From assembly GCA_964562525.1 (NCBI GenBank), contig CAZLTL010000010.1, forward strand, positions 15,389-79,388: a stretch of DNA of 64,000 nt, given 5' to 3'. The position numbers were made by a program, and so were the translations under genes. Positions 1 through 64,000 of this stretch are shown here, one piece after another. The notes below the pieces were generated by a model. It was not told the origin of the DNA and made no database searches. It saw nothing but the letters and a program-made list of their open reading frames with translations. The DNA comes from an uncultured bacterium. Its GTDB lineage: Bacteria > Omnitrophota > Omnitrophia > Omnitrophales > Aquincolibacteriaceae. Every line of letters starts with the position of its first letter. Position 1 is the stretch's first letter.

Positions 1-10
1 TCTGACGGAC

Positions 11-349
11 ATGCGTCCTTTTTTTTCTGCCGCGATCTGCCTTTTTGCCGCAGCTCTAATTTTTGTCTTGCCTGCTTTTGCCGCAGAGGAATCTTTAACC
101 GACATTGATCGTCAGCGTGCCTTTGTTGACCAATTCAATCACGATCTCGAAAAACAGCAGCTGAAAAAAGAGGCCGAGCGACAAGCAGAAGAAAAAAGGC
201 GGAGGGCTCTTAAGCGGCGACGTGATGAAGCACGTATTTCAGCGCAGTTCGCTGGGCTTTCCAATAAGCTATCAGGGCTGCCTGAGTTGCCCAAGTTTGA
301 AGGGCAGTTTACGACTGAGAAATCGAATCGAGATTCTTTGGAGAGCTAG
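11..349 (+). CDS. hypothetical secreted protein (N-terminal signal peptide, charged K/R/E-rich C-terminal half)
   Basis: ORF track 112 aa; hydrophobic N-terminus MRPFFSAAICLFAAALIFVLPAFA followed by AEES; no recognisable family. Confidence 0.4.
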   Translation: MRPFFSAAICLFAAALIFVLPAFAAEESLTDIDRQRAFVDQFNHDLEKQQLKKEAERQAEEKRRRALKRRRDEARISAQFAGLSNKLSGLPELPKFEGQFTTEKSNRDSLES

Positions 350-356
350 CGCTTAT

Positions 357-1457
357 TTATTCGTGATTAGCGCGGTCGAGTTGAAAGAGCATGACCGCAA
401 AAAACGCTCCGTGATGAAGCCATGCGCCCAGCCAGGGCCAAATCTTGCCTGACTTTCCCAATGCCGTGAAAACCGCGCCCAAAACGTGGTAAGCAAAAAT
501 GATCGCGAGACATTGCAATACCATTCCGGCAAGCGCTTTGCGCGACCGCACCGTGCCGAGAACCGGAAGCGTCAAGAAAATCATCAGAAAGCTTTGCCAA
601 GGTAAAGCGAGGCGTTGATAGAACTGAACTTCTTCATCGGAAGCATCAATCCCTTTGGCCTTCATTTTTTGAACGAGGTTTCCAAGTTCAAAAATGGACA
701 TTTTTGCCGGATCTTTTGATTCATGAATCAAATCCTCGGGCTTGACGGTAATTTCAGGCATGCTTGTCTTTGCTGAATGCTCCGGCTGCCCCAGTACTTT
801 ACCCTGCGAATCTGTTTGGTAAGAAATGACCTCGTAAAGATCCCAGCCTTGGCCGTTGTAATGCGCTTTTTTAGCGGTTAATTTTTGATAGCGGTTGGGA
901 AGAGCTTCGTCCCACTTCAGAATGATCGCTTCCAGGGCGACGTTTTTTGCCGGGCTGAATTTTTTGAAGTAGATCAAAAGCCGGTCGCCTGCGTTATAAG
1001 TTAAGTTTTTATAAATCAGCGATTCTTTGAGCGTTTGATTTTTATCAATGTAAACATCCAGAATTTTATGCGCTTTGGAATAGGATGGCGGCACAATCCA
1101 TTCGCTGACAACAAACACGAATATTCCGATCAAGAATCCTAAGAACAGAATGGGCTTAACGATGGTGGTGATCGGAAGCCCGGCGGCTTTCATGGCGGTC
1201 ATTTCATTGTGCAGACCAAGCTGGATCAAGAGAAATACGGTGCCGATCCAGGCTGCCCAGCAGGCAATTTGAACGTAAGAAAAAGGAATGAGGTTCAGGT
1301 AATATTCAAAAATGATTTGGATGGGAACCTTGTTGCTGAGCAAAGAATCCAAATTATCAAATAAGTCCGCGATTAAAAAAATGAATACCAATGACGCCGA
1401 AAGAATGGCAATTGGAAAAAAAAGCTCACGAGTTAAATAGCGGTCCAATACTTTCAT
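357..1457 (-). CDS. LptF/LptG-family (YjgP/YjgQ) LPS export permease
   Basis: 366 aa with N-terminal MKVLDRYLTRELFFP motif typical of LptF/LptG; multiple TM segments and a central periplasmic beta-jellyroll-like region. Confidence 0.8.
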   Translation of the reverse strand: MKVLDRYLTRELFFPIAILSASLVFIFLIADLFDNLDSLLSNKVPIQIIFEYYLNLIPFSYVQIACWAAWIGTVFLLIQLGLHNEMTAMKAAGLPITTIVKPILFLGFLIGIFVFVVSEWIVPPSYSKAHKILDVYIDKNQTLKESLIYKNLTYNAGDRLLIYFKKFSPAKNVALEAIILKWDEALPNRYQKLTAKKAHYNGQGWDLYEVISYQTDSQGKVLGQPEHSAKTSMPEITVKPEDLIHESKDPAKMSIFELGNLVQKMKAKGIDASDEEVQFYQRLALPWQSFLMIFLTLPVLGTVRSRKALAGMVLQCLAIIFAYHVLGAVFTALGKSGKIWPWLGAWLHHGAFFAVMLFQLDRANHE

Positions 1458-1466
1458 TTTTTTACC

Positions 1467-2162
1467 TTAGTCGTTATGCCGAACTTGTTTTTCGGAGCGG
1501 GCCAAAGTGAATAAATCCACTTGCTTGGCTCCCTGATTAAGAAGAGCGCGTGCGGCTTCGCTCGCTGTCGCGCCCGTCGTGATAATGTCATCCATCAATA
1601 AAAAAGATTTTCCCTGAATCAGGCGCGGGTGTTTTGTCCCGAAGGCGCCGAATAAATTCCATTTTCTTTCTTCTTTGCCCAGGCCGTGCTGCGGGCGAAA
1701 ACCCCAACGTTTATAAAGAATTTTGGTCCGGATGGGAACTTTTTTTTCTTGGCAAAGGGAAGCTGCCAAAATTTCGGTTTGATTATAGCGCCTGCTCCAG
1801 CGTCCGGGGAAATCAATCGGCATGGGAATCACTGCGTCGTAATGCGATTCGGTGGTGATTGCATCAAAGAGCGGCTTGGCCCTCAGGACAAGTAAGTCCA
1901 AAAGATAAAACTCATGCTTAAACTTGATGCGGCGCAAATAGTCTTGAACTACGCCCCGGTAAGGCAGAACAGACCAGGCGCAGCGGATGCCCGGGAGTGT
2001 GTCGGGATGCCATGCATTTTGCCATGAGAAATCATGCTCGCTGAGATGCGTAAAACAGCCCTGGCAAAGCTTGCTTTGAGAGGGGGTGAGCGGTTTGCCG
2101 CATCCCTGGCAGTCAGCCGGAAAAACAGAGGCAACCAAAGCCTCGAAAGCGGTTAAAATCAT
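1467..2162 (-). CDS. comF: ComF family protein (phosphoribosyltransferase-like, competence ComFC)
   Basis: N-terminal CxxC...CxxC zinc finger and C-terminal PRTase motif LLMDDIITTGATASEAARAL. Confidence 0.75.
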   Translation of the reverse strand: MILTAFEALVASVFPADCQGCGKPLTPSQSKLCQGCFTHLSEHDFSWQNAWHPDTLPGIRCAWSVLPYRGVVQDYLRRIKFKHEFYLLDLLVLRAKPLFDAITTESHYDAVIPMPIDFPGRWSRRYNQTEILAASLCQEKKVPIRTKILYKRWGFRPQHGLGKEERKWNLFGAFGTKHPRLIQGKSFLLMDDIITTGATASEAARALLNQGAKQVDLFTLARSEKQVRHND

Positions 2163-2279
2163 GCGGTTATTGTAGTGTGAATCGGGCTTCCCGCAAGCAA
2201 AACCTTATTCTTGCTTATGGAGGGGCTTTTGCATATAATCCTCGAACTTTTTCCAAGCTTGAAAGAAAGGTGATTATCT

Positions 2280-2459
2280 GTGCTGAAAGTAGAAATTAGC
2301 GAGCATGAACCGCTCGAAAAGGCGTTGAAACGTCTCAAGAAAAAAATGGAGCGCGAAGGAATTTTAAAAATTCTTAAAGCGCGTAAGACGTTCGAAAAGC
2401 CGAGCGAAAAGCGCCGTCGTAAGATCCGCTCTCCGAAGTCGAAGAAAACCAGATTCTAA
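2280..2459 (+). CDS. rpsU: 30S ribosomal protein S21
   Basis: 59-aa basic ORF (VLKVEISEHEPLEKALKRLKKKMEREGILKILKARKTFEKPSEKRRRKIRSPKSKKTRF) with GTG start and upstream AAAGAAAGG ribosome-binding site; not in the ORF track because it is <60 aa; matches the S21 pattern (ENEPxExALRRFKR...GxLxExRRREFYEKPxExRKR). Confidence 0.7.
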   Translation: MLKVEISEHEPLEKALKRLKKKMEREGILKILKARKTFEKPSEKRRRKIRSPKSKKTRF

Positions 2460-2573
2460 GCCTTAAGGCTTGTCTTTGTTTCAATCCATCACGCATGCGA
2501 CGGCCTCTGGTCGTAGCCATGCGTGGTGGGATTTGATATACTCCCGCAGTTCCGCCATCCGAAACCAAATGGA

Positions 2574-3878
2574 ATGACTTTGAAGTATCAGTCTTTTCCG
2601 GGTATGGACGATGTCCTGCCCTCGACAATTCAGGCTTGGCAGCAGCTCGAGAAGCGCGCCCGTATTTTTCTCGAAAGCGAAGGTTTTCGTGAAATCCGTA
2701 CCCCTATTTTAGAACCGACGGAACTTTTTTGCCGCGCCATTGGTGAGACCAGCGATATCGTCGGTAAGGAAATGTATACCTTTGAAGATCGCGGTGCGCG
2801 TTCGATGACGATGCGACCTGAAATGACCGCGTCGGTTGCGCGTTCGATTATCCAAAACTCCATGCTTCGCAACGGAGTGGGACAATTGGTTTATTACATT
2901 GCCCCTATGTTTCGTGCCGAACGCCCTCAGGCTGGCCGTAAACGTCAATTTCATCAAATCGGCGTTGAGTTGGTGAATCACGCCGAAAAAACCGTAGCGG
3001 ATGAGCATGCGATTACTTCTTTATATTTTTTTCTCAAGAGTCTTGGCGTTCCAAATCTTAAAATTAAATTAAATGATCTGAGCCTGATCAATGGCGATCA
3101 GGCCGATGCCGTGCGGGGACGCATGCGCGATTATTTTTCCGCTAACAAAGCGGCTTTGGATGAAGACTCTGTTAACCGCCTTGATAAAAATGTTTTGCGC
3201 ATTTTCGACAGTAAAAATCCCGCGATGCAGAAATTGATCGAAGCTTTTCCTTGGGATACAGCAGTGCCGCTATCGGATGAATTTAAAAAACTCGAAGAAA
3301 AATTGAAACAGCGCGGCGTGGAAGTTGAAATTCAACGCCGGCTTGTGCGTGGTTTAGATTATTATACGGGTGTTGTTTTTGAAGCCGCATCCGGCGGGCT
3401 GGGTGCGCAGGATGCTTTGGCGGGCGGCGGGCGTTACGATAAGCTCTACGGTGAACTGGGCGGCGGCGACGTCCCTTGCACGGGATGGAGCATTGGTTTT
3501 GAGCGGCTGTTGATGGCACTTGATTCCGTCGAGTCTAAATTTTCCGATAAGATCAGTTCTAAAACATTCGGATTCATTTGTCTGTCGCAGCAGGACGCGG
3601 CGATTGATTATTTTAAAGCTCAAGCTCGCTGTGTGGCATGGGCGGGAGTTTCGGTTTCAGTTGAACCGCTTTTTTTGAAGAAAAGTGTGAAGGCGGGGAA
3701 AGAAATTGAGCGTGCTCTTAAATCCGGATTACGATATGTCGTGCTTTTTGGCGACGATGAATTTCAGAAAAAAGTTTGGACGGTCAAAGACCTCCAAGAG
3801 AAAACTCAAATTGAAGTGGCTTCCGAAAATTTGGAAGCGACCTTACGGGGTCTTTTAGCGAAAGGTAGAACGGTATGA
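2574..3878 (+). CDS. hisS: histidine--tRNA ligase
   Basis: Class II aaRS; KYQSFPGMDDVLP, MRPEMTASVAR and YYIAPMFRAERPQAGRKRQFHQIGVE HisRS motifs. ORF track opens at 2523 on an alternative codon; the ATG at 2574 (MTLKYQ) is the likelier start. Confidence 0.9.
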   Translation: MTLKYQSFPGMDDVLPSTIQAWQQLEKRARIFLESEGFREIRTPILEPTELFCRAIGETSDIVGKEMYTFEDRGARSMTMRPEMTASVARSIIQNSMLRNGVGQLVYYIAPMFRAERPQAGRKRQFHQIGVELVNHAEKTVADEHAITSLYFFLKSLGVPNLKIKLNDLSLINGDQADAVRGRMRDYFSANKAALDEDSVNRLDKNVLRIFDSKNPAMQKLIEAFPWDTAVPLSDEFKKLEEKLKQRGVEVEIQRRLVRGLDYYTGVVFEAASGGLGAQDALAGGGRYDKLYGELGGGDVPCTGWSIGFERLLMALDSVESKFSDKISSKTFGFICLSQQDAAIDYFKAQARCVAWAGVSVSVEPLFLKKSVKAGKEIERALKSGLRYVVLFGDDEFQKKVWTVKDLQEKTQIEVASENLEATLRGLLAKGRTV

Positions 3879-5647
3879 TGCGGACACAGACTTGCGGCGA
3901 ATTGAACGCTTCCTTTGATGGGAAAAATGTAACGCTTTGCGGATGGGTGGATACTCGCCGCGACCATGGTCAGTTGATCTTTATTGATTTGCGCGACCGT
4001 TATGGCCGCACTCAGGTTGTGTTTGATCCGAAGCTTAACGCGGAAAGCCATAAGGTTGCAGAAGGTGTCCGTTCGGAGTATGTCATTCGCGTCAGCGGTA
4101 AAGTGGTTTTGCGCCCGAAGAATAATGTTAATTCAAAGATTCCTACCGGCGAAATCGATATCTTGGCCGATAAGATCGAGATTTTAAATGCCTGCGCGCC
4201 AACGCCCTTTAATATCGGTGACTCCGATGTGAACGAAGAATTGCGCCTGGAATACCGCTTTTTGGATTTGCGCCGCGAAGAGATGAGCCGCAATCTGCTT
4301 TTCCGATCGAAGATCGCGAAAATTGCCCATAAGCATTTTGACGAAAATGGATTTATCGAAGTTGAAACACCGTGTTTGACCAAGTCGACGCCGGAAGGAG
4401 CGCGCGACTTTCTCGTGCCGTCGCGTTTAACGGCCGGAACTTTTTATGCTTTGCCGCAATCGCCCCAGCTTTTTAAACAGCTGATGATGGTCGCGGGCTA
4501 TGATCGTTATTATCAAATCGCGCGTTGCTTTCGCGATGAAGATTTGCGCAAAGACCGTCAGTTGGAGCATACCCAAATCGACTTGGAAATGTCTTTTATC
4601 GATGAAGAAGACATTATGGGATTGGTTGAGGGATTTGTGATCCGCGTCATGAAAGAAATGATGGGCAAGGACTACCCGAAAGGGTTTCGCCGTATTTCTT
4701 ATGCCGAAGCGATGAGCCGTTACGGCTGTGATAAGCCGGATATGCGTTTCGGAATGCCGATTGAAGATTTAACCGAAGTGTTTAAAAACTCCGGCTTCAA
4801 AGTGTTTGATGAGACGATCGCAAAGGGTGGAGTCATTCGTTGTATTACGCTTCCCAACGCTGGAGACTATTCACGTAAAGACGTCGATGATTTGACAACG
4901 TGGATTAAGCAGTACGGGGCGCAGGGCTTGGCATGGCTGCAGTTAAAAGGCAGCGAAATCAATTCACCGATTGCGAAGTTTTTCAAAAAAGAAACTTTGG
5001 ATGCGGCGGTTGCGAAAACCGGCGCGAAACCGGGCGATATGATTTTCTTTGTGGCAAGCAACGAGAAGGTTGCTTCGACTGCGCTTGGAGCTTTGCGCCT
5101 GAACTTGGCAGAAAAGCATAAGCTGATTCCCGAAGGCGTTTATGAGTATTTGTGGGTGACCGATTTTCCGATGTTCGGCTGGAACGAAGAAGAAAAACGC
5201 TGCGACGCATTGCATCATCCTTTTACTTCGCCGAAGCTTGAAGATGCGCATCTTATTGGCACAGAGCCTTTGAAGGTCCGCGCGAAAGCCTATGACCTTG
5301 TATTGAACGGTACGGAAATCGGCGGAGGAAGTATTCGTATCCATGATCGCGCTTTGCAAGAGAAAGTTTTTACGGCATTGCAAATTACGCCGGAACAGCA
5401 GACCGGTAAATTTGGCTTTCTATTGAACGCACTTTCTTTCGGCGCTCCGCCGCATGGCGGGCTTGCCATGGGGCTCGACCGTTTTTGTGCAATGCTGCTC
5501 GGCACGCCTTCGATACGCGATGTGATCGCATTTCCGAAAACGCAAAAGGGTACCTGTCTTATGACGCAGGCTCCGTCCGAAGTCGCACAGAAACAGCTCG
5601 ATGAACTTTCGATCCGTATCAAACCAGTTATTCAAACAAAAGATTAA
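3875..5647 (+). CDS. aspS: aspartate--tRNA ligase
   Basis: 590 aa; N-terminal OB-fold (GWVDTRRDHGQLIFIDLRD), class II motifs FRDEDLR, QLDLEMSF and GGGSIRIHD. Confidence 0.9.
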   Translation: MMRTQTCGELNASFDGKNVTLCGWVDTRRDHGQLIFIDLRDRYGRTQVVFDPKLNAESHKVAEGVRSEYVIRVSGKVVLRPKNNVNSKIPTGEIDILADKIEILNACAPTPFNIGDSDVNEELRLEYRFLDLRREEMSRNLLFRSKIAKIAHKHFDENGFIEVETPCLTKSTPEGARDFLVPSRLTAGTFYALPQSPQLFKQLMMVAGYDRYYQIARCFRDEDLRKDRQLEHTQIDLEMSFIDEEDIMGLVEGFVIRVMKEMMGKDYPKGFRRISYAEAMSRYGCDKPDMRFGMPIEDLTEVFKNSGFKVFDETIAKGGVIRCITLPNAGDYSRKDVDDLTTWIKQYGAQGLAWLQLKGSEINSPIAKFFKKETLDAAVAKTGAKPGDMIFFVASNEKVASTALGALRLNLAEKHKLIPEGVYEYLWVTDFPMFGWNEEEKRCDALHHPFTSPKLEDAHLIGTEPLKVRAKAYDLVLNGTEIGGGSIRIHDRALQEKVFTALQITPEQQTGKFGFLLNALSFGAPPHGGLAMGLDRFCAMLLGTPSIRDVIAFPKTQKGTCLMTQAPSEVAQKQLDELSIRIKPVIQTKD

Positions 5648-5688
5648 AGACCCGCGGCTGAGCCAAGCTCAGCGCTAAAGGAGAAGTA

Positions 5689-6630
5689 GTGGAAAAAATC
5701 ATCCGTTTGTTTTCGAATCAGGAAGCGGTTTATCTTTACGGAAATTTGGACCAAAATTTAAAGCACGCGGAAAAGCAATATCATGTGACAGTTTCGGCGA
5801 AGAATGAACGCCTCAAGATTAACGGAGATGACGCTCAAGTTGAGCAAGCCTATGATTTTTTTATGGGGCTTTTGACGAAGTTCCGTAAAGGCGTGCCCGC
5901 CGTCAATCAACCTGAAGCTACGATTGCGCATAAGCAGGCGGAAGTCGCTGCTGCGGCAGGAGAACACGAGGCTATTTTCCATAAGGGGAAGCTGTTTGAG
6001 CCTAAAAGCAAAACGCAGCTAGCCTATTTAAAATCCATTCAAACGCATGATGTGGTGTTCGCAATCGGACCTGCCGGTACGGGTAAAACATATTTGGCTG
6101 TGGCGGCGGCGGTTCATGCCTTACGTAAACGAGAAGTCAAAAAAATCATTTTAGCGCGCCCTGCTGTGGAAGCCGGCGAAAGTCTCGGGTTTTTGCCGGG
6201 TGATTTGGAAGAGAAAGTGAATCCGTATCTTCGTCCGCTTTATGACGCGCTTTACGACATGATGGATGTGGATGAAGTCGCGAAATGCTTCGACCGCGAA
6301 ATGATTGAAATCGCGCCGCTCGCGTATATGCGCGGACGAACGCTCAACGGCGCGTTTATTATTTTGGACGAAGCGCAGAACTGTACCTACAGTCAGATGA
6401 AAATGTTTTTGACCCGTCTCGGGCAATCTTCCAAAATGGTTTTAACCGGCGACGTGACTCAAATCGATTTACCCCGCGGCCAGCTTTCCGGCCTTGTCGA
6501 AGCCAAAAAGGTTTTGACTGATGTGGAAGGGATTGAGTTTATTCAGATGGACGATAAGGATGTGGTGAGACATCCGTTGGTTCGCAGTATTATTAAGGCG
6601 TACGAGTCGCACGAAACCGCTCAGAGATAA
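5689..6630 (+). CDS. phoH: PhoH-family ATPase (YbeZ-like)
   Basis: Walker A GPAGTGKTYLAVA, ILDEAQN motif; conserved phoH-ybeY pairing with the next gene; GTG start with AAGGAG ribosome-binding site. Confidence 0.85.
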   Translation: MEKIIRLFSNQEAVYLYGNLDQNLKHAEKQYHVTVSAKNERLKINGDDAQVEQAYDFFMGLLTKFRKGVPAVNQPEATIAHKQAEVAAAAGEHEAIFHKGKLFEPKSKTQLAYLKSIQTHDVVFAIGPAGTGKTYLAVAAAVHALRKREVKKIILARPAVEAGESLGFLPGDLEEKVNPYLRPLYDALYDMMDVDEVAKCFDREMIEIAPLAYMRGRTLNGAFIILDEAQNCTYSQMKMFLTRLGQSSKMVLTGDVTQIDLPRGQLSGLVEAKKVLTDVEGIEFIQMDDKDVVRHPLVRSIIKAYESHETAQR

Positions 6631-6647
6631 TTCGCTGAAAACGGCTC

Positions 6648-6745
6648 GTCTGCGGCGTTACAAACTCGCAGCCTTCAGTCAATGTGCGTTTCACCGCACA
6701 CCTCCTTCGACTGCTCGTTTGTGCCTAGCATCCAAGCTGTTTTGA
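6648..6745 (+). repeat. ~90-bp intergenic repeat, family member (downstream of phoH)
   Basis: TCTGCGGCGTTACAAACTCGCAG...GTGCGTTTCACCGCACACCTCCTTCGACTGCTCGTTTGTGCCTAGCATCCAAGCTGTTTTGAGC aligns with 11656-11750 and 25093-25172. Confidence 0.5.
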
Positions 6746-6769
6746 GCGAATTGTGATAGATTCCAACCT

Positions 6770-7258
6770 ATGAAATTATTTATTGATTTATCTTCCCATA
6801 AAAAGTCGGACGAGAAGCTGTTTCCTCAGTTTCGGAAATACGCTGAGGCCGTTTTAAAGGCGCTTAATTTTAAGTCGGCCGGGCTCAGTGTGATTTTGGT
6901 GCGTGATAAGAAGATGGCCGAGCTGAATCAGAAGCTGATGAAACACAAAGGGACAACGGATGTCCTTTCATTCAGCTACATTGAGAAAAAAGGTAAGGTT
7001 AAGCTTTCTTCCAAGGTTTTGAACTCAAATCCGCCGCTTTTCCTGGGAGAGATCATCATTTGTTTGGATGTCGCTGAGCGGAATGCTCAAGAATATGGAA
7101 CCAGCTTTGAATACGAGTCCGCGCTTTATCTTTGTCACGGCATTTTGCATTGTCTTGGCTATAACGATATCAATCGTAAAGACCATGCCGAAATGCACAA
7201 GAAACAGAATCAAATTTTGAAGCATCTCGCGGTTGCGCGGAGCGCAGAGCCAAAATGA
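6770..7258 (+). CDS. ybeY: rRNA maturation endoribonuclease YbeY
   Basis: HGILHCLGYND zinc-binding motif (HxxxHxxGYxH) near the C-terminus; follows phoH. Confidence 0.8.
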   Translation: MKLFIDLSSHKKSDEKLFPQFRKYAEAVLKALNFKSAGLSVILVRDKKMAELNQKLMKHKGTTDVLSFSYIEKKGKVKLSSKVLNSNPPLFLGEIIICLDVAERNAQEYGTSFEYESALYLCHGILHCLGYNDINRKDHAEMHKKQNQILKHLAVARSAEPK

Positions 7259-8004
7259 TACTGAAAACCGAAGCCATTGTTCTTCGCACGCGGCCTTTTC
7301 GTTCCAGCTCGCTGATCATTACTTTTTTTACGCGTGAGTACGGAAAAATTCAGGGGATTGCCAAGGGGATTCACCGCGAAGGCGAACGGCGCGGTGCTGA
7401 GTTTGAGCTTTTCACCAATCTTGAAATTCTTTTCTACGAGAAAAAGCGTTCGGATCTTCAGTTGGTTTCCGAAACTTCGATTATCGATAGTTATCCGCAT
7501 ATGCGTTCATCGCTGGAGAGCCTTCTCGACGCTTCCTTTTTTTGTGAGCTGACCGAAGAGTTAACGGAAACTCGCGATCCGCATCCGCAAATTTTTGAGT
7601 TGTTGCAGATTTGCTTTCGATACTTAAGCGTGCTGCCTGCAGTTAAACTGCGCAATCTTTTTGAAATGAAGCTTTTAAATGAAGTGGGTTGGCAGCCGCA
7701 TTTAGATCATTGCTTGAAATGTGCCGTACCTTTGCCGGAATCCGCTTTCTTTTCTGTGCGTGAAGGCGGATTGCTGTGTTCCGCACATAAAGGGGATGAT
7801 TTGGGCTCCAAAAAAATCGGGGCGGAGTCTCTTCGGTTGCTTCGTTTTTTGTCGTCTCAGGCCATTGAGGCTTGTTTGCGTGAAACTTTCACGCTTCAGG
7901 CTGAGGTTGAGGTTCAAAATATGCTCTATCAGTTCCTTTTGTACCGACTTGGGAAACCGCTTAAATCCCTTAAAGTCCGTGCGCAATTACTTAGAAACAC
8001 CTAA
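7255..8004 (+). CDS. recO: DNA repair protein RecO
   Basis: N-terminal OB-fold MILKTEAIVLRTRPFRSSSL...; C-terminal CxxC...CSAH zinc motif; ATGA overlap with ybeY. Confidence 0.8.
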   Translation: MILKTEAIVLRTRPFRSSSLIITFFTREYGKIQGIAKGIHREGERRGAEFELFTNLEILFYEKKRSDLQLVSETSIIDSYPHMRSSLESLLDASFFCELTEELTETRDPHPQIFELLQICFRYLSVLPAVKLRNLFEMKLLNEVGWQPHLDHCLKCAVPLPESAFFSVREGGLLCSAHKGDDLGSKKIGAESLRLLRFLSSQAIEACLRETFTLQAEVEVQNMLYQFLLYRLGKPLKSLKVRAQLLRNT

Positions 8005-8122
8005 AATCTCCCTCTAGAGAAGCTTTTTTAGCCTGAAATTTGACTTCATAAATGTCCTATGCTATGTTCTCAATAGAAGATAAATAATTTAAAAAAGGCT
8101 TAAATGCTATAATCTGATCTAT

Positions 8123-8914
8123 ATGAAAAAGCAAAAACAACCCGACAATCAGTTTATTTATTTTGATATGACCGCGAACGAGCGTGACTCGGCTTTGCGG
8201 TTTCTTTTATCCGCGATTATTAAGACCAAAGAAGAGCACCCGCAATTAGTACGAAAGCAAAGCACCGATGAAGATGTGAATGTTTATTTAGCGCATTTGA
8301 TGTTTGCGATTGCTTTGCCGGAGTATCACGAAATGGCCGATCCGTATCTTTCCAAACATTCTAGCGACATTATGGAGTGGGTGAAAAGCACGGAAGATCG
8401 CACGGTGCGTTACTTCATTTACAAGGTGAACGCGGATCACCTTTTGATGCACACATCACTGTTTCAGGATTTAACGAATAAAAGCAAGCGCAAGGTTTTG
8501 TTTCAATCCACGGACGGGCATTATCAGGAGCTTGCCGCGCAATATTATGCTGAAGCCGCCAAATATCATCAGCAGATGAACCGCAAGAAAACCGGTATCG
8601 CGCTTGTGCTGGAGAAAATGGCCGGTGATTTTAAGTATTATCAGCGGATTATAGAATTGGTCCGTGAAGATTATTTTACTTTTGTGCAGACATTCCGGGA
8701 TAAGCACTTTAACAGTTTGGTCACAGAAATTAATCTTTATGAAAAAGAAAATTTTTATGACAAGAAAATGGATGAGTTCTTGAGCGCCTTTTATGAGTGG
8801 AATGAAGCACAGAATGACGCCATGAAAGCCAAAGTGGCTCAGCTTGCCGCCGATTTAAAACGCATGAACCCTGAGTTTCAGTTCCAGTTTCCTAACCGCA
8901 ACAGCGTCGCTTAA
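8123..8914 (+). CDS. hypothetical protein (263 aa, no recognisable family)
   Basis: Clean ORF preceded by an extended -10-like TGCTATAAT at 8105-8113; no family recognised. Confidence 0.5.
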   Translation: MKKQKQPDNQFIYFDMTANERDSALRFLLSAIIKTKEEHPQLVRKQSTDEDVNVYLAHLMFAIALPEYHEMADPYLSKHSSDIMEWVKSTEDRTVRYFIYKVNADHLLMHTSLFQDLTNKSKRKVLFQSTDGHYQELAAQYYAEAAKYHQQMNRKKTGIALVLEKMAGDFKYYQRIIELVREDYFTFVQTFRDKHFNSLVTEINLYEKENFYDKKMDEFLSAFYEWNEAQNDAMKAKVAQLAADLKRMNPEFQFQFPNRNSVA

Positions 8915-9025
8915 TTCCCATTTAGAATCCGCGCTGAATATCATAGGGTTTCTTTCTTTGCCGCCCCCAATGAGCATCCTTTTGAGCCTATCTCCCCAAG
9001 GTGTCGGTCTGATATACTTTGCCTC

Positions 9026-9553
9026 ATGCAAAACAAAGTTTTTATAGGTTTGGGAGCCAACCTCGGACGGCGAGAGGCGTGTTTAACTTCGGCACTGGGC
9101 GCATTAAAAGCCTTGGCTCTTCCGCAGTCCTGGCAGGCATCCTCTTTCTACGAAACCGCTCCTGTTGATGGCGGGGGTCCTGACTATTTGAACGCGATAT
9201 GCTCATTTGATACCGAATTGCCGGCCAAGGAATTGCATCAACTTTTAATGATGATGGAGATTGAGGCCGGGCGCGTGCGCGGTGCTCTCAACGCTCCGCG
9301 TGTTTTGGATTTAGATTTGCTTTTTTACGGCTCAGAGATAATTTTAACCGCGGATTTGATTGTCCCACATCCGCGGCTTCAAGCTCGGGCTTTTGTTCTT
9401 GTTCCGCTCGCCGAGATTGCTCCTGAGTGGAAACATCCGCAAATTAGAAAGAGTGTTCGTGAAATGTTATCTTTGTTATCTGCCGTTGAATTGAGCGGAG
9501 TTAAAAAATATGATTCTGATTCGATCTGCCAAACAATTTCAAGCAACGCTTGA
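9026..9553 (+). CDS. folK: 2-amino-4-hydroxy-6-hydroxymethyldihydropteridine diphosphokinase (HPPK)
   Basis: IGLGANLG, ETAPVDGGG, LDLDLLFYG and VPHPRLQARAFVLVPLAEIAP HPPK motifs. Confidence 0.85.
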   Translation: MQNKVFIGLGANLGRREACLTSALGALKALALPQSWQASSFYETAPVDGGGPDYLNAICSFDTELPAKELHQLLMMMEIEAGRVRGALNAPRVLDLDLLFYGSEIILTADLIVPHPRLQARAFVLVPLAEIAPEWKHPQIRKSVREMLSLLSAVELSGVKKYDSDSICQTISSNA

Positions 9554-10379
9554 GAAGGCCCGCCGAAGCGGGAAGTCGATCGGCTTTGTCCCGACCATGG
9601 GGGCTTTGCATGAGGGGCATCTTTGGTTGGTGCGCAAATCTAAAAAACAAAATAGCCTGACCGCGGTCAGCATTTTTGTGAACCCGACTCAATTCGGGCC
9701 GAAAGAAGATTTTAAAAAATATCCGCGTGTTTTAAAGCAAGATTCCGCGCTTTTAAAAAAGGCGGGGGTGGATTATTTGTTTTATCCTTCTGTCGAAGAG
9801 ATTTACCCCGTGGGTACGGTTTGTTCCGTCAAAATCGATGCGGTGAAGAATCCGTATTTAATTAACTCACTTTGCGGTAAATACCGTCCCGGGCATTTTG
9901 AAGGCGTCGCCACTGTGGTCGCCAAGCTTTTTAATTTATCCGGCGCATGCGCCGCTTACTTTGGTGAAAAAGACTGGCAACAAACCCGTGTGATCAAAAA
10001 GTTGATTGAGGATTTTAAATTTCAGGTTGAACTGAAGGTTTTGCCGACTTTGCGCGAAAGCGACGGTTTGGCCATGAGTTCGCGGAACCGCTACTTATCT
10101 TTTTCTGACCGCCGGAAAGCAGGATTATTTGCCCAGATTTTAAAGTCCGCGGTTAAAAAAGCGGCCGCGAAGGAGCCTTTGTTCCGCGTTCGCCAAGCGG
10201 CTTTGTGGGATTTAAGGCAGCTTGGGATCAAGACGCAATACTTTGAGTTTGTGGATGGTCAAACCTTAAAGCCGATTACATCAGGAGGGCAAAGCGGAAT
10301 GCGGCTTGTCGCGGCTTGTTTTGTCGGGAAGACACGGCTCATTGACAATGTTATAATCCCTGCCTCAAGGAGCCGGTAA
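9510..10379 (+). CDS. panC: pantoate--beta-alanine ligase
   Basis: GFVPTMGALHEGHLWLV (HIGH-class motif), VSIFVNPTQFGP and MSSRNRYL motifs; start overlaps the folK 3' end. Confidence 0.9.
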   Translation: MILIRSAKQFQATLEKARRSGKSIGFVPTMGALHEGHLWLVRKSKKQNSLTAVSIFVNPTQFGPKEDFKKYPRVLKQDSALLKKAGVDYLFYPSVEEIYPVGTVCSVKIDAVKNPYLINSLCGKYRPGHFEGVATVVAKLFNLSGACAAYFGEKDWQQTRVIKKLIEDFKFQVELKVLPTLRESDGLAMSSRNRYLSFSDRRKAGLFAQILKSAVKKAAAKEPLFRVRQAALWDLRQLGIKTQYFEFVDGQTLKPITSGGQSGMRLVAACFVGKTRLIDNVIIPASRSR

Positions 10380-10428
10380 TCCGGCTTTTGTTTGTTATTA
10401 TAAAATGATGATTTGAGAGGATTCGTTA

Positions 10429-10812
10429 ATGCAAAGACAGATTTTGGGCGGAAAAATTCAGCGCGTTACGGTTACGGAAGCGAAAGTGGATTATGAAGGC
10501 AGCATTACTATCGATGAAACCTTGATGAAAGCCGCCGGCTTTGTTTCGTTTGAAAAAGTCACTATTGCCAACTTGACCAATGGCGCACGCATGGAAACTT
10601 ATGCCATCCCCGGTCCGGCGGGTTCCGGTAAAATTTGTTTAAACGGCGGATGCGCGAAGCACGGTAAGCCAGGCGACATGCTGATTGTGATGACCTTTGT
10701 TGTTTTAGACGAGAAAGAACTTTTGACCCACCATCCTTTGGTTGTTTCCGTGGATGCGCAGAACAAATTAGTTAAGACGGATAAGGCTTCGATTCCCGCG
10801 CTGCTCGGTTAA
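10429..10812 (+). CDS. panD: aspartate 1-decarboxylase
   Basis: MQRQILGGKIQRVTVTEAKVDYEGSITID with the Gly-Ser self-processing site; 127 aa. Confidence 0.9.
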   Translation: MQRQILGGKIQRVTVTEAKVDYEGSITIDETLMKAAGFVSFEKVTIANLTNGARMETYAIPGPAGSGKICLNGGCAKHGKPGDMLIVMTFVVLDEKELLTHHPLVVSVDAQNKLVKTDKASIPALLG

Positions 10813-10821
10813 AAAGTCTCC

Positions 10822-11634
10822 ATGAAAAAAGTCAAAGTCGGACTTATCGGTTGCGGTGCTATTGGCGCCCGCCTCGCGCAATCGCTTCAGACGCACTTTT
10901 CTGAGTTTGCTCAGCTAGCTTATATTTGCGAGCATCGCACGGACAAAGCCCGCGACCTTTTAAAGAAAATGCGTTCTCGCGCGGAATTGGCGGATTTCGA
11001 CGAAACGATCGAGTACTCTGATTTTTTGATTGAAGCCGCAACGCCTGACTTAGCCACGAATTTAATTTCGAAAGCCGTACCGCTCGGGAAATCCATGTTG
11101 ATTATGAGCGTTGGCGGATTGCTGGCAGTCAGCCCGAGATTTTTTAGAAAATATCCTGAGTCGTCAGTTCTTTGCCCGTCCGGAGCGGTCGTCGGCATCG
11201 ACGGCGTGCTCGCCGCGCGCGAAGCCGGTCCGCTTAAAGTGAAACTCATTACGCGTAAACCGCCGGAAGCTCTTGAAGGCGCGCCTTATTTTAAAGGCAG
11301 GAAAATTGCCGGCTTGTTAACAGGCACGACTCCCGTTTGCTTGTTTCGCGGCACAGCCGAAAAAGCGGTTGCAGGATTTCCTAAGAATATCAACGTATCT
11401 ATGATATTGAGCCTGGCCGGAGCCGGAGCAAAAAAGACTCAGGTCGAAATTTGGTCGGCGCGGGGCTGGAAACGGAATGAACATGAAATCCAAGTGCAAG
11501 GGAAATTCGGAAAAATCGAATGTGTTACTTCCAATGTTCCTTCGCCGGATAATCCGAAAACCAGTTATTTGGCTGTGCTCTCCGCGATTGCCTGTTTGCG
11601 CAAATATTTCTATTCCGTCAAAATCGGGACATAA
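10822..11634 (+). CDS. L-aspartate dehydrogenase-like protein (NadX / DUF108 family)
   Basis: N-terminal Rossmann KVGLIGCGAIGARLA; C-terminal PKNINVSMILSL and SNVPSPDNPKTSYLAVLSAIACLRK align closely to the Thermotoga NadX C-terminus. Confidence 0.75.
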   Translation: MKKVKVGLIGCGAIGARLAQSLQTHFSEFAQLAYICEHRTDKARDLLKKMRSRAELADFDETIEYSDFLIEAATPDLATNLISKAVPLGKSMLIMSVGGLLAVSPRFFRKYPESSVLCPSGAVVGIDGVLAAREAGPLKVKLITRKPPEALEGAPYFKGRKIAGLLTGTTPVCLFRGTAEKAVAGFPKNINVSMILSLAGAGAKKTQVEIWSARGWKRNEHEIQVQGKFGKIECVTSNVPSPDNPKTSYLAVLSAIACLRKYFYSVKIGT

Positions 11635-11655
11635 CGAATGCTGAAAAAAATCACC

Positions 11656-11750
11656 CGCTGCGTTACAAGACAAACTTCCTTGTGCGCCGTAGGTTTCACT
11701 ACGGCTCCGCGGGCGTTTGCTTGTGCCTTGCGGCTGAGCTTTTTTGAGCA
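11656..11750 (+). repeat. ~90-bp intergenic repeat, family member (between nadX-like and uvrA)
   Basis: GCTGCGTTACAAGACAAAC...GGTTTCACTACGGCTCCGCGGGCGTTTGCTTGTGCCTTGCGGCTGAGCTTTTTTGAGC; same architecture, ending in a T-run. Confidence 0.5.
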
Positions 11751-11770
11751 TTCGCTGACTGAGGTTTAAG

Positions 11771-14605
11771 GTGAAAATGAAACCAGGTAGTCAATCCTCG
11801 GTTCTTCAGCCTCCGGCCACCGGCCTAGTTCAAGAGTGGATCACAGTTCGTGGTGCTCGCGAAAACAACCTCAAAAATATTTCGGTCAAAATACCGCGCA
11901 ATAAAATCACCGTGATTACCGGCCTTTCCGGCTCGGGTAAGTCGACCCTCGCTTTTGATACGATTTACGCTGAGGGGCAGCGGCGCTATCTGGAAAGTTT
12001 GTCTTCCTATGCCCGTCAATTTCTTGAAAAGTTAAAAAAGCCGGAAGTCGATTATATCGGCGGGCTTTCGCCCAGTGTTGCGATTGACCAAAAGTCCGGC
12101 GCACATCATCCTCGCTCCACTGTGGCAACGACGACCGAGATTTTTGATTTTCTTCGTCTGCTTTTTGCTAAAGCCGGAGCCTCGGAAGATGCTGATGAAA
12201 ATACGGGGATTGCGCTTGAAGATCTTGCTGACCGGCTTGAAGAGCGGTACAAAGAAAAACAGCTGACTGTGTTAGCGCCCGTGGTGCGTGGCCGGAAAGG
12301 GGAGCACAATCAAGTGTTTCAGGTTTTGGTTAAAAAGGGTTTCGATTATCTCCGTGTCGACGGTAAACCGCAATGGATCAAGCCTGATACAAAGCTGAAA
12401 AAAACATTCCGTCATGACATTGAAGTGATTGTCGATGAGCTGACGATTCGAACTTCTGACCGTTCGCGTTTAGAAAAAGCTATTCAAACTGCGGCAGAGC
12501 TCGCGGAAGGTGAAGTCGTGGTTTGGGACGGGAAGAAAACCGGCCCGGATGCCATTGAGCGGTTTCTTTTGGCGCGCGCTGAAGATGGCGCAAGTTTTAA
12601 ATCAAGACTGACGCCTAACCTTTTTTCATTCAATAGCCCGTATGGTGCTTGCGCGTCTTGCCGCGGTTTGGGCAAGCTTTCCACGATTTCCGAAAAGAAA
12701 ATTATTCTCCACCCCGAAAAACCTCTTTTGCGCGGCGCTCTCAATGAAGATATTTTTTTCTCGTTTAATAAATATTTTATTGAAGACTTGGTTTACGACC
12801 TCAGCAAAAAATATGACTTTGAAATTAAAGCTCCTTTTCGGGATTGGCCGGAAGCCGCACGGGAAGCGTTGCTTTTAGGAGATGGGAATTTGTCGGGTTT
12901 AACGGAAGAATGGGAGCGTCTTCTGCATGAGACGGAATCTGAAAATATCCGCTCAAAAATCCGTCAGTTTATGAAAACGGATGTCTGCCCTGACTGCGAA
13001 GGTAAACGCCTTAAAAAAGAAAGCCTTGCGGTTAAGATTGATGGAAAAAACATTATCGAAATGACGGAGCTTCCGGTGGAGACCGCTGTGCCTTATTTTG
13101 ACGGGCTTCGGCTTCCTGAGAAAATGCGCTCGGTGACCGACCCCATTATGAAGGAAATCCGCTTACGCATTCGATTTTTAAATGATGTAGGGCTCGGGTA
13201 TTTGAGTTTGGACCGCACGGTGAATACGCTTTCCGGCGGAGAGCTGCAGCGTATTCGTTTGGCCGCGCAGTTGGGGCTGGGGCTGACTGGGGTGATGTAT
13301 GTTTTGGATGAACCGAGTATTGGGCTTCATCCGCGAGATCATGAAAAACTGCTTAAAAGCCTTGAGAATTTGCGTGACCAGGGCAATACCATTTTGATTG
13401 TGGAACATGATGAAGAAACCATGCTGCGTGCGGATTACTTTATTGACTTGGGCCCCGGTGCCGGAGTGCATGGCGGGGAGATTTTATGTGCGGGACCGAT
13501 CAAGCAGCTTCTTGCCTCTGCGTCTTCGGCGCAACCGGCGATTCAACATTCAATTACGCTGGATTATCTAGCCGGCAGAAAGAAAATCAAAATAGATAAG
13601 CCGCGGCTTGATTTTAAAAAAGCTCCTAAGCTGATTTTGCGCGGCTGCGCGGAGCATAATCTTAAGAAAGTAGACGCGGTTTTTCCTTTGGGTCTTTTTA
13701 CTTGTGTTACCGGTGTGTCGGGCTCCGGAAAAAGTACTTTGGTACATGACACGCTTTATAAAGCCTTGCACAATCGGCTTTGGAAAACAGATTACGCGGT
13801 GGGCGCGCACAAAAAAATGGAAGGCGCCGAAAAAATTGAGCGCATTATTGAAATTGATCAATCGCCGATTGGCCGGACACCGCGTTCCACGCCGGCGACG
13901 TATACGGACGTGTTTGGATTTATCCGCCAAATGTTTGGACATGTGGAATTGGCGCGTCTCCGAAACTATAAACCGTCGCATTTTAGTTTTAACCTCAAAG
14001 GTGGACGTTGCGAAATGTGCCGCGGCGAAGGGTTGATGAAACTTGAGATGAGTTTTATGCCGGATGTTTATGTCACATGCGAATCTTGCCAGGGAAAGCG
14101 TTATACGGATTCATTGCTTGAAGTCCGCTATCAGGGGAAAAATATCGCGGAAGTTTTGGATATGCCTGTTTCGGAAGCCGCTGTTTTCTTTAATTCAATC
14201 AGCTCGATCCGCGATAAATTGCTTCTGCTTGAAAAGTTGGGGTTGGGCTATATTAAATTAGGGCAGCCTTCAACGACTGTTTCCGGTGGAGAAGCGCAAC
14301 GCATTAAAATCGCGACCGAATTAAGCAAAAAAGCTTTCGGTCCAACCATTTATATTTTGGATGAGCCCACAACGGGGTTGCATTTTGAGGATGTTTCTAA
14401 GCTCTTACTGGCGCTTTTTGAATTACGTGATCAGGGACATACGGTGATTGTGATCGAGCATCACTCGGATGTGATTCGCAGCGCGGATTATGTCATTGAC
14501 CTGGGTCCTGAAGGGGGAAAAGAAGGCGGGGATATTCTTTTCCAAGGTTCTCCGGTCGAGCTTTCCCGTGTCCAAGGGTCCTATACAGGTCAGTTTTTGC
14601 GGTAA
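11771..14605 (+). CDS. uvrA: excinuclease ABC subunit A
   Basis: 944 aa; two ABC ATPase modules ([20 protein letters not shown]), [12 protein letters not shown] and [12 protein letters not shown] signatures, zinc-finger CxxC motifs. Confidence 0.95.
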
Positions 14606-14709
14606 AATTAGGCTTTGCGCGCCTGATGCTGTGCTATACTTCTACTAACTGTTTTGAAGAGTTTACCCGTGATCAGAGGTGCTCTTTTTAACGGATAAAA
14701 GGAAAGTTT

Positions 14710-14913
14710 ATGATTACAGAAATTGGAATTGTCGCCGGAGAAATTTGGAATTTGCTGGATAAAAAAACAACCGCGCCCGTTGATACGATTGTTGACAGTC
14801 TCAAGCGCAACCGTGATTTAGTTTTGATGAGTTTGGGATGGCTTTCCCGTGAAGGTCACGTTTCATTAGCGCCCACGGAACGCGGATTAGTCGCCTCTTT
14901 AAATAAACGTTAA
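14710..14913 (+). CDS. small hypothetical protein, possible winged-helix fold
   Basis: 67-aa ORF with a good ribosome-binding site (AAAGGAAAG); weak resemblance to small winged-helix proteins only. Confidence 0.4.
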   Translation: MITEIGIVAGEIWNLLDKKTTAPVDTIVDSLKRNRDLVLMSLGWLSREGHVSLAPTERGLVASLNKR

Positions 14914-14919
14914 GCGAGC

Positions 14920-15240
14920 ATGCGCTTTGTTTGTGTTTTGACGACAGCGCCCCGATTATCTTCTGCCCGTAAACTTGCGGATTTATTAGTTAAGCAAAAG
15001 CTGGCAGCTTGTGTTTCATTGATACCCTCGATTGAGTCGCATTATTGTTGGAAGGGAAAAAAAGAAAAATCCCGCGAGGTACAATTAATCATTAAGACCA
15101 CCGCAAGTCAGTTTCAAAAAATAGAACAGTTCTTGAAGAAGAATCACTCTTATGAATTGCCCGAGTTGATCAGTTTGCCTGTGACTCAAATATCCAAAAA
15201 ATATGCCGCATGGATGAATCATTCACTTTCGAAAGATTAA
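14920..15240 (+). CDS. cutA: divalent-cation tolerance protein CutA
   Basis: 106 aa; the AACVSLIPSIESHYCWKGK core is typical of the CutA1 trimer family. Confidence 0.8.
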   Translation: MRFVCVLTTAPRLSSARKLADLLVKQKLAACVSLIPSIESHYCWKGKKEKSREVQLIIKTTASQFQKIEQFLKKNHSYELPELISLPVTQISKKYAAWMNHSLSKD

Positions 15241-15272
15241 GTTTTTATTCTTTCTCTCCGTAAACACTTTCT

Positions 15273-15866
15273 ATGGCTAACAAAAAATCATCTTGGCTGA
15301 AAAAAATAGCGAATTGGGTTCAGGGATCTTTGCAGCGCTTTGCTGATGAAGGATTTTCTGAAGATAAAAAAAAGCGGAAGCGAACGAAGCGAGCGGTTCG
15401 CGCAGGTGCTTCAAAAAACTTGCCCAAAAAGAAGTCCGTAAAAAGGGGATCTTCAAAAGTTAAGACGGTTAAAAAAATTGCCGCCCAAAAAGCGAAGGCT
15501 ACCGTAAAACCTAAGCCCGTCAAAGTTTCCAAGGCTAAAGCCGCGACGGTGAAGCCTGTTCCGGTTAAAAATAAATTAAAAACCTTGGCGGCACCTGTTG
15601 TTAAGGCGAAGCCTGCGCCCGGCATTTTAGTGGGAGAAATCGCTTATTACTTCGCGAAAGCCAATGCCTGCGCTTTTAAGGTTATGAATGTTGAACTCAA
15701 AGAGGGTGCAACGATTTTAATTCAAGGTCCGGAAACAAAATTAAAGATGAAGCTTAAGTCGATTCAGATTAACCGCATTCCTGTCCCAAGCGGCAAGCCC
15801 GGAGAAGATGTCGGAATTGGAGTGACGAAACCCGTTGCGGTCGGTGATAAGGTTTACTTAGTTTAG
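15273..15866 (+). CDS. lysine/alanine-rich histone H1-like protein with C-terminal small beta-barrel domain
   Basis: N-terminal 120 aa is a KKxxxKxAKA low-complexity basic tail (Hc1/H1-like). The C-terminal ~75 aa (GILVGEIAYYFAKANACAFKV...GDKVYLV) resembles a translation-factor-type beta-barrel. Confidence 0.55.
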   Translation: MANKKSSWLKKIANWVQGSLQRFADEGFSEDKKKRKRTKRAVRAGASKNLPKKKSVKRGSSKVKTVKKIAAQKAKATVKPKPVKVSKAKAATVKPVPVKNKLKTLAAPVVKAKPAPGILVGEIAYYFAKANACAFKVMNVELKEGATILIQGPETKLKMKLKSIQINRIPVPSGKPGEDVGIGVTKPVAVGDKVYLV

Positions 15867-15972
15867 AACTCAGAACTCAAAAATTAAAACCCTAGATCAA
15901 AAGCATTACGATGAGCTTGGGGATCTTTTAGCTTTTAGTTGTGGCTCTGATCTTTGATTTCTGCGTTTTGAT

Positions 15973-16530
15973 TTAGATCTTGGCGGGGGAAACCGCGACA
16001 AAAACTTTAGCTGCCTTGGCGCTCTCGTTGAAGATTTGATGCGGATAAGAAGCGTCAAAGTAAAAAGTGTCGCCGGATTTCAGGTCGAACTCTTCTTTTT
16101 CCAGCTTTACCTTTACGGCACCTTCCTGAACCCAAACAAATTTTTCCACGCCGCGTTCTTTTTTTTCTTTTTCAGTTTCAGCATTCGCACCAAGCTCAAT
16201 TAAAAGCGGCGTCATTTTTTTATTGCCGACTTGCTGGGTCAGTAGAGTGACGCGGACATTGCGGCTAAGCGTGCTGGCTTTTTTGAGATCGTCTTCCTTG
16301 CCTACCGCGGTTTTTGCGGAGCGGTCATCAATGTCTTGATAAAGTTCGGGCAGCCCAACTCCGATGACTTCGGCGATTTTAGCGTGGCTTTCGATCGTTC
16401 CGATCATGACGCCTGTTTCAATTCGAGAAAGGGTTGCTTGGGCAACGCCAGTTTTTTCGGCAATCTCGACCAGGGTGAGGCCTTTTTGTTTGCGGAGTTC
16501 TCGCATCCGGGCGCCAAGATTTTTGAGCAT
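15973..16530 (-). CDS. XRE-family HTH transcriptional regulator with C-terminal cupin domain
   Basis: N-terminal LGARMRELRKQKGLTLVEIAEKTGVAQATLSRIETG HTH_3 domain; C-terminal beta-rich cupin-like region. Confidence 0.8.
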   Translation of the reverse strand: MLKNLGARMRELRKQKGLTLVEIAEKTGVAQATLSRIETGVMIGTIESHAKIAEVIGVGLPELYQDIDDRSAKTAVGKEDDLKKASTLSRNVRVTLLTQQVGNKKMTPLLIELGANAETEKEKKERGVEKFVWVQEGAVKVKLEKEEFDLKSGDTFYFDASYPHQIFNESAKAAKVFVAVSPAKI

Positions 16531-16627
16531 AAAATAGTCCTTATTGAATTGAGCGGGCGATAAAGATCAAACCTGCTCTATCCTAGCCAAAATCAGTCCC
16601 TCGTCAAGAAGCTCATGTAAAAAAATA

Positions 16628-16690
16628 ATATGACAAAAAGTAATAATAATATTGACATATAACAAATAATAATTTAAGCTTTTGTCATAT
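16628..16690. promoter_or_regulatory. divergent promoter region between the XRE regulator and comEA, with a 12-bp inverted repeat ATATGACAAAAG ... CTTTTGTCATAT flanking a TTGACA hexamer
   Basis: Arms at 16628-16639 and 16679-16690 are exact reverse complements; TTGACA at 16652-16657; region is extremely AT-rich. Confidence 0.4.
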
Positions 16691-16727
16691 CAACCAATGA
16701 ATGACCCAATCAAATTAAGGAGGGGTT

Positions 16728-17039
16728 ATGAAGAATAGAAACAAAATCAGCTGTTTGCTCGCTTCGGCGGCATTGGCTTTTTTACTGACAGCGGGAAGTT
16801 CGATTGCCTTGGCCGCCCCTGCGGCTGAAGCACAGGCTTCGGTGCAGTCCTCGGTTAACTTAAATAAGGCGTCAGCGGAAGAGCTGATGACTTTAAAGGG
16901 GATTGGTCCTAAGACGGCTGAGCGGATTATTGCTTACCGTCAGGAGCAAGGTCCTTTTCAAACAGTGGACCAGCTGGTCATGGTGAAGGGGATTGGCAAC
17001 GCCAAGTTCGAAAAGCTGAAAGACCGTATTACGGTTTAA
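16728..17039 (+). CDS. comEA: ComEA-family helix-hairpin-helix DNA-binding protein
   Basis: Signal peptide plus VNLNKASAEELMTLKGIGPKTAERIIAYRQEQGPF...VKGIGNAKFEKL tandem HhH motif. Confidence 0.8.
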   Translation: MKNRNKISCLLASAALAFLLTAGSSIALAAPAAEAQASVQSSVNLNKASAEELMTLKGIGPKTAERIIAYRQEQGPFQTVDQLVMVKGIGNAKFEKLKDRITV

Positions 17040-17062
17040 ATTTTTAGCTTTTGATTCATCTG

Positions 17063-17097
17063 AGCCCCGCAGAACCCTGCGGGGCTTTCTATTTTCT
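17063..17097 (+). terminator. Rho-independent terminator after comEA
   Basis: Perfect 10-bp stem AGCCCCGCAG / CTGCGGGGCT with AACC loop, followed by TTCTATTTTCTT. Confidence 0.65.
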
Positions 17098-17233
17098 TAA
17101 GCTCTCATCTGGATTTGCCGATACGTTCCAATCGTTTTTATTAGTTTAAATCGACCCTATGATTAGACTGGACTTGATTTCAGGCTCTTGTCTATGGTCT
17201 AGGGTCCATGGTCTGTGCTAGAATTCCGCCCCT

Positions 17234-18133
17234 ATGGCAAAAAGCAAAAAACAAAAACCACTTACTTTTCAAGAGCTTGTTCAGCGTCTCAACCAGTTTT
17301 GGGGCGAGCAGGGCTGCTTGGTTGTTCAGCCTTACGATATGGAAGAAGGGGCCGGAACTTTCTCCCCCCATACTTTTTTGCGCGCTTTGGGGCCTGAGCC
17401 TTGGAAGGCTTCTTATGTTCAGCCTTCGCGCCGCCCAACGGACGGACGTTACGGCGAAAATCCGCACCGAACTCAGCATTATTATCAATACCAGGTTTTG
17501 TTGAAACCTGCGCCCTCCAATGTTTTAGAACTTTATCTGAAAAGTTTGGAGGCGGTCGGAATTCCGCTTTTATCGCATGACATTCGTTTTGTGGAAGATG
17601 ACTGGGAATCGCCGACTTTGGGCGCCTGGGGCGTAGGCTGGGAAGTTTGGCTCGATAGTTTGGAAATCACCCAGTTCACTTATTTTCAACAATGCGGAGG
17701 AATTGATCTCGAAGTGATTCCCGCGGAAATCACTTACGGTCTTGAACGCATCGCGATGTTTTTGCAGGGTAAAAACTCGATGTTCGATATTGAATGGAAT
17801 AATGGTGTGACATACGGCGATGTGCATTTGCAAGGGGAAAAAGAATTCTCAGAGTTTAATTTTAAGGGCTCCAACGCGGAAATGCTGCAGCAGCACTTTA
17901 ACGATTATGAACGTGAAGCGCAGAAGCTCATCGAAAAGAAACTGGTGCTGCCGGCTTATGATTATTGTTTGAAAGCCTCTCATGCGTTTAACTTGCTCGA
18001 CGCACGCGGCGCGGTGAGCGTGAACGAACGGCCGCGTTTTATTTCGCGCGTGCGTGTTTTGGCAAAGGCTTGTGCGGAAGGGTATTTGGAAAGCCGCCGT
18101 GAGCAGAACTTTCCTCTGATTAAAACAAAATGA
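17234..18133 (+). CDS. glyQ: glycine--tRNA ligase alpha subunit
   Basis: [28 protein letters not shown]..., 299 aa, highly conserved GlyQ. Confidence 0.9.
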
Positions 18134-20247
18134 AAAAACAACTCTCATCGCTTAATTTATTGGCGGAAATCGGCGCGGAAGAACTTCCGCTTTCCGCTTT
18201 AGATTTGATTTATTCCGAATTTCGTCCTGCCTTTTCAAAGTTACTCGAACGCGAACGTATTTCTTTTTCAGCCGTTCATGTTGAGGCAACTCCACGGCGC
18301 ATTGCTTTTTTTGTAGAAGGCTTAGCGGCTCAGCAGCAAGACTTAAGCCTTGAAATCTCAGGACCCTCGGTTGAAAAAGCTCATGGGGCGGATGGTAAGC
18401 CGACGCCGGCTTTGCTGGGTTTTATGAAAAGCAAAGAGATTACGGAAAAAGACGTCGAGGTTCGTGAAACGCCCAAAGGAAAATTCATTTTCGGGCATAA
18501 GGAACTGAAAGGGAAACCCGTCGCGCAAGTTTTGCCCGGGCTGATTCAGGAAGTTTTTCAAACCATGCAATTTAAGCGTGGCCTTCGTTGGGACGCCACC
18601 GGCTATAAGTTTCCGCGCCCGATCCGCTGGATCGTCGCCATTTTAGGCAGCTCCGTTTTAAAATTTAAAATCGCGGATGTGACTTCGGGCAACAAGAGCT
18701 TAGGGCATCGCTTTTTGTCGCCCAAATCTTTTGTAATTGCTAAAGCTGATTGGCAGGCTTATCACAAATTGCTTGAAAAACAGCAGGTGATTCTTTCGAT
18801 TGAGAAGCGTGAAACTTTGATCCGTGAAGGCTTGACTCGGACTTACGAACAAAAACATTTAGATGAAGAGCTCGTGCATGAATGCGCTCAGTTGGTTGAA
18901 AAACCCTTTTTGCTTGAAGGCGGTTTTTCGAAAGAGTATCTCGAGCTTCCGGCCGAAGTGCTCGCGACTTGCATGAAAAAACATCAGCGTGTTTTTGCGG
19001 TTTATCAGAACGGTCATTTGCAAAATAAATTTGTAGCCGTGATGAATGGCAAGCGTGAGGGGCTAAAGAAAATTGCGAGTGATTTTGAAAAAGTTTTGGA
19101 TTCGCGTCTCAAAGATGCCCGGTTCTTTTTCAGAGAAGATACGCAGAAGCCCCTTGAGAGTTACCGCGACAAGCTCAGTCAGTTAGCCTACTTGGGCGCG
19201 TTGGGCTCAATGCGTGATAAATCCGAGCGTCTCGAGAAAATGGCGCCCGTTTTTTGCGGTCTCGCGAAAAAGAAAGAGTCGGCTGAAGCTTTGAAGCGGG
19301 TATGCGTTCTCGCGAAGAATGATTTGCTGACGCATCTTGTTTTTGAAATGCCTGAGCTGCAGGGCGTTGTCGGCGGAGAATACGCCCGTCATTTTGGCGA
19401 GACGGAAGAAGTTTCGCGCGCTATCGCGACGCAGTATCTTCCCAAAAATTTAGCGGAAAAAAGAGTGCATGTTCAGGAACAGATGTCAGAACTGGGCGTT
19501 TTGTTCGGTGTCTTGGACCGTCTCGATCTTTTAGTGGGCGCCTTTGGAACGGGGATTGAACCTAGCGGCAGCCAGGATCCTTTTGCTTTGCGCCGTGCCG
19601 GTGGAATTTTAGTCAAGCTTGCGCACGCTTTTAATTTACGTTTTTCTTTGAATGAAACCGTGACTGCCATTGAACAGCTTTATGGTTCGAAGTTGACCAA
19701 GCCTGAAGGTAAAGCCCGGTTGATTCGATTTTTGCAGGAGCGTATTGCTTTTGAAATCGGCGTGAAACCCGGAACCTCGGAGCATGAGATTTTTCAGGCG
19801 GTAACCCGCTGCAATGTTGATGATCTTGCGGATGTTTTTGTGCGCTACGAAAAACTGAATCTTGTCAGCCGCGAAGCGCGGTCCGCGTTTGTCGGCGCGG
19901 TTCAAATTGTTCAGCGCATTTCAAATATTCTGAAAGGCGCGAAAGAGACTTTTTCAGGATGGGATTCGGCGCAATTGACCGAGGAAAAGGAAAAAGCGTT
20001 AGCTCAAGCTTATTCTTCCGTGCAGGCTGAAGTTAAGCGGCATGCTCAAGCCGGCGATTTTGAGGCTGCGAACCACCTTTATTCAACAGCTTTGGTCCAG
20101 CCCGTAACTGAGTTTTTTGACAAGGTGATGGTCAATGCCGAGGATCAGGCCGTGCGCCGCAACCGACTGGGACTTTTGACTGAAATTCGGGATCTTTATA
20201 CCAAGAATATCGCTGATCTTTCTCTACTATCCAGAATAGAAGGATGA
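18130..20247 (+). CDS. glyS: glycine--tRNA ligase beta subunit
   Basis: 705 aa directly coupled (ATGA overlap) to glyQ. Confidence 0.9.
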
Positions 20248-20325
20248 TGCTATAATTCGCGCTCTTTTGGGGGCTTTCCCCCGAAAGCTGCAATGATTTT
20301 TTTAACAACTCTCTAAGGAGACACA

Positions 20326-23010
20326 ATGGCAACTGCAACTAAGAACAAAGCAAAGTCGGGCTCAAAAGCCTCTAAAACTAAATACGTTTACTTTTTCGGT
20401 GCCGGTAAAGCCGAAGGTAAAGCGGAAATGAAACAGCTTCTCGGCGGAAAAGGTGCCAACCTCGCTGAAATGACCAATATCGGCGTGCCGGTTCCGGGTG
20501 GATTTACTCTGACCACGGAAACATGTGCTGAGTTTTATAAGAATAATAAGCAATGGCCGGCAGGTCTTGAACAGCAAGTTAAAGAAAACATCGTTAAGCT
20601 TGAAAAAGCGATGGGCGCCAAGTTTGGCGATCGTCACAATCCTTTGCTCGTTTCTGTTCGTTCCGGCGCCGCGGTCTCGATGCCCGGTATGATGGATACG
20701 GTTTTGAACTTGGGTTTAAATCCGGATGTTGTTCAGGGTTTGATCGTTAAAACCGAAAACGAACGTTTTGCGTGGGACTCCTATCGTCGCTTCATCCAGA
20801 TGTTCGGTGACGTTGTTATGAACGTTCCGCACGATGATTTTGAGCACATTCTTGAAAAGAAAAAAGCGGATCTTGGTATTGAGCTTGATACGGATCTTTC
20901 AGCCAATGACTTGAAAGAAATCGTACGCAAGTATAAAGAAGTTTATACGAAGCATACCGGCGAAGAATTCCCGAATGATGCTTTCGAACAGCTGAAGAAG
21001 TCAATCAACGCCGTTTTCATTTCTTGGAATAATCCGCGCGCTGAAAAATACCGTCAGATTTATGAAATCCGCGGTCTTCTCGGTACGGCTGTAACTTGCC
21101 AAGCGATGGTTTACGGAAATATGGGCGAAACATCCGGAACAGGTGTTTGCTTTACCCGCAATCCTTCGACCGGTGAAAATAAATTCTACGGCGAATACCT
21201 TGTGAACGCGCAGGGTGAAGACGTTGTGGCCGGTATCCGCACTCCGGAGCCGATCAGCGTGCTTGAAGATAAATGGCCGAAAATTTATAAGCAGTTGGAT
21301 GCGCTTCGCACCCGCCTTGAAAATCATTACAAGGATATGCAGGATATTGAGTTCACGATCCAAGAAGGAAAACTCTATATTCTCCAAACTCGTAACGGTA
21401 AACGCACAGGCGCGGCCGGTGTCCGTATCGCGGTTGAGCTTGTGAAGGAAAAGAAAATCACTCAGGATCAGGCGATTCTGCGCGTTGACCCGAAGTCGCT
21501 TGATCAATTGCTTCATCCGACATTCGATCCGAAGCAGAAGAAGAATGCGATCGGCAAAGGTTTGCCGGCATCTCCGGGCGCAGCGACAGGTAAAGCTGTT
21601 TTCTCCGCGGATGACGCAGAAGCACTTGCCGCCAAAGGCGAGCCGGTGATTCTTGTTCGTATCGAAACATCACCTGAAGATATCGGTGGTATGAACGTCG
21701 CTGAAGGTATCTTGACGGCACGCGGCGGTATGACTTCTCACGCGGCGGTTGTTGCGCGTGGTATGGGAACTTGCTGCGTTTCCGGTGCGCCTGAAGTGAA
21801 AATTGATTATGCCAAGAAGCAGTTTTCTTGCGGCGGCGTAACAATTAAAGAAGGTGACTGGGTTTCACTTGACGGTTCGCTCGGCGAAATTTATGCCGGC
21901 AAACTCGACACGGTGACCGCTCAGATGACCGGTGCTTTCGGAACATTGATGAAATGGGCTGATGCAACGCGTTCTCTCAAGATCCGTACAAATGCGGATA
22001 CACCGAATGATGCGCAAGTTGCACGCGGTTTTGGCGCTGAAGGTATTGGTCTTTGCCGCACAGAACATATGTTCTTTGAAGGCGATCGTATCATAGCAGT
22101 GCGTGAAATGATTTTAGCGAATGACCTTAAAGGTCGCGAAGCAGCGTTGGCGAAGCTTTTGCCGATGCAGCGCGGTGACTTTGAAGGTATCTTCAAGGCT
22201 ATGAACGGCTTGCCGGTAACGATCCGCTTGCTCGATCCGCCGTTGCATGAGTTCTTGCCGCATGAAGAAGGCAATCAACGTCAGATGGCTGAAGTCATGA
22301 AGGTTTCTATCGATATCGTGAAAGAAAAAGTGAACAAGCTTCACGAATTCAATCCGATGTTGGGACACCGCGGCTGCCGTCTCGGTATCACTTATCCCGA
22401 AATTTACAAAATGCAGGTACGCGCGATTATCGAAGCGGCATGCAATGTAAAAAAAGCGGGCATCAAAGTTCTTCCTGAAATCATGATTCCCCTTATCGGA
22501 ACCAAGAAGGAACTTGAAATTTTGAAGGCGGATGCGATCCAAGTGATCGACGAAGTTTTCAAAGCCAAGGGCTTCAAGATTCCGTATATGATCGGAACCA
22601 TGATTGAAATTCCGCGTGCTGCCGTTATCGCTGACAGCGTTGCGGAAGTCGCTGAGTTCTTTTCGTTCGGCACGAACGATTTGACCCAGATGATGTTCGG
22701 GTATTCCCGTGACGACGCAGGCGCGTTTATCGGTGAATATCTCAATCAGGGCATTCTTGAAAAAGATCCTTTCCAGACGATCGATGAAAACGGTGTGGGA
22801 CAAATCATGCGCATGGGCGTGGAACGCGGCCGTTCCACTCGTAAAGACCTCAAAGTGGGTATTTGCGGTGAGCATGGCGGAGACCCCGCTTCGGTTGATT
22901 TTTGTCACCGTATCGGCATGAACTATGTCAGCTGTTCGCCTTATCGTGTTCCTATCGCACGTTTGGCTGCGGCTCAGGCTGTGGTTCGCGCTAAAAAGAA
23001 AAAAAAGTAA
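20326..23010 (+). CDS. ppdK: pyruvate, phosphate dikinase
   Basis: 894 aa; N-terminal YFFGAGKAEGKAEMKQLLGGKGANLAEM ATP-grasp, central catalytic His region GGMTSHAAVVARGMG, C-terminal PEP-utilising TIM barrel with GICGEHGGDP. Confidence 0.95.
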   Translation: MATATKNKAKSGSKASKTKYVYFFGAGKAEGKAEMKQLLGGKGANLAEMTNIGVPVPGGFTLTTETCAEFYKNNKQWPAGLEQQVKENIVKLEKAMGAKFGDRHNPLLVSVRSGAAVSMPGMMDTVLNLGLNPDVVQGLIVKTENERFAWDSYRRFIQMFGDVVMNVPHDDFEHILEKKKADLGIELDTDLSANDLKEIVRKYKEVYTKHTGEEFPNDAFEQLKKSINAVFISWNNPRAEKYRQIYEIRGLLGTAVTCQAMVYGNMGETSGTGVCFTRNPSTGENKFYGEYLVNAQGEDVVAGIRTPEPISVLEDKWPKIYKQLDALRTRLENHYKDMQDIEFTIQEGKLYILQTRNGKRTGAAGVRIAVELVKEKKITQDQAILRVDPKSLDQLLHPTFDPKQKKNAIGKGLPASPGAATGKAVFSADDAEALAAKGEPVILVRIETSPEDIGGMNVAEGILTARGGMTSHAAVVARGMGTCCVSGAPEVKIDYAKKQFSCGGVTIKEGDWVSLDGSLGEIYAGKLDTVTAQMTGAFGTLMKWADATRSLKIRTNADTPNDAQVARGFGAEGIGLCRTEHMFFEGDRIIAVREMILANDLKGREAALAKLLPMQRGDFEGIFKAMNGLPVTIRLLDPPLHEFLPHEEGNQRQMAEVMKVSIDIVKEKVNKLHEFNPMLGHRGCRLGITYPEIYKMQVRAIIEAACNVKKAGIKVLPEIMIPLIGTKKELEILKADAIQVIDEVFKAKGFKIPYMIGTMIEIPRAAVIADSVAEVAEFFSFGTNDLTQMMFGYSRDDAGAFIGEYLNQGILEKDPFQTIDENGVGQIMRMGVERGRSTRKDLKVGICGEHGGDPASVDFCHRIGMNYVSCSPYRVPIARLAAAQAVVRAKKKKK

Positions 23011-23028
23011 GAGGCGCTTTTTAAGATT

Positions 23029-24153
23029 ATGCCTGCCAAAAAGGCATCGAAAAGCAAAAGCTCGAGCAAAGCCCGCAAAGCTTCACCTGTTAAAAAGGTG
23101 AAGCGGCGGGCTTTGCCTGTTTCTAAGCAGAAAAAAGTAAAAGCTGCTGTTGTAAAAAAACCATTGGTTTCTGCCGGAAAAAAAGCTTTGGATGATACTC
23201 TCAAAAAAAAGATAACTCCTTCATTTGTGCCGCAGCCGGAAGAGCGCCGCGCCAAGAAGAGAGAAATGACTTTGCCGCGTGAAGGGGAAGGTGAATATGA
23301 AAACACCGCGGACCGTTCCGCGATGCGTATTTACCTCGATCAAATTGAGCATATCCCGCTTTTAACCCCCGATGATGAAGTGACGTTAGCGCGCAAAGTA
23401 CAGGCAGGCGGCGAAGAAGGCCATGCCGCGCGTGAAAGAATGATTAAGTCGAATCTGCGGCTTGTGATAGCGATCGCGAAGCGTTATTCCAATATGGGGC
23501 TGCCTTTTTCGGATTTGGTTGAAGAAGGCAATATGGGATTGATGCGCGCAGTTGAAAAGTTTGACCCCGAGCGCGGTTACCGCTTTTCAACTTATTCTTC
23601 TTGGTGGATTAAGCAGGGCATAATGCGTTCTCTCTCTAATCAGGGTAAAACAATCCGCATTCCGGTTTATATGTATGACATTATCGCGAAATGGCGCAAG
23701 GTTCGCGACGGGTTAACCCAGCGTTTAGGGAAGGTTCCATCGGCCAAAGAAATTGCGGATGTGATGGAAGTGCCAGTCGAAAAAATCCGCGAGATTGAGC
23801 AGATTGTCGAACGTCCGAGCTCACTCAACGCGCCGATCAGTTTGGAAGGTTCCGCGGAGCTTATTGATTTAATCGAGGAAGATTCCAGTAAAAATCCGGA
23901 CTCGCTTCTGAGCGAGGTTTTGTGTTCCGAGCGAGTTGTGAAACTGCTCGCAACTTTGGATGAACGCGAACGCCGGATTCTGAATTTGCGGTTTGGTTTG
24001 GCGGAGGGCCAGACGCACACCTTGGAAGAAGTTGCGGCCCATTTTGATATTACGCGTGAAAGAGTCCGCCAAATTGAAGCTGCGGCCCTCAAGAAAATTA
24101 AAAAATATTTGGAAGATCAAGGCGATCGTCTTGAAAACTACCTTTCCAAGTAA
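23029..24153 (+). CDS. rpoD: RNA polymerase sigma-70 family factor (RpoD-like) with lysine-rich N-terminal tail
   Basis: Regions 1.2-4 present (DLVEEGNMGLMRAVEKFDPERGYRFSTYSSWWIKQGI; TLEEVAAHFDITRERVRQIE). The first ~70 aa are a K/A-rich basic low-complexity extension. Confidence 0.85.
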   Translation: MPAKKASKSKSSSKARKASPVKKVKRRALPVSKQKKVKAAVVKKPLVSAGKKALDDTLKKKITPSFVPQPEERRAKKREMTLPREGEGEYENTADRSAMRIYLDQIEHIPLLTPDDEVTLARKVQAGGEEGHAARERMIKSNLRLVIAIAKRYSNMGLPFSDLVEEGNMGLMRAVEKFDPERGYRFSTYSSWWIKQGIMRSLSNQGKTIRIPVYMYDIIAKWRKVRDGLTQRLGKVPSAKEIADVMEVPVEKIREIEQIVERPSSLNAPISLEGSAELIDLIEEDSSKNPDSLLSEVLCSERVVKLLATLDERERRILNLRFGLAEGQTHTLEEVAAHFDITRERVRQIEAAALKKIKKYLEDQGDRLENYLSK

Positions 24154-24167
24154 TTGGCCCGCTTGTA

Positions 24168-24689
24168 ATGGATATTAAGCAAATTCAATCTAAAATCCGA
24201 GACATTCCTGATTTTCCGAAGCCCGGAATTGTTTTTAAAGATATTACTCCCTTGCTGCAAGACTCACTCGCGTTTCATGCTTCCATTGAAAAAATTGCTG
24301 CGGCACTTGAACCTTACTCCGTGGATGCCATCGTCGGAATTGAATCGCGCGGGTTTATCTTTGGTCCTGCGGTCGCATTTCGCATGAAAAAGGGGTTTAT
24401 CCCTCTGCGCAAAAAAGGCAAACTTCCGTTCAAAACGGAACAAATTTCGTATGCATTGGAATATGGCGAGGCAACACTAGAGATTCATTCTGACGGCGTT
24501 TTAAAGGGTCAGAAGGTCGCGATTATCGATGATGTGCTTGCCACCGGCGGAACCGCGGCGGCGGCGCGCACACTTGTTGAAAGAATCGGCGGGCGGGTTG
24601 CCGCATTCGCATTCTTAGGGGAACTTGGCTTTCTCGATGGGCGGTCTAAGCTCATCGGTTATCCTTCCTTTTCTCTGCTTCAGTTTTAA
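24168..24689 (+). CDS. apt: adenine phosphoribosyltransferase
   Basis: DFPKPGIVFKDITPLL and VAIIDDVLATGGTA PRTase motifs, 173 aa. Confidence 0.9.
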   Translation: MDIKQIQSKIRDIPDFPKPGIVFKDITPLLQDSLAFHASIEKIAAALEPYSVDAIVGIESRGFIFGPAVAFRMKKGFIPLRKKGKLPFKTEQISYALEYGEATLEIHSDGVLKGQKVAIIDDVLATGGTAAAARTLVERIGGRVAAFAFLGELGFLDGRSKLIGYPSFSLLQF

Positions 24690-24708
24690 GCTGTTGATAT
24701 TAAATTGA

Positions 24709-24782
24709 GTCCCCATAGCTCAAATGGATAGAGCATCTCCGTCCTAAGGAGAGGGTTGCATGTTCGACTCATGCTGGGGACA
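24709..24782 (+). tRNA. tRNA-Arg (anticodon CCT)
   Basis: Hand-folded cloverleaf: acceptor GTCCCCA/TGGGGAC, D-arm GCTC-AAATGGATA-GAGC, anticodon stem TCTCC/GGAGA with loop GTCCTAA, T-arm GCATG-TTCGACT-CATGC, discriminator A. Confidence 0.8.
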
Positions 24783-25060
24783 TTTTTCACTGAAAACCCA
24801 TCATCTACTGCGTTGTATCCGCTTTCGCTTGTGCGATGTATTTTGGTATACATCTCCGCGCTCATTTGCATACGCCTTGTATCTGATGGGTTTTGAGTGA
24901 AAACGGTTGTGAAATATGAATCGAAGGGATCTTCGCAATTTATTCCGCTGAGTGGAGGACGAAGCTGACTAAGGTCAGCTTTGGACAGAATGAAGACCAG
25001 GCGAAGCGGGCGGCCGACTTGAAGTGAATGCCGCGGCTAGCGGACGTGAACGGAAAGTGC

Positions 25061-25078
25061 CGACTCATGCTGGGGACA
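25061..25078 (+). repeat. 18-bp direct repeat of the tRNA-Arg 3' end (CGACTCATGCTGGGGACA), an att-site-like duplication
   Basis: Exact copy of positions 24765-24782, lying 278 bp downstream of the tRNA. Confidence 0.6.
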
Positions 25079-25092
25079 CTATTTTGTTTTTG

Positions 25093-25172
25093 CTCTGCGC
25101 CGCCGGCGCAACCGCACGTTTCACTACGCCTCCTCATGCGCTTGTTTAGGCCTAGCATCTAAGACCTTTTTT
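25093..25172 (+). repeat. intergenic repeat element (GCGCC hairpin module plus GTTTCAC...GCCTAGCATC...TTTTTTGA module)
   Basis: Shares the CTCTGCGCC-N3-GGCGCAACCG hairpin with 30249, 32221 and 39737, and the ~60-bp GTTTCAC...T-run module with 6648-6745 and 11656-11750. Confidence 0.55.
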
Positions 25173-25260
25173 GAAAGAAAGGGAGATTACGTTTTTGTGA
25201 CTAAAAGCCTGAGAATCCATTCTCGCCAATCGAAGTAAATCAGGCTAAAATACCGCCCTT

Positions 25261-27228
25261 ATGAAAAGATTATTCAGCCATTGCCGACTTCAGCTTTTGT
25301 CAGCTGGAGTGATTTGTTTTTTTGGTATATCTGCTTTGCACGCCCAAACGGCTTCGTCGGGAAGCGCTCAGATTGACCCTGATTGGGAAAAAATCCGGGA
25401 TGCCCAGGTTCAAATGCTTAAAAAAAAGGAACAGGAGCTTGACCGTCTCAAGGAAGAAATTTTAAGCCGCGCACAACCCCAGACTTCCAATTCGGCGGAT
25501 TTACTTCAGGCTGAACTAAAGCAAAAAGAGCAGGCATGGACGGAGCGTATTCAAAAATACGAAAATGAAATCAGTTTGCTGCGAGTTAAGGCTGAAGATC
25601 AAAAAAAAGAAATCGATTCTTTGCGTTCTAATTCCGGGAAATCAGCAGAAATCAATCCTGCTTTGGCGGCAGCACCCGCTCTTTCCGGTCCATCAGAAGC
25701 TGCTTTAAAAGAGCGGGAAATTCAGATTCGAGCTCAGGAAAAAACTTTAGAGTCTAAAGACCAGGAGTTGATTCGTGCGCGCGCAGAGTTTGAGAAACAG
25801 TTAGCGGAGTTCGACAAAAAAATTAAATCAGAAGAAGACCGGCTTGACGATGAACGGCGCGAAATCTTGAACGGAAGGAATGCCTTAGAAACGGAAAAGC
25901 GCGCTTTGTCTGATGAGCGTAATGCAGTTAGCGCTCAAGTACAAGGGCTTAAAGAGAGCCAGAAGAAATTTGAAGATTTGCAAAATAAAGAAAAGGCTTT
26001 CGGTGAGCGCGAAGCTGCGCTCGTTCTAAAAGAAAAAACAGTAAGTGATAAATTAATCGAAGCCGCTGACCGCGAAAAGCGGATTGCGGATTCGCAAAAG
26101 CAGCTGGTGGAAGAGCGCCGCAAATGGCAGGTTGAGCGTAATCAGCTTACGGCGGATTTGGAAAAGAGATTTGCCGAAGCGGATGCCCGTTTGGAAAAAG
26201 CAGATAGCATTGATTTAGAACGCGACCGCATCCGTGCCGGATATGAGAAGCAGCTTAAAGAGATGCGTGGCGAAACTCAATATGAGAAAGACAAATTAGC
26301 TCAAAGAGAACTGGAATGGAAAGAGAAGACAAGGGAATTTGCTCAAACGCAGAATGATCTTGAGAAGCAGATTGCGGATTTGAAGGCGCAGCTTTTAGAT
26401 TCCGGAAAAACAACGGAAAAGGAAGCTGTTTTGACCCGGCAAGTGGAGGAATTGAATCAGAAGCTATTTGCGGCTGAAAATCTCAAGAAAAGCGCTGAGG
26501 CGGAGTTGATGACCGTTAAATCAAAAGTAGCGGCTCAAGCGGATCAGAGTGGCGAAACCTCAAAACTTCAAACACAAATTCAAGAGTTGCGGGATCAGCA
26601 GATTGCGCGTGAAAAAGAACTGAAAACCGAAAAAGAAGCCTATGAAAAAACAATCGCGGATCTGCGCGGACGGCTTGCCGATCGTGAAAGCGGTTTTGAG
26701 TCGAAAGAGACGGAGTTAAGTCGCAAATTGGCAGACATCGAGCAGAAATTAGCGGAATCGGAAAACAAAAAAATGTCATTGGAATCCCAAGTCAGCGATT
26801 TAAAGAGCCGTCCAATCCAGACAACCGGCGCTGATGCCCGGGATGTTGCTGATGTCTCCGCGCTCAAAAAAGAAATCGCGGCGCTTCAAATTGAGAATGA
26901 AGATTGGCGCCGGAGTCGCAGGGAAGTTGAGCAAACTTGGAGCGAATTTGTGAATCGCGAAACTCAATATCAAATGGAAATCAAGGCGCTTGAAAATCAG
27001 CTTGCGGCAGCGAGCGCCTCATCCGGAGGGCGTGATTGGAGTTCGGAAGCGAAGCGTGTTGTGGAAGAACGCCGTGCATTAAGCGATGAAAAATCGAGAA
27101 TGTACCGCGAGGTGACGCAAGAGCGCCAAAAGCTGGAACAAGAGAAAGTTGAATTTTTGCGTCATCAGCGTGAATTTGACCAATACATTAAAAAAGAGCA
27201 AGCGCGGCTTGACCGCGCGCGGCAATAG
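25261..27228 (+). CDS. secreted coiled-coil protein (655 aa, E/K/R/Q-rich)
   Basis: N-terminal signal peptide (LSAGVICFFGISALHAQ), then ~600 aa of heptad-like charged repeats; no enzymatic motif. Confidence 0.5.
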   Translation: MKRLFSHCRLQLLSAGVICFFGISALHAQTASSGSAQIDPDWEKIRDAQVQMLKKKEQELDRLKEEILSRAQPQTSNSADLLQAELKQKEQAWTERIQKYENEISLLRVKAEDQKKEIDSLRSNSGKSAEINPALAAAPALSGPSEAALKEREIQIRAQEKTLESKDQELIRARAEFEKQLAEFDKKIKSEEDRLDDERREILNGRNALETEKRALSDERNAVSAQVQGLKESQKKFEDLQNKEKAFGEREAALVLKEKTVSDKLIEAADREKRIADSQKQLVEERRKWQVERNQLTADLEKRFAEADARLEKADSIDLERDRIRAGYEKQLKEMRGETQYEKDKLAQRELEWKEKTREFAQTQNDLEKQIADLKAQLLDSGKTTEKEAVLTRQVEELNQKLFAAENLKKSAEAELMTVKSKVAAQADQSGETSKLQTQIQELRDQQIAREKELKTEKEAYEKTIADLRGRLADRESGFESKETELSRKLADIEQKLAESENKKMSLESQVSDLKSRPIQTTGADARDVADVSALKKEIAALQIENEDWRRSRREVEQTWSEFVNRETQYQMEIKALENQLAAASASSGGRDWSSEAKRVVEERRALSDEKSRMYREVTQERQKLEQEKVEFLRHQREFDQYIKKEQARLDRARQ

Positions 27229-27233
27229 GCTGA

Positions 27234-27791
27234 TTGATGGCAGTGAAAGAGAAATCGTCCGAAAAAGTATTGCTGCGAGCCCGCATCCGCAGCCTGCATT
27301 TTACCCCTTCAAAACGAAAAAAAAGCAGTCTTGCTGTTTGCCGGAAAATTGAAAAAACCACTTTTTTTCAGGATGCTCGGACAATCGGTTTTTATTCTGC
27401 TGCGAAAGATGAGCTGGATTTGTTTTCTTTGGCGGCAAAAGCGTTAAAGCTGAATAAGAAGATTTTTTTTCCGCGGGTGGTTGGAAGTAAAATCGAATTC
27501 CGCGAAGTTCGTGATTTGAAAAAAGATTTGCGCCCTGGAGCTTATCAGATTCTTGAACCCAATCCCCAAAAAACAAAAAAGCGCGTGCGGGAACCGGATT
27601 TGATTTTAGTTCCCGGTCGGGCCTTTGATTCGCAATGCAGAAGACTTGGGCGGGGTGGAGGCCATTATGACCGTTTGCTGGAGCGGTGGCATGGAAGTAC
27701 CCGCATCGGAGTGGGGTTTTGTGAACAGAAAGTACGGTATGTTCCGGTTGAGAAGCATGACATTCGCATGGATGCCGTGATTACAGGATGA
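27234..27791 (+). CDS. 5-formyltetrahydrofolate cyclo-ligase
   Basis: C-terminal DLILVPGRAFDSQCRRLGRGGGHYDRLL and HDIRMDAVIT motifs are typical of MTHFS/YgfA. Confidence 0.8.
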   Translation: MMAVKEKSSEKVLLRARIRSLHFTPSKRKKSSLAVCRKIEKTTFFQDARTIGFYSAAKDELDLFSLAAKALKLNKKIFFPRVVGSKIEFREVRDLKKDLRPGAYQILEPNPQKTKKRVREPDLILVPGRAFDSQCRRLGRGGGHYDRLLERWHGSTRIGVGFCEQKVRYVPVEKHDIRMDAVITG

Positions 27792-29014
27792 TGATGGATC
27801 TTTTTCAGCAGCAAGCCAAACGCCAAGTCTATTCTGTCAGCGATTTAAACCGTGAAATACGCGCTTGCCTTGAACCGCGCTTCGCGACCATTTGGGTTGA
27901 GGCCGAAATCTCGAATTTAAAACTACATACCTCCGGTCATATTTATTTAACTCTTAAAGATGAAAAGTCTCAGCTGAGCGCGGTTTTTTTCAGCCGTTAT
28001 AACCAGGGATTGAAGTTCCGTTTAAAAGACGGTTTAAAAGTTTTGGCTTTCGGTAAAGTTTCAGTTTATGAGCCGCGCGGTTCCTATCAGCTTTATATTG
28101 AAAAAATCCAGCCCAAGGGGATGGGCGAGCTTCAGCTTGCTTTCCTTCAGCTCAAAGAGAAATTGCAGAAAGAAGGTTTGTTTGATTCAGAGCATAAGAA
28201 ACCGATTCCGGCTTTTCCTAAAATTATCGGTGTGGTTACTTCTCCCACAGGCGCCGCGATTCAGGATATTTTAAACATTGTGAACCGCCGATTTCAGGGG
28301 GTGCATTTGATTTTAAATCCGGTTAAAGTACAGGGCGACGGCGCCGCGGAAGAAATCGCGCGGGCCATTCGGGAGTTTCAAACCATTGCGGGTGTGGATG
28401 TGCTTATCGTTGGCCGCGGCGGCGGAAGCTTGGAAGACCTTTGGGCTTTTAACGAAGAGGTTGTAGCGCGCGCGATATATGAATCACAAATTCCGGTGAT
28501 TTCCGCGGTGGGGCATGAAATTGATTGGACGATCGCGGATTTTGTTGCGGATTTACGGGCGCCGACGCCTTCGGCCGCCGCGGAGCTGGTGACTCAAAAC
28601 CAAGCGGACCTTTTACGAAAGCTGGGCGATGATTCTGAGCGAATTCAGAACGCTATGACTGGACTCTTGAGACAATACCAAGATCGGCTGGAAACTTTGG
28701 CTGAAAGCTATGCTTTTCGCGAGCCGCGCAAGCTCATTGACCAATTAGCTGAACGAGTCGATGAACAAGCCCGTCAAATGCAATCCTTTTTCCGTCATTT
28801 GCTTGAGCAGAAGGAACAAAATTGGAAACATCAAGCCGGTCGCTTGCACGCTTTAAGTCCGCTGGCGGTTTTGGACCGGGGTTATTCGATTGCTTTTGAT
28901 ACCAAAGGAAAAGTGCTTAAGAAGATCACACAGCTTAAAAAGGGTGACCGCCTTGAAACACGCCTCAAAGGCGGAAAAGTTTATTCGGAAATTACGGAAT
29001 TGAAAGCGGATTGA
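27788..29014 (+). CDS. xseA: exodeoxyribonuclease VII large subunit
   Basis: N-terminal OB-fold (IWVEAEISNLKLHTSGHIYLTLKDEKSQL), catalytic core and coiled C-terminus; 408 aa. Confidence 0.9.
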   Translation: MMMDLFQQQAKRQVYSVSDLNREIRACLEPRFATIWVEAEISNLKLHTSGHIYLTLKDEKSQLSAVFFSRYNQGLKFRLKDGLKVLAFGKVSVYEPRGSYQLYIEKIQPKGMGELQLAFLQLKEKLQKEGLFDSEHKKPIPAFPKIIGVVTSPTGAAIQDILNIVNRRFQGVHLILNPVKVQGDGAAEEIARAIREFQTIAGVDVLIVGRGGGSLEDLWAFNEEVVARAIYESQIPVISAVGHEIDWTIADFVADLRAPTPSAAAELVTQNQADLLRKLGDDSERIQNAMTGLLRQYQDRLETLAESYAFREPRKLIDQLAERVDEQARQMQSFFRHLLEQKEQNWKHQAGRLHALSPLAVLDRGYSIAFDTKGKVLKKITQLKKGDRLETRLKGGKVYSEITELKAD

Positions 29015-29061
29015 CAAGCGCGGGAGGCTTTGCCAAGCTATCCCGTTTTTGAAAGGAAAAA

Positions 29062-29364
29062 ATGAGCGAAAAATTTCAGTTTGAAAAGGCCTTGGCTGAA
29101 TTAGAAAAAATTGTGGAAGCTTTGGAAGCGGGCGAACTTTCTTTAGACGAAGCTTTAAAGCAATATGAAGAAGGCGTGAAGCTAACCCGTGCTTGCCAAG
29201 CCAAGCTGGAGGAAGCTGAGAAAAAAATTGAAATATTAACCAAGGGGTTAAACGGAGAGCTAAAAACCATGCCGTTTGAAGCAGATGCTTCAGATGACTC
29301 AGCGCCGTCCAAGAAAAAGCCGATCACAAAGAAAAAAAACAGCGAGGATGAAGATTTAATCTAA
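29062..29364 (+). CDS. xseB: exodeoxyribonuclease VII small subunit
   Basis: FEKALAELEKIVEALEAGELSLDEALKQYEEGVKL helical hairpin; follows xseA. Confidence 0.85.
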   Translation: MSEKFQFEKALAELEKIVEALEAGELSLDEALKQYEEGVKLTRACQAKLEEAEKKIEILTKGLNGELKTMPFEADASDDSAPSKKKPITKKKNSEDEDLI

Positions 29365-30197
29365 TGTCTTACACCGACTATTTTAAAAATGAATTGAAGC
29401 TGGTGAATGGATATCTTGAGCAGGAGTTGCCCGCTAAGACCCAATGTCCGCCGATGATTCATGAGGCTATGCGTTATGCGGTTCTCGGCGCGGGTAAGCG
29501 CTTCAGGCCTGTTTTGGCGTTAGCAACGGCCAAAGCTTGCGGAGGAAGTCCGAAATCAGCCCTTCCGGCGGCGGCAGCCCTGGAGCTGATACATGCCTAT
29601 TCATTGGTGCATGATGATTTGCCGGCGTTGGATAATGATGACTTTCGCCGCGGGCAGCCTTCTTGCCACAAAAAATACGGTGAAGCTATGGGGGTTTTGG
29701 CGGGGGATGGACTTTTGACCCTCGCTTTTGAATGGGTAGGCAGGATTAAGCCTGCTGAGGCTGCTATAAAGGCTTTGTCCGAGTTATCGACGGCTGCAGG
29801 AACATTTGGTATGATTGGCGGCCAAGTTGCGGATATTGCTGTCAAAGACCGGGACATGGCAATGCTGGATTACATCAGCATTCATAAAACGGGATGTCTT
29901 ATTCGGGCGGCGGCGGTGATCGGCGCTTTAAGCGCAGCGGCATCGGGTCCCGTATTGAAAAGCATTAAGAAGTACGGGGAATGCATTGGTTTGGCATTTC
30001 AAATCGCCGACGACATGAATGACTCGGACGGCTATATGAAAATGATTCCCATGGCGGATGCTGAGGAGCGAGTCAGGGATTTAATCGCGCAAGCTAAAAA
30101 AAACGTGCGTGGGCTTGGTAAGAAAGCCGACGGACTGATGTTTATTGCCAATGATTTAGTGGCCCGCATGGAATGCGATGCAGCCGCAGCCAAATAA
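29364..30197 (+). CDS. ispA: polyprenyl diphosphate synthase (farnesyl-diphosphate synthase type)
   Basis: First DDxxD motif LVHDDLPALDNDDFRRG and second FQIADDMND; classic xseB-ispA-dxs order. Confidence 0.85.
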   Translation: MSYTDYFKNELKLVNGYLEQELPAKTQCPPMIHEAMRYAVLGAGKRFRPVLALATAKACGGSPKSALPAAAALELIHAYSLVHDDLPALDNDDFRRGQPSCHKKYGEAMGVLAGDGLLTLAFEWVGRIKPAEAAIKALSELSTAAGTFGMIGGQVADIAVKDRDMAMLDYISIHKTGCLIRAAAVIGALSAAASGPVLKSIKKYGECIGLAFQIADDMNDSDGYMKMIPMADAEERVRDLIAQAKKNVRGLGKKADGLMFIANDLVARMECDAAAAK

Positions 30198-30248
30198 AAA
30201 GAAAAGTATGATGTATAAATTTATCGAACAAATCGGTAATGTCTTTGC

Positions 30249-30273
30249 CTCTGCGCAAAATGCGCAACCGGCA
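30249..30273 (+). promoter_or_regulatory. conserved hairpin motif CTCTGCGC-AAAA-TGCGCAACCGGCA, 14 nt upstream of the dxs start
   Basis: One of four copies of CTCTGCGCC-N3-4-GGCGCAACCG(G)CA in this window (25093, 30249, 32221, 39737). Stem conserved, loop variable. Confidence 0.5.
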
Positions 30274-30287
30274 ATCTAAAAATTTCT

Positions 30288-32195
30288 ATGTATAAGTTTA
30301 TCCAAAATATTAACTCTCCTGAAGATTTGAAGAAGATTCCTCTGGAGAAGCTTCCTGAAGTCGCGGAAGAGTACCGCCACTTTTTGATTGAAACAGTTTC
30401 CAAGACCGGCGGACACTTGGGCGCAAGTCTCGGCGCGTTAGAACTGAATATGGCGCTGCATTATGTCCTCGAATCGCCACAAGATAAAATTTGCTGGGAT
30501 GTCGGACATCAGGCTTATGTGCATAAATTGATTACCGGCCGCCGTGACCGTTTTTCTACTCTGCGTAAGACAGAGGGGATTAGCGGATTTCCTTCACCGT
30601 TTGAAAATGAACATGATCATTTTATTGTCGGTCATGCCGGAACTGCGATTGCTCAGGCTGTGGGACTTGCCGCGGCGCGTGATCATCTTAAGACCCATGA
30701 AAAAGTAGTTGCGGTGGTCGGTGACGGAGCCATGACAGCGGGGCTTTCTTATGAAGCCTTGAATAACGCGGGGCATCTCAAAAAAGAAATGCTCATTGTT
30801 TTAAATGACAATGAAATGTCGATCGCGAAAAATGTCGGTGCGATCAGCAAGTATTTGAATAAGGTTATTACGAACCCTGTTTATAACCGCATTCGTTCGG
30901 ATGTGGAGCATCAGCTTGATAAATTTCCGCGTTTACGCAAACTCGCCGCGCAGTCACTTGAAAGCATGAAGCATCTTTTTGTTCCGGGTATTTTATTTGA
31001 AGAATTGGGGTTCCGGTATTTTGGTCCTGTGGACGGTAATGATGTCGTTGGGTTAGTTCAGACTTTGCGACATGTTTTACCGCTGAAAGAGTGCGCGCTT
31101 TTACACATCATTACCAAAAAAGGAAATGGATGTCCTTATGCCGAACAAGATGTTGAAAAAGGGCATGGTGTCACGCCGTTTAACACGAAAACAGGCGAAA
31201 AGATTTTAAGTGTCTCCGAAAAAGCAGCGGTAGGGCAAATCAGCTATACCAAGGCCTTTGCGAATGCGTTATCCGAAGTCGCGCGCAAAGATCCAAAGGT
31301 GATTGCAATTACCGCGGCCATGCCTACGGGCACCGGCTTAAATGAGTTTCAAAAAGAATTTCCGGACCGTCTTTATGATGTGGGTATCGCAGAACAGCAT
31401 GCCGTGACTTTTGCCGGCGCTTTATCCAAAGCCGGGCTGAAGCCGGTTTGCGCGATTTACTCCACTTTTTTACAGCGGTCGCAAGATCAGATTTTGCATG
31501 ATGTCGCTTTACAAAGACAGCGTACTGTTCTTGCCATGGACCGCGCCGGGTTGGTGGGTGCGGACGGAGCAACGCATAACGGAGTTTTTGATATCAGTTA
31601 TTTAGGCCATGTTCCCAATGTCGTGATTGCGGCGCCGATTAACGCTTACGAAATGAAGCAAATGTTGGAGATGGGTGTCGAGTATCCGCACACTTTTGCA
31701 ATACGTTATCCGCGCGGTAACATTCCTGTTTCGCATGCGGCTGTTCCTCAGGAGAAATTTGAAATCGGCAAAGGTCAAATTTTGTCGGAAGGCAAAGATG
31801 GAACTCTTTTAGCTTTGGGCAGTATGGTGGAGATTGCGCTGCAGGTTCGCGATTTACTCAAAGCTTCGGGCGTGCAAGTGCGTGTGGTGAATATGCGTTT
31901 TGCAAAGCCTTTGGACGGCGCCTTGATTTTAGACAGTTTGGATAAATCAAAATATCTTTTTACTTTGGAAGAGCATGTGCTCGCCGGCGGATTCGGCGCA
32001 AAGGTGTTGGAATTTTTGGAACGCAATCAAAAAGATGATGCCGTTGTTCGCCGCTTTGCTTTACCGGATGAATTTATTGAGCAGGGTGACCGTGATTATC
32101 ATTATGAACGGATTGGGCTTTCTCCCGAAAAAATTACTGCTTCCATTCTTCAGACTTTGAATTCATCTTCCCATACTCAGCCCCTTGTCCGCTGA
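30288..32195 (+). CDS. dxs: 1-deoxy-D-xylulose-5-phosphate synthase
   Basis: 635 aa; TPP-binding GGHLGASLGALEL and GDGAMTAG motifs; transketolase-like C-terminal domains. Confidence 0.95.
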   Translation: MYKFIQNINSPEDLKKIPLEKLPEVAEEYRHFLIETVSKTGGHLGASLGALELNMALHYVLESPQDKICWDVGHQAYVHKLITGRRDRFSTLRKTEGISGFPSPFENEHDHFIVGHAGTAIAQAVGLAAARDHLKTHEKVVAVVGDGAMTAGLSYEALNNAGHLKKEMLIVLNDNEMSIAKNVGAISKYLNKVITNPVYNRIRSDVEHQLDKFPRLRKLAAQSLESMKHLFVPGILFEELGFRYFGPVDGNDVVGLVQTLRHVLPLKECALLHIITKKGNGCPYAEQDVEKGHGVTPFNTKTGEKILSVSEKAAVGQISYTKAFANALSEVARKDPKVIAITAAMPTGTGLNEFQKEFPDRLYDVGIAEQHAVTFAGALSKAGLKPVCAIYSTFLQRSQDQILHDVALQRQRTVLAMDRAGLVGADGATHNGVFDISYLGHVPNVVIAAPINAYEMKQMLEMGVEYPHTFAIRYPRGNIPVSHAAVPQEKFEIGKGQILSEGKDGTLLALGSMVEIALQVRDLLKASGVQVRVVNMRFAKPLDGALILDSLDKSKYLFTLEEHVLAGGFGAKVLEFLERNQKDDAVVRRFALPDEFIEQGDRDYHYERIGLSPEKITASILQTLNSSSHTQPLVR

Positions 32196-32220
32196 CATGT
32201 GTTCCTTCCTTTTTTTTAGC

Positions 32221-32245
32221 CTCTGCGCCATCGGCGCAACCGGCA
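32221..32245 (+). promoter_or_regulatory. conserved hairpin motif CTCTGCGCC-ATC-GGCGCAACCGGCA, 22 nt upstream of the nadK start
   Basis: Same motif family as 30249-30273; the flanks are conserved as well as the stem. Confidence 0.5.
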
Positions 32246-32267
32246 AAAGCACAGTGCTTATCCAATT

Positions 32268-33140
32268 ATGAAAAATTTAAAAATAAAGACGGTAGCTCTC
32301 TTCGTCAATAAGCAGAAAACCGGCGCGGCGGGGTTAAGCGGCCAAATTCAGACCTTCCTTGAAAAGCAAAAGATTAAAGTCAAAAGCTCCATTGATTGTG
32401 ATGCCCAGACCTGCCTTCAGAATGCTGATTTGGCGGTGAGCCTGGGCGGTGACGGAACTATTTTAGCTTTAGCGCGCGAAATGAAAAAACGCTCCGTACC
32501 TGTTTTGGGAATTAATTTAGGGCGGTTAGGTTTTTTAACTGAAGTGCGTCCGGCTGAAATGATCCAGGAATTGAAAGCTTGTTTGGCCGGCGAACTTAAA
32601 ATTGAAAAGCGGATGATGTTGGAATGCCGCTTACAAAGCAAAAAACATCAGGTTGATCGCAAACTTGTCGCCTTAAACGATATGGTAATCAGCCGCGAGG
32701 GCGTTTCCCGTTTAGCCGCGATTGATATTTTGGTTTCAGGCAAAACTTTGGCTGCGTTTCGTGGAGATGGGGTGATTCTTGCGACTCCGACAGGGTCGAC
32801 GGCCTATTCTCTTTCCGCCGGTGGGGCGGTGGTGCATCCCGAAGTGGATTCAATCATGATTACGCCGATTTGTCCGCATGCTTCGAGTATGCATCCGACC
32901 ATTATTCCCGCGAATGAGAAAATCGCCATCGCGATCCGCCGAGAAAGACGCGATGCAAAAGCCGTTCTCACCGCCGATGGTCAAGAAATTGTAGAAGTGG
33001 ACGATAGTTTTAGTATCGAGGTGACGCGCTTTAAATTGCCTTTCAGGCTGGTTAAAAGCAGTCACCGGAATTATTACGAAACGATTAGAAAACATTTACA
33101 CTTTTCGAGTATTCACCATGGCACGACTCCTGATTATTGA
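32268..33140 (+). CDS. nadK: NAD(+) kinase
   Basis: GGDGTILALAREM and NDMVISREGVSRLAAID; the PTGSTAYSLSAGG motif is diagnostic for NadK. Confidence 0.9.
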   Translation: MKNLKIKTVALFVNKQKTGAAGLSGQIQTFLEKQKIKVKSSIDCDAQTCLQNADLAVSLGGDGTILALAREMKKRSVPVLGINLGRLGFLTEVRPAEMIQELKACLAGELKIEKRMMLECRLQSKKHQVDRKLVALNDMVISREGVSRLAAIDILVSGKTLAAFRGDGVILATPTGSTAYSLSAGGAVVHPEVDSIMITPICPHASSMHPTIIPANEKIAIAIRRERRDAKAVLTADGQEIVEVDDSFSIEVTRFKLPFRLVKSSHRNYYETIRKHLHFSSIHHGTTPDY

Positions 33141-33489
33141 TGACGAAAAAATGATTTGCCAAGAATTCTGCGAAACAATGAATGAAATGGGGCATCAAAC
33201 CGATTTTGCTTTGAACGGCGATGATGCTTTAAGAAAAATCGAAGCCACTCCTTATCAGCTTGTTTTTTTGGATCTTTCTATGCCGCGCATGAATGGAGCG
33301 GATGTGTATAAGAAGATTCTGGAAGTACGGCGTGTACCCGTCACTTTTATGACTGGATTTATGTCGCCTGCCACCGAAAGGGAAGTGATGTCGATGGGAG
33401 CTTTGCGTTGTTTGCGTAAACCCGTGGATCTTTCCGAAGTGGTGCATTTGATCGACCGCCTTGATTCGTTCGATTCTCAGGTTAATTAA
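33118..33489 (+). CDS. single-domain response regulator (CheY-like receiver)
   Basis: LLIIDDE...LVFLDLSMPRMNG... receiver-domain acidic pocket and phospho-acceptor Asp context; 123 aa, no output domain. Confidence 0.8.
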   Translation: MARLLIIDDEKMICQEFCETMNEMGHQTDFALNGDDALRKIEATPYQLVFLDLSMPRMNGADVYKKILEVRRVPVTFMTGFMSPATEREVMSMGALRCLRKPVDLSEVVHLIDRLDSFDSQVN

Positions 33490-33502
33490 GAGCGTTTTCT
33501 CC

Positions 33503-34861
33503 ATGTCCTCAACTCCCTTACCTCCGGCACCTATTTGCGTTCGTTTTGCGCCTTCACCGACGGGACGTTTGCATATCGGCGGAGTCCGTACGGCACTTTT
33601 TAATTATCTTTATGCTCGTCAGCAAGGCGGAAAATTTGTCCTGCGAATTGAGGACACTGACCGCGAAAGATCCGAGAAACAATACGAAGACGAAATTCTT
33701 TTTTCCATGCGCTGGCTGGGTTTGGAATGGGACGGGGAACCGATTCGCCAAAGCGAAAGATTGCCCCGTTATCAAGAAGCCGCCGCGGAATTAATCGCTA
33801 AAGGGTTAGCTTACGAGTCTATTGAAGAAGGCAAGAAGGCTGTGCGCTTTCGTATGCCAAAGCAGATAGTGAAATTTAAAGACAGTGTCCATGATGACGT
33901 GTCGTTTGATTCTTCGCTTTGGGAAGATTTAGTGATTATGAAATCCGACGGCTATCCCACTTATCATTTTGCCGTGGTTGTGGATGATCATGATATGGGA
34001 ATTACGCATGTGATCCGCGGCGACGACCACCTTACCAATACGCCCAAACACATTCTGCTTTATCTTGCCTTCGGCTGGAAACCGCCCAAATATGCGCATT
34101 TGCCTTTGATTATGGGCACGGATGGAACCCCGCTCTCCAAGCGCCATGGCGCGGTGGCGGCATCGGATTACCGCGAGCAAGGGTATTTGGCGCAAGCCAC
34201 GCTCAATTATCTGGCGCTTTTGGGTTGGGGGCCCGAGGGCAATGAAGAAATTTTTAATTTGCCGCAATTGGTTAAAAAGTTTTCGCTGAAAAGAATTACC
34301 AAATCAAACTCCCGTTTTAATCCCGAAAAATTTTTGTGGCTGAACAGCCAGCATCTGAAAAATATGCCTGATGATGAATACGCCCGCGGAATGACTGAAT
34401 ACTGGGCGGAGCGAAATATTTCTTCCTCTGCGGCTTCGCCGCAACCGGGTTGGACTAAGCATCCCAACTGGGATAAAATTTTAAAGCTGTATAAGACGCG
34501 CGCGCGCAATTGGAAGGACTTGGAAGTTCAGGCGGGCTATGTTTTTCAAAAAGATTTAGATCTTGATCCGGTCATTTGTTCTGAAATGACCGCGGATGCG
34601 CATGCTGTGGCGGGGGTGAAGGCTTGGGCGGAAAAAGCTCAGGGCATGAGTTTTGACGATCCAATGAAGCTTGAGCAAATGACGCGGGAATTAGCCGAAA
34701 GTTTAGGCGTGAAACCGGCGGTGTTGATTCATCCCTTACGGTTTGCTGTTTCAGGCACGAAGGTCACCCCGGGATTGTTTGAGCTGATGCAGGTGATTGG
34801 TAAAGAAACATGTTTGAACCGAATTCAAATTTTACTTGGGAAAGCTTCCCAAACCGCCTAA
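33503..34861 (+). CDS. gltX: glutamate--tRNA ligase
   Basis: RFAPSPTGRLHIGGVRTAL (HIGH) and LSKRHG (KMSKS-like). ORF track opens at 33461; the ATG at 33503 (MSSTPLPP) is the likelier start. Confidence 0.9.
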   Translation: MSSTPLPPAPICVRFAPSPTGRLHIGGVRTALFNYLYARQQGGKFVLRIEDTDRERSEKQYEDEILFSMRWLGLEWDGEPIRQSERLPRYQEAAAELIAKGLAYESIEEGKKAVRFRMPKQIVKFKDSVHDDVSFDSSLWEDLVIMKSDGYPTYHFAVVVDDHDMGITHVIRGDDHLTNTPKHILLYLAFGWKPPKYAHLPLIMGTDGTPLSKRHGAVAASDYREQGYLAQATLNYLALLGWGPEGNEEIFNLPQLVKKFSLKRITKSNSRFNPEKFLWLNSQHLKNMPDDEYARGMTEYWAERNISSSAASPQPGWTKHPNWDKILKLYKTRARNWKDLEVQAGYVFQKDLDLDPVICSEMTADAHAVAGVKAWAEKAQGMSFDDPMKLEQMTRELAESLGVKPAVLIHPLRFAVSGTKVTPGLFELMQVIGKETCLNRIQILLGKASQTA

Positions 34862-34942
34862 ATCTTAGGCTTGTTCCCGCATCTCCGTGCCGATATAATC
34901 TCCAACTTTCCGGAACTCATTTTTTAAGAGGTTTGACCATAT

Positions 34943-35824
34943 ATGATTCGCAGCATGACTTGTTTTTCACGGGGAAGCCGCAGCTTTGCTGGCCGTAATT
35001 GGAATTTTGAGCTCAAGTCAGTTAATCAAAAATATTTTGAGCTTGCATTAAGACTTCCGCAGATTTTAACTCCTTATGAGAATGACATCCGCAATTTAGT
35101 ACATGCTTCGATTGAACGGGGTAAGGTTACGTTAACGATGTCCGACTCTGAAGAGCCCACGGGCGAAGTGAAACAGGTATTGAACCAAAACCAGATAGAT
35201 TATTATCTTTCCGTTTCAGATAAGCTGCGCAAAGAGCATGGTCTGACCGGAGAACTGCAAGTGAATGATTTGCTCCGATTGCCCGGGACGATTCATGACG
35301 CGGCGTCCGAGGCAAAAAAAGTGGAATGGAAAGAGCTTGAGAAAGCTTTGCAGAGCTTGCTCAAAGAAGCATTGGCGAACCGTGAAGAGGAAGGAAAGCG
35401 TTTGGCTGCGGATATCTCGGAACGCTTGGCTATAATTCAAAAGCTTGCGGTTAAAATTGAAACTGCCGCGAAGAAAAATGTCCGGCATTCGTTTGAAAAT
35501 TTAAAAAAGCGCATGGTTGAAATCTTGCGCGAAAGCGGAGCTACCGCTGATCCCGACCGGATTTACCGTGAAGCCGCAATTGTGGCGGAGCGCAGTGATA
35601 TTACGGAGGAAGTGGTTCGCATGAAAAGCCACTTGGCTCTCTTCTTGGGTAAAATGAAATTGGCTTCAGCGGTTGGCCGTTCGCTTGATTTTATTTGTCA
35701 GGAGATGCACCGCGAGGCGAACACGATGGGTTCTAAGGCGCAGCTGTTTGAGATTTCCAAAGAAGTGATTCAGCTGAAATCCGAAATCGAAAAAATTCGC
35801 GAACAGGTACAAAACATTGAGTAA
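34943..35824 (+). CDS. yicC: YicC-family stress-induced protein (UPF0701)
   Basis: MIRSMTCFSRGS... N-terminus and C-terminal DUF1732-like region; conserved yicC-gmk-rpoZ order. Confidence 0.8.
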   Translation: MIRSMTCFSRGSRSFAGRNWNFELKSVNQKYFELALRLPQILTPYENDIRNLVHASIERGKVTLTMSDSEEPTGEVKQVLNQNQIDYYLSVSDKLRKEHGLTGELQVNDLLRLPGTIHDAASEAKKVEWKELEKALQSLLKEALANREEEGKRLAADISERLAIIQKLAVKIETAAKKNVRHSFENLKKRMVEILRESGATADPDRIYREAAIVAERSDITEEVVRMKSHLALFLGKMKLASAVGRSLDFICQEMHREANTMGSKAQLFEISKEVIQLKSEIEKIREQVQNIE

Positions 35825-36386
35825 AGGTTTGGCAGTTATCATTTCGTCACCCTCCGGCGGCGGAAAAACGACCGTGGTGGATGAGCTTTTAAAAAAGCAT
35901 TCGGATTGGATGCGTTCGATTTCTATGACGACGCGGGCTCCGCGAGCGGGGGAAGTGCATGGGCGCGATTATTTTTTTTCAACTAGCAAAGACTTTGATG
36001 ATCTTAAAGAGCGCGGAGGATTGCTGGAAAGCGCCCAGGTTCATTTGAACCAATACGGTACACCTAGGGCGTTCGTAGAAGAAAAAGTTAGCGCCGGGCA
36101 TGTGGTTTTTTTGACCGTGGATGTGCAGGGCGCCGATAAAATTAAGCGGGTTTGGCAGGGGAAAGATGGCTTAATCAGCATTTTTATCATGCCTTTATCC
36201 GTGGATGTGCTCCGGCAAAGGCTTTTAAGGCGCAATACAGAGAAACCTGAGCAAATTGAGGTGCGTTTGGCCGCCGCCGAGCAGGAAATGAAACAGGCTC
36301 CACATTATGACTTTACCGTGTATAATCATGACCTTGAACAAACTGTGGCGGATATCGAACGGATTATCCTGCAGAAACTGAAATAA
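35817..36386 (+). CDS. gmk: guanylate kinase
   Basis: P-loop SPSGGGKTT and SISMTTRAPRAGEVHGRDYFF GMP-binding motif. Confidence 0.9.
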   Translation: MSKGLAVIISSPSGGGKTTVVDELLKKHSDWMRSISMTTRAPRAGEVHGRDYFFSTSKDFDDLKERGGLLESAQVHLNQYGTPRAFVEEKVSAGHVVFLTVDVQGADKIKRVWQGKDGLISIFIMPLSVDVLRQRLLRRNTEKPEQIEVRLAAAEQEMKQAPHYDFTVYNHDLEQTVADIERIILQKLK

Positions 36387-36396
36387 GGAGTAACGA

Positions 36397-36618
36397 ATGA
36401 CTTACGTGCCTCTCGAAAAGTTGCTGGCTAAAAAAGATTCCAGCGTATTTAAGACCGCTTTGCTTGCCGCGCAGCGCGCGAATGAACTTGCTTGCGGAGC
36501 TCAGCCTTTAACTCAGGCTTCTACGACCAAGGTTTCCACGATTGCTCTCGAAGAAATCGCGCATAACCGCGTTTGGTATGTTGAAGAACCCGTTGCAAAG
36601 GGCAAAGACTCTGAGTAA
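36397..36618 (+). CDS. rpoZ: DNA-directed RNA polymerase subunit omega
   Basis: 73 aa, KTALLAAQRANEL core motif; follows gmk. Confidence 0.8.
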   Translation: MTYVPLEKLLAKKDSSVFKTALLAAQRANELACGAQPLTQASTTKVSTIALEEIAHNRVWYVEEPVAKGKDSE

Positions 36619-37159
36619 GAAGAAAGTCGTCCACATCCTTTCGGGGAGCATTGCCGCGTATAAGGCCCCCGAAATCAGCGAACGTCTGCGGCAGTCCGGT
36701 TTGGATGTAACCTGTGTTCTGACCGCAGCGGCTAAGAAGTTTGTTACTGTCGACACATTACGCGCTTTGAGCGGTAATCCGGTTTATGATGACATGTGGC
36801 TGCTGAATTCGCCTCATGATGTTCTGCATACGGCACTTGCCGATTCCGCGGATTTAATCCTTGTTGCTCCGGCATCGGCGGATTTTCTGGCGCGAGCTTC
36901 AAACGGAATGGCGAATGATTTAGCGGCCTGTGTTTTGCTTGCTTCCCAAGCCCCTGTATGGTGGGTTCCGGCGATGAATGACAATATGTACAAAAATCCG
37001 CTGACCCAAGCCAATATCGAGAAACTCAAGAAAGCCGGTCATCATTTTATTGCTCCCGTTGAAGGTTATTTAGCTTGCGGCAGAACTGCCATCGGACACA
37101 TCGCTGATACTGACACGATTGTGAAGTCCGTAACTCAAGCTTTAGCTGCAGGAAAATAA
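36581..37159 (+). CDS. coaC: phosphopantothenoylcysteine decarboxylase (CoaC flavoprotein), encoded separately from CoaB
   Basis: KKVVHILSGSIAAYKAPEISERL matches the Dfp N-terminal flavin-binding motif (KKIxLGVxGGIAAYK). Start chosen at ATG 36581 (MLKNPLQRAKTLSKKK...); ORF track frame opens at 36542. Confidence 0.75.
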   Translation: MKNPLQRAKTLSKKKVVHILSGSIAAYKAPEISERLRQSGLDVTCVLTAAAKKFVTVDTLRALSGNPVYDDMWLLNSPHDVLHTALADSADLILVAPASADFLARASNGMANDLAACVLLASQAPVWWVPAMNDNMYKNPLTQANIEKLKKAGHHFIAPVEGYLACGRTAIGHIADTDTIVKSVTQALAAGK

Positions 37160-37168
37160 GAGATTTTC

Positions 37169-37867
37169 GTGAAATCCTCGCGATTGCGCACGGCGCAACA
37201 TTCTTCCAATAATAAAATCAAAAAACTTTTGATTACCGCGGGTCCTACCCGTGAAATGCTCGATCCCGTGCGTTTTATTTCCAATCTTTCGACGGGTGAA
37301 TTAGGTTACAAACTTGCCCGGCTTGCGGTGAAAAAAGGTTACGACGTTACTTTGATCAGCGGGCCTACGGCTTTGAAGCCTATTGCCGGTGCGAAGCATG
37401 TCGCGGTTGTAAGTTCCGAGGATATGCGCGTTGCTTGTCTGAAGCATTTTAAAGACAGTGATGCTCTGATTATGACCGCGGCGGTTGCTGATTTTACGCC
37501 CGCGCACCGCGAGCGCCAAAAAATCAAGCGGCGTGAAACGCAATCGGTTGTTTTAAAAAGAACCAAAGATATTTTGGCGGAGTTGGGACCGATCAAAGGG
37601 AGTCGGCTTGTGATTGGATTTTGTTTAGAAACCGAGAAGTGGCTGGAGTATGCCAAGTTAAAGCTTCTTAAGAAAAAAATGACCGGCATCGTGGCGAATT
37701 ACTACGAACCCGGAAAAGTTTGCCCTTTTGGACATAACCCGATGACTTCGGTTTTTATGGACTCGGATCTTCGTACCCGTAAGCACTCGAATCTCTCAAA
37801 GTTGAGCATGGCCAAGAAGATATTGAGTTGGATGGAAGAGCTATCTGCCGCGCAAAAAAATCTTTGA
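37169..37867 (+). CDS. coaB: phosphopantothenate--cysteine ligase (CoaB), separate ORF
   Basis: LLITAGPTREMLDPVRFISNLSTGELGYKLA matches the CoaB domain of Dfp; GTG start 9 nt after the coaC stop. Confidence 0.8.
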   Translation: MKSSRLRTAQHSSNNKIKKLLITAGPTREMLDPVRFISNLSTGELGYKLARLAVKKGYDVTLISGPTALKPIAGAKHVAVVSSEDMRVACLKHFKDSDALIMTAAVADFTPAHRERQKIKRRETQSVVLKRTKDILAELGPIKGSRLVIGFCLETEKWLEYAKLKLLKKKMTGIVANYYEPGKVCPFGHNPMTSVFMDSDLRTRKHSNLSKLSMAKKILSWMEELSAAQKNL

Positions 37868-38003
37868 TTTTCAAAGCTGACCTTATATCATAATCCCGAT
37901 TTTGGCAACCTTTTGAGTTGTTGCCGTCTCATTTTATGTGAATAAAAAGCCCGGGGCTTTTCGTCTTAATAGCAGAGTTTATTTTTAACGGAGGTTAAAG
38001 AGT

Positions 38004-38474
38004 ATGCGTGTTTATCAGAAATCATTAAGTTTGCTTTTTGCCGGTGTTTTGCTTTTTAGTGGCTGCGCCACGGAATCAGGCGGAATCACAGAACGTGAAT
38101 CAGGTGCTTTATTGGGTGCCGGATTGGGTGCCGGTCTTGGTGCTTTGGCCGGAGCCGCAACGGGTAATGCCGGTGTGGGAACCGCGATTGGCGCGGGTGC
38201 GGGTGCTTTGACAGGTGCGATCGCGGGTGAAGCGGCGCGGCGTCAAAAAGAAAATACTAAACGCGAAATTCGTCAGGAAATGATGCAGCAGCAGTATCAG
38301 CCGCAGTATGCGCCGCAAGCTTACCAGCAACCTGTTCAGCAGCAGCCGGTTTATAACCAAACTGCGCAGGCACCTGAGCTTCACACGAAGTATAATCCGC
38401 GGACAGGTCAGACTTTCCCCGGTAGTTTTACTTTTGACCCTGCGACGGGTGAGCAGCTCAAGAATCTTCAGTAA
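38004..38474 (+). CDS. lipoprotein with glycine-zipper domain and Q/P-rich C-terminus
   Basis: Lipobox LLFSGC; GAGLGAGLGALAGAATGNAGVGTAIGAGAGALTGAIAG glycine zipper; QQQYQPQYAPQAYQQPVQQQPVY low-complexity tail. Confidence 0.5.
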   Translation: MRVYQKSLSLLFAGVLLFSGCATESGGITERESGALLGAGLGAGLGALAGAATGNAGVGTAIGAGAGALTGAIAGEAARRQKENTKREIRQEMMQQQYQPQYAPQAYQQPVQQQPVYNQTAQAPELHTKYNPRTGQTFPGSFTFDPATGEQLKNLQ

Positions 38475-38486
38475 GTTCGGTCCTTT

Positions 38487-39593
38487 TTGAAACCTTTGCA
38501 GTCTCCTATCCGAATCGGTATTTTAACTTCGGGAGGAGACTGCCCTGGTTTGAATGCCGTTATTCGCGCTGTCGTTAAAACGGCTCGTTGTGCTTACGGG
38601 ATGGAAGTGTTTGGAATAGAAGACGGCTATTTAGGATTGATTGAAAAGCGCGGACACCTTTTAGATCGTCATGATGTTTCCGGAATTCTTCATTTAGGCG
38701 GGACAATTTTAGGTACGGATAATCGTGCTAACCCTTTTCGTGTTCCGATCAAACGCGGCAAGAAAATTATTTTTGAAGACCGCTCCGATGAGGTGATCAA
38801 GCATTTGCGGGAATTAGGAATTGATGTCTTGATTGCTGTGGGTGGTGATGGAACTCTTTCGATTGCGAACAAACTTTCAAAAAAGGGAGTTCGTGTGATC
38901 GGGATTCCTAAAACCATCGATAATGATTTGAGCTGCACCGATTATACTTTTGGATTTGATACGGCAGTTTCGATTACTACCGAAGCGCTTGACCGTCTGC
39001 ATACCACGGCGGCATCGCATCATCGTGTGATGATTCTTGAAGTGATGGGACGCAATGCAGGCTGGATTGCGCTTTATGCCGGATCTGCGGGCGGCGCGGA
39101 CGTCATATTGATTCCGGAAATTCCTTTTAGCGTGAATAAAATATGTGACGTGGTTATGGAAAGAGCGCTGCATACCAAGCGTTATTCGTTGATTGTGGTT
39201 GCGGAAGGCGCTAAGGAGAAGGGGAAGAAGGCGATTGAAAAAGCCCCGGACAAACTTAATCCTTATCCGACTAAGCTTGGTGGCGTGGGTGAATATTTAA
39301 GGCAGCGCATTGAAAAGGCAACCGGTCTTGAGACGCGTGCTGCGAATCTTGGGCATATTCAGCGCGGTGGATCACCGACTCCGTATGACCGCAACTTGGG
39401 GACTTTGTTCGGTAAAACAGCGATCGACTTAGTCGCGCAGAAAAAATGGAATCATATGGTGGGTTTTGTGGGAAACCAAATCAAGGCGTTTCCGATTGAG
39501 AAAGCTGTGAGTAAGATCAAAACCGTACCGTTGAATCATCGGTTGATCGAATCGGGTAAGGCTATTCAGATTTCTTTTGGAAGTCATTTTTAA
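38487..39593 (+). CDS. pfkA: 6-phosphofructokinase (PFK-A family)
   Basis: GILTSGGDCPGLNAVIRAVV, GGDGTLSIA, PKTIDNDL, MGRNAGWIALYAG and HIQRGGSPTPYDR motifs. G104-equivalent Gly retained (ATP-type); K at the 124-equivalent position. Confidence 0.85.
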   Translation: MKPLQSPIRIGILTSGGDCPGLNAVIRAVVKTARCAYGMEVFGIEDGYLGLIEKRGHLLDRHDVSGILHLGGTILGTDNRANPFRVPIKRGKKIIFEDRSDEVIKHLRELGIDVLIAVGGDGTLSIANKLSKKGVRVIGIPKTIDNDLSCTDYTFGFDTAVSITTEALDRLHTTAASHHRVMILEVMGRNAGWIALYAGSAGGADVILIPEIPFSVNKICDVVMERALHTKRYSLIVVAEGAKEKGKKAIEKAPDKLNPYPTKLGGVGEYLRQRIEKATGLETRAANLGHIQRGGSPTPYDRNLGTLFGKTAIDLVAQKKWNHMVGFVGNQIKAFPIEKAVSKIKTVPLNHRLIESGKAIQISFGSHF

Positions 39594-39651
39594 AAAGCAG
39601 TTTTTTTTAATGCCCGAAAGAGTTATCATTCGTTCTCATTTTTATTGATTC

Positions 39652-39723
39652 GGCGCGGTAGCAAAGTGGTAATGCACGGCTCTGCAAAAGCTGTATTCGG
39701 GAGTTCGATTCTCCCCCGCGCCT
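39652..39723 (+). tRNA. tRNA-Cys (anticodon GCA)
   Basis: Hand-folded: acceptor GGCGCGG/CCGCGCC, anticodon stem CGGCT/AGCTG (one G-U) with loop CTGCAAA, T-arm GGGAG-TTCGATT-CTCCC, discriminator T. Confidence 0.75.
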
Positions 39724-39736
39724 CGATTTCTTTCGG

Positions 39737-39760
39737 CTCTGCGCCTTTGGCGCAACCGCA
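39737..39760 (+). promoter_or_regulatory. conserved hairpin motif CTCTGCGCC-TTT-GGCGCAACCGCA immediately 3' of tRNA-Cys
   Basis: Fourth copy of the CTCTGCGCC-N-GGCGCAACCG family. Confidence 0.5.
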
Positions 39761-39770
39761 GTTTATGCCC

Positions 39771-39808
39771 GGGTGGCGAAATTGGCAGACGCAACGGACT
39801 TAAAAGCT
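39771..39808 (+). pseudogene. 5' half of a tRNA-Leu(UAA) (acceptor 5' strand, D-arm, 5' anticodon stem and loop) with no matching 3' half
   Basis: GCCCGGGTGGCGAAATTGGCAGACGCAACGGACTTAAAA matches the tRNA-Leu 5' half through the anticodon loop CTTAAAA. The following GCTGA cannot pair with ACGGA, and no 3' exon (..TCCGT..GGTTCGA..CCCGGGCA) occurs in the next 0.8 kb. Confidence 0.5.
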
Positions 39809-40552
39809 GATTTCAAGATTTTCGTAACTTCAATGTTTTGAACCTAATCCATTACCTGCGCTAGATTTAGACATGATATTTGATGATATCGTGTGATACC
39901 TAAAAACATCGATTTCTACTTGGTATAGTCACACCCTAGTCACACGGAAATTGATCAGAAACCTGCCTTTTAAATTCTCTGCTCATTACGCGATTATGAG
40001 TTTGTCTTGGGCTGGAAATTAACCAGTCATGGCTAAAATTTGACCAATCGATTAAAGGGCATATTACATCGCGTGCTCTTAGGGCTTTGTTAGATGGGTC
40101 TATTATGCTTTTAAATGGCCCAAGGCAAACGAGGGGAATGTTCCCCAGCAGGCCAACCCATTATTGACTCACATGTGCCCCTTAGGAGCTTTTTTCGGGC
40201 CTTTTTGAGATTTTAGCCGAATTGAGGGCGGCTGTGCTCTTCTACCTTATTGGATTAGGCGCCCAAAGCTGTTATTTATGATTGCCTGTCTTTAGCGTTC
40301 TGACTAAACGGAGATTTTTAGGCTGTCGTACCGGGAGGAAACGATTTCGATGAATTTAGTTTTGGTGCTGGGAGGGCGTTGGCTCGCTTTGATGAACTCG
40401 AAGCAATAGCTTTATTGATACCAGGCATTATTAATAAATTGAGCTGGGGCATCAAGTCTTTGCAGAGGCTTGAAGTTTTAAGGTGTGAATCAGCATTACC
40501 CTTGGTTTAAAATGGTGATAGTCTTAAAAAAAGAGGTTGAAATGTCTCAAAA

Positions 40553-40572
40553 TTAAGATAAGCTTATCTTAA
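40553..40572. promoter_or_regulatory. 20-bp perfect palindrome TTAAGATAAGCTTATCTTAA (predicted Rrf2/NsrR-type operator), 20 bp upstream of the truncated Rrf2 gene
   Basis: Identical 20-mer at 56972-56991; same GATAAGCTTATC core at 58253-58270 and 58775-58794, each 15-45 bp upstream of a start codon. Confidence 0.6.
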
Positions 40573-40592
40573 TTAGGGCTGAGGGAGGCTAT

Positions 40593-40847
40593 GTGCTATA
40601 TTCGAAAACTTGTGAGTATGCAATTCGGGCATTGGCCTATATTGCGTCAAAAGACGATGCTTTAACTACAGCCACTGTTGAAGTGAAGAAAGCCACGGTG
40701 ATACCCGGACCTTATTTATCGAAAGTGTTTGGGGTTCTGGTTAGAAAGACAATTTTGAAAGCAAAGCAAGGGCCGGGGAGCAGCTTTTCTTTTGCACGAG
40801 ATTTCAAAGAAATCTCACTTTTAAATCAAAAAAAGAAAAAAACATGA
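40593..40847 (+). CDS. Rrf2-family transcriptional regulator, truncated paralog (N-terminal wHTH only, Cys ligands absent)
   Basis: 84 aa. First ~70 aa are near-identical to the N-terminus of the 155-aa Rrf2 protein at 58288 (MLYSKTCEYAIRALAYIAS...GPYLSKVFGVLVRK). It ends in KKKKT within A7 tracts before the three-Cys segment; GTG start; stop overlaps the next gene (ATGA). Confidence 0.6.
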   Translation: MLYSKTCEYAIRALAYIASKDDALTTATVEVKKATVIPGPYLSKVFGVLVRKTILKAKQGPGSSFSFARDFKEISLLNQKKKKT

Positions 40848-41593
40848 TCACAAAAAAACAACGGCCCGAAACCTTATTCGAAATACCTCAGGTTTTGATT
40901 CAATCGATTCGAGCGAATTCGGACTTATCGAAATTGCCGGCTGATGCGATTGAAGATTTGGCGAAACAAGCGGCACGCAGGAAGTTTGTCCGCCGACAAA
41001 TTATTTTTGAAGCCGGTCAGCCCGCGCAGGATGCTTGGATTTTGATTAGCGGTAAAGCGGTGCTGGGCTATACGGCGCTCTCGGGGGCTTCTTCTGCGAC
41101 TTGCGTGGCGGGACCGGGAGATTTGTTCTGCTGCCTGCCGATTTTGGACGGCGAAGGTTATCCCGTTACGGCGATCAGTGAAAAGAAAAGCGAAGTTCTT
41201 ACGATTCCGCTTGCTGTTTTTAAGCAAATGCTTTGGCAGCATCCGGAAGTTTTTCAGTCTGTGTTAAAACGGATGTCCGCTAGTTTAAGAGCGGTTGAGT
41301 GCGGGCATTGTCACCGTGTTGATCGTGTTTCGGTAAGAATTGCGCGCACTTTGCTTGATTTAAGCCTAAAGCATCAGGATGTGATTCCGCTAACCAAGTG
41401 GGATATCGCGCGGCTTTCCGGAACTACGGTTGAGACGACGATTCGCGTGATGGCAGAAATGAAAAAGAAGAAAGCGATTGCCGGGGCAAAAGAAGCGATC
41501 AAAATTTTAGATTTTGATAAGCTGCGTGATTTCCTTACCGAATCCGATCAAGATTCAAGCGGCTGCGCCTCGCAAACCAAAAAAAGAAAATAA
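40844..41593 (+). CDS. Crp/Fnr-family transcriptional regulator (Dnr/NnrR-like; no FNR N-terminal Cys cluster)
   Basis: N-terminal cNMP-binding beta-roll (RRQIIFEAGQPAQDAWILISGKA) and C-terminal HTH (ARLSGTTVETTIRVMAEM); translationally coupled to the truncated Rrf2. Confidence 0.8.
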   Translation: MITKKQRPETLFEIPQVLIQSIRANSDLSKLPADAIEDLAKQAARRKFVRRQIIFEAGQPAQDAWILISGKAVLGYTALSGASSATCVAGPGDLFCCLPILDGEGYPVTAISEKKSEVLTIPLAVFKQMLWQHPEVFQSVLKRMSASLRAVECGHCHRVDRVSVRIARTLLDLSLKHQDVIPLTKWDIARLSGTTVETTIRVMAEMKKKKAIAGAKEAIKILDFDKLRDFLTESDQDSSGCASQTKKRK

Positions 41594-42310
41594 CGGTTTA
41601 ATTTTAGCGCAAAGCTCGCGCACCGATTTCGGATCAGGTTCGTCCAGCAGCTTTGCTTCGCAACCCTGATTGCGGAAAAGCTGCAAAAAAAAAGTTTTTG
41701 AACCCAGACCCGCAAAATATTCCGCAGTTTCCAGAACTTCGGCTTCACTTAAAAGATCTGGATGATAGGTCATGCGCAGTTCATGCGGGATGTCCGATGC
41801 AGCCAGCAATTTTGCGCTATCCGCAACTTGATCAAAAGCTGCCGCACCTGTGAGTGAAGCATAGCTTTGTTTGGGAGCTTTAACATCGAGGCCAACCCAA
41901 TCACAAAAGGGGAGTATTTCTTTTAATCTGCGTGGATGCATGCCGTTGGTGTGAAGCCCAACGGCATAACCATGGTCTTTTATCTTTTGCGCGAGCTGGG
42001 GAAGATTTTTATGTAAGGTGGGCTCACCGCCTGAGATTACGATCGCTTCAAGCATATTTTTTCGGCTGTGCAAAAAAGAATCGATAGCTTCTTCGGTGAT
42101 CACGCTCTCGGACTCAAGCGGCTGCAGATGAGGGTTGTGACAGTAAGTGCAGCGCCAAGGACAGCCTTGAGTAAAAAAGACCGCCGCGAGTTTTCCGGGG
42201 TAATCCACGGAGGAAAATCCCGTAATTCCCGCGACGGGAACTTTTTGATCCGTTTTATTTACAAATGGCAACGGACTGGGGGCATTCACGGAAATGCAGT
42301 CTTTCAGCAT
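41555..42310 (-). CDS. nrdG: anaerobic ribonucleoside-triphosphate reductase activating protein (radical SAM)
   Basis: VDYPGKLAAVFFTQGCPWRCTYCHNPHL. The CxxxCxxC motif embedded in GCPWRCTYCHNP is diagnostic for NrdG. Confidence 0.85.
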   Translation of the reverse strand: MLKDCISVNAPSPLPFVNKTDQKVPVAGITGFSSVDYPGKLAAVFFTQGCPWRCTYCHNPHLQPLESESVITEEAIDSFLHSRKNMLEAIVISGGEPTLHKNLPQLAQKIKDHGYAVGLHTNGMHPRRLKEILPFCDWVGLDVKAPKQSYASLTGAAAFDQVADSAKLLAASDIPHELRMTYHPDLLSEAEVLETAEYFAGLGSKTFFLQLFRNQGCEAKLLDEPDPKSVRELCAKIKPLFSFFGLRGAAA

Positions 42311-42450
42311 GTTCGCTTTTTTTCCCGGGGTTAAATTCTGAAACCGGCCGATGATAGCCCATCACGCGTGTCCAGATTTCACAGCGCTGACGCTCTTCCG
42401 GCTTTAACTGAATCAAACTTTCTGTTTTTGACATGATTTCCCTTCCTTTT

Positions 42451-44478
42451 TTAAATAACCGGTGAAAACTCACCGGCTTGTTTTTGAGCTATGATTTCAT
42501 CGTCGCAAGTCGGGCAAAATTCATGTTCTCCTTTCAGATAACCGTGCTTGGGGCAAATCGAAAAAGTAGGTGTAATGGTGATATAAGGCAGCTTAAAATT
42601 TTCAAGCGCACGCCGCACGAGCTTACGGCAAGCGTCTGCATTTGAAAGCCGCTCATTCATGTAAAGATGCAGCACTGTTCCGCCGGTATATTTGGTTTGC
42701 AAAGCATCTTGCCGCATTAAAGCTTCAAACGGATCATCCGTCAGCCCCACGGGTAATTGCGACGAGTTGGTGTAATAAGGCCGCTCAGGTGTTCCGGCTT
42801 GCAGAATTTGCGGGAAGCGTTTCGCATCTTCTTTGGCGAAGCGGTAAGTGGTGCCTTCGGCCGGCGTGGCTTCCAGATTGTAGAGATGTCCGGTTTCTTC
42901 CTGAAATTCTCGAATGCGCGTGCGGACATGGTCAAGCAGACGAATGGCAAAAGCATGGCCCCACTCACTCGCAATATCGGTTCGGCCGTCGGTGAAATTG
43001 CGAATGCATTCATTAATCCCATTGACCCCGATGGTGGAAAAGTGATTGCGCAAAGTCCCGAGATAGCGTTTGGTGTAAGGCAATAATCCGCCGTCAATCA
43101 AGCGCTGGACATATTTACGCTTCATTTCCAAACTTTCTTTGGCGAGCTGCATCAGATAGTCCACTTTTTCAAGCAAGGCGGTTTCATTACCTTTGTAAAG
43201 GTAACCCAAGCGCGCGCAGTTGATTGTAACCACTCCGATCGAGCCGGTTTGCTCGGCCGATCCGAAGAGGCCGTTGCCGCGTTTCAAAAGCTCACGCAAA
43301 TCGAGCTGCAGTCGGCAGCACATGGAACGAATTTGATTCGGCTTCATATCTGAGTTTAAAAAATTTTGAAAATAAGGGAGCCCGTATTTTGCGGTGAGCT
43401 CGAATAAAAGTTCGCTATTAGGATGATCCCAAAGAAAATCGGGTGTGATGTTGTATGTGGGAATCGGAAAAGTGAAAATGCGGCCACGGCGGTCGCCCTG
43501 CAGCATGACTTCCAGATAAGCTTGGTTGATGGTATCCATTTCTTTTTGCAATTCGCCGTAAGTAAAATCCATTTCTTTGCCGCCGACAAAAGGTTTTTCC
43601 TGCCGCAAATCTTCGGGGCAAACCCAATCGAAAGTAACATTGGTAAACGGAGTTTGTGTGCCCCAGCGTGAAGGAACATTGAGGTTATAAATAAACTCCT
43701 GCATTTGCTGTTTGACTTGAGCATGAGTGAGTTTGTCCGTGCGCACGAAGGGAGCTAAATAGGTGTCGAAAGAAGAAAAGGCTTGAGCGCCGGCCCATTC
43801 ATTTTGCAGGGTTCCGAGAAAATTCACCATTTGCCCCACCGCGGCCGAGAGATGTTTGGGCGGAGCCGCCTCCACTTTTCCGGGGACACCGTTGAAGCCT
43901 TCGCGTAAAAGTGTTTTAAGAGACCATCCCGCGCAATAACCACACAGCATATCAAGATCATGAATATGAATATCCGCGTCGCGATGCGCTTTGCCGATGG
44001 CTTCGGTATAAACATGCGAAAGCCAATAATTCGCAACCACTTTGCCGGATAAGTTAAGGATGAGTCCGCCGAGCGAATAACCTTGGTTGGCGTTTGCGTT
44101 CACACGCCAGTCGAGACGGTCTAAATATTCATTCACGGTGGAAGCGACATCGACCACAGTGCGCGCATCTTCGCGTGCGACGCGCCGTTTTTCGCGGTAA
44201 ATGACATAGGCTTTTGCTGTGCGCGGATAATTGGATGTGATTAAAACCTGTTCGACAATGTCCTGAATTTCTTCGATGGAAATTTCCTGTGGCGCACGAT
44301 GATCAATCACTTTGATGGCTTGGCGCGCCAAGATAAGAGCTTCTTCGTTGTCAATTTCTCCGGTGGCTTGGGCTGCTTTTTGAATGGCGCGATGAATTCG
44401 AACTCCATCAAATGAATTTTTTGAGCCATCGCGTTTGCGGACGGCAGGAATGTTTTTTGGGGTTAACAGATCCGACAT
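42451..44478 (-). CDS. nrdD: anaerobic ribonucleoside-triphosphate reductase
   Basis: N-terminal ATP-cone (MSDLLTPKNIPAVRKRDGSKNSFDGVRIHRAIQKA), large glycyl-radical barrel, C-terminal CPKHG...CPTCDDEI zinc ribbon. Start chosen at ATG 44478 (AGGAGA ribosome-binding site upstream); the ORF track extension to 44670 is unsupported. Confidence 0.9.
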   Translation of the reverse strand: MSDLLTPKNIPAVRKRDGSKNSFDGVRIHRAIQKAAQATGEIDNEEALILARQAIKVIDHRAPQEISIEEIQDIVEQVLITSNYPRTAKAYVIYREKRRVAREDARTVVDVASTVNEYLDRLDWRVNANANQGYSLGGLILNLSGKVVANYWLSHVYTEAIGKAHRDADIHIHDLDMLCGYCAGWSLKTLLREGFNGVPGKVEAAPPKHLSAAVGQMVNFLGTLQNEWAGAQAFSSFDTYLAPFVRTDKLTHAQVKQQMQEFIYNLNVPSRWGTQTPFTNVTFDWVCPEDLRQEKPFVGGKEMDFTYGELQKEMDTINQAYLEVMLQGDRRGRIFTFPIPTYNITPDFLWDHPNSELLFELTAKYGLPYFQNFLNSDMKPNQIRSMCCRLQLDLRELLKRGNGLFGSAEQTGSIGVVTINCARLGYLYKGNETALLEKVDYLMQLAKESLEMKRKYVQRLIDGGLLPYTKRYLGTLRNHFSTIGVNGINECIRNFTDGRTDIASEWGHAFAIRLLDHVRTRIREFQEETGHLYNLEATPAEGTTYRFAKEDAKRFPQILQAGTPERPYYTNSSQLPVGLTDDPFEALMRQDALQTKYTGGTVLHLYMNERLSNADACRKLVRRALENFKLPYITITPTFSICPKHGYLKGEHEFCPTCDDEIIAQKQAGEFSPVI

Positions 44479-44607
44479 GTTTTCTCCTGTGAATAGTAGT
44501 ACATAAAAAATAAACCACCAGATACGGTAGTTTACGGGTGTTTTATTTCGATCTTGTATGACGCAAATCATATGAAGCAAAAAAAGATTCGTTGAAAATA
44601 TCTCCTT

Positions 44608-45021
44608 ATGCAAAACAAAGAGATCAAACCTCTCATCTATGCCTGTTCTGGGTGCTCCAATGCCGGGCAAATGTCCAACTGGATTGCGGTTCGTATTGAT
44701 CGACTTGGCGGCGCAGAAATGTCCTGCATGACCGGCGTCGGCGGAGGTGTGCTCGCACTTGTCAACAAAGCCCGAACACGAAAAAAAATTGTCATCGAGG
44801 GCTGCAAACTCAGTTGTGCTTCAGCTTGCCTGCGTCAGCAAAATTTAGAAGCCGAGATGACTTTGAATTTACAGGATTGGGGTGTCATTCGGCGTGAACA
44901 TGACGATTTTGATCAGGCCGTGGCTGAAAAATTGGTGGAGCAAGTGATCGCCCAAATGCAGGCAAAAAGGCTTTGGAAATCAAGTTCTGAGGATGGCGGA
45001 GAAAAGAGGGCGGCATCATGA
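44608..45021 (+). CDS. small Cys-rich protein, possibly DGC-domain-like metal-binding protein
   Basis: 137 aa; IYACSGCSNAGQ ... IEGCKLSCASAC pattern resembles the DGC/zinc-chelating family; first gene of a tightly packed six-gene plus-strand operon. Confidence 0.45.
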   Translation: MQNKEIKPLIYACSGCSNAGQMSNWIAVRIDRLGGAEMSCMTGVGGGVLALVNKARTRKKIVIEGCKLSCASACLRQQNLEAEMTLNLQDWGVIRREHDDFDQAVAEKLVEQVIAQMQAKRLWKSSSEDGGEKRAAS

Positions 45022-46463
45022 CTTTGAAGCAAGTTGTTGTGATTGGCGGTGGAATTTCAGGTCTTGCGACGACTTATTTTTTAAAAAAAGAAAGTCAGCG
45101 GCGTGGGCGGCCTATTTCTGTTCACGGTATCGAAGCTTCACCGCGTTTGGGAGGGATGATTCAAACCCATTTCCATGAAGGTTGCCTGATCGAACAAGGG
45201 CCTGATGCGTTTGCAACGGAAAGACCCGCCATGCTTGATTTGTGCCGCGAATTGGGTTTGGAATCGGAGTTGATTTCAGTTCAGCCCGAAAGCCATGGTC
45301 TTTTTCTGCGTGAGAATAACAAGCTTTGTCGTTTGCCAGATGATTTTTGTGGAATGACTTCGATGAAACTATCGACTTTGTTGCGTTTGCCTTGTCTTAG
45401 TTTGAAGGGCAAATTGCGTATGGCTTGTGAAGGCTTGGTGCCGCGCCGGCGTGATTATTTGCCCGAGAGTTTAGGGAGTTTTATCGCGCGCCGTTTTGGA
45501 AGCGAGGCTTTGCAGAGATTAGCGCAGCCTTTTTTGGGAAGCATTTTCGGTCTCGACCTTCGGCAAGTCAGCTTGCAGGCATCCTTTCCGCAGTGGGCGT
45601 TACTTGAAGCAAAACACGGGAGTTTGACAAAAGCATTTTGGGCGGCAAAAAGAAACTCTTCGGCGATTATTTCGACAGGTTTTCGTAGTTTTAAGCGAGG
45701 GCTTTCCGTGCTTGTTGAAAAGTTGGCTGAATCATCGGGTGTTGATTGGAAAACCGGTGTTCATGTTGTGGATCTGAAAAAAAACAATGAAGGTTGGAAA
45801 ATTCTTTGCGCGGACGGAAAAGAATTACAAGCGGATGCAATTTTTTTATGTTTGGCTGCCAAGCCGGCCGGCAGGTTGATTGAGGGAGATTTTCCGGAGC
45901 TCGGAGAATGCCTAAAACTTCAGCCGGTGCGGTCTGTTTTTTTGGTTAATGCAATTTTTTACCGAAAGGACTGGCCTGATAACTTGCGTGGAAGCGGAAT
46001 CATTAGCGGAATGGATCCAGCTTACGAAATGCAAGGCGCCACTTTTTCCGGTTTTAAATTTGAAGGGCGATCACCGGGGGGGAAAGTTTTAGTTCGTATC
46101 TTTGGTTCTTCCTTAAAGTCAAAGTCTTTTGCGGAGTTTTCAAACGAACAAGTTGCAAAACGCATTCTTCACGATTTTAGTGCGGTGAGCGGATTAAAAT
46201 CAAAACCGTTATGGTCAGAAGGTTTGCGCTACGAAGAGATATTGCCAAGCTATGACATGAGTTATTTCGCTTGGAAACAAAAAACCGAATCGCTCTTGAA
46301 AAACCAAAGCGAAATTTATTTTGCCTCACAATCGTATCAATCGGGAGGTTTGTCGGGATGTGTTGCGGGAGCGCGAAAAGCAGCGGAGACTTTTTTTAGC
46401 CGATTGGAAAAGAATGGCTCTGCAAAGTATCAAAGGAAGGATTCGAATTATGCCCATTCATGA
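45018..46463 (+). CDS. HemY-family FAD-dependent oxidase (protoporphyrinogen/coproporphyrinogen oxidase-like)
   Basis: N-terminal dinucleotide-binding VVVIGGGISGLATTYFL and IEASPRLGGMIQT match HemY/PPO signatures; 481 aa. Confidence 0.7.
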   Translation: MTLKQVVVIGGGISGLATTYFLKKESQRRGRPISVHGIEASPRLGGMIQTHFHEGCLIEQGPDAFATERPAMLDLCRELGLESELISVQPESHGLFLRENNKLCRLPDDFCGMTSMKLSTLLRLPCLSLKGKLRMACEGLVPRRRDYLPESLGSFIARRFGSEALQRLAQPFLGSIFGLDLRQVSLQASFPQWALLEAKHGSLTKAFWAAKRNSSAIISTGFRSFKRGLSVLVEKLAESSGVDWKTGVHVVDLKKNNEGWKILCADGKELQADAIFLCLAAKPAGRLIEGDFPELGECLKLQPVRSVFLVNAIFYRKDWPDNLRGSGIISGMDPAYEMQGATFSGFKFEGRSPGGKVLVRIFGSSLKSKSFAEFSNEQVAKRILHDFSAVSGLKSKPLWSEGLRYEEILPSYDMSYFAWKQKTESLLKNQSEIYFASQSYQSGGLSGCVAGARKAAETFFSRLEKNGSAKYQRKDSNYAHS

Positions 46464-47547
46464 TCAATTTGATTTTAATCAAAAGCCTTTTTTGGTGATT
46501 TGGGAAACGACACGCGCTTGTGATTTAGCCTGTGTGCATTGTCGCGCCTGTGCTCAACCATTGCCCGCGCCCGATGAATTGACAACGGAACAGGGCAAAA
46601 TGCTTTTGCGTCAGATTCAGGAGGCGGGAGCACCGTTGGTTGTTTTTAGCGGTGGCGATGCGTTGAAACGACCCGATATCTTTGAGTTGATTCGTGAAGC
46701 CAAGCGTTTGCGTCTGCGCGCGGCGGCAATTCCCGCGGTGACGCCGGCATTGACGCCTGAGGTTTTTAAAGAGTTTAAAGCGGCTGGTTTGGATCAGTTG
46801 GCGTTTAGTTTGGATGATGCTGACCCGGTTGTTCATGATCAATTTCGCCGTACGCCCGGAGTTTTTGACCGGACGCTGGAAGCGGTTCGTCTTGCGCGGG
46901 AGGCGGGGCTGGGTGTGCAGATTAATTCGCTGGTGAATGTTCATAATCAGGATCGTTTGGAGCCGTTAATGCGACTGATGGAAGGCTTGGACATTGTTTT
47001 TTGGGAGGTTTTCTTTTTAGTGCCGATGGGGCGCGGAAAAGATGTGGAAGTGATGACCCCGGAACTTTTTGACGCGGCATTTAAAAAGATTTATGCATTT
47101 GGGAAGCGTGTTTCTTTTATCATCAAAGTTACCGAAGCGCCGCATTACCGCAGATATTTTCTTGAGCAGGAAGAAAAACAAGAAGCTCGAAAAGTGGCGC
47201 TTTTAGGATCGAGCGCGCATGGCAAAAAAAATGTGCGACAACAAGCCGGTCGTGTGAATTCAGGGAAAGGATTTGCGTTTGTTTCTTATCGCGGCGATGT
47301 TTATCCCAGCGGTTTTCTCCCGATCGCGACCGGGAATATTCTTCAAACACCGATCGGTGAAATTTACCGCAATCATCCGGTGTTTCGCGAACTTCGAAAT
47401 GAATCGCTTTTAAAAGGTCGGTGCGGTCTTTGTGAATATCGTGAAACTTGCGGCGGCTCGCGCGCAAGAGCCTACGCGCTGACGGGCGACTATTTGGCGG
47501 AAGACCCGACCTGCGCTTATCAGCCGGCTTGCGTGCTTAAAACATGA
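46450..47547 (+). CDS. radical SAM / SPASM-domain protein (AhbD/NirJ-like)
   Basis: FLVIWETTRACDLACVHCRA (CxxxCxxC) and C-terminal SPASM/twitch CGLCEYRETCGGSRARAYALTGD...DPTC. Start placed at the internal ATG 46450 (MPIHDQ); ORF track opens at 46321 inside the HemY-like gene. Confidence 0.7.
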   Translation: MPIHDQFDFNQKPFLVIWETTRACDLACVHCRACAQPLPAPDELTTEQGKMLLRQIQEAGAPLVVFSGGDALKRPDIFELIREAKRLRLRAAAIPAVTPALTPEVFKEFKAAGLDQLAFSLDDADPVVHDQFRRTPGVFDRTLEAVRLAREAGLGVQINSLVNVHNQDRLEPLMRLMEGLDIVFWEVFFLVPMGRGKDVEVMTPELFDAAFKKIYAFGKRVSFIIKVTEAPHYRRYFLEQEEKQEARKVALLGSSAHGKKNVRQQAGRVNSGKGFAFVSYRGDVYPSGFLPIATGNILQTPIGEIYRNHPVFRELRNESLLKGRCGLCEYRETCGGSRARAYALTGDYLAEDPTCAYQPACVLKT

Positions 47548-48539
47548 TAAAACCTTCGATGCCTTTGTCCTTGCCGAAATGTGATCAAAAGCTGAAAAGA
47601 AACGGAATTTCTTTTGATCTTGCAATGCGTTTAATTCAGCTTGAAAAAGAAGAAGATGTGCGGGCGGTGATGAATTTAGCAGCCGAACTGACGACTGTGA
47701 TTCATGGTAGGCGTGCGGATCTGTGCCAAATTATGAACGCAAAGAGCGGTCTTTGCGGAGAAGACTGTGGTTTTTGTTCTCAGTCGCTCCGCCATCATTC
47801 TGAAACTGAAAAATTTAAGCTGACTCCACTTGAGATAGCAATCCAAAGAGCGCGAACAGCTCGGGAAAATGGCGCGGAGGAGTTCTGTATTGTGACGTCC
47901 GGTCGCCGATTGAATTCGGAAGAGTTTAAGCGGGTGATCGAAATGATTCGTGAAATTCGAAAGCAAGTTGCCATCAAAGTGGATGTTTCGATTGGTTTTT
48001 TAAGCAGGGAGGAGGCGGTGGCGCTTCGAGAAGCCGGGGCGCATCGTGTAAATCACAATCTTCAAACTTCGCCGGATTTCTACACCAAGGTTGTCAGTAC
48101 GCACTCGTATCAAGACCGCAAAGAAACTTTGCAGGCGATTCGCGGAGCGGGTCTTGAAATTTGTTGCGGAGTGATTTGGGGAATGGGAGAAACTCGTGAA
48201 GATCGCATCCGCTGCGCGTTTGAAATTAGATCTTTTAATCCCGAGTGTGTTCCTGTGAATATTTTGGATCCGCGTCCCGGGACACCGCTTGAGAACCAAC
48301 CTGGTATTGATACCGCGGAAGTTTTAAAAACATTGGCAGTGTATCGGTTGATTTTTCCCCAGACCTGTTTGAGGCTTGCGGCCGGGCGAAAGCGGCAATT
48401 GGGAAAGGATCAAAAAAAGGCATGGAATGCGGGCGTGAACGGATTAATTATCGGAGATTATTTGACGGTTTCAGGTGTGGCACTTGAAGAAGATTTTAGA
48501 ATGCTTAAAGAACTTGGCGTGAAATGGGCGCGACCATAA
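47544..48539 (+). CDS. BioB-family radical SAM protein (biotin-synthase-like)
   Basis: SGLCGEDCGFCSQS (CxxxCxxC), VNHNLQTSPDFY, SYQDRKETL, GLEICCGVIWGMGET and RLAAGRK align with E. coli BioB motifs. The BioB Cys128 ligand position appears to be Asp (IKVDVSIGF) by hand alignment. Confidence 0.75.
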   Translation: MIKPSMPLSLPKCDQKLKRNGISFDLAMRLIQLEKEEDVRAVMNLAAELTTVIHGRRADLCQIMNAKSGLCGEDCGFCSQSLRHHSETEKFKLTPLEIAIQRARTARENGAEEFCIVTSGRRLNSEEFKRVIEMIREIRKQVAIKVDVSIGFLSREEAVALREAGAHRVNHNLQTSPDFYTKVVSTHSYQDRKETLQAIRGAGLEICCGVIWGMGETREDRIRCAFEIRSFNPECVPVNILDPRPGTPLENQPGIDTAEVLKTLAVYRLIFPQTCLRLAAGRKRQLGKDQKKAWNAGVNGLIIGDYLTVSGVALEEDFRMLKELGVKWARP

Positions 48540-48554
48540 AAAATCAAAAATTTT

Positions 48555-49847
48555 ATGCAAAAAGAAATTGATTTAGCCAAACAATCTCAGGGAACTTTAT
48601 ATGTGTTTCTCTCAGAAAAGGATCATCAATGTCTTGAGGAAATTCATCAATGCTATGGTTTGACGCATCAAGATTTGCGCGAATTATGCGAAAACGCACG
48701 TGATCTCGAAATGTGGGGTGAATCTTTTGCCAGCGAATGGAATCGATTTGAACAAGAGGTCAGCCGGGTTTTTTTATCAAGGCAAAGAAAGAAGAGGCTC
48801 ATCGCTCATATTCGGCAAAGGATGGCGGATTTACGCGCTCGGTTAAGGGAATATCCCTCTCAGGATGTTGTTTCGAATCGATGCGAATCAAAACCGCCGC
48901 AAATCACTTGGCAAAAATCTCCGGAAGTAACTTGGGGGAAGTGTCCGGCATCTGTGCCCGCGCTTTTATGCTGTGGTCTGACGACGTTGGAGACAGCGGC
49001 TAACTGTGCATTTGAATGCAGTTATTGCGCGGTAAAACCCTTTTACGGAAATCAAATGGCGATTTATTCGGAATTGCGTCAAAGATTGACCCGCATGGAG
49101 TTGGATCCTAAACGCTATTACCACATCGGGACCGGACAATCTTCGGACTCTTTGGCTTGGGGTGATTCTGGAGGCATTTTAACCGATTTGTGCGAATGGG
49201 CAGCGCAACATCCTCAGGTTTTGCTCGAGCTAAAAACAAAATCAAGCCAAGTAGATTTTTTTTTAAAAAACAAAGTCCCCTCGAATCTGGTTTGTAGCTG
49301 GAGCCTGAACACGCAAAAAGTGATCGAGCATGAGGAGCAACGGACCGCGTCTTTGGAGTCACGTTTGGATGCGGCATGGAAACTTGCCCACAAAGGACAA
49401 AAGGTGGGCTTCCACTTTCATCCGTTGGTGAATTACGAAGGAGGTGCGAAGGAATATGATGCGCTTGCAAAAAAAATACAAAACAAATTCAAATCAGATC
49501 AAATTGCTTTTATCTCGTTTGGGACGCTTGTCTTTGGTAAATCAACTCTGCGCTTAATTCGCGAGCGAGGCGGGGCTGACAAAATTCTTCGGATGGAAAC
49601 GGAAATCGGACCTCACGATAAAGCAACTTATCCGGAGGCAACAAGGGAGTTTCTTTTTCGTGGGATGGTTGACAGTTTTAAAGATTGGCGCGACAAAGTT
49701 TTTATGTATTTGTGTATGGAAGATTCGGAGATGTGGCGCAAAGTTTTTGGATGGAGCTATGATAGCTCCCTTGCTTTTGAGCGAGATTTCTTTTCGAAAA
49801 TAGGTCCTCAAGTGGGGCTCCGTTTGGCTTCGGGTACCGAGATTTAA
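48555..49847 (+). CDS. radical SAM protein, spore-photoproduct-lyase (SplB)-like family, with ~130-aa N-terminal extension
   Basis: CAFECSYC (CxxxCxxC) at ~residue 155; the downstream region is SPL-like; the N-terminal domain is unrecognised. Confidence 0.55.
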   Translation: MQKEIDLAKQSQGTLYVFLSEKDHQCLEEIHQCYGLTHQDLRELCENARDLEMWGESFASEWNRFEQEVSRVFLSRQRKKRLIAHIRQRMADLRARLREYPSQDVVSNRCESKPPQITWQKSPEVTWGKCPASVPALLCCGLTTLETAANCAFECSYCAVKPFYGNQMAIYSELRQRLTRMELDPKRYYHIGTGQSSDSLAWGDSGGILTDLCEWAAQHPQVLLELKTKSSQVDFFLKNKVPSNLVCSWSLNTQKVIEHEEQRTASLESRLDAAWKLAHKGQKVGFHFHPLVNYEGGAKEYDALAKKIQNKFKSDQIAFISFGTLVFGKSTLRLIRERGGADKILRMETEIGPHDKATYPEATREFLFRGMVDSFKDWRDKVFMYLCMEDSEMWRKVFGWSYDSSLAFERDFFSKIGPQVGLRLASGTEI

Positions 49848-49849
49848 AA

Positions 49850-50887
49850 ATGACAGCGATTCAATTTGAGCGCGGAAACATATCCTTAGTTGAAGCGGAG
49901 GTTCTTCTTCAAAACGGCAGTGAAGAACAATGGAAGGCTCTTTTTTTGTATGCACGCGAATTAACCGAAATAAATTTCGACCACAAAATCGACTTCTTCG
50001 CACCGCTTTATTACTCAGATTATTGCGTGAATGATTGTGCTTACTGCTCTTTTCGAATTAAAAACCGTCAATTTTCAAGAAAAGTGCTTTCAGTCAAAGA
50101 ATTTTTAAAAGAGGCGGAATATCTTTGGCAGGAAGGGCACAGGTCGATTCTTTTGGTTGCGGGTGAGCATACTCCCGTTGCGGGAGCTGCTGCGTTGGTT
50201 GAGTATGCAAAAGCTTTGCATGCCTCAGAGTTTTTCTTTGAATTAGCCGCTGAGACTGGCGCGCTCACTTCTGAAAGCTATGCACAGCTTGTTAAGGCAG
50301 GGATCTCACGTAATTTGCTTTACCAAGAAACCTATGATCGCCAAGTTTACGCGCAGGTCCATTTATCCGGACCCAAGCAGGATTTTGATTGGCGATACGA
50401 AGCTCCGCTCCGCGCCCTTCAGGCGGGCGTCCAAAGTTTTGGCATGGGAGTCTTGCTAGGGCTTGCGCCGGATTGGAGAAAAGAGATCTTGGAGCTTTTC
50501 CGGCATGCCATGGCTTTAAAAGCCAAAGCTACGCGCCCTTTCTTTTTGACTTTTTCTTTTCCGCGTTTGTGTTCAGCCCAAGGTAGTGACATCGCTTCTT
50601 TCCCGGTGACCGATCAGGATTATGAAAAAATTATTGCGCTCACGCGGGTTGTTTTTCCCGATGCCGGGATTGTTTTAAGTACGCGCGAAACAGCTGCGTT
50701 TAGAAAAGAATTATTGCAAAAAAAAATGGGTATTACGCATATGAGCGCGGGGGTTTCAACGACGGTTGGTGGCTACACGAAAGCAAAAAAGATGAGCCTG
50801 GGGCAATTTGATATTTCAGATGAGCGGCCGCTGAAAGAAATTGCAACGGAAATGACCAAAATGGGATTTATTTTAAACCGCGTCTAG
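49850..50887 (+). CDS. radical SAM protein of the ThiH/HydE/MqnC-like family
   Basis: PLYYSDYCVNDCAYCSF (CxxxCxxC in the YSNYCxNxCxYC context typical of the ThiH/HydE/HydG/Mqn group); 345 aa. Confidence 0.6.
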   Translation: MTAIQFERGNISLVEAEVLLQNGSEEQWKALFLYARELTEINFDHKIDFFAPLYYSDYCVNDCAYCSFRIKNRQFSRKVLSVKEFLKEAEYLWQEGHRSILLVAGEHTPVAGAAALVEYAKALHASEFFFELAAETGALTSESYAQLVKAGISRNLLYQETYDRQVYAQVHLSGPKQDFDWRYEAPLRALQAGVQSFGMGVLLGLAPDWRKEILELFRHAMALKAKATRPFFLTFSFPRLCSAQGSDIASFPVTDQDYEKIIALTRVVFPDAGIVLSTRETAAFRKELLQKKMGITHMSAGVSTTVGGYTKAKKMSLGQFDISDERPLKEIATEMTKMGFILNRV

Positions 50888-51290
50888 CTTTTTTTGCGTC
50901 ATGGATCATCCGTTTAACCATGAGAGTGGCCGTTGCCTTGGCAACTAACTTTCGGTTTAATCCGCGGATTTCACATTCCAAAAACGAGAGCGTTTTCCCT
51001 TGCGATACGACATGCGCTCTTGCGTGGAGGACTGTGTTGATAAAGACAGGCCGAATAAATTGAATCTTCAATTCAACTGTCACTCCGGTTATATTTTTTT
51101 TGAATGAAGTTAGGAAAGCTTTTCCCATCGTTTCGTCGGCAAGCATGCAAAGCATGCCCCCGTGGATATGCTTGAAAATATTAACATGCTCTTCACTCAC
51201 TTTAAATCGGCACACGGCCTTACCGTTCGAAGGGCTTATGACATGCAGACCCAAAAGCTGTGTGGCAGGAGAGTGATCGATTTTTTTCAT
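50868..51290 (-). CDS. PaaI/YbgC-type hotdog-fold thioesterase
   Basis: HGGMLCMLADETMGKAF hotdog active-site motif, 140 aa; ATGA-coupled downstream of the B12-radical-SAM gene. Confidence 0.75.
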   Translation of the reverse strand: MKKIDHSPATQLLGLHVISPSNGKAVCRFKVSEEHVNIFKHIHGGMLCMLADETMGKAFLTSFKKNITGVTVELKIQFIRPVFINTVLHARAHVVSQGKTLSFLECEIRGLNRKLVAKATATLMVKRMIHDAKKARRGLK

Positions 51291-53404
51291 GAGAGAGTGG
51301 GGTGGTTAACGTCGCGTTGATAGAATCCGACTTCGAAAATGATGGCCCACACAAACCGAACGAGCAACGCCGTTTCTTGGAGGCTGACTTTTATCAACTC
51401 CACGAGGTTTAATCTCAAAATATGCCCGTGTTTTAAGTTGAGCTGAAAACTTTTCCAGTAATGATTTAAAAAACTTCGATTCGGAAGCAGAGCGATAGAA
51501 AATAAATTCAGTTTTTTTATCCAAAGTTGAAGTTTTGAAGGGATGCTGTGGGAGGTATTCTTTTCCGGCGTTATTGCGGCATGTCGGTAAAGAGATTGGA
51601 GGGTTGACAATTTGATTTTACGCCAATCGGTGAATTGGGTTTGAAGTTTTCCAAGTTCGAACAGAACCTTTTTTTCAAGTCGGCTACGTGGGCGAGTGAT
51701 AAGCCAAACCTCTTCCATTTCAATCAATAGGCGGCACCAACCGACTAATGTTTCGATGCGTGCCCATAAGCGTTGCTTAAAATGAACCCACGGGTTTTCT
51801 CGGGGGAAGAGACCGCGGCGTGTCAGGCGATCTTTAAAACGAAAAAACCCATGAATCATGGGGTGCCCTTTCTCAACCTGAATGGAATTTTTGCACCAAA
51901 TGAAATTAAGAAAGATATCCCAGTACCGCCTAGGGTGAATGTGGGTAAGAATTCTTTTCAAATTTTCAGGGGCGTAAAAAATTTGCCATGCTGATTCATA
52001 CACACGAGTCCATTCCCCGGGACGCATTTGAGCATGGCGATAAGTTTCGTGAAATGTGTCAAAATTATTTAAGTCAGCATCAATCATGAAGCCACGGTTC
52101 TTTCCATGGACATAGTCCATGGATCCAGGGAGAGGTGTCAGCATAAAAAAAGATGCTTGCTCGGCGTTCAACTCCAACAAGTTTGCCATGTTGCGTTGAA
52201 CGGATTCGGCAGTGTCAAACGGGAAACCAATAATGTAGGCTAGGTGGGTTGCAATGGCTGCGCTATGATAGGCCTCAATCATGGTCGAAAACTCGGAAAC
52301 TTTATTTTGTTTTTTAGAAGCAGCTTTGAGATTTTCTTCGTTGAGGCTTTCCATGCCGATGAAAACTTGCCGACAGCCCGCTTGAGAGGCCTTGGTGATA
52401 AAGTTTTGAATTTTATGAGAGAGCGTATCGACCTGAATCATGAATGTGATTGCAATATTCTCATTTTTCCGCAACTGAATCAGTCCATCGAAAATGAGTT
52501 CCCAGTTTTTATTCCGTGAAAAATTGTCATCCGTAAAAAAATAGTAAGATATTTTCTTCTCTCGATAATTATCGCGAATCCAATCGATAATGCGGTTGAC
52601 GGCACGAAAACGCATTTGGCGACCCTGAACATTGATGACTGTGCAGAAGCTGCATTGAAAAGGGCAGCCGCGGCCGCAATCCAGCGTCGCAAAATGTGAG
52701 ACGGCATAACGCGAGAGGAGATTCTTTGGAATTTCAGGCATAGGAGCCGCTGAAAGATCAGGCGCTTCATGCAAAAAATTGTAAACAGGTTGCGTTGAAT
52801 TGGTTAAAACATCGCGTAAAATTTCTTCCCAGCGATGTTCAATTTCACCGGCAACGAGAATAACGCCTGCGGATTTCAAATCAGCCAATTCAGGCGAGAG
52901 ATTAGCGAGAGTTGAAATCACGCCGCTGACATGAAAGCCCCCGATCATAACGTCGATATTACTTTTCTTTAATTCCAAAGCCAGGTCGTAAGCACGCGGG
53001 AATTGATTGGATTGAACTCCCACAAGACAAACGAGAGTATGCGTATTTTTTTTACGACTCTCGCGGATAATCCGTTGTGTGTCAACCTTCTGAACCGTTT
53101 CATCAATAGCCTCAACTTGCCATTTCAAATTAGGTCCAAGAGCTTGCCGTTTGCGAACATCCTCCGTTAGTCCGTAGAGGCAGGCAAGGGTATTGCTCGG
53201 CAATACACCTTTCCAGTAGCGTATGACATAGCCGTCATCATCATATTTTGAAGGCTTGATCAGATGAATCTTCAGCCGACGCGGAGAGTGGGAATCGGTT
53301 AAGTGTTTAGCGGATGACGCCGCATTTTTTTCTACATCGGCACTACACTGCTTACAAATCGGAACACGCTTCGACAAAGTATTAAATCTCCACAGGTTAG
53401 ACAA
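51287..53404 (-). CDS. B12-binding-domain radical SAM protein (class B-type) with long C-terminal extension
   Basis: N-terminal cobalamin-binding Rossmann-like region (LVCLVGVQSNQFPRAYDLALELKKSNIDVMIGGFHVSG), then CGRGCPFQCSFC (CxxxCxxC); 705 aa. Confidence 0.7.
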   Translation of the reverse strand: MSNLWRFNTLSKRVPICKQCSADVEKNAASSAKHLTDSHSPRRLKIHLIKPSKYDDDGYVIRYWKGVLPSNTLACLYGLTEDVRKRQALGPNLKWQVEAIDETVQKVDTQRIIRESRKKNTHTLVCLVGVQSNQFPRAYDLALELKKSNIDVMIGGFHVSGVISTLANLSPELADLKSAGVILVAGEIEHRWEEILRDVLTNSTQPVYNFLHEAPDLSAAPMPEIPKNLLSRYAVSHFATLDCGRGCPFQCSFCTVINVQGRQMRFRAVNRIIDWIRDNYREKKISYYFFTDDNFSRNKNWELIFDGLIQLRKNENIAITFMIQVDTLSHKIQNFITKASQAGCRQVFIGMESLNEENLKAASKKQNKVSEFSTMIEAYHSAAIATHLAYIIGFPFDTAESVQRNMANLLELNAEQASFFMLTPLPGSMDYVHGKNRGFMIDADLNNFDTFHETYRHAQMRPGEWTRVYESAWQIFYAPENLKRILTHIHPRRYWDIFLNFIWCKNSIQVEKGHPMIHGFFRFKDRLTRRGLFPRENPWVHFKQRLWARIETLVGWCRLLIEMEEVWLITRPRSRLEKKVLFELGKLQTQFTDWRKIKLSTLQSLYRHAAITPEKNTSHSIPSKLQLWIKKLNLFSIALLPNRSFLNHYWKSFQLNLKHGHILRLNLVELIKVSLQETALLVRFVWAIIFEVGFYQRDVNHPTLS

Positions 53405-53455
53405 ATTGCCACTAGATTCGAGAGCTTATTCTAAGCGTTGTTAGTTCGATTCTCC

Positions 53456-53471
53456 TATGATCGGGATCATA
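53456..53471. promoter_or_regulatory. palindrome TATGATCGGGATCATA in the divergent promoter region between the B12-radical-SAM operon and fabB-like gene
   Basis: 7-bp perfect arms TATGATC/GATCATA; a second TATGAT-N4-ATCATA site lies 120 bp away (53576-53591). Confidence 0.45.
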
Positions 53472-53575
53472 TTAGTTGTTGGGGAGGGGGATAGAAACTC
53501 TGTTCAGATTAGAGACATCGTGCTTTGTGAATCAGCTTCAAAATGCTAAACACCCACCCCCAAGTTATCGGCGAG

Positions 53576-53591
53576 TATGATGCAGATCATA
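53576..53591. promoter_or_regulatory. second TATGAT-N4-ATCATA palindrome (TATGATGCAGATCATA)
   Basis: 6-bp perfect arms; ~80 bp upstream of the fabB-like start. Confidence 0.45.
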
Positions 53592-53672
53592 TAGCTGTTT
53601 AGAATTCCCGATTAAACTGCAACCTGTTGTTTTTTGCTTATATGAGTTCGTTTAAAATTAAATCTAAGGGAC

Positions 53673-54899
53673 ATGATGCGCAGAACGGTGGTGACGGGGA
53701 TCGGGGTTGTATCATGTCTGGGGAATAATCAGCGCGAAGTTTTTGACTCGCTTTATCACGGGCGTTCCGGAATTTCCTACCAAGAAGAATATCGGAGACG
53801 GGGTCTTCGCAGCCAAATCGCGGGAAGCATTCGCATTCAACCGGCTGATTACATTGACAGAAAATCACTGCGCTTTATGGGAAGCGCGGCGGCTTATGCG
53901 TGTATTGCGATGCAGCAAGCTGTAGAGGATGCGGGCCTGAAGCTTGAATCGATTTCAGATGATCGAATTGGGGTTGTCGCGGGTTCAGGCGGAGCGTCTT
54001 CCTGCAATCTAGTTGATGCTGCGGACTCGTTAAGAGCGCAAGGTATACGCGGTGTGGGGCCTTTTCGTGTGCCGCGTACGATGAGCAGTACGGTTTCGGC
54101 TTGTCTGGCCAATTATTTCAAAATAAGAGGGGTGAATTATTCGATGACATCGGCATGCGCGACCAGTGCGCATTGCATCGGACATGCGATGGAACTGATT
54201 CAGCTTGGAAAACAAGATCTTGTTTTTGCGGGCGGCGGCGAAGAAGAGCATTGGACTTTGAGCATGCTCTTTGATGCGATGGGTGCGCTTTCGTCCGAAT
54301 ATAACACTGTTCCGGAAAAAGCGTCGCGGCCGTTTGATATGAGTCGCGATGGGTTTGTGATTGCGGGCGGCGGCGGAATTTTGGTTTTAGAAGAACGCGA
54401 ACGGGCTTTGCGGCGGGGAGCAAAAATTTATGCAGAGCTGGCGGGTTACGGCGCAAATTCGGATGGTTTTGATATGGTGCTTCCCTCAGGGGAAGGTGCC
54501 GCGCGTTGTATGCGTCAAGCGATTCAATCCCTTGGACAGGATGAGTCGGTAGACTATGTCAACGCTCATGGTACGGGAACCCAGCAAGGAGATTTGAAAG
54601 AAATGGCGGCGATACGGGAAGTGTTCGGTACGAAAATTCCCCGCATCAGTTCGACGAAGTCTTTGTCCGGCCATTCGCTTGGTGCCGCCGGAGTTCACGA
54701 AGCTATTTACAGTTTAATCATGATGGAAAAGGGTTTTGTTGCCGCTTCAGCCAATATTGATCATTTGGATTCTGCATTTGAAAATATGCCGATTGTGCGC
54801 CAAAGACAAGAGGGTGTGAAGCTGGATGTTGTGATGTCCAACAGCTTTGGATTTGGCGGGACCAATGCTTGCCTGCTATTTCGGCGTGATCAAAAATAA
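53673..54899 (+). CDS. fabB: 3-oxoacyl-[ACP] synthase I (FabB-type KAS)
   Basis: Near-colinear with E. coli FabB from the N-terminus ([27 protein letters not shown] vs MKRAVITGLGIVSSIGNNQQEVLASL); active-site Cys in [16 protein letters not shown], His-His in NAHGTGT and SGHSLGAAG; FGFGGTNA C-terminus. Confidence 0.9.
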
Positions 54900-54910
54900 A
54901 AAGGAATTTC

Positions 54911-56725
54911 ATGTCAGTTCATTCATTTCATATCCCTGTGATGGGGACCGGTTTTACGATCGATACCCCTCTTAAGGTGGCGCGTTACGGCATTTCCTCG
55001 GTGATGTCGGTTGATGACAATCTGATGGAGAAATTGCGCGAATATTATTCAGCGCAAGAGGGGCTTCCGTTTCAGCCGATTGCTAAAAACTTACTTGATT
55101 CCCGGGCACGGAGAATTACGGCTTATTTAAATTTAGTGCATGACTTGGTTCAAAAGCAATTTTCAGAATTAAAGCAATCTTCGTTTGAGCCTGGAAGCGA
55201 AATTACAAAATATTTTGAGTTGCTGGCGGATGACAGTGAACTCAAAAAAGAGTATAGCCGAATGATGGCGATGGAAGCGGGTGATGCAAAGATTCAGCTT
55301 CAAAGTGAATTGCGTCAAAAGCTAGAGGTCGGCTCGATCGATGTTAATTTGCTCACCAAGCTCGATCGTGAAAACTATCAGAAGGGAGAAAAACTTTCGC
55401 GTGATTATGCCGATGGCGTGGCGGCTTTGCGCGGCTTTGCCCAAAGTAAATTAGAGTCTTCAGTTGTTTTTTCGGCGGGAATTAATCCGTATCTGTACGG
55501 TTCTTTAGAGCAGTATTCTGATTTTTTTCCTGATCCGCTGGGTGCGGTAAAAAAGAAAATTATTATCAAAGTCAGTGATTTCCGTTCGGCAGTGGTGCAG
55601 GGACGGTTTCTGGCCAAAAAAGGGTTATGGGTTTCCGAGTTCCGCGTCGAGTCGGGGCTGAATTGCGGAGGGCATGCCTTTGCGACAACGGGGCAGCTGC
55701 TGGGAGTCATTTTGGAAGAATTCAAAAAAGAGCGGGAAAGTTTTTCCGCGGAGCTTTTTGAAATTTATAAAAAAGCACTTCTTGCAAAAGGAAAAATGTG
55801 CCCTTCGGTTAAACCTCGATTGAGAGTTACAGCTCAGGGAGGCGTGGGAACTTTTGCCGAACATCAATTTTTATTGCGGCACTATCAGTTGGATAGCGTG
55901 GGCTGGGGAAGTCCGTTTCTTTTGGTGCCGGAGGTGACATGTGTGGATCCGGATTCTTTGACTAAGTTAAGTCAAGCCGACGAAAACACCGTTTATTTGA
56001 GTGATTTGTCTCCGCTTGGCGTACCGATTTATAGTCTTAGAAATTCGGCGAGTGAAGCGATGCGTCTTCAGCGTATTGCTGCGGGAAAGCCCGGGAGTCC
56101 GTGTTTGAATAAGTATATGGCTTATAACACGGAATTTCCCGGAGAACCTCTGTGTGCGGCTTCCTCAGAGTATCAATCAAAAAAGATCGCGCAATTAAAG
56201 ACTCAAGATTTAAGCCCTGAAAAATACAGCGAAGAATACAAAAAAATCGTAGATAAAGCCTGTGTTTGTCATGATCTCGGGGAAGGTGCGCTTCTTAAAT
56301 ATGGTATTCCGTCCCGCAGTGTTAAGCCTGTTCCGGCGGTTTGTCCCGGGCCGAATATTGTTTATTTTTTTAAAATCGCGACTCTGCGCGAAATGGTGGA
56401 TCATATTTATGGTCGGATGAATTTGCTCAAGAAGGAAAAAAATCGGCCGCACATGCTGATTAATGAATTCCGGATCTATATTGATTTTTTCAAGAAAAAG
56501 AGGGCGCAGTTTTCAGAGCCTTTGAATGATAAAGATAAAAACTATTTGTCGGATTTCTTAACAAATTTGAATGGTTGTTTGAATTATTATTTTCAGATGA
56601 TTGACCAACTGTTTGAAGAGTCGCTTGCAGCCAGAGATTCTTTTCTTGAAAGTCTGAAGGCTTTTCAACAAGACGTGGACTCTTTGACAGCTTCTTTGAT
56701 TGGACTTCGTTTTGGCACAAGCTAG
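54911..56725 (+). CDS. hypothetical protein (604 aa), possibly with N-terminal NMO/FabK-like flavoprotein segment
   Basis: No firm family. The N-terminal IPVMGTGFTIDTPLKVARYGISSV loosely resembles the [26 protein letters not shown] start of nitronate-monooxygenase-like TIM barrels. GLNCGGHAF motif mid-protein; follows fabB-like after an 11-nt gap. Confidence 0.45.
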   Translation: MSVHSFHIPVMGTGFTIDTPLKVARYGISSVMSVDDNLMEKLREYYSAQEGLPFQPIAKNLLDSRARRITAYLNLVHDLVQKQFSELKQSSFEPGSEITKYFELLADDSELKKEYSRMMAMEAGDAKIQLQSELRQKLEVGSIDVNLLTKLDRENYQKGEKLSRDYADGVAALRGFAQSKLESSVVFSAGINPYLYGSLEQYSDFFPDPLGAVKKKIIIKVSDFRSAVVQGRFLAKKGLWVSEFRVESGLNCGGHAFATTGQLLGVILEEFKKERESFSAELFEIYKKALLAKGKMCPSVKPRLRVTAQGGVGTFAEHQFLLRHYQLDSVGWGSPFLLVPEVTCVDPDSLTKLSQADENTVYLSDLSPLGVPIYSLRNSASEAMRLQRIAAGKPGSPCLNKYMAYNTEFPGEPLCAASSEYQSKKIAQLKTQDLSPEKYSEEYKKIVDKACVCHDLGEGALLKYGIPSRSVKPVPAVCPGPNIVYFFKIATLREMVDHIYGRMNLLKKEKNRPHMLINEFRIYIDFFKKKRAQFSEPLNDKDKNYLSDFLTNLNGCLNYYFQMIDQLFEESLAARDSFLESLKAFQQDVDSLTASLIGLRFGTS

Positions 56726-56893
56726 AAGCGGTTTCATAAGTATTCATAAGCGTCGAATTGACATAGACTTCGGCTGGCTGCGTCGTCCTGCATCGACAAT
56801 GTGCTTTGGACATTGCCTGCTTCGGACTCCTTGCCATCCTCGTCTCTCTCAATTCTTTGGCTTTACGACTACTTATGAAACCGCTTCTAGCAT
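56720..56893. repeat. MITE-like element / large hairpin: 21-bp perfect terminal inverted repeats (GCTAGAAGCGGTTTCATAAGT ... ACTTATGAAACCGCTTCTAGC) flanking ~130 bp
   Basis: The arms are exact reverse complements; the left arm overlaps the last 6 nt of the 604-aa ORF including its stop; the inner flanks continue as imperfect inverted repeats. Confidence 0.55.
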
Positions 56894-56971
56894 TATCTGA
56901 TTTGTCGCAGTTCCGTTGGTGAATGGCATACTCAGAATAGATCTAAAAAAGACCTTGCATGGCGTTTTTAA

Positions 56972-56991
56972 TTAAGATAAGCTTATCTTAA
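56972..56991. promoter_or_regulatory. 20-bp perfect palindrome TTAAGATAAGCTTATCTTAA (predicted Rrf2/NsrR-type operator), 45 bp upstream of the RIC gene
   Basis: Identical to 40553-40572. Confidence 0.6.
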
Positions 56992-57035
56992 TTCGATTTT
57001 TGAAATGTTTTAAGACTTACTAATGGGAGCTATTC

Positions 57036-57743
57036 ATGGATGTCCGGGAAAAAACTGTCGCGCAGGTTGTGGCCGAAAATTATAAGGCCGCCGCCGTATT
57101 TAAAAAAAATGGGATTGATTTTTGCTGTGGCGGAAAAATAGCGGTTGCTGAAGCGTGCCGAAGCAAAGAAATTAATCTTGATCGTTTCGTTCAAGAATTA
57201 GAAAAAGTTATGCAAGAGCCGGCGCTGAAAGATGTTGCCGGGCTGGACCCTAGCAAGCTGGTAGATTACATTGTTGATGAGCATCATGCTTATGTGCGTA
57301 GGCGCATTCCCGAGATTGAACCTTTCCTTGATAAGGTCGCACGGGTGCACGGAGATCGCCATCCCGAGCTTGTGCAAACACGCGATCTTTTTAATGTTGT
57401 TAAGAGCGAGCTTCTCTCGCATATGCTTGACGAAGAGACCGAGCTTTTTGCTCAAATCAAGCAAATGACAGTTTCCCGCGAGGCTGAGACCTTGTCCGCA
57501 AAGATTCCGTCGGGAGTACTGAAGAAACAAATTTTGGCATTAGAAGAAACCCATAGCGGTGTCGGACAGAATTTTAAGGAAATACGAAAAATAACAAATG
57601 ATCTCACCCCGCCGGAAGACGCCTGCAATACCTATCGTGTGACATTCTCAATGCTTGCTGAATTTGAGGACGATTTGCATCGGCATATTCATTTAGAAAA
57701 CAATGTGCTGTTCCCCAGCCTAATTAACTTGGGGGAGGGATGA
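57036..57743 (+). CDS. ytfE: iron-sulfur cluster repair di-iron protein (RIC / YtfE / ScdA family)
   Basis: N-terminal ScdA_N motif GIDFCCGG, then a hemerythrin-like four-helix domain with H/E ligands (DEHHAYVRRRIPEIE, HMLDEE, HIHLENNVLFP). Confidence 0.85.
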   Translation: MDVREKTVAQVVAENYKAAAVFKKNGIDFCCGGKIAVAEACRSKEINLDRFVQELEKVMQEPALKDVAGLDPSKLVDYIVDEHHAYVRRRIPEIEPFLDKVARVHGDRHPELVQTRDLFNVVKSELLSHMLDEETELFAQIKQMTVSREAETLSAKIPSGVLKKQILALEETHSGVGQNFKEIRKITNDLTPPEDACNTYRVTFSMLAEFEDDLHRHIHLENNVLFPSLINLGEG

Positions 57744-57744
57744 G

Positions 57745-58095
57745 ATGCCCATTGATCCAGTGATAAAATCAGAGGATGGTGTCAATGTCATTCCCGTTTC
57801 GACGATACGTGTTTTTGGTTCCCAAATCTGGCTCTTTGATTATTTTATGAAGAAGACAGAGCGCAATCTTCGGATCAATCCCCAGGCAGGGTTGGTTTGC
57901 TGGAAAGCCATGGACGCTTATCAATTTAAAGGCAAAAGTGGATACAAAACATCCGGAATGGATTTTGACCGCGCCAAAGAGATTACGGCGGAATTAAATC
58001 CTGAAAGAAGACTGAAGGGGCTTGTTGTTTTTACGCCCGAGCAGATATTTTTAGTGAGCCCTCAAAGCGATTCGACTAAAAATATTCTGAAATAA
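57745..58095 (+). CDS. pyridoxamine-5'-phosphate-oxidase-like (FMN-binding split-barrel) small protein
   Basis: 116 aa, beta-rich; pattern consistent with the PNPOx-like / general stress protein 26 fold; low certainty. Confidence 0.45.
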   Translation: MPIDPVIKSEDGVNVIPVSTIRVFGSQIWLFDYFMKKTERNLRINPQAGLVCWKAMDAYQFKGKSGYKTSGMDFDRAKEITAELNPERRLKGLVVFTPEQIFLVSPQSDSTKNILK

Positions 58096-58252
58096 AAATA
58101 TCCCGGCCACAGATTCATAAATCAGCGATTCCTTTTGGCCGTGACGCGTACCGTGTGAATATAACTTCAACCCGCTGAAGAGTCGCTTTTCCATAGCTGC
58201 GCATTTGTGATGTTTCGTAATCTTTAAAAAACACTTGCCTTTGTTTCTAAAT

Positions 58253-58270
58253 CAAGATAAGCTTATCCTT
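58253..58270. promoter_or_regulatory. imperfect copy of the GATAAGCTTATC palindrome (CAAGATAAGCTTATCCTT), 18 bp upstream of the Rrf2/NsrR-like gene
   Basis: Shares the 12-bp core with the two perfect 20-mers. Confidence 0.55.
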
Positions 58271-58287
58271 ATTTAGCTGAGGTTAAA

Positions 58288-58755
58288 ATGCTTTACTCTA
58301 AAACATGTGAATATGCAATTCGGGCGCTGGCGTATATTGCTTCTCAAAAGAATTATGCCGGCTACACATCAAGCTCCGAAGTTAAAAAAGCGACCGGAGT
58401 CCCAGGGCCCTATTTATCAAAAGTATTTGGGGTGTTAGTGCGCAAAGAGGTTTTGAATGCCAAACAAGGCCCCGGAGGGGGAGTTGCTTTTGCGCGTTCC
58501 CCAAAAGAGATTTCACTTCTCGATATTATTTCGTCGATTGAGACGACTGAGCTCGTGGAAAAAAAATGTATCATGGGCCTCTCAGAGTGCAGCGCTAAGC
58601 ATGCTTGCCCGATGCATGATGAGTGGGGAGAGTTAAAGCGAAAAATGGTGCGTAAGTTGTCTAAAATTTCAATTTTTGACATATCCCAGGCTTTGGGAAC
58701 GAGACAATTTCGTGAGTTGAGCCGTGCCAAACTCAAAGACTGGGCGGCGGCATAA
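58288..58755 (+). CDS. nsrR: Rrf2-family [Fe-S] transcriptional regulator (NsrR-like)
   Basis: N-terminal wHTH (MLYSKTCEYAIRALAYIAS); three-Cys cluster-ligand segment CIMGLSECSAKHACPMH; 155 aa; preceded by its own palindromic site. Confidence 0.75.
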   Translation: MLYSKTCEYAIRALAYIASQKNYAGYTSSSEVKKATGVPGPYLSKVFGVLVRKEVLNAKQGPGGGVAFARSPKEISLLDIISSIETTELVEKKCIMGLSECSAKHACPMHDEWGELKRKMVRKLSKISIFDISQALGTRQFRELSRAKLKDWAAA

Positions 58756-58774
58756 CATTTTTTTAATCAAAACA

Positions 58775-58794
58775 AGGATAAGCTTATCTTTAAT
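58775..58794. promoter_or_regulatory. imperfect copy of the palindrome (AAGGATAAGCTTATCTTTAA), 11 bp upstream of the hemerythrin gene
   Basis: GATAAGCTTATC core conserved. Confidence 0.55.
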
Positions 58795-58804
58795 TGGAGG
58801 ATAA

Positions 58805-59293
58805 ATGAATATTGAATCAAAAAATCAAGTTTTAACGGCCTATTTTGAAGCAGATCATGATCGTTTGGATGCGCTTTTAAATAACTTTGCTAATCTGAAA
58901 GACTCGGATTTTTTAGCGGCAAAGCCTTTTTTTAAAACCTTTCTTCAGGGGTTGAAGCGGCACATTGTGTGGGAAGAGGATGTTTTGTTTCCGGCTTTTG
59001 AGGCGAAGACCGGAATGCGTAGCGCCGGGCCGACGGAAGTGATGCGAATGGAGCATCGTTTGATCGGTCAAGCTTTAGAGCGGCTGCATGATAAAGTTCG
59101 CCGTGCCGATGCGGTTTGTGAGGATGAAATTGAACGGTTGATTGAAACATTAGAGCCGCATAATCAAAAAGAAGAACAAGTGCTTTATCCTGCATTGGAT
59201 TCAATGTTAAGCTGTGAAGAGGCAGCGGAGATTTTTCGCGCTATGGAGGCCATTCCGGCGGAGCGCTATCTCACTTGTTGCGGTGTGCATTAA
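58805..59293 (+). CDS. hemerythrin-like (HHE cation-binding) domain protein
   Basis: H/E ligand pattern HIVWEEDVLFPAFE, MEHRLIGQALERLHD, HNQKEEQVLYPALD; 162 aa; heads the qNOR operon. Confidence 0.75.
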   Translation: MNIESKNQVLTAYFEADHDRLDALLNNFANLKDSDFLAAKPFFKTFLQGLKRHIVWEEDVLFPAFEAKTGMRSAGPTEVMRMEHRLIGQALERLHDKVRRADAVCEDEIERLIETLEPHNQKEEQVLYPALDSMLSCEEAAEIFRAMEAIPAERYLTCCGVH

Positions 59294-59326
59294 CCCCAAA
59301 TAAAATAATTAACGAGGAAAACTGAA

Positions 59327-61615
59327 ATGATATCGGACATGAAACCAAAAAGTAATTTAGGTATATCTCCGTGGTGGCGGCATGGTGCTGTTATCACAAT
59401 TATGGTTGGGCTGACTGGACTTATTTTTATGGGCCGCACCACAGTCAAAGGTGCGCCTCCTATTTTTGAAAAAGTGGTCACCGAGGCCGGTGAATCGGTT
59501 TTTACAGGGGAAGATATTTTGGCGGGGCAAGCCGTATTTCAAAAATACGGTCTCATGGATTATGGCAGTGTTTTTGGACACGGCGCCTACCGCGGACCTG
59601 ATTTTACGGCGGATTATTTGCATCGTTTGGCGGTGGGGATGCAGGATGCCGCAGCGCAAAAATTATTTCAAAAAAACTATGCGGACCTATCAAATGAATT
59701 AAAGCCTTCCGTGGATCAAGCGGTTCGCTCAGAACTTAAGACGAACCGTTATGATGAAATATCTAAGATTTTGACGGTTAGTGATGCGCAGGCGAAAGTA
59801 TTTGGTGAATTAACGCGGCATTATCGGCGTGAATTTAAAGAGGGGGAAGCCAGTTCCTTGCCGCCGAATTATATCGAGGATGAAAATGAAATTCGGCAGG
59901 TCACCAGTTTTTTTGCATGGACGGCTTGGTCTGCGGTGACTCCGCGGCCGGGGAAGGATTATTCCTTTACGAACAATTGGCCGCCCGATGAAACCGCGGG
60001 GAATCGCCCCTCTACCGCCGTTTTTATTTGGAGCGCCATTAGTTTAATTGCATTTTTCGGGGTTATGGGATTGGTGCTGATGTTCTTTGGCCGTTTTAAA
60101 ACATTGGGTTGGGGGCACGGCAAGCCCGATGAAATTTATTTTGAACCCGTTGCCAATACGCCTTTGACGGAAAGTCAGCGCGCGACTTATAAGTTTTTTG
60201 CCGTGGTGGCGATTCTTTTCTTTTTTCAAACTTTTATGGGGGTTGTGACGGCGCATTATTTTGTGGAGTCAGGCGGATTTTATGGAATTGATATTCGCGA
60301 AATCCTGCCCATTTCCATTACACGCAGCTGGCATCTGCAGCTTTCCATTTTTTGGATCGCTACCGCATGGCTCGCAACCGGTATTTTTGTGGGGCCGATG
60401 ATTTCAAAGCAGGAACCTAAACATCAAGCTTTGCTTGTGAATATTTTGTTTGCAGCGGTGATTATCGTTGCCGTGGGGAGCATTTTTGGTGAGTGGCTTG
60501 GAATTAAAAATATGTTGGGGAGCCTTTGGTTTTGGCTGGGGCATCAGGGTTGGGAATATTTGGAGCTTGGCCGTCTATGGCAAATTTTACTTACAGTCGG
60601 TATGTTGATTTGGGCGGTGATTGTTTTCAGATCCATCCGGCCAACATTACGCGGACAAGATAAAGGCAGCATGCCTTATTTGCTGCTTTATTCGGTGCTT
60701 GCTATTCCCTTGATGTATTCATTCGGCATGTCGTATGGTCATCATACTAATTTTGCGGTGGCCGATTTTTGGCGTTGGTGGATTGTGCATTTGTGGGTGG
60801 AGGGTTTCTTTGAGCTCTTTACCACGGTTGTGGTGGCGCATATTTTTGTTATTCTTGGCATTGTGCGCGCAGACTCCGCATTGCGGGTTGTTTATCTCGA
60901 CATCATTCTGTATTTAGGCAGCGGTATGATTGGAACGGGGCATCATTATTATTGGACAGCCCAGCCTGCTATTAACCTTGCTTTGGGCGCGGTTTTTTCC
61001 GCAGCGGAAGTGGTACCGTTGGTTCTGCTGACACTGGAAGCTTGGGATTTTATCAGTCTTCGCTATAACCAAAGCATTGTCGATGTCAGCCCTGAAAAAT
61101 TTCCGCATAAATGGGCTGTGATGTTTTTGATGGCAGTCGGCTTTTGGAACTTCCTAGGCGCCGGTGTCTTCGGGTTTTTGATTAACCTGCCGATCGTGAG
61201 TTATTACGAGCACGCAACCTATCTCACATCGAATCATGGACATGGTGCCTTGATGGGGGTTTATGGAAACCTTGCTCTGGCCGCACTTGCATTTTGCGCT
61301 CGAATTACGGTCAAGCCTGAAAAATGGAATCACCGGATTTGGAATGTTTCGTTTTGGAGCATTAACTTGGGATTAGCGGCCATGCTTTTCTTAAGTATTT
61401 TCCCAGCCGGCATCTATCAATTAGTGCAAAGTTTTAATCATGGGTTTTGGTTCGCGCGTTCAAACGAAGTGATTCAATCTGATTTTTTTCAGAAGGTGAC
61501 TTGGCTTAGAGTTGTGGGTGATTTGCTTTTTGTGGTCGGCGGGACGGTGCCGATTATGTATTTTATGGTGACGCGCTGGTTTTCTCTGCGCCCGGCTCAA
61601 AAAAATAATCCGTAA
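59327..61615 (+). CDS. norZ: quinol-dependent nitric-oxide reductase (qNOR / NorZ, haem-copper oxidase superfamily)
   Basis: 762 aa; N-terminal TM plus ~250-aa periplasmic extension, then a 12+ TM NorB core with conserved His ligands (HHTNFAVADFWRWWIVHLWVEG, GTGHHYYW, HGHGALMGVYG). Confidence 0.9.
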   Translation: MISDMKPKSNLGISPWWRHGAVITIMVGLTGLIFMGRTTVKGAPPIFEKVVTEAGESVFTGEDILAGQAVFQKYGLMDYGSVFGHGAYRGPDFTADYLHRLAVGMQDAAAQKLFQKNYADLSNELKPSVDQAVRSELKTNRYDEISKILTVSDAQAKVFGELTRHYRREFKEGEASSLPPNYIEDENEIRQVTSFFAWTAWSAVTPRPGKDYSFTNNWPPDETAGNRPSTAVFIWSAISLIAFFGVMGLVLMFFGRFKTLGWGHGKPDEIYFEPVANTPLTESQRATYKFFAVVAILFFFQTFMGVVTAHYFVESGGFYGIDIREILPISITRSWHLQLSIFWIATAWLATGIFVGPMISKQEPKHQALLVNILFAAVIIVAVGSIFGEWLGIKNMLGSLWFWLGHQGWEYLELGRLWQILLTVGMLIWAVIVFRSIRPTLRGQDKGSMPYLLLYSVLAIPLMYSFGMSYGHHTNFAVADFWRWWIVHLWVEGFFELFTTVVVAHIFVILGIVRADSALRVVYLDIILYLGSGMIGTGHHYYWTAQPAINLALGAVFSAAEVVPLVLLTLEAWDFISLRYNQSIVDVSPEKFPHKWAVMFLMAVGFWNFLGAGVFGFLINLPIVSYYEHATYLTSNHGHGALMGVYGNLALAALAFCARITVKPEKWNHRIWNVSFWSINLGLAAMLFLSIFPAGIYQLVQSFNHGFWFARSNEVIQSDFFQKVTWLRVVGDLLFVVGGTVPIMYFMVTRWFSLRPAQKNNP

Positions 61616-61649
61616 AGCGTTTTTTGCGCGGTTTTTTTAAGGAGAGATT

Positions 61650-63008
61650 GTGAATTTAAGAATGTTTGTCGTTTTTCTGGGGGTTTCTTTTTGCGGCTGG
61701 ACGGCGCATGCGGCCGAAACCGTTCAAGAGATTCCGGTTTGGAAAAAGCCTTTTCAGGCGCATTCGATTGCGGGCTCAGACTGGAGTTTAAAGCCGGGCA
61801 TTGAAAGCCGCTACCGCTTTGAATACCGCAATAATTTCAATCTCCGTGATCAAACTTACGAAGACGACGCGGTTAACTTGCTGCGCAATCGGATTAATCT
61901 CGACTTGATTTATCAGCCCGAAAAAGAGGGCGGAAAAATGCGGTTTTTTTCCGAGGCGCAGGATTCGCGCAGTTTTGCTTCAAGTGCGCTGAACCGTAAC
62001 GCGGGGTTTGTGAATGAGTTTGACCTGCGGCAGCTTTTCGCGGAATGGTCGGGCGATCCCGGAAAAATACCGGTTCAGATTAAAATCGGGCGGCAAGAGT
62101 TAAACTATGGCGATGAGCGCCTGGTTGGCGCCTTTAATTGGAGTAATGTGGCGCGCGTGTTTAATGCCGCGAAATTGGTTTATTCTCCGACCTCCTGGCT
62201 TCAGCTCGATTCATTTATTTCGCGGGTTGTGCGGGTTGAGCGCGAGCGTCCCGATCATGATTCTTCCAATGATAATTTTTTTGGATTGGTATCGGCGGTG
62301 AAGCCCGCGAAGGAGCATGCGCTCGACACTTATTTTTTCGCTCGTAATTTGCGTGATAATAGTTTGGCGAGTGAGCGCGCGGGTATCCGGGGGCCGCTGA
62401 AAGAGTACACGCTCGGGAATCGTTTTCGCGGTAAGAAATGGAATTTTGATTATGGCACCGAATACGCCATTCAATTCGGAAGCCGTGCGCATGATGATAT
62501 CCAAGCCTGGATGTTTCATCAGGATCTTGCCTATACTTTTGCCAGGCTGCCGTGGGCACCTAAACTGTTGACCGAGTTTAATCACGCGTCGGGAGACCGA
62601 AATCCGACGGACGGTGTTACACAGACTTTTGATCAGCTTTATCCCACGAATCATGACAAGTACGGGTTCATGGATTTAGTCGGTTTGAGGAATATGAATA
62701 ATGTCCGCCTCGGGCTTTCCGCCAAGCCCTGTTCGCGGGTGACATTGAGCTCGGATTTTCATTGGTTTTTCCGCGATGCCAAAGAGTCCGCTTGGTTTTC
62801 AGCTTCCGGTGCTTTGGCAAGAGCCGCTAATGTGCGCGCCGGGCGCCAAATCGGTGAAGAGCTGGATTTAACGGCAGCAGTCAAAATAACGCAGAACCTG
62901 AACGGCTTAATCGGATATTCCCATTTTTTTGCTGGTCCGTTTATTCAAGACACCGGCAGTAATGATGATGCTGATTTTTTTTATGTTCAAACCGTTTTTA
63001 AAATCTAA
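61650..63008 (+). CDS. outer-membrane beta-barrel, alginate-export (AlgE)-like family
   Basis: Signal peptide (FLGVSFCGWTAHA), the ESRYRFEYRNN motif typical of Alginate_exp barrels, alternating amphipathic strands, C-terminal aromatic-rich strand; GTG start with AAGGAGAG ribosome-binding site. Confidence 0.55.
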   Translation: MNLRMFVVFLGVSFCGWTAHAAETVQEIPVWKKPFQAHSIAGSDWSLKPGIESRYRFEYRNNFNLRDQTYEDDAVNLLRNRINLDLIYQPEKEGGKMRFFSEAQDSRSFASSALNRNAGFVNEFDLRQLFAEWSGDPGKIPVQIKIGRQELNYGDERLVGAFNWSNVARVFNAAKLVYSPTSWLQLDSFISRVVRVERERPDHDSSNDNFFGLVSAVKPAKEHALDTYFFARNLRDNSLASERAGIRGPLKEYTLGNRFRGKKWNFDYGTEYAIQFGSRAHDDIQAWMFHQDLAYTFARLPWAPKLLTEFNHASGDRNPTDGVTQTFDQLYPTNHDKYGFMDLVGLRNMNNVRLGLSAKPCSRVTLSSDFHWFFRDAKESAWFSASGALARAANVRAGRQIGEELDLTAAVKITQNLNGLIGYSHFFAGPFIQDTGSNDDADFFYVQTVFKI

Positions 63009-63035
63009 AGAGCTAATTTAAACAAGGGGGAAGTT

Positions 63036-64000
63036 ATGATCAACGCGGCGGATAAAAGCAGGAAACAGAGAATGTGTTTTCTTGCTGTTTTTTTCTTTTC
63101 TTTTTTTAGTGTTTTTTCTTACCCGGGATGGAGCGCAACACCTGAGGCGGAAGAAATCAAGGGTGAGGAACAGGCTGTTTTAACGAATGCGCCTGAAGTC
63201 CCACCGCCAATCACGCGTAAGCATGCCACCAAAGTGATTGTAAAAATAGAGGTTCGTGAAGCCGTCAGCCGGCTTGCGGATGGAGTGGATTACACTTTTT
63301 GGACTTTTGGCGGCCATGTGCCTGGTCCCTTTGTGCGCGTGCGTGAGGGCGATCTTGTTGAAGTCCATCTCAGTAATCATCCTGACAGTAAAATGCCGCA
63401 TAATATTGATCTTCATTCCGTTACGGGACCGGGTGGCGGTGCGGCGTCTTCATTTACAGCGCCCGGGCACACATCTATTTTTTCATTTAAAGCCATCAAT
63501 TCGGGGCTTTATGTTTATCATTGCGCGACGGCTCCCGTTGGTATGCATGTCGCGAATGGAATGTATGGATTGATTTTGGTTGAGCCCAAGCATGGTTTGG
63601 AGAAAGTCGATCGCGAATACTATGTCATGCAGAGCGAATTTTATACCAAAGATAAATACGGCACCGCAGGACTGCAGCCTTTTGATATGGAGAAAGCTTT
63701 GAAGGAGCAGCCCGATTATGTGGTGTTCAATGGCTCCGTTGGAGCTTTGTCGGGAGATGCCGCTCTGAAAGCGAATGTCGGTGAAACAGTGCGATTGTTT
63801 GTTGGTAATGGCGGACCCAATTTAGTTTCGTCTTTTCATGTTATCGGTGAAATTTTTGATAGGGTTTATATTGAGGGCGGCGGCATTTTTTCCAGCAATG
63901 TTCAAACTACTTTGGTTCCCGCAGGCGGATCAGCCATTACTCAATTTAAAGTCGAAGTGCCCGGAACTTATATTCTTGTGGATCACTCTATTTTTAGAGC
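63036..64000 (+). CDS. nirK: copper-containing nitrite reductase (NirK), 3'-truncated by the window end
   Basis: Signal peptide; type-1/type-2 Cu ligands in [15 protein letters not shown] and [26 protein letters not shown]; ribosome-binding site AAGGGGGAAG; the ORF runs off the window. Confidence 0.9.

Follow-up and report, generated by a model that had tools for sequence, protein, structure and literature searches.

A probable co-regulated island of oxygen-independent, iron-sulfur-dependent enzymes in an uncultured Omnitrophota bacterium

Introduction

Does a tightly packed block of genes for five radical-SAM enzymes of different subfamilies and a HemY-like oxidase encode one new biosynthetic pathway, or does it gather pieces of several pathways under a single control? 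The question is raised by a stretch of 64,000 nucleotides from an uncultured Omnitrophota bacterium (the whole stretch is hereafter the window), for which a sequence-only reading had proposed one novel cofactor or lipid pathway. The reading that we favour, at a probability of roughly 60%, is that several separate pathways have each placed oxygen-independent, iron-sulfur-dependent enzymes in one co-regulated island, that the region is not one biosynthetic pathway, and that the common thread of its genes is regulation.

Gene layout and conservation

The genes of the block, by position in the window, are:

44608..45021, plus strand: G1, DGC-domain Cys-rich protein, 137 aa (Pfam DGC 95.9 bits)
45018..46463, plus strand: G2, HemY-type FAD oxidase (TIGR00562, full length, 192.9 bits against a cut-off of 97.85)
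46450..47547, plus strand: G3, TIGR04053 radical SAM/SPASM enzyme (438 bits against a cut-off of 395)
47544..48539, plus strand: G4, BioB-family radical SAM (biotin synthase; TIGR00433 360 bits against a cut-off of 225)
48555..49847, plus strand: G5, radical SAM of the SPL superfamily, N-terminal domain helical (Pfam SPL match limited to residues 148-343)
49850..50887, plus strand: G6, rare-clade ThiH/HydG (tyrosine-lyase type) radical SAM (ThiH model 288 bits against a cut-off of 380)
50868..51290, minus strand: G7, hotdog-fold (4HBT/PaaI-like) thioesterase (TIGR00369 69 bits against 36.6; Pfam 4HBT)
51287..53377, minus strand: G8, large radical SAM, class-B (B12-type) relative with a C-terminal extension of ~250 aa (weak NCBIfam matches)
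53673..54899, plus strand: G9, FabB, beta-ketoacyl-ACP synthase I (NF005935 657 bits against a cut-off of 630)
54911..56725, plus strand: G10, 604-aa protein

Reading frames and spacing match the earlier description of six coupled plus-strand genes (G1-G6) converging on a coupled minus-strand pair (G8-G7). By their coordinates, ATGA overlaps of 4 nt join G1 to G2 and G3 to G4, the two plus-strand junctions reported before, and a further ATGA overlap joins G7 to G8; G2 and G3 overlap by 14 nt, given a G3 start at the ATG at 46450 (whose 365-aa product is present in a public collection), the gaps between G4 and G5 and between G5 and G6 are 15 nt and 2 nt, and the convergent G6 and G7 overlap by 20 nt. 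Pfam and NCBIfam also agree with the earlier family assignments, apart from corrections to G5, G6 and G8 given below. Translational coupling of this kind often marks functional linkage and counts against a reading as separate pathways; the tight packing of G1-G6 and their convergence on G8-G7, a regulatory box common to the units, lipid genes close by and the retention of the entire block in a sister contig (L085) all speak for a single pathway.

Conservation of the whole block is, however, confined to close relatives (the identical contig L001 and L085), for which shared descent is sufficient explanation. A more distant relative, L088, has the rearranged order G3-G6-fabB-G10, in which the SPASM, ThiH-like and FabB genes directly adjoin one another (identities to the window of 84% for G3, 65% for G6, 81% for FabB and 75% for G10), and BioB, SPL, hotdog and G8 genes were not found between them.

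Shared regulatory boxes

The regulatory sites, and the genes beyond the block to which they relate, are:

40555..40570: Rrf2/NsrR-type operator AAGATAAGCTTATCTT, upstream of a truncated Rrf2 gene and the CRP-family regulator gene
40593..40847, plus strand: Rrf2 protein, 84 aa, N-terminal (HTH) part only (Pfam Rrf2 43.5 bits, profile 2-75 of 132)
40844..41593, plus strand: CRP/FNR-family transcription regulator (Pfam cNMP_binding and HTH_Crp_2)
41555..42310, minus strand: NrdG, anaerobic ribonucleotide reductase activase, a radical SAM (Pfam Radical_SAM and Fer4_12), adjoining nrdD
42451..44478, minus strand: NrdD, anaerobic ribonucleotide reductase, 675 aa from an MSDLL start (ORF translation)
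44557..44572: CRP/FNR-type box TATGACGCAAATCATA, divergent nrdD/G1 intergenic region
53456..53471: CRP/FNR-type box TATGATCGGGATCATA, divergent G8/fabB region, G8 side
53576..53591: CRP/FNR-type box TATGATGCAGATCATA, divergent G8/fabB region, fabB side
56974..61615, plus strand: Rrf2-operator regulon (operators at 56974, 58254 and 58775), with the genes that follow
57036-57743, plus strand: RIC/ScdA
57745-58095, plus strand: PNPOx-like protein
58288-58755, plus strand: Rrf2
58805-59293, plus strand: hemerythrin
59327-61615, plus strand: quinol NO reductase (norB)

The 16-bp palindrome TATGAT-N4-ATCATA has three matches in the 64 kb, against 0.04 expected, and none lies outside the two intergenic regions bordering the cluster. 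L085 has the same box sequences at the corresponding places; its G3, G4, G5 and G6 proteins are about 74% to >90% identical to those of the window, and its NrdD ortholog also has 675 aa (ATP-cone and NRDD). Four units (nrdDG, G1-G6, G8-G7 and fabB-G10) have this one palindrome in common, and the adjacent CRP-family regulator, which matches NCBIfam models only weakly (CRP, FtrB, FixK, Fnr), is the candidate that probably binds the boxes in all four. The start of its gene is overlapped by the stop of the 84-aa Rrf2 gene, present at the same place in L085 along with the operator sequence. Rrf2-type operators number four in the 64 kb, with 0.02 expected, and stand solely before this regulator operon, ric, the Rrf2 gene and hemerythrin-norB. 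A cascade is likely, in which an anaerobic or nitrosative signal would bring about Rrf2 derepression, and this would raise the CRP-family activator and through it the island. An anaerobic or NO connection, suggested earlier, is supported by two observations: the cluster and nrdDG have a common box, and the operator type ahead of the regulator gene also precedes ric, hemerythrin and norB.

FNR-family sites have the consensus TTGAT-N4-ATCAA. The window boxes resemble such sites in their palindromic TGAT-N4-ATCA core but deviate in the flanking bases, and the likeness to FNR/DNR-NsrR cascades extends to the inclusion of nrdDG in the regulon and to the Rrf2-type operators before ric, hemerythrin and norB. 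The CRP-family regulator differs from FNR, its sequence having no FNR-type N-terminal Cys cluster; the window Rrf2 protein scores for NsrR no higher than for IscR or SufR; and the membership is unusual for a regulon of this type, with enzymes for haem and biotin alongside two uncharacterised radical SAMs. The modules of the island would be haem (HemY/CgoX with TIGR04053), BioB, the SPL-fold radical SAM, the ThiH/HydG-type enzyme, the class-B-like radical SAM paired with the hotdog thioesterase, and FabB paired with the 604-aa protein.

Haem and biotin modules

The N-terminus of G2 carries the motif VVVIGGGISG, and the protein is probably a coproporphyrinogen III oxidase (CgoX). G3 belongs to TIGR04053 and not to the AhbD equivalog, against which it scores 306 bits, below the cut-off of 500; it has radical-SAM cysteines at 24, 28 and 31 and a further Cys cluster at the C-terminus, and is a candidate AhbD-type (oxygen-independent) coprohaem decarboxylase. 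A literature search on TIGR04053 found no paper. In all three distant genomes sampled (L109, L110 and L111, with 74%, 60% and 57% identity), the G3 homolog sits together with HemY, next to it in L109 and L110 and in the order G3-hemE-hemY-hemH in L111; one Omnitrophota genome has the order hemD/E-hemY-hemH-x-hemQ. By their family scores and this conserved adjacency, G2 and G3 form the end of the coproporphyrin-dependent route to haem b, in which a candidate O2-independent decarboxylase replaces HemQ, a module that accounts for both HemY and G3 and argues against their part in a single new pathway.

AhbD has been reported in coproporphyrin-pathway organisms without other Ahb genes (reviews PMC13564367, PMC5095920). 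Where AhbD stands in for HemQ/ChdC, the pathway runs through HemY/CgoX, HemH/CpfC and a coprohaem decarboxylase; the window likewise pairs a HemY-family oxidase with an AhbD-related SPASM enzyme, and in relatives hemE and hemH accompany the pair. It differs, beyond the family of G3, in coupling a DGC protein upstream of HemY and in having no ferrochelatase, nor any hem genes besides this module, within its 64 kb. Partner genes for haem, as for biotin, are assumed to lie outside the window, an assumption that weighs against the separate-pathway reading.

G4 is a BioB-family member: it matches over its full length above the curated cut-off, the radical-SAM motif is present, and its top PDB matches are biotin synthases (8vdw, 8vcw, 1r30). 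Such enzymes comprise Type I, from E. coli, and Type II, from Blautia and Veillonella (PMC10813225). Ligand positions in G4 fall at C61, C71/75/78, C115 (E. coli C97), C207/C208 (E. coli C188), R282 (E. coli R260) and D147, where E. coli has C128. The Cys at the C97 position is a Type I trait, G4 has Asn where Type I has Asn and Blautia obeum BioB has His161, and the R260 Arg and a C188 equivalent are kept; the differences are the Asp in place of C128, two adjacent Cys at the C188 position and an additional Cys equivalent to Blautia obeum C52. The auxiliary-cluster ligand set predicted from these residues is unusual. Biotin synthase activity is what family membership suggests, but since D147 replaces C128 it is not certain. 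A further difference is that the 64-kb window holds no other bio genes.

The SPL-like enzyme and the single-pathway proposal

The N-terminal domain of G5, earlier taken to be novel, proves to be conserved throughout a family of >3600 proteins that are 40-47% identical to G5 across their full length. With an AF2 model (pLDDT 88.9), the top Foldseek match is spore photoproduct lyase (E 3e-12, target TM 0.62-0.66), whose likeness extends to the radical-SAM CxxxCxYC motif. Identity to that lyase is just 18%, however, and the Pfam match is partial; G5 has an extra N-terminal four-helix domain and three more conserved Cys ahead of the radical-SAM motif, and its family extends to phyla that are not known to form spores, e.g. 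Omnitrophota, Spirochaetia and Calditrichota.

Among 80 genome loci the G5 family has no conserved neighbour: the most frequent neighbouring ORF family occurs at no more than 9, a G6-like gene with DGC at one, and HemY nearby at one. One new cofactor or lipid pathway comprising all five radical SAMs and the HemY-like oxidase is very improbable, the neighbourhood data having already largely refuted it. The findings are largely those that the sequence-only reading had itself named as grounds for refutation: HemY and G3 belong to a haem module already known, G4 exceeds the BioB cut-off, and the block is not co-conserved beyond close relatives.

The ThiH/HydG-type enzyme

Of the earlier description of G6 as ThiH/HydE-like, the ThiH part holds, while HydE gives way to HydG. 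G6 shares the fold family and the Radical_SAM and BATS domains of these enzymes, is 37-41% identical to ThiH-annotated proteins and finds HydG and ThiH as its top PDB matches; its most likely reaction is cleavage of an aromatic amino acid by tyrosine-lyase chemistry. It nevertheless falls under both curated cut-offs (HydG model 222 bits against 312) and, since it has four Cys only, differs from HydG in having no second cluster in a C-terminal domain. A neighbour-joining tree places it in a separate, monophyletic and rare clade, of which 3 representatives score above the ThiH/HydG continuum (1.84 billion searched) and whose genes from independent lineages are 43-62% identical to one another.

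Might G6 simply be a divergent ThiH (2-iminoacetate synthase) in an O2-independent thiazole branch of thiamine synthesis, leaving an island of classical radical-SAM housekeeping only (NrdG, AhbD-type, BioB, SPL-type, ThiH)? ThiH is its top-scoring named family, many ThiH-annotated proteins are ~40% identical, the BATS domain is present and the second cluster absent as in ThiH, and the function would be consistent with the oxygen-independent theme. The score nonetheless lies under 380, and aligned clade members have neither the ThiH C-terminal [W/F]KDW motif nor ~30 N-terminal profile residues and carry a 2-residue insertion. In ~14 contexts the clade genes are never beside thi genes (thiG/thiS) or hydE/hydF, no thiG, thiS or TPP riboswitch was found near them, and the 64-kb window holds no thi genes, whereas a true ThiH from the same scan adjoins thiG (L101). 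We consider this reading distinctly unlikely.

The rarity of the clade and its distance from thi genes would also suit a smaller system centred on G6, in which DGC and a DnrN-type hemerythrin join it in the synthesis or repair of a cofactor, metal or tetrapyrrole, during anaerobic or NO stress, some lineages adding an AhbD-type, BioB-type or SPL-type radical SAM. Clade genes recur beside the window's own gene types in independent lineages, so a functional link among a subset may exist: a hemerythrin gene overlaps the start of the clade gene in L089 and L090, DGC homologs lie beside it in L089 and L002 (DGC being first in the window operon), and it is accompanied by a G3-like gene in L088 and L090, a BioB-like gene in L095, an SPL-like gene in L002 and fabB in L088. 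L002 also resembles the window in having NnrS, a CRP regulator and an Alginate_exp porin, the last at 50% identity. Each partner appears, however, in at most 2-3 of the ~14 contexts, and others look unrelated (MTHFR/MshEN, Rieske/HEAT, MscS, fatty-acid desaturase); the recurring partners are all typical of NO/anaerobic regulons, so that shared regulation alone would explain the pattern, and no chemistry requiring these parts could be proposed. Such a system is unlikely, and the co-regulated island of separate pathways remains our preferred reading.

Acyl and lipid genes

To that island G8 and its neighbours would contribute a further part. The 705 aa first given for G8 are unlikely, and the protein probably has 696 aa from the TTG at 53377; a 696-aa gene is called in the identical contig and one of 695 aa in the sister contig. 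The label 'B12-binding' likewise survives only as weak similarity to class-B radical-SAM families: Pfam finds no such domain in G8, even with the threshold relaxed to E<=5, and NCBIfam matches of <=76 bits, to lipid, hopanoid and methyltransferase B12 radical-SAM families, are all far under cut-off. Its PDB matches are AprD4, CysS and TokK, and it has a CxxxCxxC motif at C238/242/245. FabB belongs to the oxygen-independent unsaturated fatty-acid route, and acyl or lipid chemistry is probably the business both of G8 with its hotdog partner G7 and of FabB with G10. The last of these has no match in Pfam, NCBIfam or the PDB and is conserved after fabB in L001, L085 and L088.

Layout, setting and conservation of the cluster

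Both the ORF map and the junction sequences bear out the earlier description of six tightly packed plus-strand genes (G1 to G6) running from 44608 to 50887. Four-nucleotide ATGA overlaps are present in the junction sequences of G1/G2 and G3/G4, G2 and G3 overlap by 14 nt when G3 is started at ATG 46450 (which yields the 365-aa protein found in the public collection), and gaps of 15 nt and 2 nt separate G4 from G5 and G5 from G6. The last gene converges on a minus-strand pair, G7 and G8, which share an ATGA overlap of their own. Pfam and NCBIfam concur on a DGC protein (G1), a HemY-type oxidase (G2), a NirJ/AhbD-like SPASM protein (G3), BioB (G4) and an SPL-like protein (G5), as in the sequence-only reading, and likewise give a 4HBT thioesterase for G7 and kinship with B12-type radical SAM families for G8. 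Two of the earlier labels required revision: Firstly, G6 had also been called HydE-like, which is wrong, as it is ThiH/HydG-like. Secondly, G8 is indeed a large radical SAM protein, but probably of 696 rather than 705 aa, and it is weakly similar to B12-type families, whilst the B12-binding domain once ascribed to it is unseen by Pfam, which reports Radical_SAM alone, even at E<=5.

The window is ordinary chromosome of an outer-membrane bacterium, carrying lptF/G, several tRNA synthetases, uvrA, dxs, coaBC and pfk, and the named homologues nearest to G3 and G5 among the matches listed belong mostly to Candidatus Omnitrophota. Its CoaC-type (Flavoprotein) and CoaB-type (DFP) domains lie on two adjacent ORFs (36542-37867) instead of a fused coaBC. 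Upstream of the cluster are a truncated Rrf2 gene, a CRP/FNR-family regulator, nrdG and nrdD; downstream follow fabB (G9), a gene for a 604-aa protein (G10), ric/scdA, a PNPOx-like gene, Rrf2, hemerythrin, a quinol NO reductase and an Alginate_exp porin. The 64-kb window holds no further hem, bio or thi genes, bioA, bioD and bioF being among those missing, and its Rfam scan returned a single tRNA and no riboswitch. A search of 44.3-57.1 kb for promoters and terminators was uninformative, as its counts were not above those of shuffled sequence.

The entire order, from Rrf2-CRP-nrdGD through norB, is kept on an identical 10-kb contig (L001) and on a sister contig (L085), whose G5 and G6 are ~75% identical to the window proteins, as shared descent of close relatives would predict. 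An IS element (rve transposase plus HTH gene, 19629-20743) lies between the hemerythrin gene and norB in L085 and is absent from the window. Beyond these close relatives the block falls apart: a more distant relative (L088) has the order G3-G6-fabB-G10 (identities of 84% for G3, 65% for G6, 81% for FabB and 75% for G10), with no BioB, SPL, G7 or G8 in between. Neighbourhood comparison therefore speaks against the proposal that five radical SAM enzymes and a HemY-like oxidase make up one novel cofactor or lipid pathway, as the block is intact only in close relatives; for all its tight packing, a single pathway built from all the cluster enzymes is highly improbable. We favour a regulon-level grouping of separate functions (probability roughly 0.6), whose members have oxygen-independent, mostly iron-sulfur chemistry in common: anaerobic ribonucleotide reductase, AhbD-type haem synthesis, BioB, FabB, the two radical-SAM enzymes G5 and G6, and a class-B-like radical SAM with its thioesterase.

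Shared candidate regulatory sites

Reading of the intergenic regions followed by a scan of the 64 kb identified three copies of the palindrome TATGAT-N4-ATCATA with <=1 mismatch, against 0.04 expected. The Rrf2/NsrR-type palindrome AAGATAAGCTTATCTT occurs four times in the window with <=2 mismatches, against 0.02 expected, each time preceding the gene named below.

Candidate regulatory sites in the window
44557, TATGAT box, nrdD/G1 intergenic region
53456, TATGAT box, G8/fabB intergenic region
53576, TATGAT box, G8/fabB intergenic region
40555, Rrf2/NsrR-type operator, before the truncated Rrf2/CRP-regulator operon
56974, Rrf2/NsrR-type operator, before ric
58254, Rrf2/NsrR-type operator, before Rrf2
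58775, Rrf2/NsrR-type operator, before hemerythrin-norB

All three boxes recur in L085 with identical sequence at matching positions. Two of the four operators, those preceding the regulator operon and ric, are also unchanged there. TGAT-N4-ATCA is the core recognised by the FNR family, and the CRP-family regulator lacks the FNR Cys cluster. The gene in front of it encodes an 84-aa Rrf2 protein (40593-40847, plus strand; 746-1000 in L085) that consists of the N-terminal DNA-binding part only, too short to include a cluster-binding region; its stop and the start of the CRP-family regulator gene overlap, it has its own Rrf2-type operator in front, and it is kept in L085. Most simply, the genes would form a cascade: the Rrf2 protein would control the CRP-family regulator (putative binding and signal), which in turn would control nrdDG, G1-G6, G8-G7 and fabB-G10 through presumed binding at the boxes.

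Predicted haem and biotin modules

G2 fits the HemY model TIGR00562 over its full length (192.9 bits against a cut-off of 97.85, residues 4-458), with the FAD-binding GxGxxG in VVVIGGGISGL at residues 6-16 and the Pfam domains NAD_binding_8 and Amino_oxidase. G3 reaches 438 bits against a cut-off of 395 for TIGR04053, with radical-SAM CxxxCxxC cysteines at 24/28/31 and SPASM-region cysteines at 325/328/334/355/361, and falls short in its second-closest family, AhbD (TIGR04545, 306 bits against 500); by these scores it is an AhbD relative outside the AhbD equivalog. A HemY-type gene adjoins all three sampled G3 homologues (L109-L111; 74%, 60% and 57% identity), near which there is no BioB, SPL or G6. 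In one, from Omnitrophota (L111), the order is G3-hemE-hemY-hemH, beside cytochrome c biogenesis genes and with no hemQ among the four, and another Omnitrophota locus (L008) carries the classical coproporphyrin-dependent set, hemD/E-hemY-hemH-x-hemQ. Recent reviews place AhbD in coproporphyrin-pathway organisms without other Ahb genes, as an oxygen-independent alternative to HemQ/ChdC (PMC13564367; PMC5095920). From the adjacency of hemY, hemE and hemH in L109-L111 and these reviews we infer that G3 is a coprohaem decarboxylase and, adding the family scores, the G2-G3 pair most plausibly represents CgoX and an AhbD-type coprohaem decarboxylase, both activities being predicted. For the choice of coproporphyrinogen III or protoporphyrinogen IX as the substrate of G2, the context is the adjacent coprohaem-decarboxylase-type gene. 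Haem d1 synthesis (NirJ) was rejected for G3, as its score is below the cut-off and no other nir genes occur in the window or the sampled contexts, which are hem. A literature search on TIGR04053 found nothing.

G4 matches TIGR00433 at 360 bits (cut-off 225), has a BATS domain of 87 bits, and among PDB structures is best matched by three biotin synthases. Compared with the ligands given in PMC10813225, it retains C115 (E. coli C97, the Type I Cys), C207 (C188) and R282 (R260), substitutes Asp147 for the E. coli cluster ligand C128, and has Asn where Type I BioBs have Asn and Blautia obeum BioB has His161. Additional cysteines stand at 61 (Blautia C52) and 208, the latter making a Cys-Cys at the C188 position. 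G4 belongs to the BioB family, has an unusual set of ligands and is a predicted biotin synthase. A BioB-like fragment beside a G6-clade gene in L095 has one Cys at the C188 position, compared with the pair in G4.

A HydE/HydG-type maturase pair for G4 and G6 was rejected, as G4 scores only 57 bits for HydE, the C-terminal domain of HydG is missing from G6 and no hydF is present. Futalosine (MqnC/MqnE) and F420 (CofG/CofH) pairs were likewise rejected, with scores of <=45 bits.

A rare ThiH-like clade

G6 scores below the cut-offs of both the ThiH model TIGR02351 (288 bits against 380) and the HydG model TIGR03955 (222 against 312). It ends at residue 345, without the HydG CxxCx22C domain, and contains four Cys in all, so would have no second cluster. 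In the alignment, the [W/F]KDW at the C-terminus of ThiH sequences is missing from clade members, which have a 2-residue insertion and, in all but one, carry the motif FFAPLY[FY]S. Among 1.84 billion representatives only three proteins (325-296 bits) stand above the ThiH/HydG continuum (<=231 bits), and a neighbour-joining tree with 110 representatives places the G6 clade as monophyletic. Neither thiG/thiS nor a TPP riboswitch is found in the window or ~14 clade contexts, and a true ThiH from the same scan adjoins thiG (L101). G6 differs from a standard ThiH; that it is a plain ThiH, for all its family resemblance, is improbable.

Outside the window's own lineage, clade members are 43-62% identical among themselves, so their contexts count as independent samples.

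Contexts of G6-clade genes in other lineages
L090, hemerythrin-G6-G3-like-methyltransferase
L089, Moco genes-hemerythrin-G6-DGC
L002, SPL-like-G6-NnrS-DGC, then CRP and an Alginate_exp porin
L095, BioB-like-G6-MscS
L094, CRP-PK_C-like-G6-MscS
L086 and L092, radical SAM of ~260 aa adjoining G6
L087, fatty-acid desaturase, then a glyoxalase::G6 fusion
L091 and L093, unrelated neighbours

These contexts bear on a smaller, G6-centred system, induced by NO or anaerobiosis, in which G6 would not be a thiamine enzyme and would work with the DGC Cys-rich protein and a DnrN-type hemerythrin, joined in some lineages by AhbD-type or BioB-type partners, in making, modifying or rescuing a metal or tetrapyrrole cofactor. 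The recurrence of clade genes among NO- or anaerobiosis-type genes is in its favour, but no partner is constant across the contexts, and we consider such a system rather unlikely, the regulon-level grouping remaining the preferred reading. Literature searches found nothing relevant linking ThiH, hemerythrin and NO, and only diguanylate-cyclase papers for "DGC domain".

In L089 (2654-4196) and L090 (530-2060) the gene for a ~160-aa hemerythrin runs ~20 nt into the start of the G6-clade gene, and these hemerythrins, from two independent lineages, are 45-46% identical to that of the window (58805-59293). A pyruvate-kinase C-terminal-like protein of ~200 aa adjoins G6-clade genes on the metagenome contigs L091 (2523-3155) and L094 (7326-7907).

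The SPL-like family, G8 and a FabB-linked protein

G5 scores 68.7 bits with the spore photoproduct lyase model TIGR04070, far below its cut-off of 400, and belongs to a family of >3600 members that are 40-47% identical over their full length, N-terminal domain included. Modelled with AlphaFold from 31 family members (pLDDT 88.9), G5 has spore photoproduct lyase as its best solved fold match (E 3e-12, target TM 0.62-0.66, 18% identity). The two have only the fold in common. Members of the G5 family carry an extra N-terminal domain of four helices and, immediately ahead of the radical-SAM motif, three Cys that are invariant. Across 80 genome loci of the family, a G6-like gene and DGC adjoin in one (a Desulfobacterales MAG), hemY lies 4 kb off in one (Omnitrophota), and G3, BioB, G7 and G8 are near none; clustering of all neighbour ORFs gave no family in more than nine of the 80, the largest neighbour family examined having been started from a Spirochaetia MAG. 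As there is no conserved neighbour, G5 looks like a self-contained enzyme, which speaks against the single-pathway claim. In a Spirochaetaceae MAG (L003/L004, 12026-15136) an SPL-like gene lies ~700 bases upstream of larE/larB/larC-looking genes (nickel-pincer cofactor), whose Asn_synthase/NAD_synthase, AIRC and Ni_insertion domains are weak; the proximity is probably a coincidence.

NCBIfam class-B models match G8 weakly (<=76 bits), with alignment from ~residue 100. The ladderane-type lipid B12 radical SAM (TIGR04072) was rejected at 76 bits against 360, and a plasmid search matched G8 only to an isolated gene, 42% identical, on a Phyllobacterium plasmid, whose surroundings were uninformative.

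FabB reaches 657 bits with NF005935 (cut-off 630), and is followed by G10 in each of L001, L085 and L088.

54911-56725, plus strand, G10, 604-aa protein

G10 has no Pfam, NCBIfam or PDB match and none in the plasmid search, and its single-sequence AlphaFold model (pLDDT 43) is too low for use. It carries the Cys motifs GLNCGGHAF, CVCHD and AVCPGP, and may take part, as a partner, in making unsaturated fatty acids without oxygen.

Novelty and significance

The haem pair, BioB, FabB, NrdDG and the regulatory style are of known kinds; what is new here is the composition of the regulon and the rare G6 clade. If the regulon reading is true, the locus illustrates clearly how a bacterium, probably a relative of Omnitrophota, gathers oxygen-independent enzymes for dNTP, haem, biotin and unsaturated fatty-acid synthesis under one switch, and it yields a concrete, testable candidate regulator-operator pair. 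It also adds genomic support for TIGR04053 proteins as AhbD-type coprohaem decarboxylases of the coproporphyrin pathway in Gram-negative-type phyla. Of further interest are three proteins of this regulon, namely a ThiH-like enzyme from a rare clade, an SPL-fold protein from a widespread family with an N-terminal helical domain, and the 604-aa putative FabB partner, for which the shared regulon would offer a defined condition under which to seek their functions.

One further gene follows norB:

61650-63008, plus strand, Alginate_exp-family outer-membrane barrel

A homologue that is 50% identical occurs in a Desulfobacterales MAG (L002, 11066-12442) together with a CRP regulator, NnrS, DGC and a G6-like gene, which suggests that this porin is tied to NO-related loci.

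Follow-up and report, generated by a model that had tools for sequence, protein, structure and literature searches.

A fabB operon in an Omnitrophota genome pairs a beta-ketoacyl-ACP synthase I with a predicted distant relative of the FabK/FabX flavoenzymes, possibly in place of FabA

The fabB operon

The stretch of DNA considered here, referred to as the window, comprises 64,000 nucleotides of an Omnitrophota genome. Two open reading frames on its forward strand, 53673-54899 and 54911-56725, are present exactly as the first-pass annotation gave them and form a two-gene operon. The former, fabB, encodes a KAS I (beta-ketoacyl-ACP synthase I) of 408 amino acids, recognised from its FabB equivalog score, its PDB matches and its catalytic residues. 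The latter encodes a 604-residue protein, for which an AlphaFold2 (AF2) model, Foldseek matches, the register of motifs and conserved residues predict an FMN-binding TIM barrel and a Cys-rich region. Only 11 nt separate the two genes (54900-54910, forward strand), in which a Shine-Dalgarno-like ribosome-binding site, AAGGAA, can be read, an arrangement that implies co-transcription. The sole terminator-like match at the junction is weak (a 6-pair stem with a poor T-run) and lies inside the 3' end of fabB (54855-54873). With the stop codon that closes the 604-aa gene a long hairpin begins (56721-56891, forward strand; 29-nt arms that are 93% complementary, 113 nt between the arms, fold z-score -7.3); it has no second copy in the window and may be a terminator, a stabiliser or a small inserted element. 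Beyond the 604-aa gene are found genes for RIC, an Rrf2 regulator, a hemerythrin-domain protein (58805-59293, forward strand, Pfam) and NorB. A hemerythrin gene is also found near the 604-family gene in loci L008, L095, L099 and L102 and is thus recurrent in the clade. The fabB-604 pair sits apart from other fab genes.

The first-pass annotation had described the synthase as an E. coli-type FabB, collinear from residue 1 and with an identity above that expected of a generic FabF, in a genome of non-proteobacterial appearance, and all of this holds. As to the genome, its AspRS shares 92% identity with a protein from a Candidatus Omnitrophica MAG, and of the named matches all except one come from Omnitrophica. 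The protein scores 657.4 bits against the NCBIfam FabB equivalog NF005935, which passes the cutoff of 630, whereas its score of 398.9 bits against the FabF equivalog TIGR03150 is below the cutoff of 493.75. In the PDB it matches KAS I enzymes best (7pps at 573 bits, E. coli FabB at 504 bits), with the best FabF at 296 bits, which places it closer to FabB than to FabF; its identity is 58.7% with E. coli FabB as against 39.8% with FabF. From its N-terminus onward it aligns collinearly with E. coli FabB, and its indels are of the FabB type. When aligned with the authentic E. coli FabB and FabF, the protein keeps Cys163, His298, His333, Lys328 and Phe392, together with a FabB-type Gly107 where FabF has Ile. 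It shares 66-71% identity with the FabB of Halomonas and Cellvibrio. Judged by its sequence, the synthase is therefore a true KAS I.

The 604-residue protein and its family

The partner of FabB has no sequence match in Pfam, NCBIfam or the PDB. Neither phmmer nor a profile run against the PDB annotated it; the profile returned only weak matches to apolipoprotein A-I, which fall on the C-terminal helices. The Pfam nitronate monooxygenase (NMO) model PF03060, against which a search had been suggested, does not match the protein and picks up one of 40 family members at E=0.25, and FabX (PDB 7e1q) is matched neither by sequence nor by profile. The resemblance to NMO, FabK and FabX that the first-pass annotation had perceived in the N-terminus is therefore undetectable at the level of sequence, but it is borne out by the fold and extends over roughly residues 1-360. 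The AF2 model (pLDDT 89, pTM 0.90) has a TIM barrel, and all 46 Foldseek matches with E<=1e-3 are to NMO, FabK, FabX, PfaD, trans-AT ER or FAS ER, that is, within the NMO/FabK superfamily. Enoyl reductases (PfaD, DfnA) rank first, with FabX close behind. Within the model the barrel (about residues 1-360) carries an extra helical insertion at about residues 36-137, and is followed by a five-Cys region (398-478) and a C-terminal three-helix bundle (515-601).

An hhalign comparison with a FabK alignment is non-significant (E 0.064) and serves for motif register only; in that register the FabK motifs SAGNP, ExGGH, AGG and GTxF...E are collinear in the 604-residue protein, with H255 on the catalytic His144. 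H255 is kept in 53 of 54 family sequences, G253/G254 and Q309/G310/G311 in 52-53, and C398, C415, C451, C453 and C478 in 52-54. These five near-invariant cysteines, spaced C-x16-C-x35-C-x-C-x24-C on the C-terminal side of the barrel, probably constitute a metal site, which by analogy with FabX would be an Fe-S cluster. On the strength of the structural model, the family belongs to the NMO/FabK/PfaD/FabX superfamily as a very remote branch with an FMN TIM barrel.

The family is uncharacterised, widespread and invisible to Pfam and NCBIfam. It amounts to 1,427 clusters at 50% identity from at least 598 species, and no description of it was found in the literature searched. As a highly conserved gene that stands alone, it is present in most Bacteroidota other than Bacteroides and in Planctomycetota, Ignavibacteriota and others; a metagenome scan with the single protein yielded 6 loci. 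Fusions are rare. In P0251, the single such case among the 150 representatives listed, the protein is joined to a diflavin reductase (flavodoxin, FAD and NADPH modules) resembling CysJ and P450 reductase, and in P0277 it is joined to the acyltransferase PlsC. In L007 a PlsC gene also follows the family gene directly, and L008 has one downstream whose call is shorter, at 108 aa. A fatty-acid desaturase gene adjoins the fabB-604 operon in L102 and the 604-family gene in L008. A genuine FabK is encoded a few kb from the family gene in L052 and L073, where the 604-family protein is therefore not the sole FMN enoyl reductase.

A lipid context as a trait of the whole family was considered and rejected, as 80 diverse genomes show no enrichment of lipid neighbours: the 1.36 Mb around the family genes hold one KAS, no desaturase and no PlsC. 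In these genomes the family gene is monocistronic in 58 of 79 cases and its operon partners are heterogeneous. Genes for RIC, Rrf2, hemerythrin, NnrS, NorQ or rubrerythrin lie near family members in several phyla, and BioB, ThiC, NadA and many radical-SAM genes are recurrent neighbours. BioB adjoins the family gene in nine Omnitrophota/Planctomycetales loci, on the opposite strand; a BioB-like gene is also present in the window.

Partners of FabB and predicted regulation

In agreement with the first-pass annotation, tblastn with E. coli FabA finds no FabA-like sequence in the 64-kb window, nor is FabA found in the flanks (up to 64 kb) of any fabB-604 locus, and fabA is presumably missing from the rest of the host genome. 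The order fabB then 604-family gene occurs in seven distinct sequenced contexts (the window with strain L001 as one, then L005, L089, L095, L096, L102 and L108), with five further contexts inferred. Across the seven, the other neighbours differ while the gap between the two genes is 0-70 nt or is occupied only by a gene for a DGC-domain protein, giving the order fabB-DGC-604 in L005, L095 and L102. Three sisters of this FabB gene, with 67-68% identity to the KAS of the window, lie instead in fabA-fabB operons that have no 604-family gene; two of them belong to the environmental clade and one to the gammaproteobacterial clade. Closely related environmental FabB genes thus have either FabA or a 604-family protein as operon partner, never both, and the two predictions of genomic context drawn from the FabB tree were each borne out.

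Upstream of fabB are two perfect palindromes that are predicted sites for a Crp/FNR-family regulator. The proximal one, TATGAT-GCAG-ATCATA (53576-53591), lies upstream of fabB, 82-97 bp from its start, and is present in strain L001 with one mismatch. The distal one, TATGAT-CGGG-ATCATA (53456-53471), lies inside a 6.0-kb block (47538-53571) that is missing from a strain of about 99% identity. The same motif recurs as the box ATGACGCAAATCAT (44558-44571) in the divergent promoter region between nrdD and a gene for a Cys-rich DGC-domain protein (PF08859, Pfam 96 bits; 44599-44967, forward strand). The exact TGAT-N4-ATCA core was not found upstream of fabB in other loci, which have related but different palindromes, such as TATGAC-GCAG-GTCATA in L108; the nrdD promoter region of L089 contains TATGAC-AGGC-GTCATA. 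The window also encodes a Crp/FNR-family regulator (cNMP-binding and HTH_Crp_2 domains in Pfam; 40844-41593, forward strand), which is 61% identical to the regulator that L089 encodes directly after its 604-family gene and that is also present in L096/97. A Crp-family regulator gene adjoins the fabB-604 operon in relatives. From these predicted sites the operon is probably under Crp/FNR-family control, like anaerobic ribonucleotide reductase, and the regulator at 40844-41593 is a candidate controller of both genes. A different box, GATA-N4-TATC, marks the RIC, Rrf2, hemerythrin and Crp-regulator genes in the window and is found upstream of fabB in L095 and L102.

Possible function and known systems

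What, then, might FabB and the 604-residue protein accomplish together? The first-pass annotation had suggested an alternative anaerobic desaturation or lipid-modification module that would also include the adjacent thioesterase and B12-radical-SAM enzyme. The desaturation part of this suggestion gains from the alternation of FabA and the 604-family protein beside FabB, but the membership of the other two genes does not survive. It is very improbable that all four proteins form one lipid-modification module. The genes are physically close in this one window, but the hotdog thioesterase and B12-radical-SAM genes lie on the strand opposite to fabB, inside the strain-variable block described above. 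Homologs of the two are found next to no other family member; the B12-radical-SAM enzyme near the 604 homolog of L094 is not orthologous, being 24% identical to that of the window. A ladderane-type assignment of the 705-aa B12-radical-SAM enzyme was also rejected, with a score of 76 bits against the lipid-associated family TIGR04072, where the cutoff is 360.

Since FabA and the 604-family protein alternate as the operon partner of FabB, the best-supported reading is that the pair provides a FabA-independent and oxygen-independent branch of unsaturated-fatty-acid synthesis, a proposal put forward tentatively and at somewhat less than even likelihood. The 604-residue protein would take the place of FabA and supply cis-3-enoyl-ACP, which FabB would elongate to unsaturated fatty acids without oxygen. 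It might do so in the manner of FabX/UfaA, by dehydrogenating an acyl-ACP and isomerising what is formed, or it might act as a trans-2/cis-3 isomerase that depends on reduced flavin; its substrate, direction of electron flow and cofactors are what we infer. The replacement of FabA is also suggested by the fatty-acid members of the superfamily, all of which act at the C2-C3 (enoyl) position of acyl thioesters, by the precedent of UfaA and FabX, and by the desaturase and PlsC genes beside some family members, or the PlsC fused to one. It is consistent, too, with the Crp/FNR-type palindromes upstream of both fabB and nrdD and with the separation of the pair from other fab genes. Against it stand the lead of enoyl reductases among the Foldseek matches, the mostly monocistronic state of the family and the lack of lipid-neighbour enrichment. 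The diflavin fusion, furthermore, implies that electrons flow into the enzyme, which is easier to reconcile with a reductase, or with an isomerase that uses reduced flavin, than with a dehydrogenase of the FabX type.

The Foldseek ranking and the diflavin fusion also underlie the main competing explanation, possible though rather unlikely, in which the protein is a new enoyl-ACP reductase with FabK/PfaD-like chemistry that has no NAD(P)H site of its own and is fed by flavodoxin or ferredoxin through an Fe-S centre. The operon would then encode an anaerobic condensation/reduction pair, with FabA encoded elsewhere or with FabB serving for chain elongation in general. Trans-acting enoyl reductases and FabK head the fold matches, the protein keeps FabK's FMN motifs and catalytic His, and P0251 would provide a chain from NADPH through FAD, FMN and Fe-S to FMN, although it is a lone example among the 150 representatives listed. 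Fusion to and adjacency of PlsC are compatible with the making of finished acyl-ACP, and the strong conservation and wide distribution of the family suit a housekeeping step. Yet such a reductase leaves unexplained why the partner is specifically FabB and why FabA and the 604-family protein alternate beside related FabB genes, and canonical FabK coexists with the family in some genomes.

An enzyme of redox or nitrosative stress is improbable, whether a detoxifying flavoenzyme or a supplier of electrons to Fe-S and radical-SAM enzymes, for which the link to fabB would be mere synteny. The RIC, Rrf2, hemerythrin and NorB genes downstream in the window and their like near members in several phyla speak for it, as do the GATA-N4-TATC boxes, including those upstream of fabB in L095 and L102, and the recurrent BioB, ThiC, NadA and radical-SAM neighbours. 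The tight pairing with fabB is, however, maintained in the seven sequenced contexts as the other neighbours change, the PlsC fusion and the desaturase adjacency point to acyl chains, and acyl thioesters are the substrates of nearly all of its nearest relatives in structure. A shade less probable again is some other acyl-chain reaction, such as the saturation or remodelling of unsaturated chains prior to PlsC-type acylation, or a pimeloyl-ACP step for biotin. The links to PlsC, the electron input implied by P0251 and the BioB genes of the nine loci and of the window fit such a role, but it has no precedent and no specific supporting pattern, and in those loci BioB is on the opposite strand.

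To our knowledge, oxygen-independent unsaturated-fatty-acid synthesis in most bacteria beyond the Proteobacteria and Firmicutes is only partly understood. FabX and UfaA set the precedent that an NMO-type flavoenzyme can replace FabA, and in the present case FabA's place beside FabB is filled by another family of that superfamily, one that is much larger and far more widespread. If the 604 family does supply cis-3-enoyl-ACP, a further solution to a classic problem would be gained, together with an annotation for at least 1,400 clusters and at least 598 species. The extension of the FabA-replacement reading to the whole family, as an oxygen-independent cis-double-bond enzyme analogous to FabA and FabX that uses FMN, Fe-S and flavodoxin-type reductants in a large part of the FCB and PVC groups, is doubtful. 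Should the protein prove instead to be a flavodoxin-dependent enoyl reductase, it would represent a new ENR class, with relevance to resistance against ENR-targeting antibacterials.

With respect to known systems, the closest parallel in role would be FabX of Helicobacter (H. pylori HP0773) and UfaA of Neisseria (N. gonorrhoeae NGO1024), NMO-family acyl-ACP dehydrogenases/isomerases which replace FabA (PMC8626469; cited in PMC11300592 and PMC4549310). The 604-residue protein shares with them the FMN TIM-barrel superfamily (Foldseek E 6e-9 to 2e-8, target-normalised TM 0.64-0.67), a catalytic His in an xGGH motif, a Cys-rich subdomain C-terminal to the barrel and occurrence where FabA is missing from its expected place. 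In FabX that position, which in FabK is taken up by the NAD(P)H motif, is filled by an essential [4Fe-4S] subdomain (PMC8626469). The resemblance does not extend to sequence, with 12-14% identity in structural alignment and no sequence-level match, nor to length (604 against about 360 residues), the insertion and three-helix bundle being additional. The cysteines of FabX (C300/C304/C308/C320) are spaced C-x3-C-x3-C-x11-C, unlike the five described here. The 604-residue protein is partnered with FabB whereas H. pylori is without fabB, and the P0251 fusion suggests that electrons enter the enzyme rather than being discharged to O2.

The trans-acting enoyl reductases PfaD and DfnA-ER, together with FabK, the NADH-dependent FMN enoyl-ACP reductase II, provide the best structural matches (E 3e-10 to 1e-7), with the FabK motifs collinear. 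The protein differs from FabK in its lack of a Pfam NMO match and in having Cys in place of Ala before GGH. It also differs in its length, 604 as opposed to about 310-330 residues, with about 250 extra C-terminal residues in which a Cys-rich domain with five near-invariant cysteines and a helical bundle take the place of the NAD(P)H-binding region. A comparable combination of an FMN TIM barrel with Fe-S and an FAD/NADPH module is found in E. coli FadH, the 2,4-dienoyl-CoA reductase, which reduces an enoyl thioester. The P0251 fusion presumably recreates this kind of cofactor chain, around a barrel from a family other than the old-yellow-enzyme type of FadH, to which no similarity was detected.

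Finally, the FabA-FabB pathway of alpha- and gamma-Proteobacteria employs the same FabB, encoded in E. coli, like the present pair, apart from the main fab cluster, and in Pseudomonas-type genomes fabA-fabB forms a two-gene operon whose arrangement resembles that of fabB-604. The difference is that neither the operon nor the window contains FabA, the hotdog dehydratase/isomerase, that a flavoenzyme gene follows fabB in its stead, and that the host belongs to the Omnitrophota.

FabB and its strain-variable surroundings

The ORF at 53673-54899 (forward strand) encodes a ketoacyl-ACP synthase (KAS) of 408 amino acids with both ketoacyl-synthase Pfam domains and is, as judged by its sequence, a real FabB, or KAS I. 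It passes the FabB equivalog model curated at NCBI (657.4 bits, cutoff 630), falls well below the FabF equivalog (398.9 bits, cutoff 493.75) and, against PDB proteins, scores 573 and 504 bits to KAS I proteins, E. coli FabB included, and at most 296 bits to any FabF. Alignment with authentic MG1655 sequences gives 58.7% identity to E. coli FabB versus 39.8% to FabF, with the indel pattern of FabB, retention of Cys163, His298, His333, Lys328 and Phe392, and a FabB-type Gly107. The first-pass annotation had thus correctly read this KAS as E. coli-type FabB and not generic FabF. Its two ORFs were recovered at exactly 53673-54899 and 54911-56725, the latter (forward strand) encoding a 604-aa protein, starting 11 nt past the fabB stop and preceded by an AAGGAA ribosome-binding sequence. 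Its remark that no fabA is present also agrees with a search of the 64-kb window with true E. coli FabA, which gave no match, and the host is non-proteobacterial as it had supposed: the organism is assigned to Omnitrophota because its AspRS shares 92% identity with one from a Candidatus Omnitrophica MAG, with all named matches but one from Omnitrophica.

The suggestion that the adjacent thioesterase and B12-radical-SAM protein form one module with this pair was rejected, since the 6.0-kb block that holds them (47538-53571) is missing from L001, a strain ~99% identical to the window, and neither these two genes nor the SPL-like gene of the block has homologs in any other 604-family locus examined. 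The block carries BioB-like (47544-48539), SPL-like (48555-49847) and ThiH/HydG-like (49850-50887) radical-SAM genes and, on the reverse strand, those for a PaaI-type hotdog thioesterase (50868-51290) and the 705-aa B12-radical-SAM protein (51287-53404); locus L108 has the ThiH-like gene alone at this position. A B12-radical-SAM protein encoded close to the L094 homolog shares only 24% identity with that of the window; the latter scores 76 bits against the lipid-associated model TIGR04072, below the cutoff of 360.

Some further features can be recorded. From the stop codon of the 604-aa gene extends a hairpin (56721-56891; 29-nt arms, 93% complementary, 113 nt apart; fold z-score -7.3) that occurs once in the window and might act as a terminator, stabilise the RNA or represent a small inserted element. 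Downstream of RIC, a 42-bp indel at 57771 gives the PNPOx-like ORF (57745-58095) a length of 116 aa in the window against 130 aa in L001 and L003. The 655-aa ORF at 25261-27228 has no Pfam match at E <= 1e-5.

Family and fold of the 604-aa protein

What sort of protein accompanies this FabB? Database search of the window ORFs returned no Pfam or NCBIfam match for it, and PDB chains gave no sequence or profile match apart from weak helical noise. The 604-aa protein and its homologs (the 604 family), for which no description was found in the literature searched, form a very large family despite having no domain annotation: at least 8,000 homologs of ~600 aa were scored in a word-indexed search, none of the 120 listed having a Pfam domain, and clustering at 50% leaves 1,427 representatives (413 below E 1e-30). 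Present in at least 598 species genomes, the family extends through Omnitrophota, Planctomycetota, many Bacteroidota, Ignavibacteria/Melioribacter, Calditrichaceae, Desulfocapsa, Zixibacteria and Latescibacterota.

An AlphaFold model with 40 homologs as input is confident (pLDDT 89.3, pTM 0.90). Its eight-stranded beta/alpha barrel spans residues ~1-360 and includes helices inserted at 36-137; the other parts are a cysteine-rich region and, at the C-terminus, a bundle of three helices. A Foldseek search of the PDB gave 46 matches at E <= 0.001, all from a single superfamily and 9-17% identical in sequence: PfaD, the trans-AT polyketide enoyl reductases DfnA and MlnA, FabK, FabX of H. pylori, PA1024, nitronate monooxygenases, and FAS enoyl-reductase domains from fungi and mycobacteria. 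The NMO/FabK/FabX-like flavoprotein barrel proposed at first pass therefore stands as a fold and not as a Pfam match. Profile-profile comparison with an alignment of genuine FabK from loci L052 and L073 and three PDB FabK sequences gave E 0.064, which is not significant alone; in it the FabK FMN and catalytic motifs are all in register with the family (SAGxNP on SAGNP, SGLNCGGH on EGFEAGGH, QGG on AGG, GWGTPFLLVPE on VQxGTRFxxSxE), and H255 aligns with the catalytic His144. When the window protein was aligned with 53 divergent representatives (28-51% identical to it), H255 was kept in 53 of the 54 sequences and five cysteines past the barrel were near-invariant (C398, C415 and C453 in 54/54, C451 in 53/54, C478 in 52/54), with cysteines 297, 344 and 556 outside the invariant columns. 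Fold and alignments together show the protein to be a distant FMN TIM-barrel member of the group that includes FabK, PfaD and FabX, and its five-cysteine site to be conserved. Its C-terminal bundle (residues ~520-595) has weak profile matches to apolipoprotein A-I amphipathic helices (E about 0.01-0.05) and might be a lipid- or membrane-facing surface.

Pairing with fabB, alternation with FabA and predicted regulation

For the 604 family at large, pairing with FabB is not meaningful: among 80 diverse genomes a KAS lies within 10 kb of the family gene in one and a desaturase or PlsC near it in none, and 58 of 79 family genes are apparently monocistronic, with few and heterogeneous operon partners. 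In the clade nearest the window (56-100% identity), fabB followed by the family gene, directly or with a small DGC-domain gene between, is conserved. Seven distinct contexts have been sequenced (the window with L001; the Omnitrophota MAG L005/L009; L089; L095; L096/97; L102; L108), and five more pairings were inferred from contigs of identical length and source in both homolog lists. Their FabB proteins share 66-71% identity with gammaproteobacterial FabB, and in a neighbour-joining tree most form an environmental clade apart from the gammaproteobacterial one, the window KAS and its closest relative P0122 being a separate branch. P0145 (Omnitrophica CG1_02) and its sister P0128, within the environmental clade, belong to canonical fabA-fabB operons, as does P0138 of the gammaproteobacterial clade, and no 604-family gene was found near any of the three. 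Both predictions made from the tree, that P0128 is FabA-paired and P0124 604-paired, were correct, and therefore FabA and the flavoenzyme alternate as the operon partner of FabB among close relatives, the pattern expected if both do the same job. None of these operons has another core fab gene nearby, much as fabA and fabB of E. coli lie away from the main fab cluster.

Upstream of fabB are two perfect palindromes, TATGAT-N4-ATCATA, predicted to be regulatory sites, at 53456-53471 and, proximally, 53576-53591. The 12-nt core occurs five times in the window (1.3 expected) and the 14-nt form, allowing up to one mismatch, eight times (2.1 expected), a count reached in no shuffle. The proximal box has one mismatch in a second strain and a counterpart, TATGAC-GCAG-GTCATA, upstream of fabB in L108; the motif also lies at 44558 of the window, in the divergent promoter region between nrdD and DGC, and L089 has it in its nrdD promoter region. 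The longest nrdD ORF (42451-44670, reverse strand), which opens with TTG at 44670, shares ~70 nt with the DGC gene (44599-44967, forward), and its ATP-cone starts only at residue 76; translation probably begins further in, which would leave room for a divergent promoter with the ATGACGCAAATCAT box. A candidate regulator of the operon is the Crp/FNR-family protein at 40844-41593, 61% identical to the regulator whose gene directly follows the operon in L089 and L096. The operon-linked regulators of the window and L089 (13066-13836) share unusual Cys/His motifs (FCC...; ECGHCH), which differ from the classical N-terminal FNR cysteine motif and could bind metal, haem or an Fe-S sensor.

A second palindrome, RGATA-AGCT-TATCY, looks like the operator of an NO/Fe-S-stress regulon. 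Its four predicted sites in the window (40553-40572, 56972-56991, 58252-58271 and ~58776-58791) lie upstream of the Crp-type regulator gene, RIC, an Rrf2 regulator and hemerythrin, and the longer 20-nt form fits three of them (0.03 expected). In both L095 and L102 a box of this kind upstream of fabB overlaps the predicted -10 region; L096 and L089 have it in degenerate form. These sites, all predicted, suggest joint control of the operon, the anaerobic ribonucleotide reductase and the NO-stress genes by oxygen or NO status. Perfect or near-perfect CRP-type palindromes, (T/A)GTGAC-N4-GTCAC(A/G), were also seen in L102 (7202 and 13635, upstream of the desaturase operon and of hemerythrin), L005 (6312, 94 bp upstream of fabB) and L095 (5004, between the DGC and family genes).

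Candidate roles for the flavoenzyme

Links to lipids are seen in some other members of the family. L102 has the order cNMP-binding protein, fatty-acid desaturase, Crp-type HTH, FabB, DGC, family gene, hemerythrin, and L008 desaturase, family gene, acyltransferase, hemerythrin; in L007 a PlsC-type acyltransferase starts 8 bp downstream of the family gene. The natural fusion P0277 (981 aa) joins a 604-family domain to a PlsC-type acyltransferase, which ties the family to acyl-lipid metabolism. P0251 (1,167 aa; L103, 3042-6545), a genuine single gene, joins it to a flavodoxin/FAD/NAD(P)-binding diflavin reductase, implying that electrons enter the enzyme from NADPH through a flavodoxin-like carrier. 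Both fusions contain every invariant family residue. A third protein, P0258, starts with a TetR domain, possibly because two genes were merged in gene calling.

Cofactor genes are also frequent neighbours. Divergently oriented BioB flanks the family gene in Omnitrophota and Planctomycetales, convergent ThiC adjoins it in nine loci of the 80-genome set (representative L072), and NadA/NadB is close in some Flavobacteriaceae (cofactor-gene loci: L014, L017, L024, L026, L027, L033, L048, L065 and L072, mostly near position 10000). These neighbours are often Fe-S or radical-SAM cofactor-biosynthesis genes, which may reflect either function or conserved backbone synteny. Chorismate synthase, which requires reduced FMN, lies directly downstream in two Omnitrophota contexts (L005 9870-10793; L094 7976-8956), L094 also having NnrS and two radical-SAM genes nearby. 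Two Chitinophagaceae genomes encode a canonical FabK, scoring 403 bits to that of P. gingivalis, at a distance of 4-5 kb from the family gene.

We tentatively propose that the flavoenzyme supplies cis-3-enoyl-ACP to FabB. It might do so by dehydrogenation plus isomerisation, as with FabX/UfaA, or as a trans-2/cis-3 isomerase needing reduced flavin, for which the type-2 IPP isomerase is an analogue; the latter would reconcile the diflavin-reductase fusion. That same fusion, with the top fold matches, favours the main rival, a flavodoxin- or ferredoxin-dependent enoyl-ACP reductase, which we consider somewhat less likely and which leaves both the specific pairing with FabB and the alternation with FabA unexplained. 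A stress enzyme would suit the neighbourhood of RIC, NorB, Rrf2 and hemerythrin, but tight linkage to fabB and the PlsC fusion make this improbable.

The nearest precedents for the family are FabX and UfaA. In FabX a small subdomain beyond the barrel houses a [4Fe-4S] cluster that is essential, at the position where FabK has an NAD(P)H-binding motif (PMC8626469). The spacing of the conserved cysteines in the 604 family is not that of FabX, but as in FabX they lie C-terminal to the barrel.

Follow-up and report, generated by a model that had tools for sequence, protein, structure and literature searches.

In NsrR, a [4Fe-4S] cluster is coordinated by three Cys residues and Asp8 of the partner subunit, and the NsrR regulon of Neisseria (norB, aniA, dnrN) is the closest parallel to the genes described here. 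In Ralstonia eutropha, norA-norB encodes the hemerythrin-like di-iron protein NorA upstream of a quinol-dependent NO reductase (qNOR). According to PMC1274295, the sigma-54 activator NorR switches that operon on, and NsrR has the canonical motif gATGyAT-N5-ATrCATc, an odd repeat of 11-1-11 form, and a regulon that extends to denitrification genes. The NsrR operator in PDB 7b0c spans 23 bp. Three Cys and one His hold the [2Fe-2S] cluster of IscR, and Rrf2 proteins repress in their holo form (PMC11672702). RsrR of Streptomyces venezuelae, which senses redox state through a [2Fe-2S] cluster, demonstrates that an NsrR-like annotation can cover a separate kind of sensor that has an operator of its own (PMC5015018).

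Here, we scrutinized a 64-kb stretch of DNA (the window) from an uncultured member of the Omnitrophota, in which palindromic sites precede an Rrf2 gene and several genes for NO and nitrite metabolism. Omnitrophota and many Planctomycetia are uncultured, and we know of nothing on the regulation of their denitrification or NO stress.

Palindromic sites and their genes in the window

The palindrome GATAAGCTTATC has four exact matches in the window (40557, 56976, 58256, and 58777) against 0.00 expected from 100 dinucleotide-preserving shuffles of the 64 kb, bearing out the four sites proposed in an initial annotation of this DNA. All four copies are intergenic, with a start codon 12 to 44 bp downstream; counted from the end of the 20-mer, the gaps for sites 1 to 4 are 20, 44, 16, and 12 bp, within the 11 to 45 bp given previously. 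Two copies are, as had also been claimed, perfect over 20 bp, with TTAAGATAAGCTTATCTTAA found exactly at 40553-40572 and 56972-56991. A third copy carries three mismatches (58252-58271), and the symmetric 20-mer at site 4 is CAAGGATAAGCTTATCTTTA (58773-58792). The original coordinates were correct for sites 1 and 2 and an immaterial 1 to 2 bp off for sites 3 and 4 (58253-58270 and 58775-58794). The degenerate core RGAYANNNNTRTCY occurred at the same four places only in the window (0.24 expected), and PWM scores were 28.7 bits for operator 1, 26.6 bits for operator 3, and 22.8 bits for operator 4. The architecture is that of an even 10-0-10 palindrome, TTArGATAAG|CTTATCyTAA. The PWM also matched at 30287 (18.3 bits, TATGTATAAGTTTATCCAAA), across the ATG of dxs; this fifth match was taken as chance because it lies at a coding start without promoter context.

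The features at site 1 are as follows:

40553-40572, no strand: operator 1, TTAAGATAAGCTTATCTTAA, perfect 20-bp palindrome; its center TAAGCT (40559-40564) is a putative -10 element
40593-40847, + strand: truncated Rrf2, 84 aa, GTG start; PF02082 43.5 bits, residues 4-77
40844-41593, + strand: Crp/Fnr-family regulator, 249 aa, behind operator 1; cNMP_binding and HTH_Crp_2 domains

The first gene was correctly recognized as a truncated Rrf2. Its product is an N-terminal fragment that retains only the winged-helix part, and has GSS in place of the invariant GGG, whose G64 and G65 are invariant in 150 to 151 of 151 family representatives. The ORF ends in ...QKKKKT* and overlaps the start of the Crp/Fnr gene (ATGA). 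Around operator 1, the region is orthologous, with 93% nucleotide identity, to the operator of the full-length Rrf2-hemerythrin-qNOR operon in a related locus (L032), and homology of the truncated gene to this locus ends at window position 40826. The same truncated form is present in L011, L045, and P0016. The truncated gene is what remains of a second Rrf2 operon, and it has become a leader ORF for the Crp/Fnr gene. No FNR-type N-terminal Cys cluster was visible in the 249-aa sequence.

Site 2 heads a two-gene cassette:

56972-56991, no strand: operator 2, TTAAGATAAGCTTATCTTAA; exact 20-mer and PWM match
57036-57743, + strand: RIC/YtfE-type di-iron Fe-S repair protein, 235 aa; TIGR03652 240.8 bits (cut-off 204.7)
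57745-58095, + strand: PNPOx-like small protein, 116 aa, paired with RIC; PF01243 25.3 bits, below cut-off

With this TIGR03652 score the RIC/YtfE identity proposed earlier holds. The RIC-PNPOx pair recurs in loci L035-L041. The promoter and operator in front of it have their orthologs before the Rrf2 gene of L001, a locus that lacks RIC. An element resembling a MITE lies 80 bp upstream of site 2.

Sites 3 and 4 belong to the longest operon, which is cut by the end of the window:

58252-58271, no strand: operator 3, TCAAGATAAGCTTATCCTTA, putative autoregulation; 20-mer match and PWM 26.6 bits
58288-58755, + strand: Rrf2-family regulator, 155 aa, proposed repressor; C94-x6-C101-x5-C107-x2-H110; PF02082 90.5 bits
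58773-58792, no strand: operator 4, CAAGGATAAGCTTATCTTTA, between the Rrf2 stop codon and the hemerythrin RBS; no -35 box
58805-59293, + strand: hemerythrin-domain protein, 162 aa; PF01814 77.8 bits; NF008221 50 bits, profile positions 120-172
59327-61615, + strand: quinol-dependent NO reductase (qNOR), 762 aa; PF22085 (NorB_cytochrome_c-like) 214 bits and COX1 180 bits
61650-63008, + strand: Alginate_exp-family outer-membrane beta-barrel (porin), 452 aa; PF13372 259.5 bits
63036-64000, + strand: copper nitrite reductase (NirK-type), N-terminal part, from the translation; cut by the window end

Both the full-length Rrf2 gene with its own site and the hemerythrin-qNOR operon after site 4 agree with the previous description. 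Judged from its sequence, the 162-aa hemerythrin-domain protein is related to the RIC di-iron domain. Synteny of Rrf2-hemerythrin-qNOR-porin(-NirK), including two operators, is conserved in related genomes; the porin keeps its place in L032, L034, and L037, a site at the position of operator 4 is kept in L001, L002, L032, and L033, and the NirK ortholog in L037 and L032 bears Cu-oxidase_3 and Cytochrom_C domains. Exact look-up of the window porin and qNOR sequences returned no record, and a look-up with the left end of the window returned just a 4-kb contig. The pairing of a hemerythrin-domain protein with a quinol NO reductase is that of Ralstonia norA-norB, however, here the pair is under putative Rrf2 repression and extended by a porin and NirK. 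The Crp/Fnr gene, the PNPOx-like gene after RIC, and the extension of the operon by porin and NirK had been missed initially.

The sites thus precede RIC-PNPOx, Rrf2, truncated Rrf2/Crp-Fnr, and hemerythrin-qNOR-porin-NirK. These data support a small regulon, under autoregulation, of genes for NO detoxification and denitrification in the lineage of the window only. Scanning the metagenome collection with TTARGATAAGCTTATCYTAA returned six loci and no new regulon members: two were from the same organism (L044, the RIC promoter; L045, truncated Rrf2-Crp) and four, consisting of retroelement-like repeats or a long palindrome, were unrelated. Nothing relevant emerged from literature searches for the 12-mer, or for Rrf2 combined with Omnitrophota or Planctomycetes.

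The 155-aa regulator and its closest described relatives

The 155-aa protein falls within the Rrf2 superfamily (PF02082, 90.5 bits, cut-off 30; TIGR00738, 94.7 bits, cut-off 73.3), and reaches no equivalog cut-off. With the NsrR model NF008240, whose cut-off is 182, it scored 42.2 bits, less than with SUF-regulator and IscR models. Two IscR models were also below cut-off (TIGR02010, 56.9 vs. 207.55 bits; NF008110, 37.1 vs. 275 bits). Identity to the solved RsrR, IscR, CymR, and NsrR proteins is only 17 to 20%. Its AF2 model (pLDDT 83) has the Rrf2 fold, with a winged helix and a long dimerization helix, and all significant fold matches in the PDB are Rrf2 proteins. RsrR ranked top (Foldseek E 2e-7, TM 0.67), while NsrR ranked 24th and 36th. 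In a family-profile search of the PDB, NsrR (8e-10) came behind IscR and RsrR, and in a single-sequence search ScNsrR structures were absent at E<=0.001. The fold search also named PDB 7ZPN as Dinoroseobacter shibae IscR; a literature search for this code found no paper.

Across 151 family representatives, C94, C101, and C107 are 99 to 100% conserved and H110 95%. C101, C107, and H110 align with the cluster-ligand positions mutated in E. coli apo-IscR (C98, C104, and H107), while the first Cys sits one residue away from its IscR counterpart. This conserved set, Cys-x6-Cys-x5-Cys-x2-His, resembles that of IscR. Cys7 was considered as a fourth ligand, being invariant in the 17 closest sequences, but was found in 54% of the 151 representatives and is therefore not a clade-wide ligand.

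Among solved structures, IscR gives the best or nearly the best match by sequence and by profile, and it likewise has three Cys and one His. Unlike IscR, in which the recognition helix reads SLSYLEQLF, the 155-aa protein has PGPYLSKVF, and Pfam scans and contig annotation detected no isc or suf genes downstream of the regulator in the loci examined. The operator is presumably also unlike IscR type 1 or type 2 sites. RsrR, the top structural match, shares Glu8 with the protein. In contrast, the RsrR ligand His12 is replaced by Arg12 (Arg in 121 of the 151 clade members), the RsrR operator is an 11-3-11 rather than a 10-0-10 repeat, and RsrR targets NAD(P)H metabolism and not NO genes.

With NsrR, the system shares the Rrf2 fold, a predicted holo-repressor mode, a palindrome overlapping the promoter, a regulator gene that is autoregulated or adjacent to its targets, and a regulon of NO-detoxification and denitrification genes (ytfE/dnrN-type RIC, norB, nirK). 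A true NsrR ortholog of the E. coli, Bacillus, or Streptomyces type, with the palindrome as a diverged NsrR box, would be in keeping with this gene content, as RIC/YtfE, NO reductase, nitrite reductase, and autoregulation characterize proteobacterial NsrR targets (PMC1274295), and also with three conserved Cys plus an acidic position 8 (Glu here, Asp8 in ScNsrR). We nevertheless consider orthology very unlikely given the shortfall against the equivalog model, the higher scores of the SUF-regulator and IscR models, and the low rank of NsrR in both the profile and fold searches. The C-x6-C-x5-C spacing followed by a conserved His also differs from NsrR, Glu8 is found in only 66% of the clade, and ScNsrR shares just 17 to 20% identity. 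Furthermore, the box is 10-0-10 and not gATGyAT-N5-ATrCATc.

The initial annotation had called this an NsrR-type regulon under a variant NsrR operator. Its operator family, autoregulation, NO genes, and Rrf2 protein with an Fe-S-type motif all stand, whereas membership of NsrR does not, nor does the operator variant: the repeat lacks the 11-1-11 form and has 7 bp less between its AAGAT and ATCTT blocks. Across the clade, GGAT is commoner than the outer AAGAT, which is not conserved, hence the likeness to the NsrR box is superficial. The 155-aa protein would be NsrR-like in function, and is not NsrR in ancestry or operator architecture.

Probable operators beside Rrf2 genes across phyla

Homologous Rrf2 genes in Omnitrophota, Planctomycetia, and other MAGs have similar palindromes (consensus TTAGGATAAGCTTATCCTAA, core rGAyA-N4-TrTCy) immediately upstream. 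The 155-aa regulator is a member of an uncharacterized Rrf2 clade in Omnitrophota, Planctomycetia, and a few other phyla, which also takes in Eisenbacteria-like MAGs and comprises about 240 clusters at 50% identity. In 31 loci (232 kb) fetched through Rrf2 homologs, the core had 17 exact matches, 11 of them no more than 100 bp upstream of an Rrf2 start codon, a zone that makes up 1.3% of the sequence. Two more lay just downstream of the Rrf2 gene, before hemerythrin, and another two headed operons containing the Rrf2 gene. Since the loci were gathered via the Rrf2 gene, some of the co-occurrence with the operator follows from the design, which does not apply to the positional precision. Palindrome flanks are unrelated between phyla. 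Two Gemmatimonadota loci (L014 and L018) lack the palindrome, and their recognition helix reads PRxFTSKILR against PGPYxxKIFQ. From these patterns in sequence, the four palindromes are very probably operators of the adjacent 155-aa Rrf2 protein.

Binding by a Crp/Fnr-family factor instead, for instance the 249-aa protein whose gene lies directly behind operator 1, would fit the 5-4-5 core GGATA-N4-TATCC, which has the geometry of FNR, DNR, and HcpR boxes and the 14-bp 5-N4-5 layout of the FNR-like wyTTGACnnnnGTCAArw (PMC1274295). However, the half-site GGATA is unlike TTGAT or TTGAC, and the palindrome is centered on the -10 hexamer rather than at -41.5. Homologs of the Crp/Fnr protein were found by tblastn only in the same-species loci L011 and L045, plus a paralog in L036, and in none of the other palindrome loci, while across phyla the palindrome tracks the Rrf2 gene. 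This assignment is thus highly improbable.

The least probable of the readings considered is that the palindromes have no regulatory role and are copies of a small repeat that is mobile or prone to recombination, or else act as RNA hairpins or terminators. This lineage has clearly seen promoter-operator modules duplicate and change place, and the MITE-like element near site 2 would fit such a history, yet the sites share only about 20 to 24 bp with differing flanks, and the same palindrome occupies the same promoter position in distant phyla. The hairpin or terminator version was rejected because the RNA folds have little stability, do not stand out (z -1.6 and -0.1), and lack a T-run after them.

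For the promoters, three candidate -35 elements were identified in the window:

40537-40542, + strand: -35-like hexamer TTGAAA, promoter 1, 16 bp upstream of TAAGCT in operator 1
56955-56960, + strand: -35-like hexamer TTGCAT, RIC promoter, 17 bp upstream of TAAGCT (56978-56983)
58235-58240, + strand: -35-like hexamer TTGCCT, Rrf2 promoter, 17 bp upstream of TAAGCT (58258-58263)

A consensus sigma-70 promoter scanner called none of the proposed promoters, as TAAGCT agrees with TATAAT at only three of six positions, and the -35/-10 register was therefore examined directly over 24 sites. At 17 of these, TTG lay 16 to 18 bp upstream of a TAnnnT hexamer within the palindrome; the TTG test alone was passed by 12% of control positions. 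Several sites match the full promoter consensus (e.g., TTGACA-17-TATCAT and TTGACA-17-TAAACT). With TAnnnT at this distance from TTG, the -10 element lies within the operator, and a bound protein is expected to repress; repression by the Rrf2 protein at the -10 element is accordingly regarded as probable. Among the 24 sites, the four proximal to hemerythrin had no -35 box, leaving their mode of action uncertain; for operator 4, this suggests a second operator acting as a roadblock or a weak internal promoter.

Proposed mechanism, signal, and growth of the regulon

A dimer carrying a putative Fe-S cluster on Cys94, Cys101, Cys107, and His110 would bind TTArGATAAGCTTATCyTAA, as position and conservation suggest. 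The palindrome center, TAAGCT, would be the -10 hexamer of sigma-70-type promoters with a TTGnnn -35 box 16 to 17 bp upstream, so that the bound protein would block RNA polymerase at the RIC-PNPOx, Rrf2, and truncated-Rrf2/Crp-Fnr promoters. Operator 4 would add a second block on the Rrf2-hemerythrin-qNOR-porin-NirK transcript. Based on gene content and the precedent of NsrR, IscR, and RirA, NO, possibly also O2, may damage the cluster and release the protein from DNA, and release would switch on NO reduction, di-iron/Fe-S repair, nitrite reduction, and the Crp/Fnr regulator together. Taken whole, this scheme of an Rrf2 repressor, -10 operators, and NO-relieved repression of NO and nitrite genes is reasonably likely.

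In distant members of the clade, the same operator precedes other genes, including fatty-acid desaturase and globin operons (L004-L006 and L008), radical-SAM/SPASM enzymes and an amine oxidase (L005 and L010), the anaerobic ribonucleotide reductase NrdD (L019), a divergent feoB (L013), and multihaem cytochromes. Given these desaturase and globin, radical-SAM, NrdD, and FeoB operons, the signal is not readable from the sequence, and NO sensing is thus deduced from gene content for this lineage only. On that basis, we lean toward NO as the physiological signal. A general O2, redox, or Fe-S sensor would account for the targets in distant clade members no less well than one dedicated to NO.

The same operators and repressor might answer instead to O2, redox, or Fe-S status, with the NO genes as the lineage-specific part of an iron-dependent aerobic/anaerobic regulon. 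The IscR-type set of three Cys and His, the standing of RsrR and IscR as best structural and profile matches, and the desaturase and globin, radical-SAM/SPASM and amine oxidase, ribonucleotide reductase, and feoB genes under the same operator are all consistent with such a sensor. In contrast, wherever a target in the window or its relatives can be given a role, it belongs to NO or nitrite metabolism (RIC, hemerythrin, qNOR, NirK), and about 100 kb of this genome and close strains contained no site at isc or suf genes or at the oxygen- or iron-linked targets of the distant members. Air would, moreover, switch on an anaerobic denitrification module, which makes little physiological sense. We therefore regard this signal as rather unlikely for the lineage of the window.

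A broader proposal, to which we give even weight for and against, is that a previously unrecognized multi-phylum Rrf2 clade, with an IscR-like Cys3-His set and its own compact operator (GGAyA-N4-TrTCC in a 20-bp palindrome doubling as -10), independently took the NsrR role in Omnitrophota denitrifiers. Its regulon would have grown by promoter-operator copying and capture, RIC-PNPOx having been inserted behind an old Rrf2 promoter and the Crp/Fnr gene fused behind a second Rrf2 stump. If true, this would be a sixth or seventh functional type of Fe-S Rrf2 sensor, after IscR, NsrR, RirA, and RsrR, pairing IscR-like ligands with an NsrR-like role and pointing to convergent recruitment of Rrf2 branches to NO sensing. 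The gain is incremental rather than conceptual, because Fe-S Rrf2 repressors with palindromic promoter operators are well known. A readable operator with an identified regulator provides a directly testable handle, one protein and one 20-bp probe, and the locus is a clean example of regulon growth via duplication and capture of a promoter-operator module.

A probable palindromic operator family and the genes behind it

Four exact copies of the 12-mer GATAAGCTTATC were found in the 64-kb window (40557, 56976, 58256, and 58777), versus 0.00 in dinucleotide-preserving shuffles of the window, bearing out the four-site palindrome family proposed in the initial annotation. All four palindromes are intergenic, with gaps of 20, 44, 16, and 12 bp between palindrome end and start codon. 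The downstream genes, an Rrf2 fragment, RIC/YtfE, a full-length Rrf2, and hemerythrin plus qNOR, were likewise as annotated.

Palindromes in the window, the genes behind them, and promoter hexamers
Site 1, 40553, TTAAGATAAGCTTATCTTAA (20-mer, exact at sites 1 and 2): truncated Rrf2, 40593-40847, 84-aa N-terminal fragment; TTGAAA-16-TAAGCT
Site 2, 56972, TTAAGATAAGCTTATCTTAA: RIC/YtfE (TIGR03652, 240.8 bits; cut-off 204.7); TTGCAT-17-TAAGCT
Site 3, 58252, TCAAGATAAGCTTATCCTTA: full-length Rrf2, 155 aa; TTGCCT-17-TAAGCT
Site 4, 58773, CAAGGATAAGCTTATCTTTA: hemerythrin-domain protein, then qNOR

Absent from the initial annotation were a 249-aa Crp/Fnr regulator gene overlapping the truncated Rrf2 ORF (ATGA), a small PNPOx-like gene after RIC, and, after qNOR, an Alginate_exp beta-barrel gene followed by a copper nitrite reductase gene running off the window. 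Every gene with an assignable role that is predicted to be controlled in the window's lineage is an NO or nitrite gene.

Genes encoding Alginate_exp-family outer-membrane beta-barrels (window 61650-63008; other contigs L012 7784-8935, L032 4161-5531, L034 3107-4561, and L037 10735-12093) were repeatedly located directly 3' of N-oxide reductases (qNOR, NrfHA, or a multihaem cytochrome), and such a barrel may serve specifically to let nitrite, NO, or N2O through. One strain has its operon split downstream of operator 4 by an IS3-family insertion sequence (rve + HTH_Tnp_1; L036 12451-13565), which sits between the hemerythrin gene and qNOR. A motif scan found no operator sites in an anaerobic-metabolism block (41555-53404) that lies between operator 1 and the RIC promoter; its products are NrdD (739 aa, encoded on the minus strand), a probable activase, several radical-SAM/BATS proteins, an SPL-family protein, a 4HBT thioesterase, and a ketoacyl synthase. 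In the region 30209-30306, the dxs start (ATGTATAAGTTTATCCAAA) resembles the operator (18.3 bits), probably by chance; a short duplicated copy, ATGTATAAATTTATCGAAC, opens a 23-codon ORF ~80 bp upstream and probably represents a small duplication of the dxs gene start. A search with dxs assigned the organism to Omnitrophota, with 89% identity to a Candidatus Omnitrophica MAG.

Probable assignment of the operator to an uncharacterised Rrf2 clade

A search with the 155-aa protein yielded homologues, and 31 genomic loci encoding them (232 kb) were examined. Related palindromes, including TTAGGATATGCTTGTCCTAA, TTTGGATATGCTTATCCTAA, and TCAGGATATCATTATCCAGA, were found upstream of the Rrf2 start codon in loci of Omnitrophota, Planctomycetia, an Eisenbacteria MAG, and others, with unrelated flanks between phyla. 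The symmetrised consensus is TTAGGATAAGCTTATCCTAA, whose degenerate core, rGAyA-N4-TrTCy, had 17 exact matches in the 232 kb. Eleven of these fell within 100 bp upstream of an Rrf2 start, a zone making up 1.3% of the sequence; two more lay just 3' of the Rrf2 gene, before a hemerythrin gene, and another two at the head of operons containing the Rrf2 gene. More diverged relatives (L034 and L035) had diverged palindromes that kept the GGA-N8-TCC frame. Gemmatimonadota homologues lacking the palindrome had a different recognition helix. This pattern is the standard signature by which comparative genomics predicts an autoregulated transcription factor and its site. A Crp/Fnr protein as the binding factor is not credible: none of the other loci with the palindrome has a homologue of the window's Crp/Fnr protein, and neither the half-site nor the placement of the palindrome suits that family. 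The motif scan of this genome and close strains covered ~100 kb, and a metagenome scan with the palindrome added nothing to the regulon. The literature searched contained no mention of this motif or of an Rrf2 regulon in these phyla.

The 155-aa protein belongs to the Rrf2 superfamily (PF02082, 90.5 bits), and all fold-search hits of its AF2 model (pLDDT 83) were Rrf2 proteins. It scored below the cut-off of every equivalog model: NsrR, 42 bits (cut-off 182); IscR, 57 (208); RirA, 46 (193); and SUF regulator, 60 (111). Identity to solved RsrR, IscR, CymR, and NsrR was 17 to 20%, placing it about equally distant from all, with NsrR ranked lowest. It is not IscR, since no isc or suf genes follow the regulator gene in the loci examined. 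Unlike the canonical NsrR box, gATGyAT-N5-ATrCATc (PMC1274295), or the 11-3-11 repeat of the RsrR operator (PMC5015018), the operator of the present clade is an even 10-0-10 palindrome. The AAGAT...ATCTT ends had been likened to an NsrR box; this resemblance is superficial, as the blocks are 7 bp closer here and GGAT is commoner than AGAT across the clade. The 155-aa protein would thus work like NsrR without being a member of that family. The NsrR-type regulon first proposed is partly supported: the palindromes form a real family of predicted Rrf2 operators and define a readable regulon for NO and denitrification, but both are assigned to an Rrf2 clade that is uncharacterised and has an operator architecture of its own, not to NsrR.

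Promoter overlap, putative sensor residues, and likely signal

When 24 sites were aligned on the palindrome, 17 had a TTG-starting hexamer 16 to 18 bp upstream of a TAnnnT hexamer inside the palindrome; TTG alone occurred at control positions 12% of the time. Several sites match the full promoter consensus, e.g., TTGACA-17-TATCAT. The operator therefore doubles as the putative -10 region, so the regulator would be expected to repress by occluding the promoter. A simple consensus scanner did not call the promoters of sites 1 to 3, because TAAGCT matches TATAAT at only three of six positions. Site 4, which follows the Rrf2 stop codon and precedes the hemerythrin RBS, had no -35 box, nor did its counterparts in loci L001, L002, L032, and L033; we infer that it is a second operator for the Rrf2-hemerythrin-qNOR-porin-NirK transcript and works either as a roadblock or as a weak internal promoter.

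Among 151 clade representatives, C94, C101, and C107 were 99 to 100% conserved and H110 95%, while Cys7 (54%) and Glu8 (66%) were not clade-wide. C101, C107, and H110 line up with ligand positions of Escherichia coli IscR, in which three Cys and one His hold a [2Fe-2S] cluster (PMC11672702). IscR, NsrR, RsrR, and RirA all act as high-affinity repressors when they carry their cluster (PMC11672702). By the proposed mechanism, a cluster-bearing holo-repressor would sit on the -10 element, and cluster damage would release it and switch the genes on. Since all controlled genes with assignable roles are NO or nitrite genes, this gene content suggests NO as the most likely signal in the window's lineage. 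In distant clade members, the same operator precedes genes for a fatty-acid desaturase and globin, radical-SAM/SPASM enzymes and an amine oxidase, a haem-copper oxidase family (COX1-domain) protein, multihaem cytochromes, NrdD, and a divergent feoB. For the whole clade, these targets keep a broader sensor of O2, redox, or Fe-S status in serious contention.

A conserved ~600-aa protein (window 54911-56725, 604 aa; L013 3113-4918; L019 644-2482) had no Pfam, NCBIfam, or PDB sequence match. In the window, its gene immediately precedes the RIC promoter; in two Planctomycetia loci (L013 and L019), it is the first gene after the operator, and the Rrf2 gene comes next. The protein thus recurs as an uncharacterised partner of regulators of this clade.

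Proposed assembly of the regulon

Window positions 39776-40826, which take in the flank, operator 1, and the initial ~79 codons of the truncated Rrf2 gene, match the beginning of contig L032 at 93% identity; there, the sequence runs on as a full-length Rrf2 (P0003), then hemerythrin, qNOR, porin, and NirK. As judged from this alignment, the truncated gene is the stump of a second operon of that type. It retains only the winged-helix part. Three features point to decay or reuse: the invariant GGG is changed to GSS, the ORF ends in a poly-A-derived QKKKKT*, and it leads straight into the Crp/Fnr gene. A related MAG (L011; 93% identity over 7 kb) carries this stump too, and another sample has it as an 85-aa variant (P0016). 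Several strains (also L011, L045, and P0016) preserve the ORF intact and share its junction; it could be no more than a relic that provides translational coupling, or it could compete for the operators as a DNA-binding domain alone.

In the L011 MAG, an orthologue of the 604-aa gene is followed directly by an Rrf2 promoter/operator and Rrf2 gene (L001). The RIC-PNPOx cassette is absent from this locus, whose promoter/operator aligns with that of RIC; RIC would thus have been inserted behind the old Rrf2 promoter, with the Rrf2 gene receiving a second copy of the module. The next-best relatives of RIC share only ~53% identity with it, and most of those that are named come from Bacteroidota, which would fit its having been acquired from outside the lineage.

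A 171-bp element (56721-56891) bounded by 22-29-bp terminal inverted repeats begins within the stop codon of the 604-aa gene. The orthologous spot in L001 lacks it and has a single CTAG; the element looks like a MITE inserted at CTAG, an IS630-type target. Single-copy in all sequence data searched, it shows 100% identity between strains that are only 91% identical in its flanks, and its RNA folds at -73.9 kcal/mol. Upstream of operator 1, tRNA-Cys (39652-39724) and an apparent 5' half of tRNA-Leu(UAA) (39768-39805) precede an ORF-free stretch of ~750 bp; a genomic island with the anaerobic and denitrification genes may have its boundary in this region (39652-40552).
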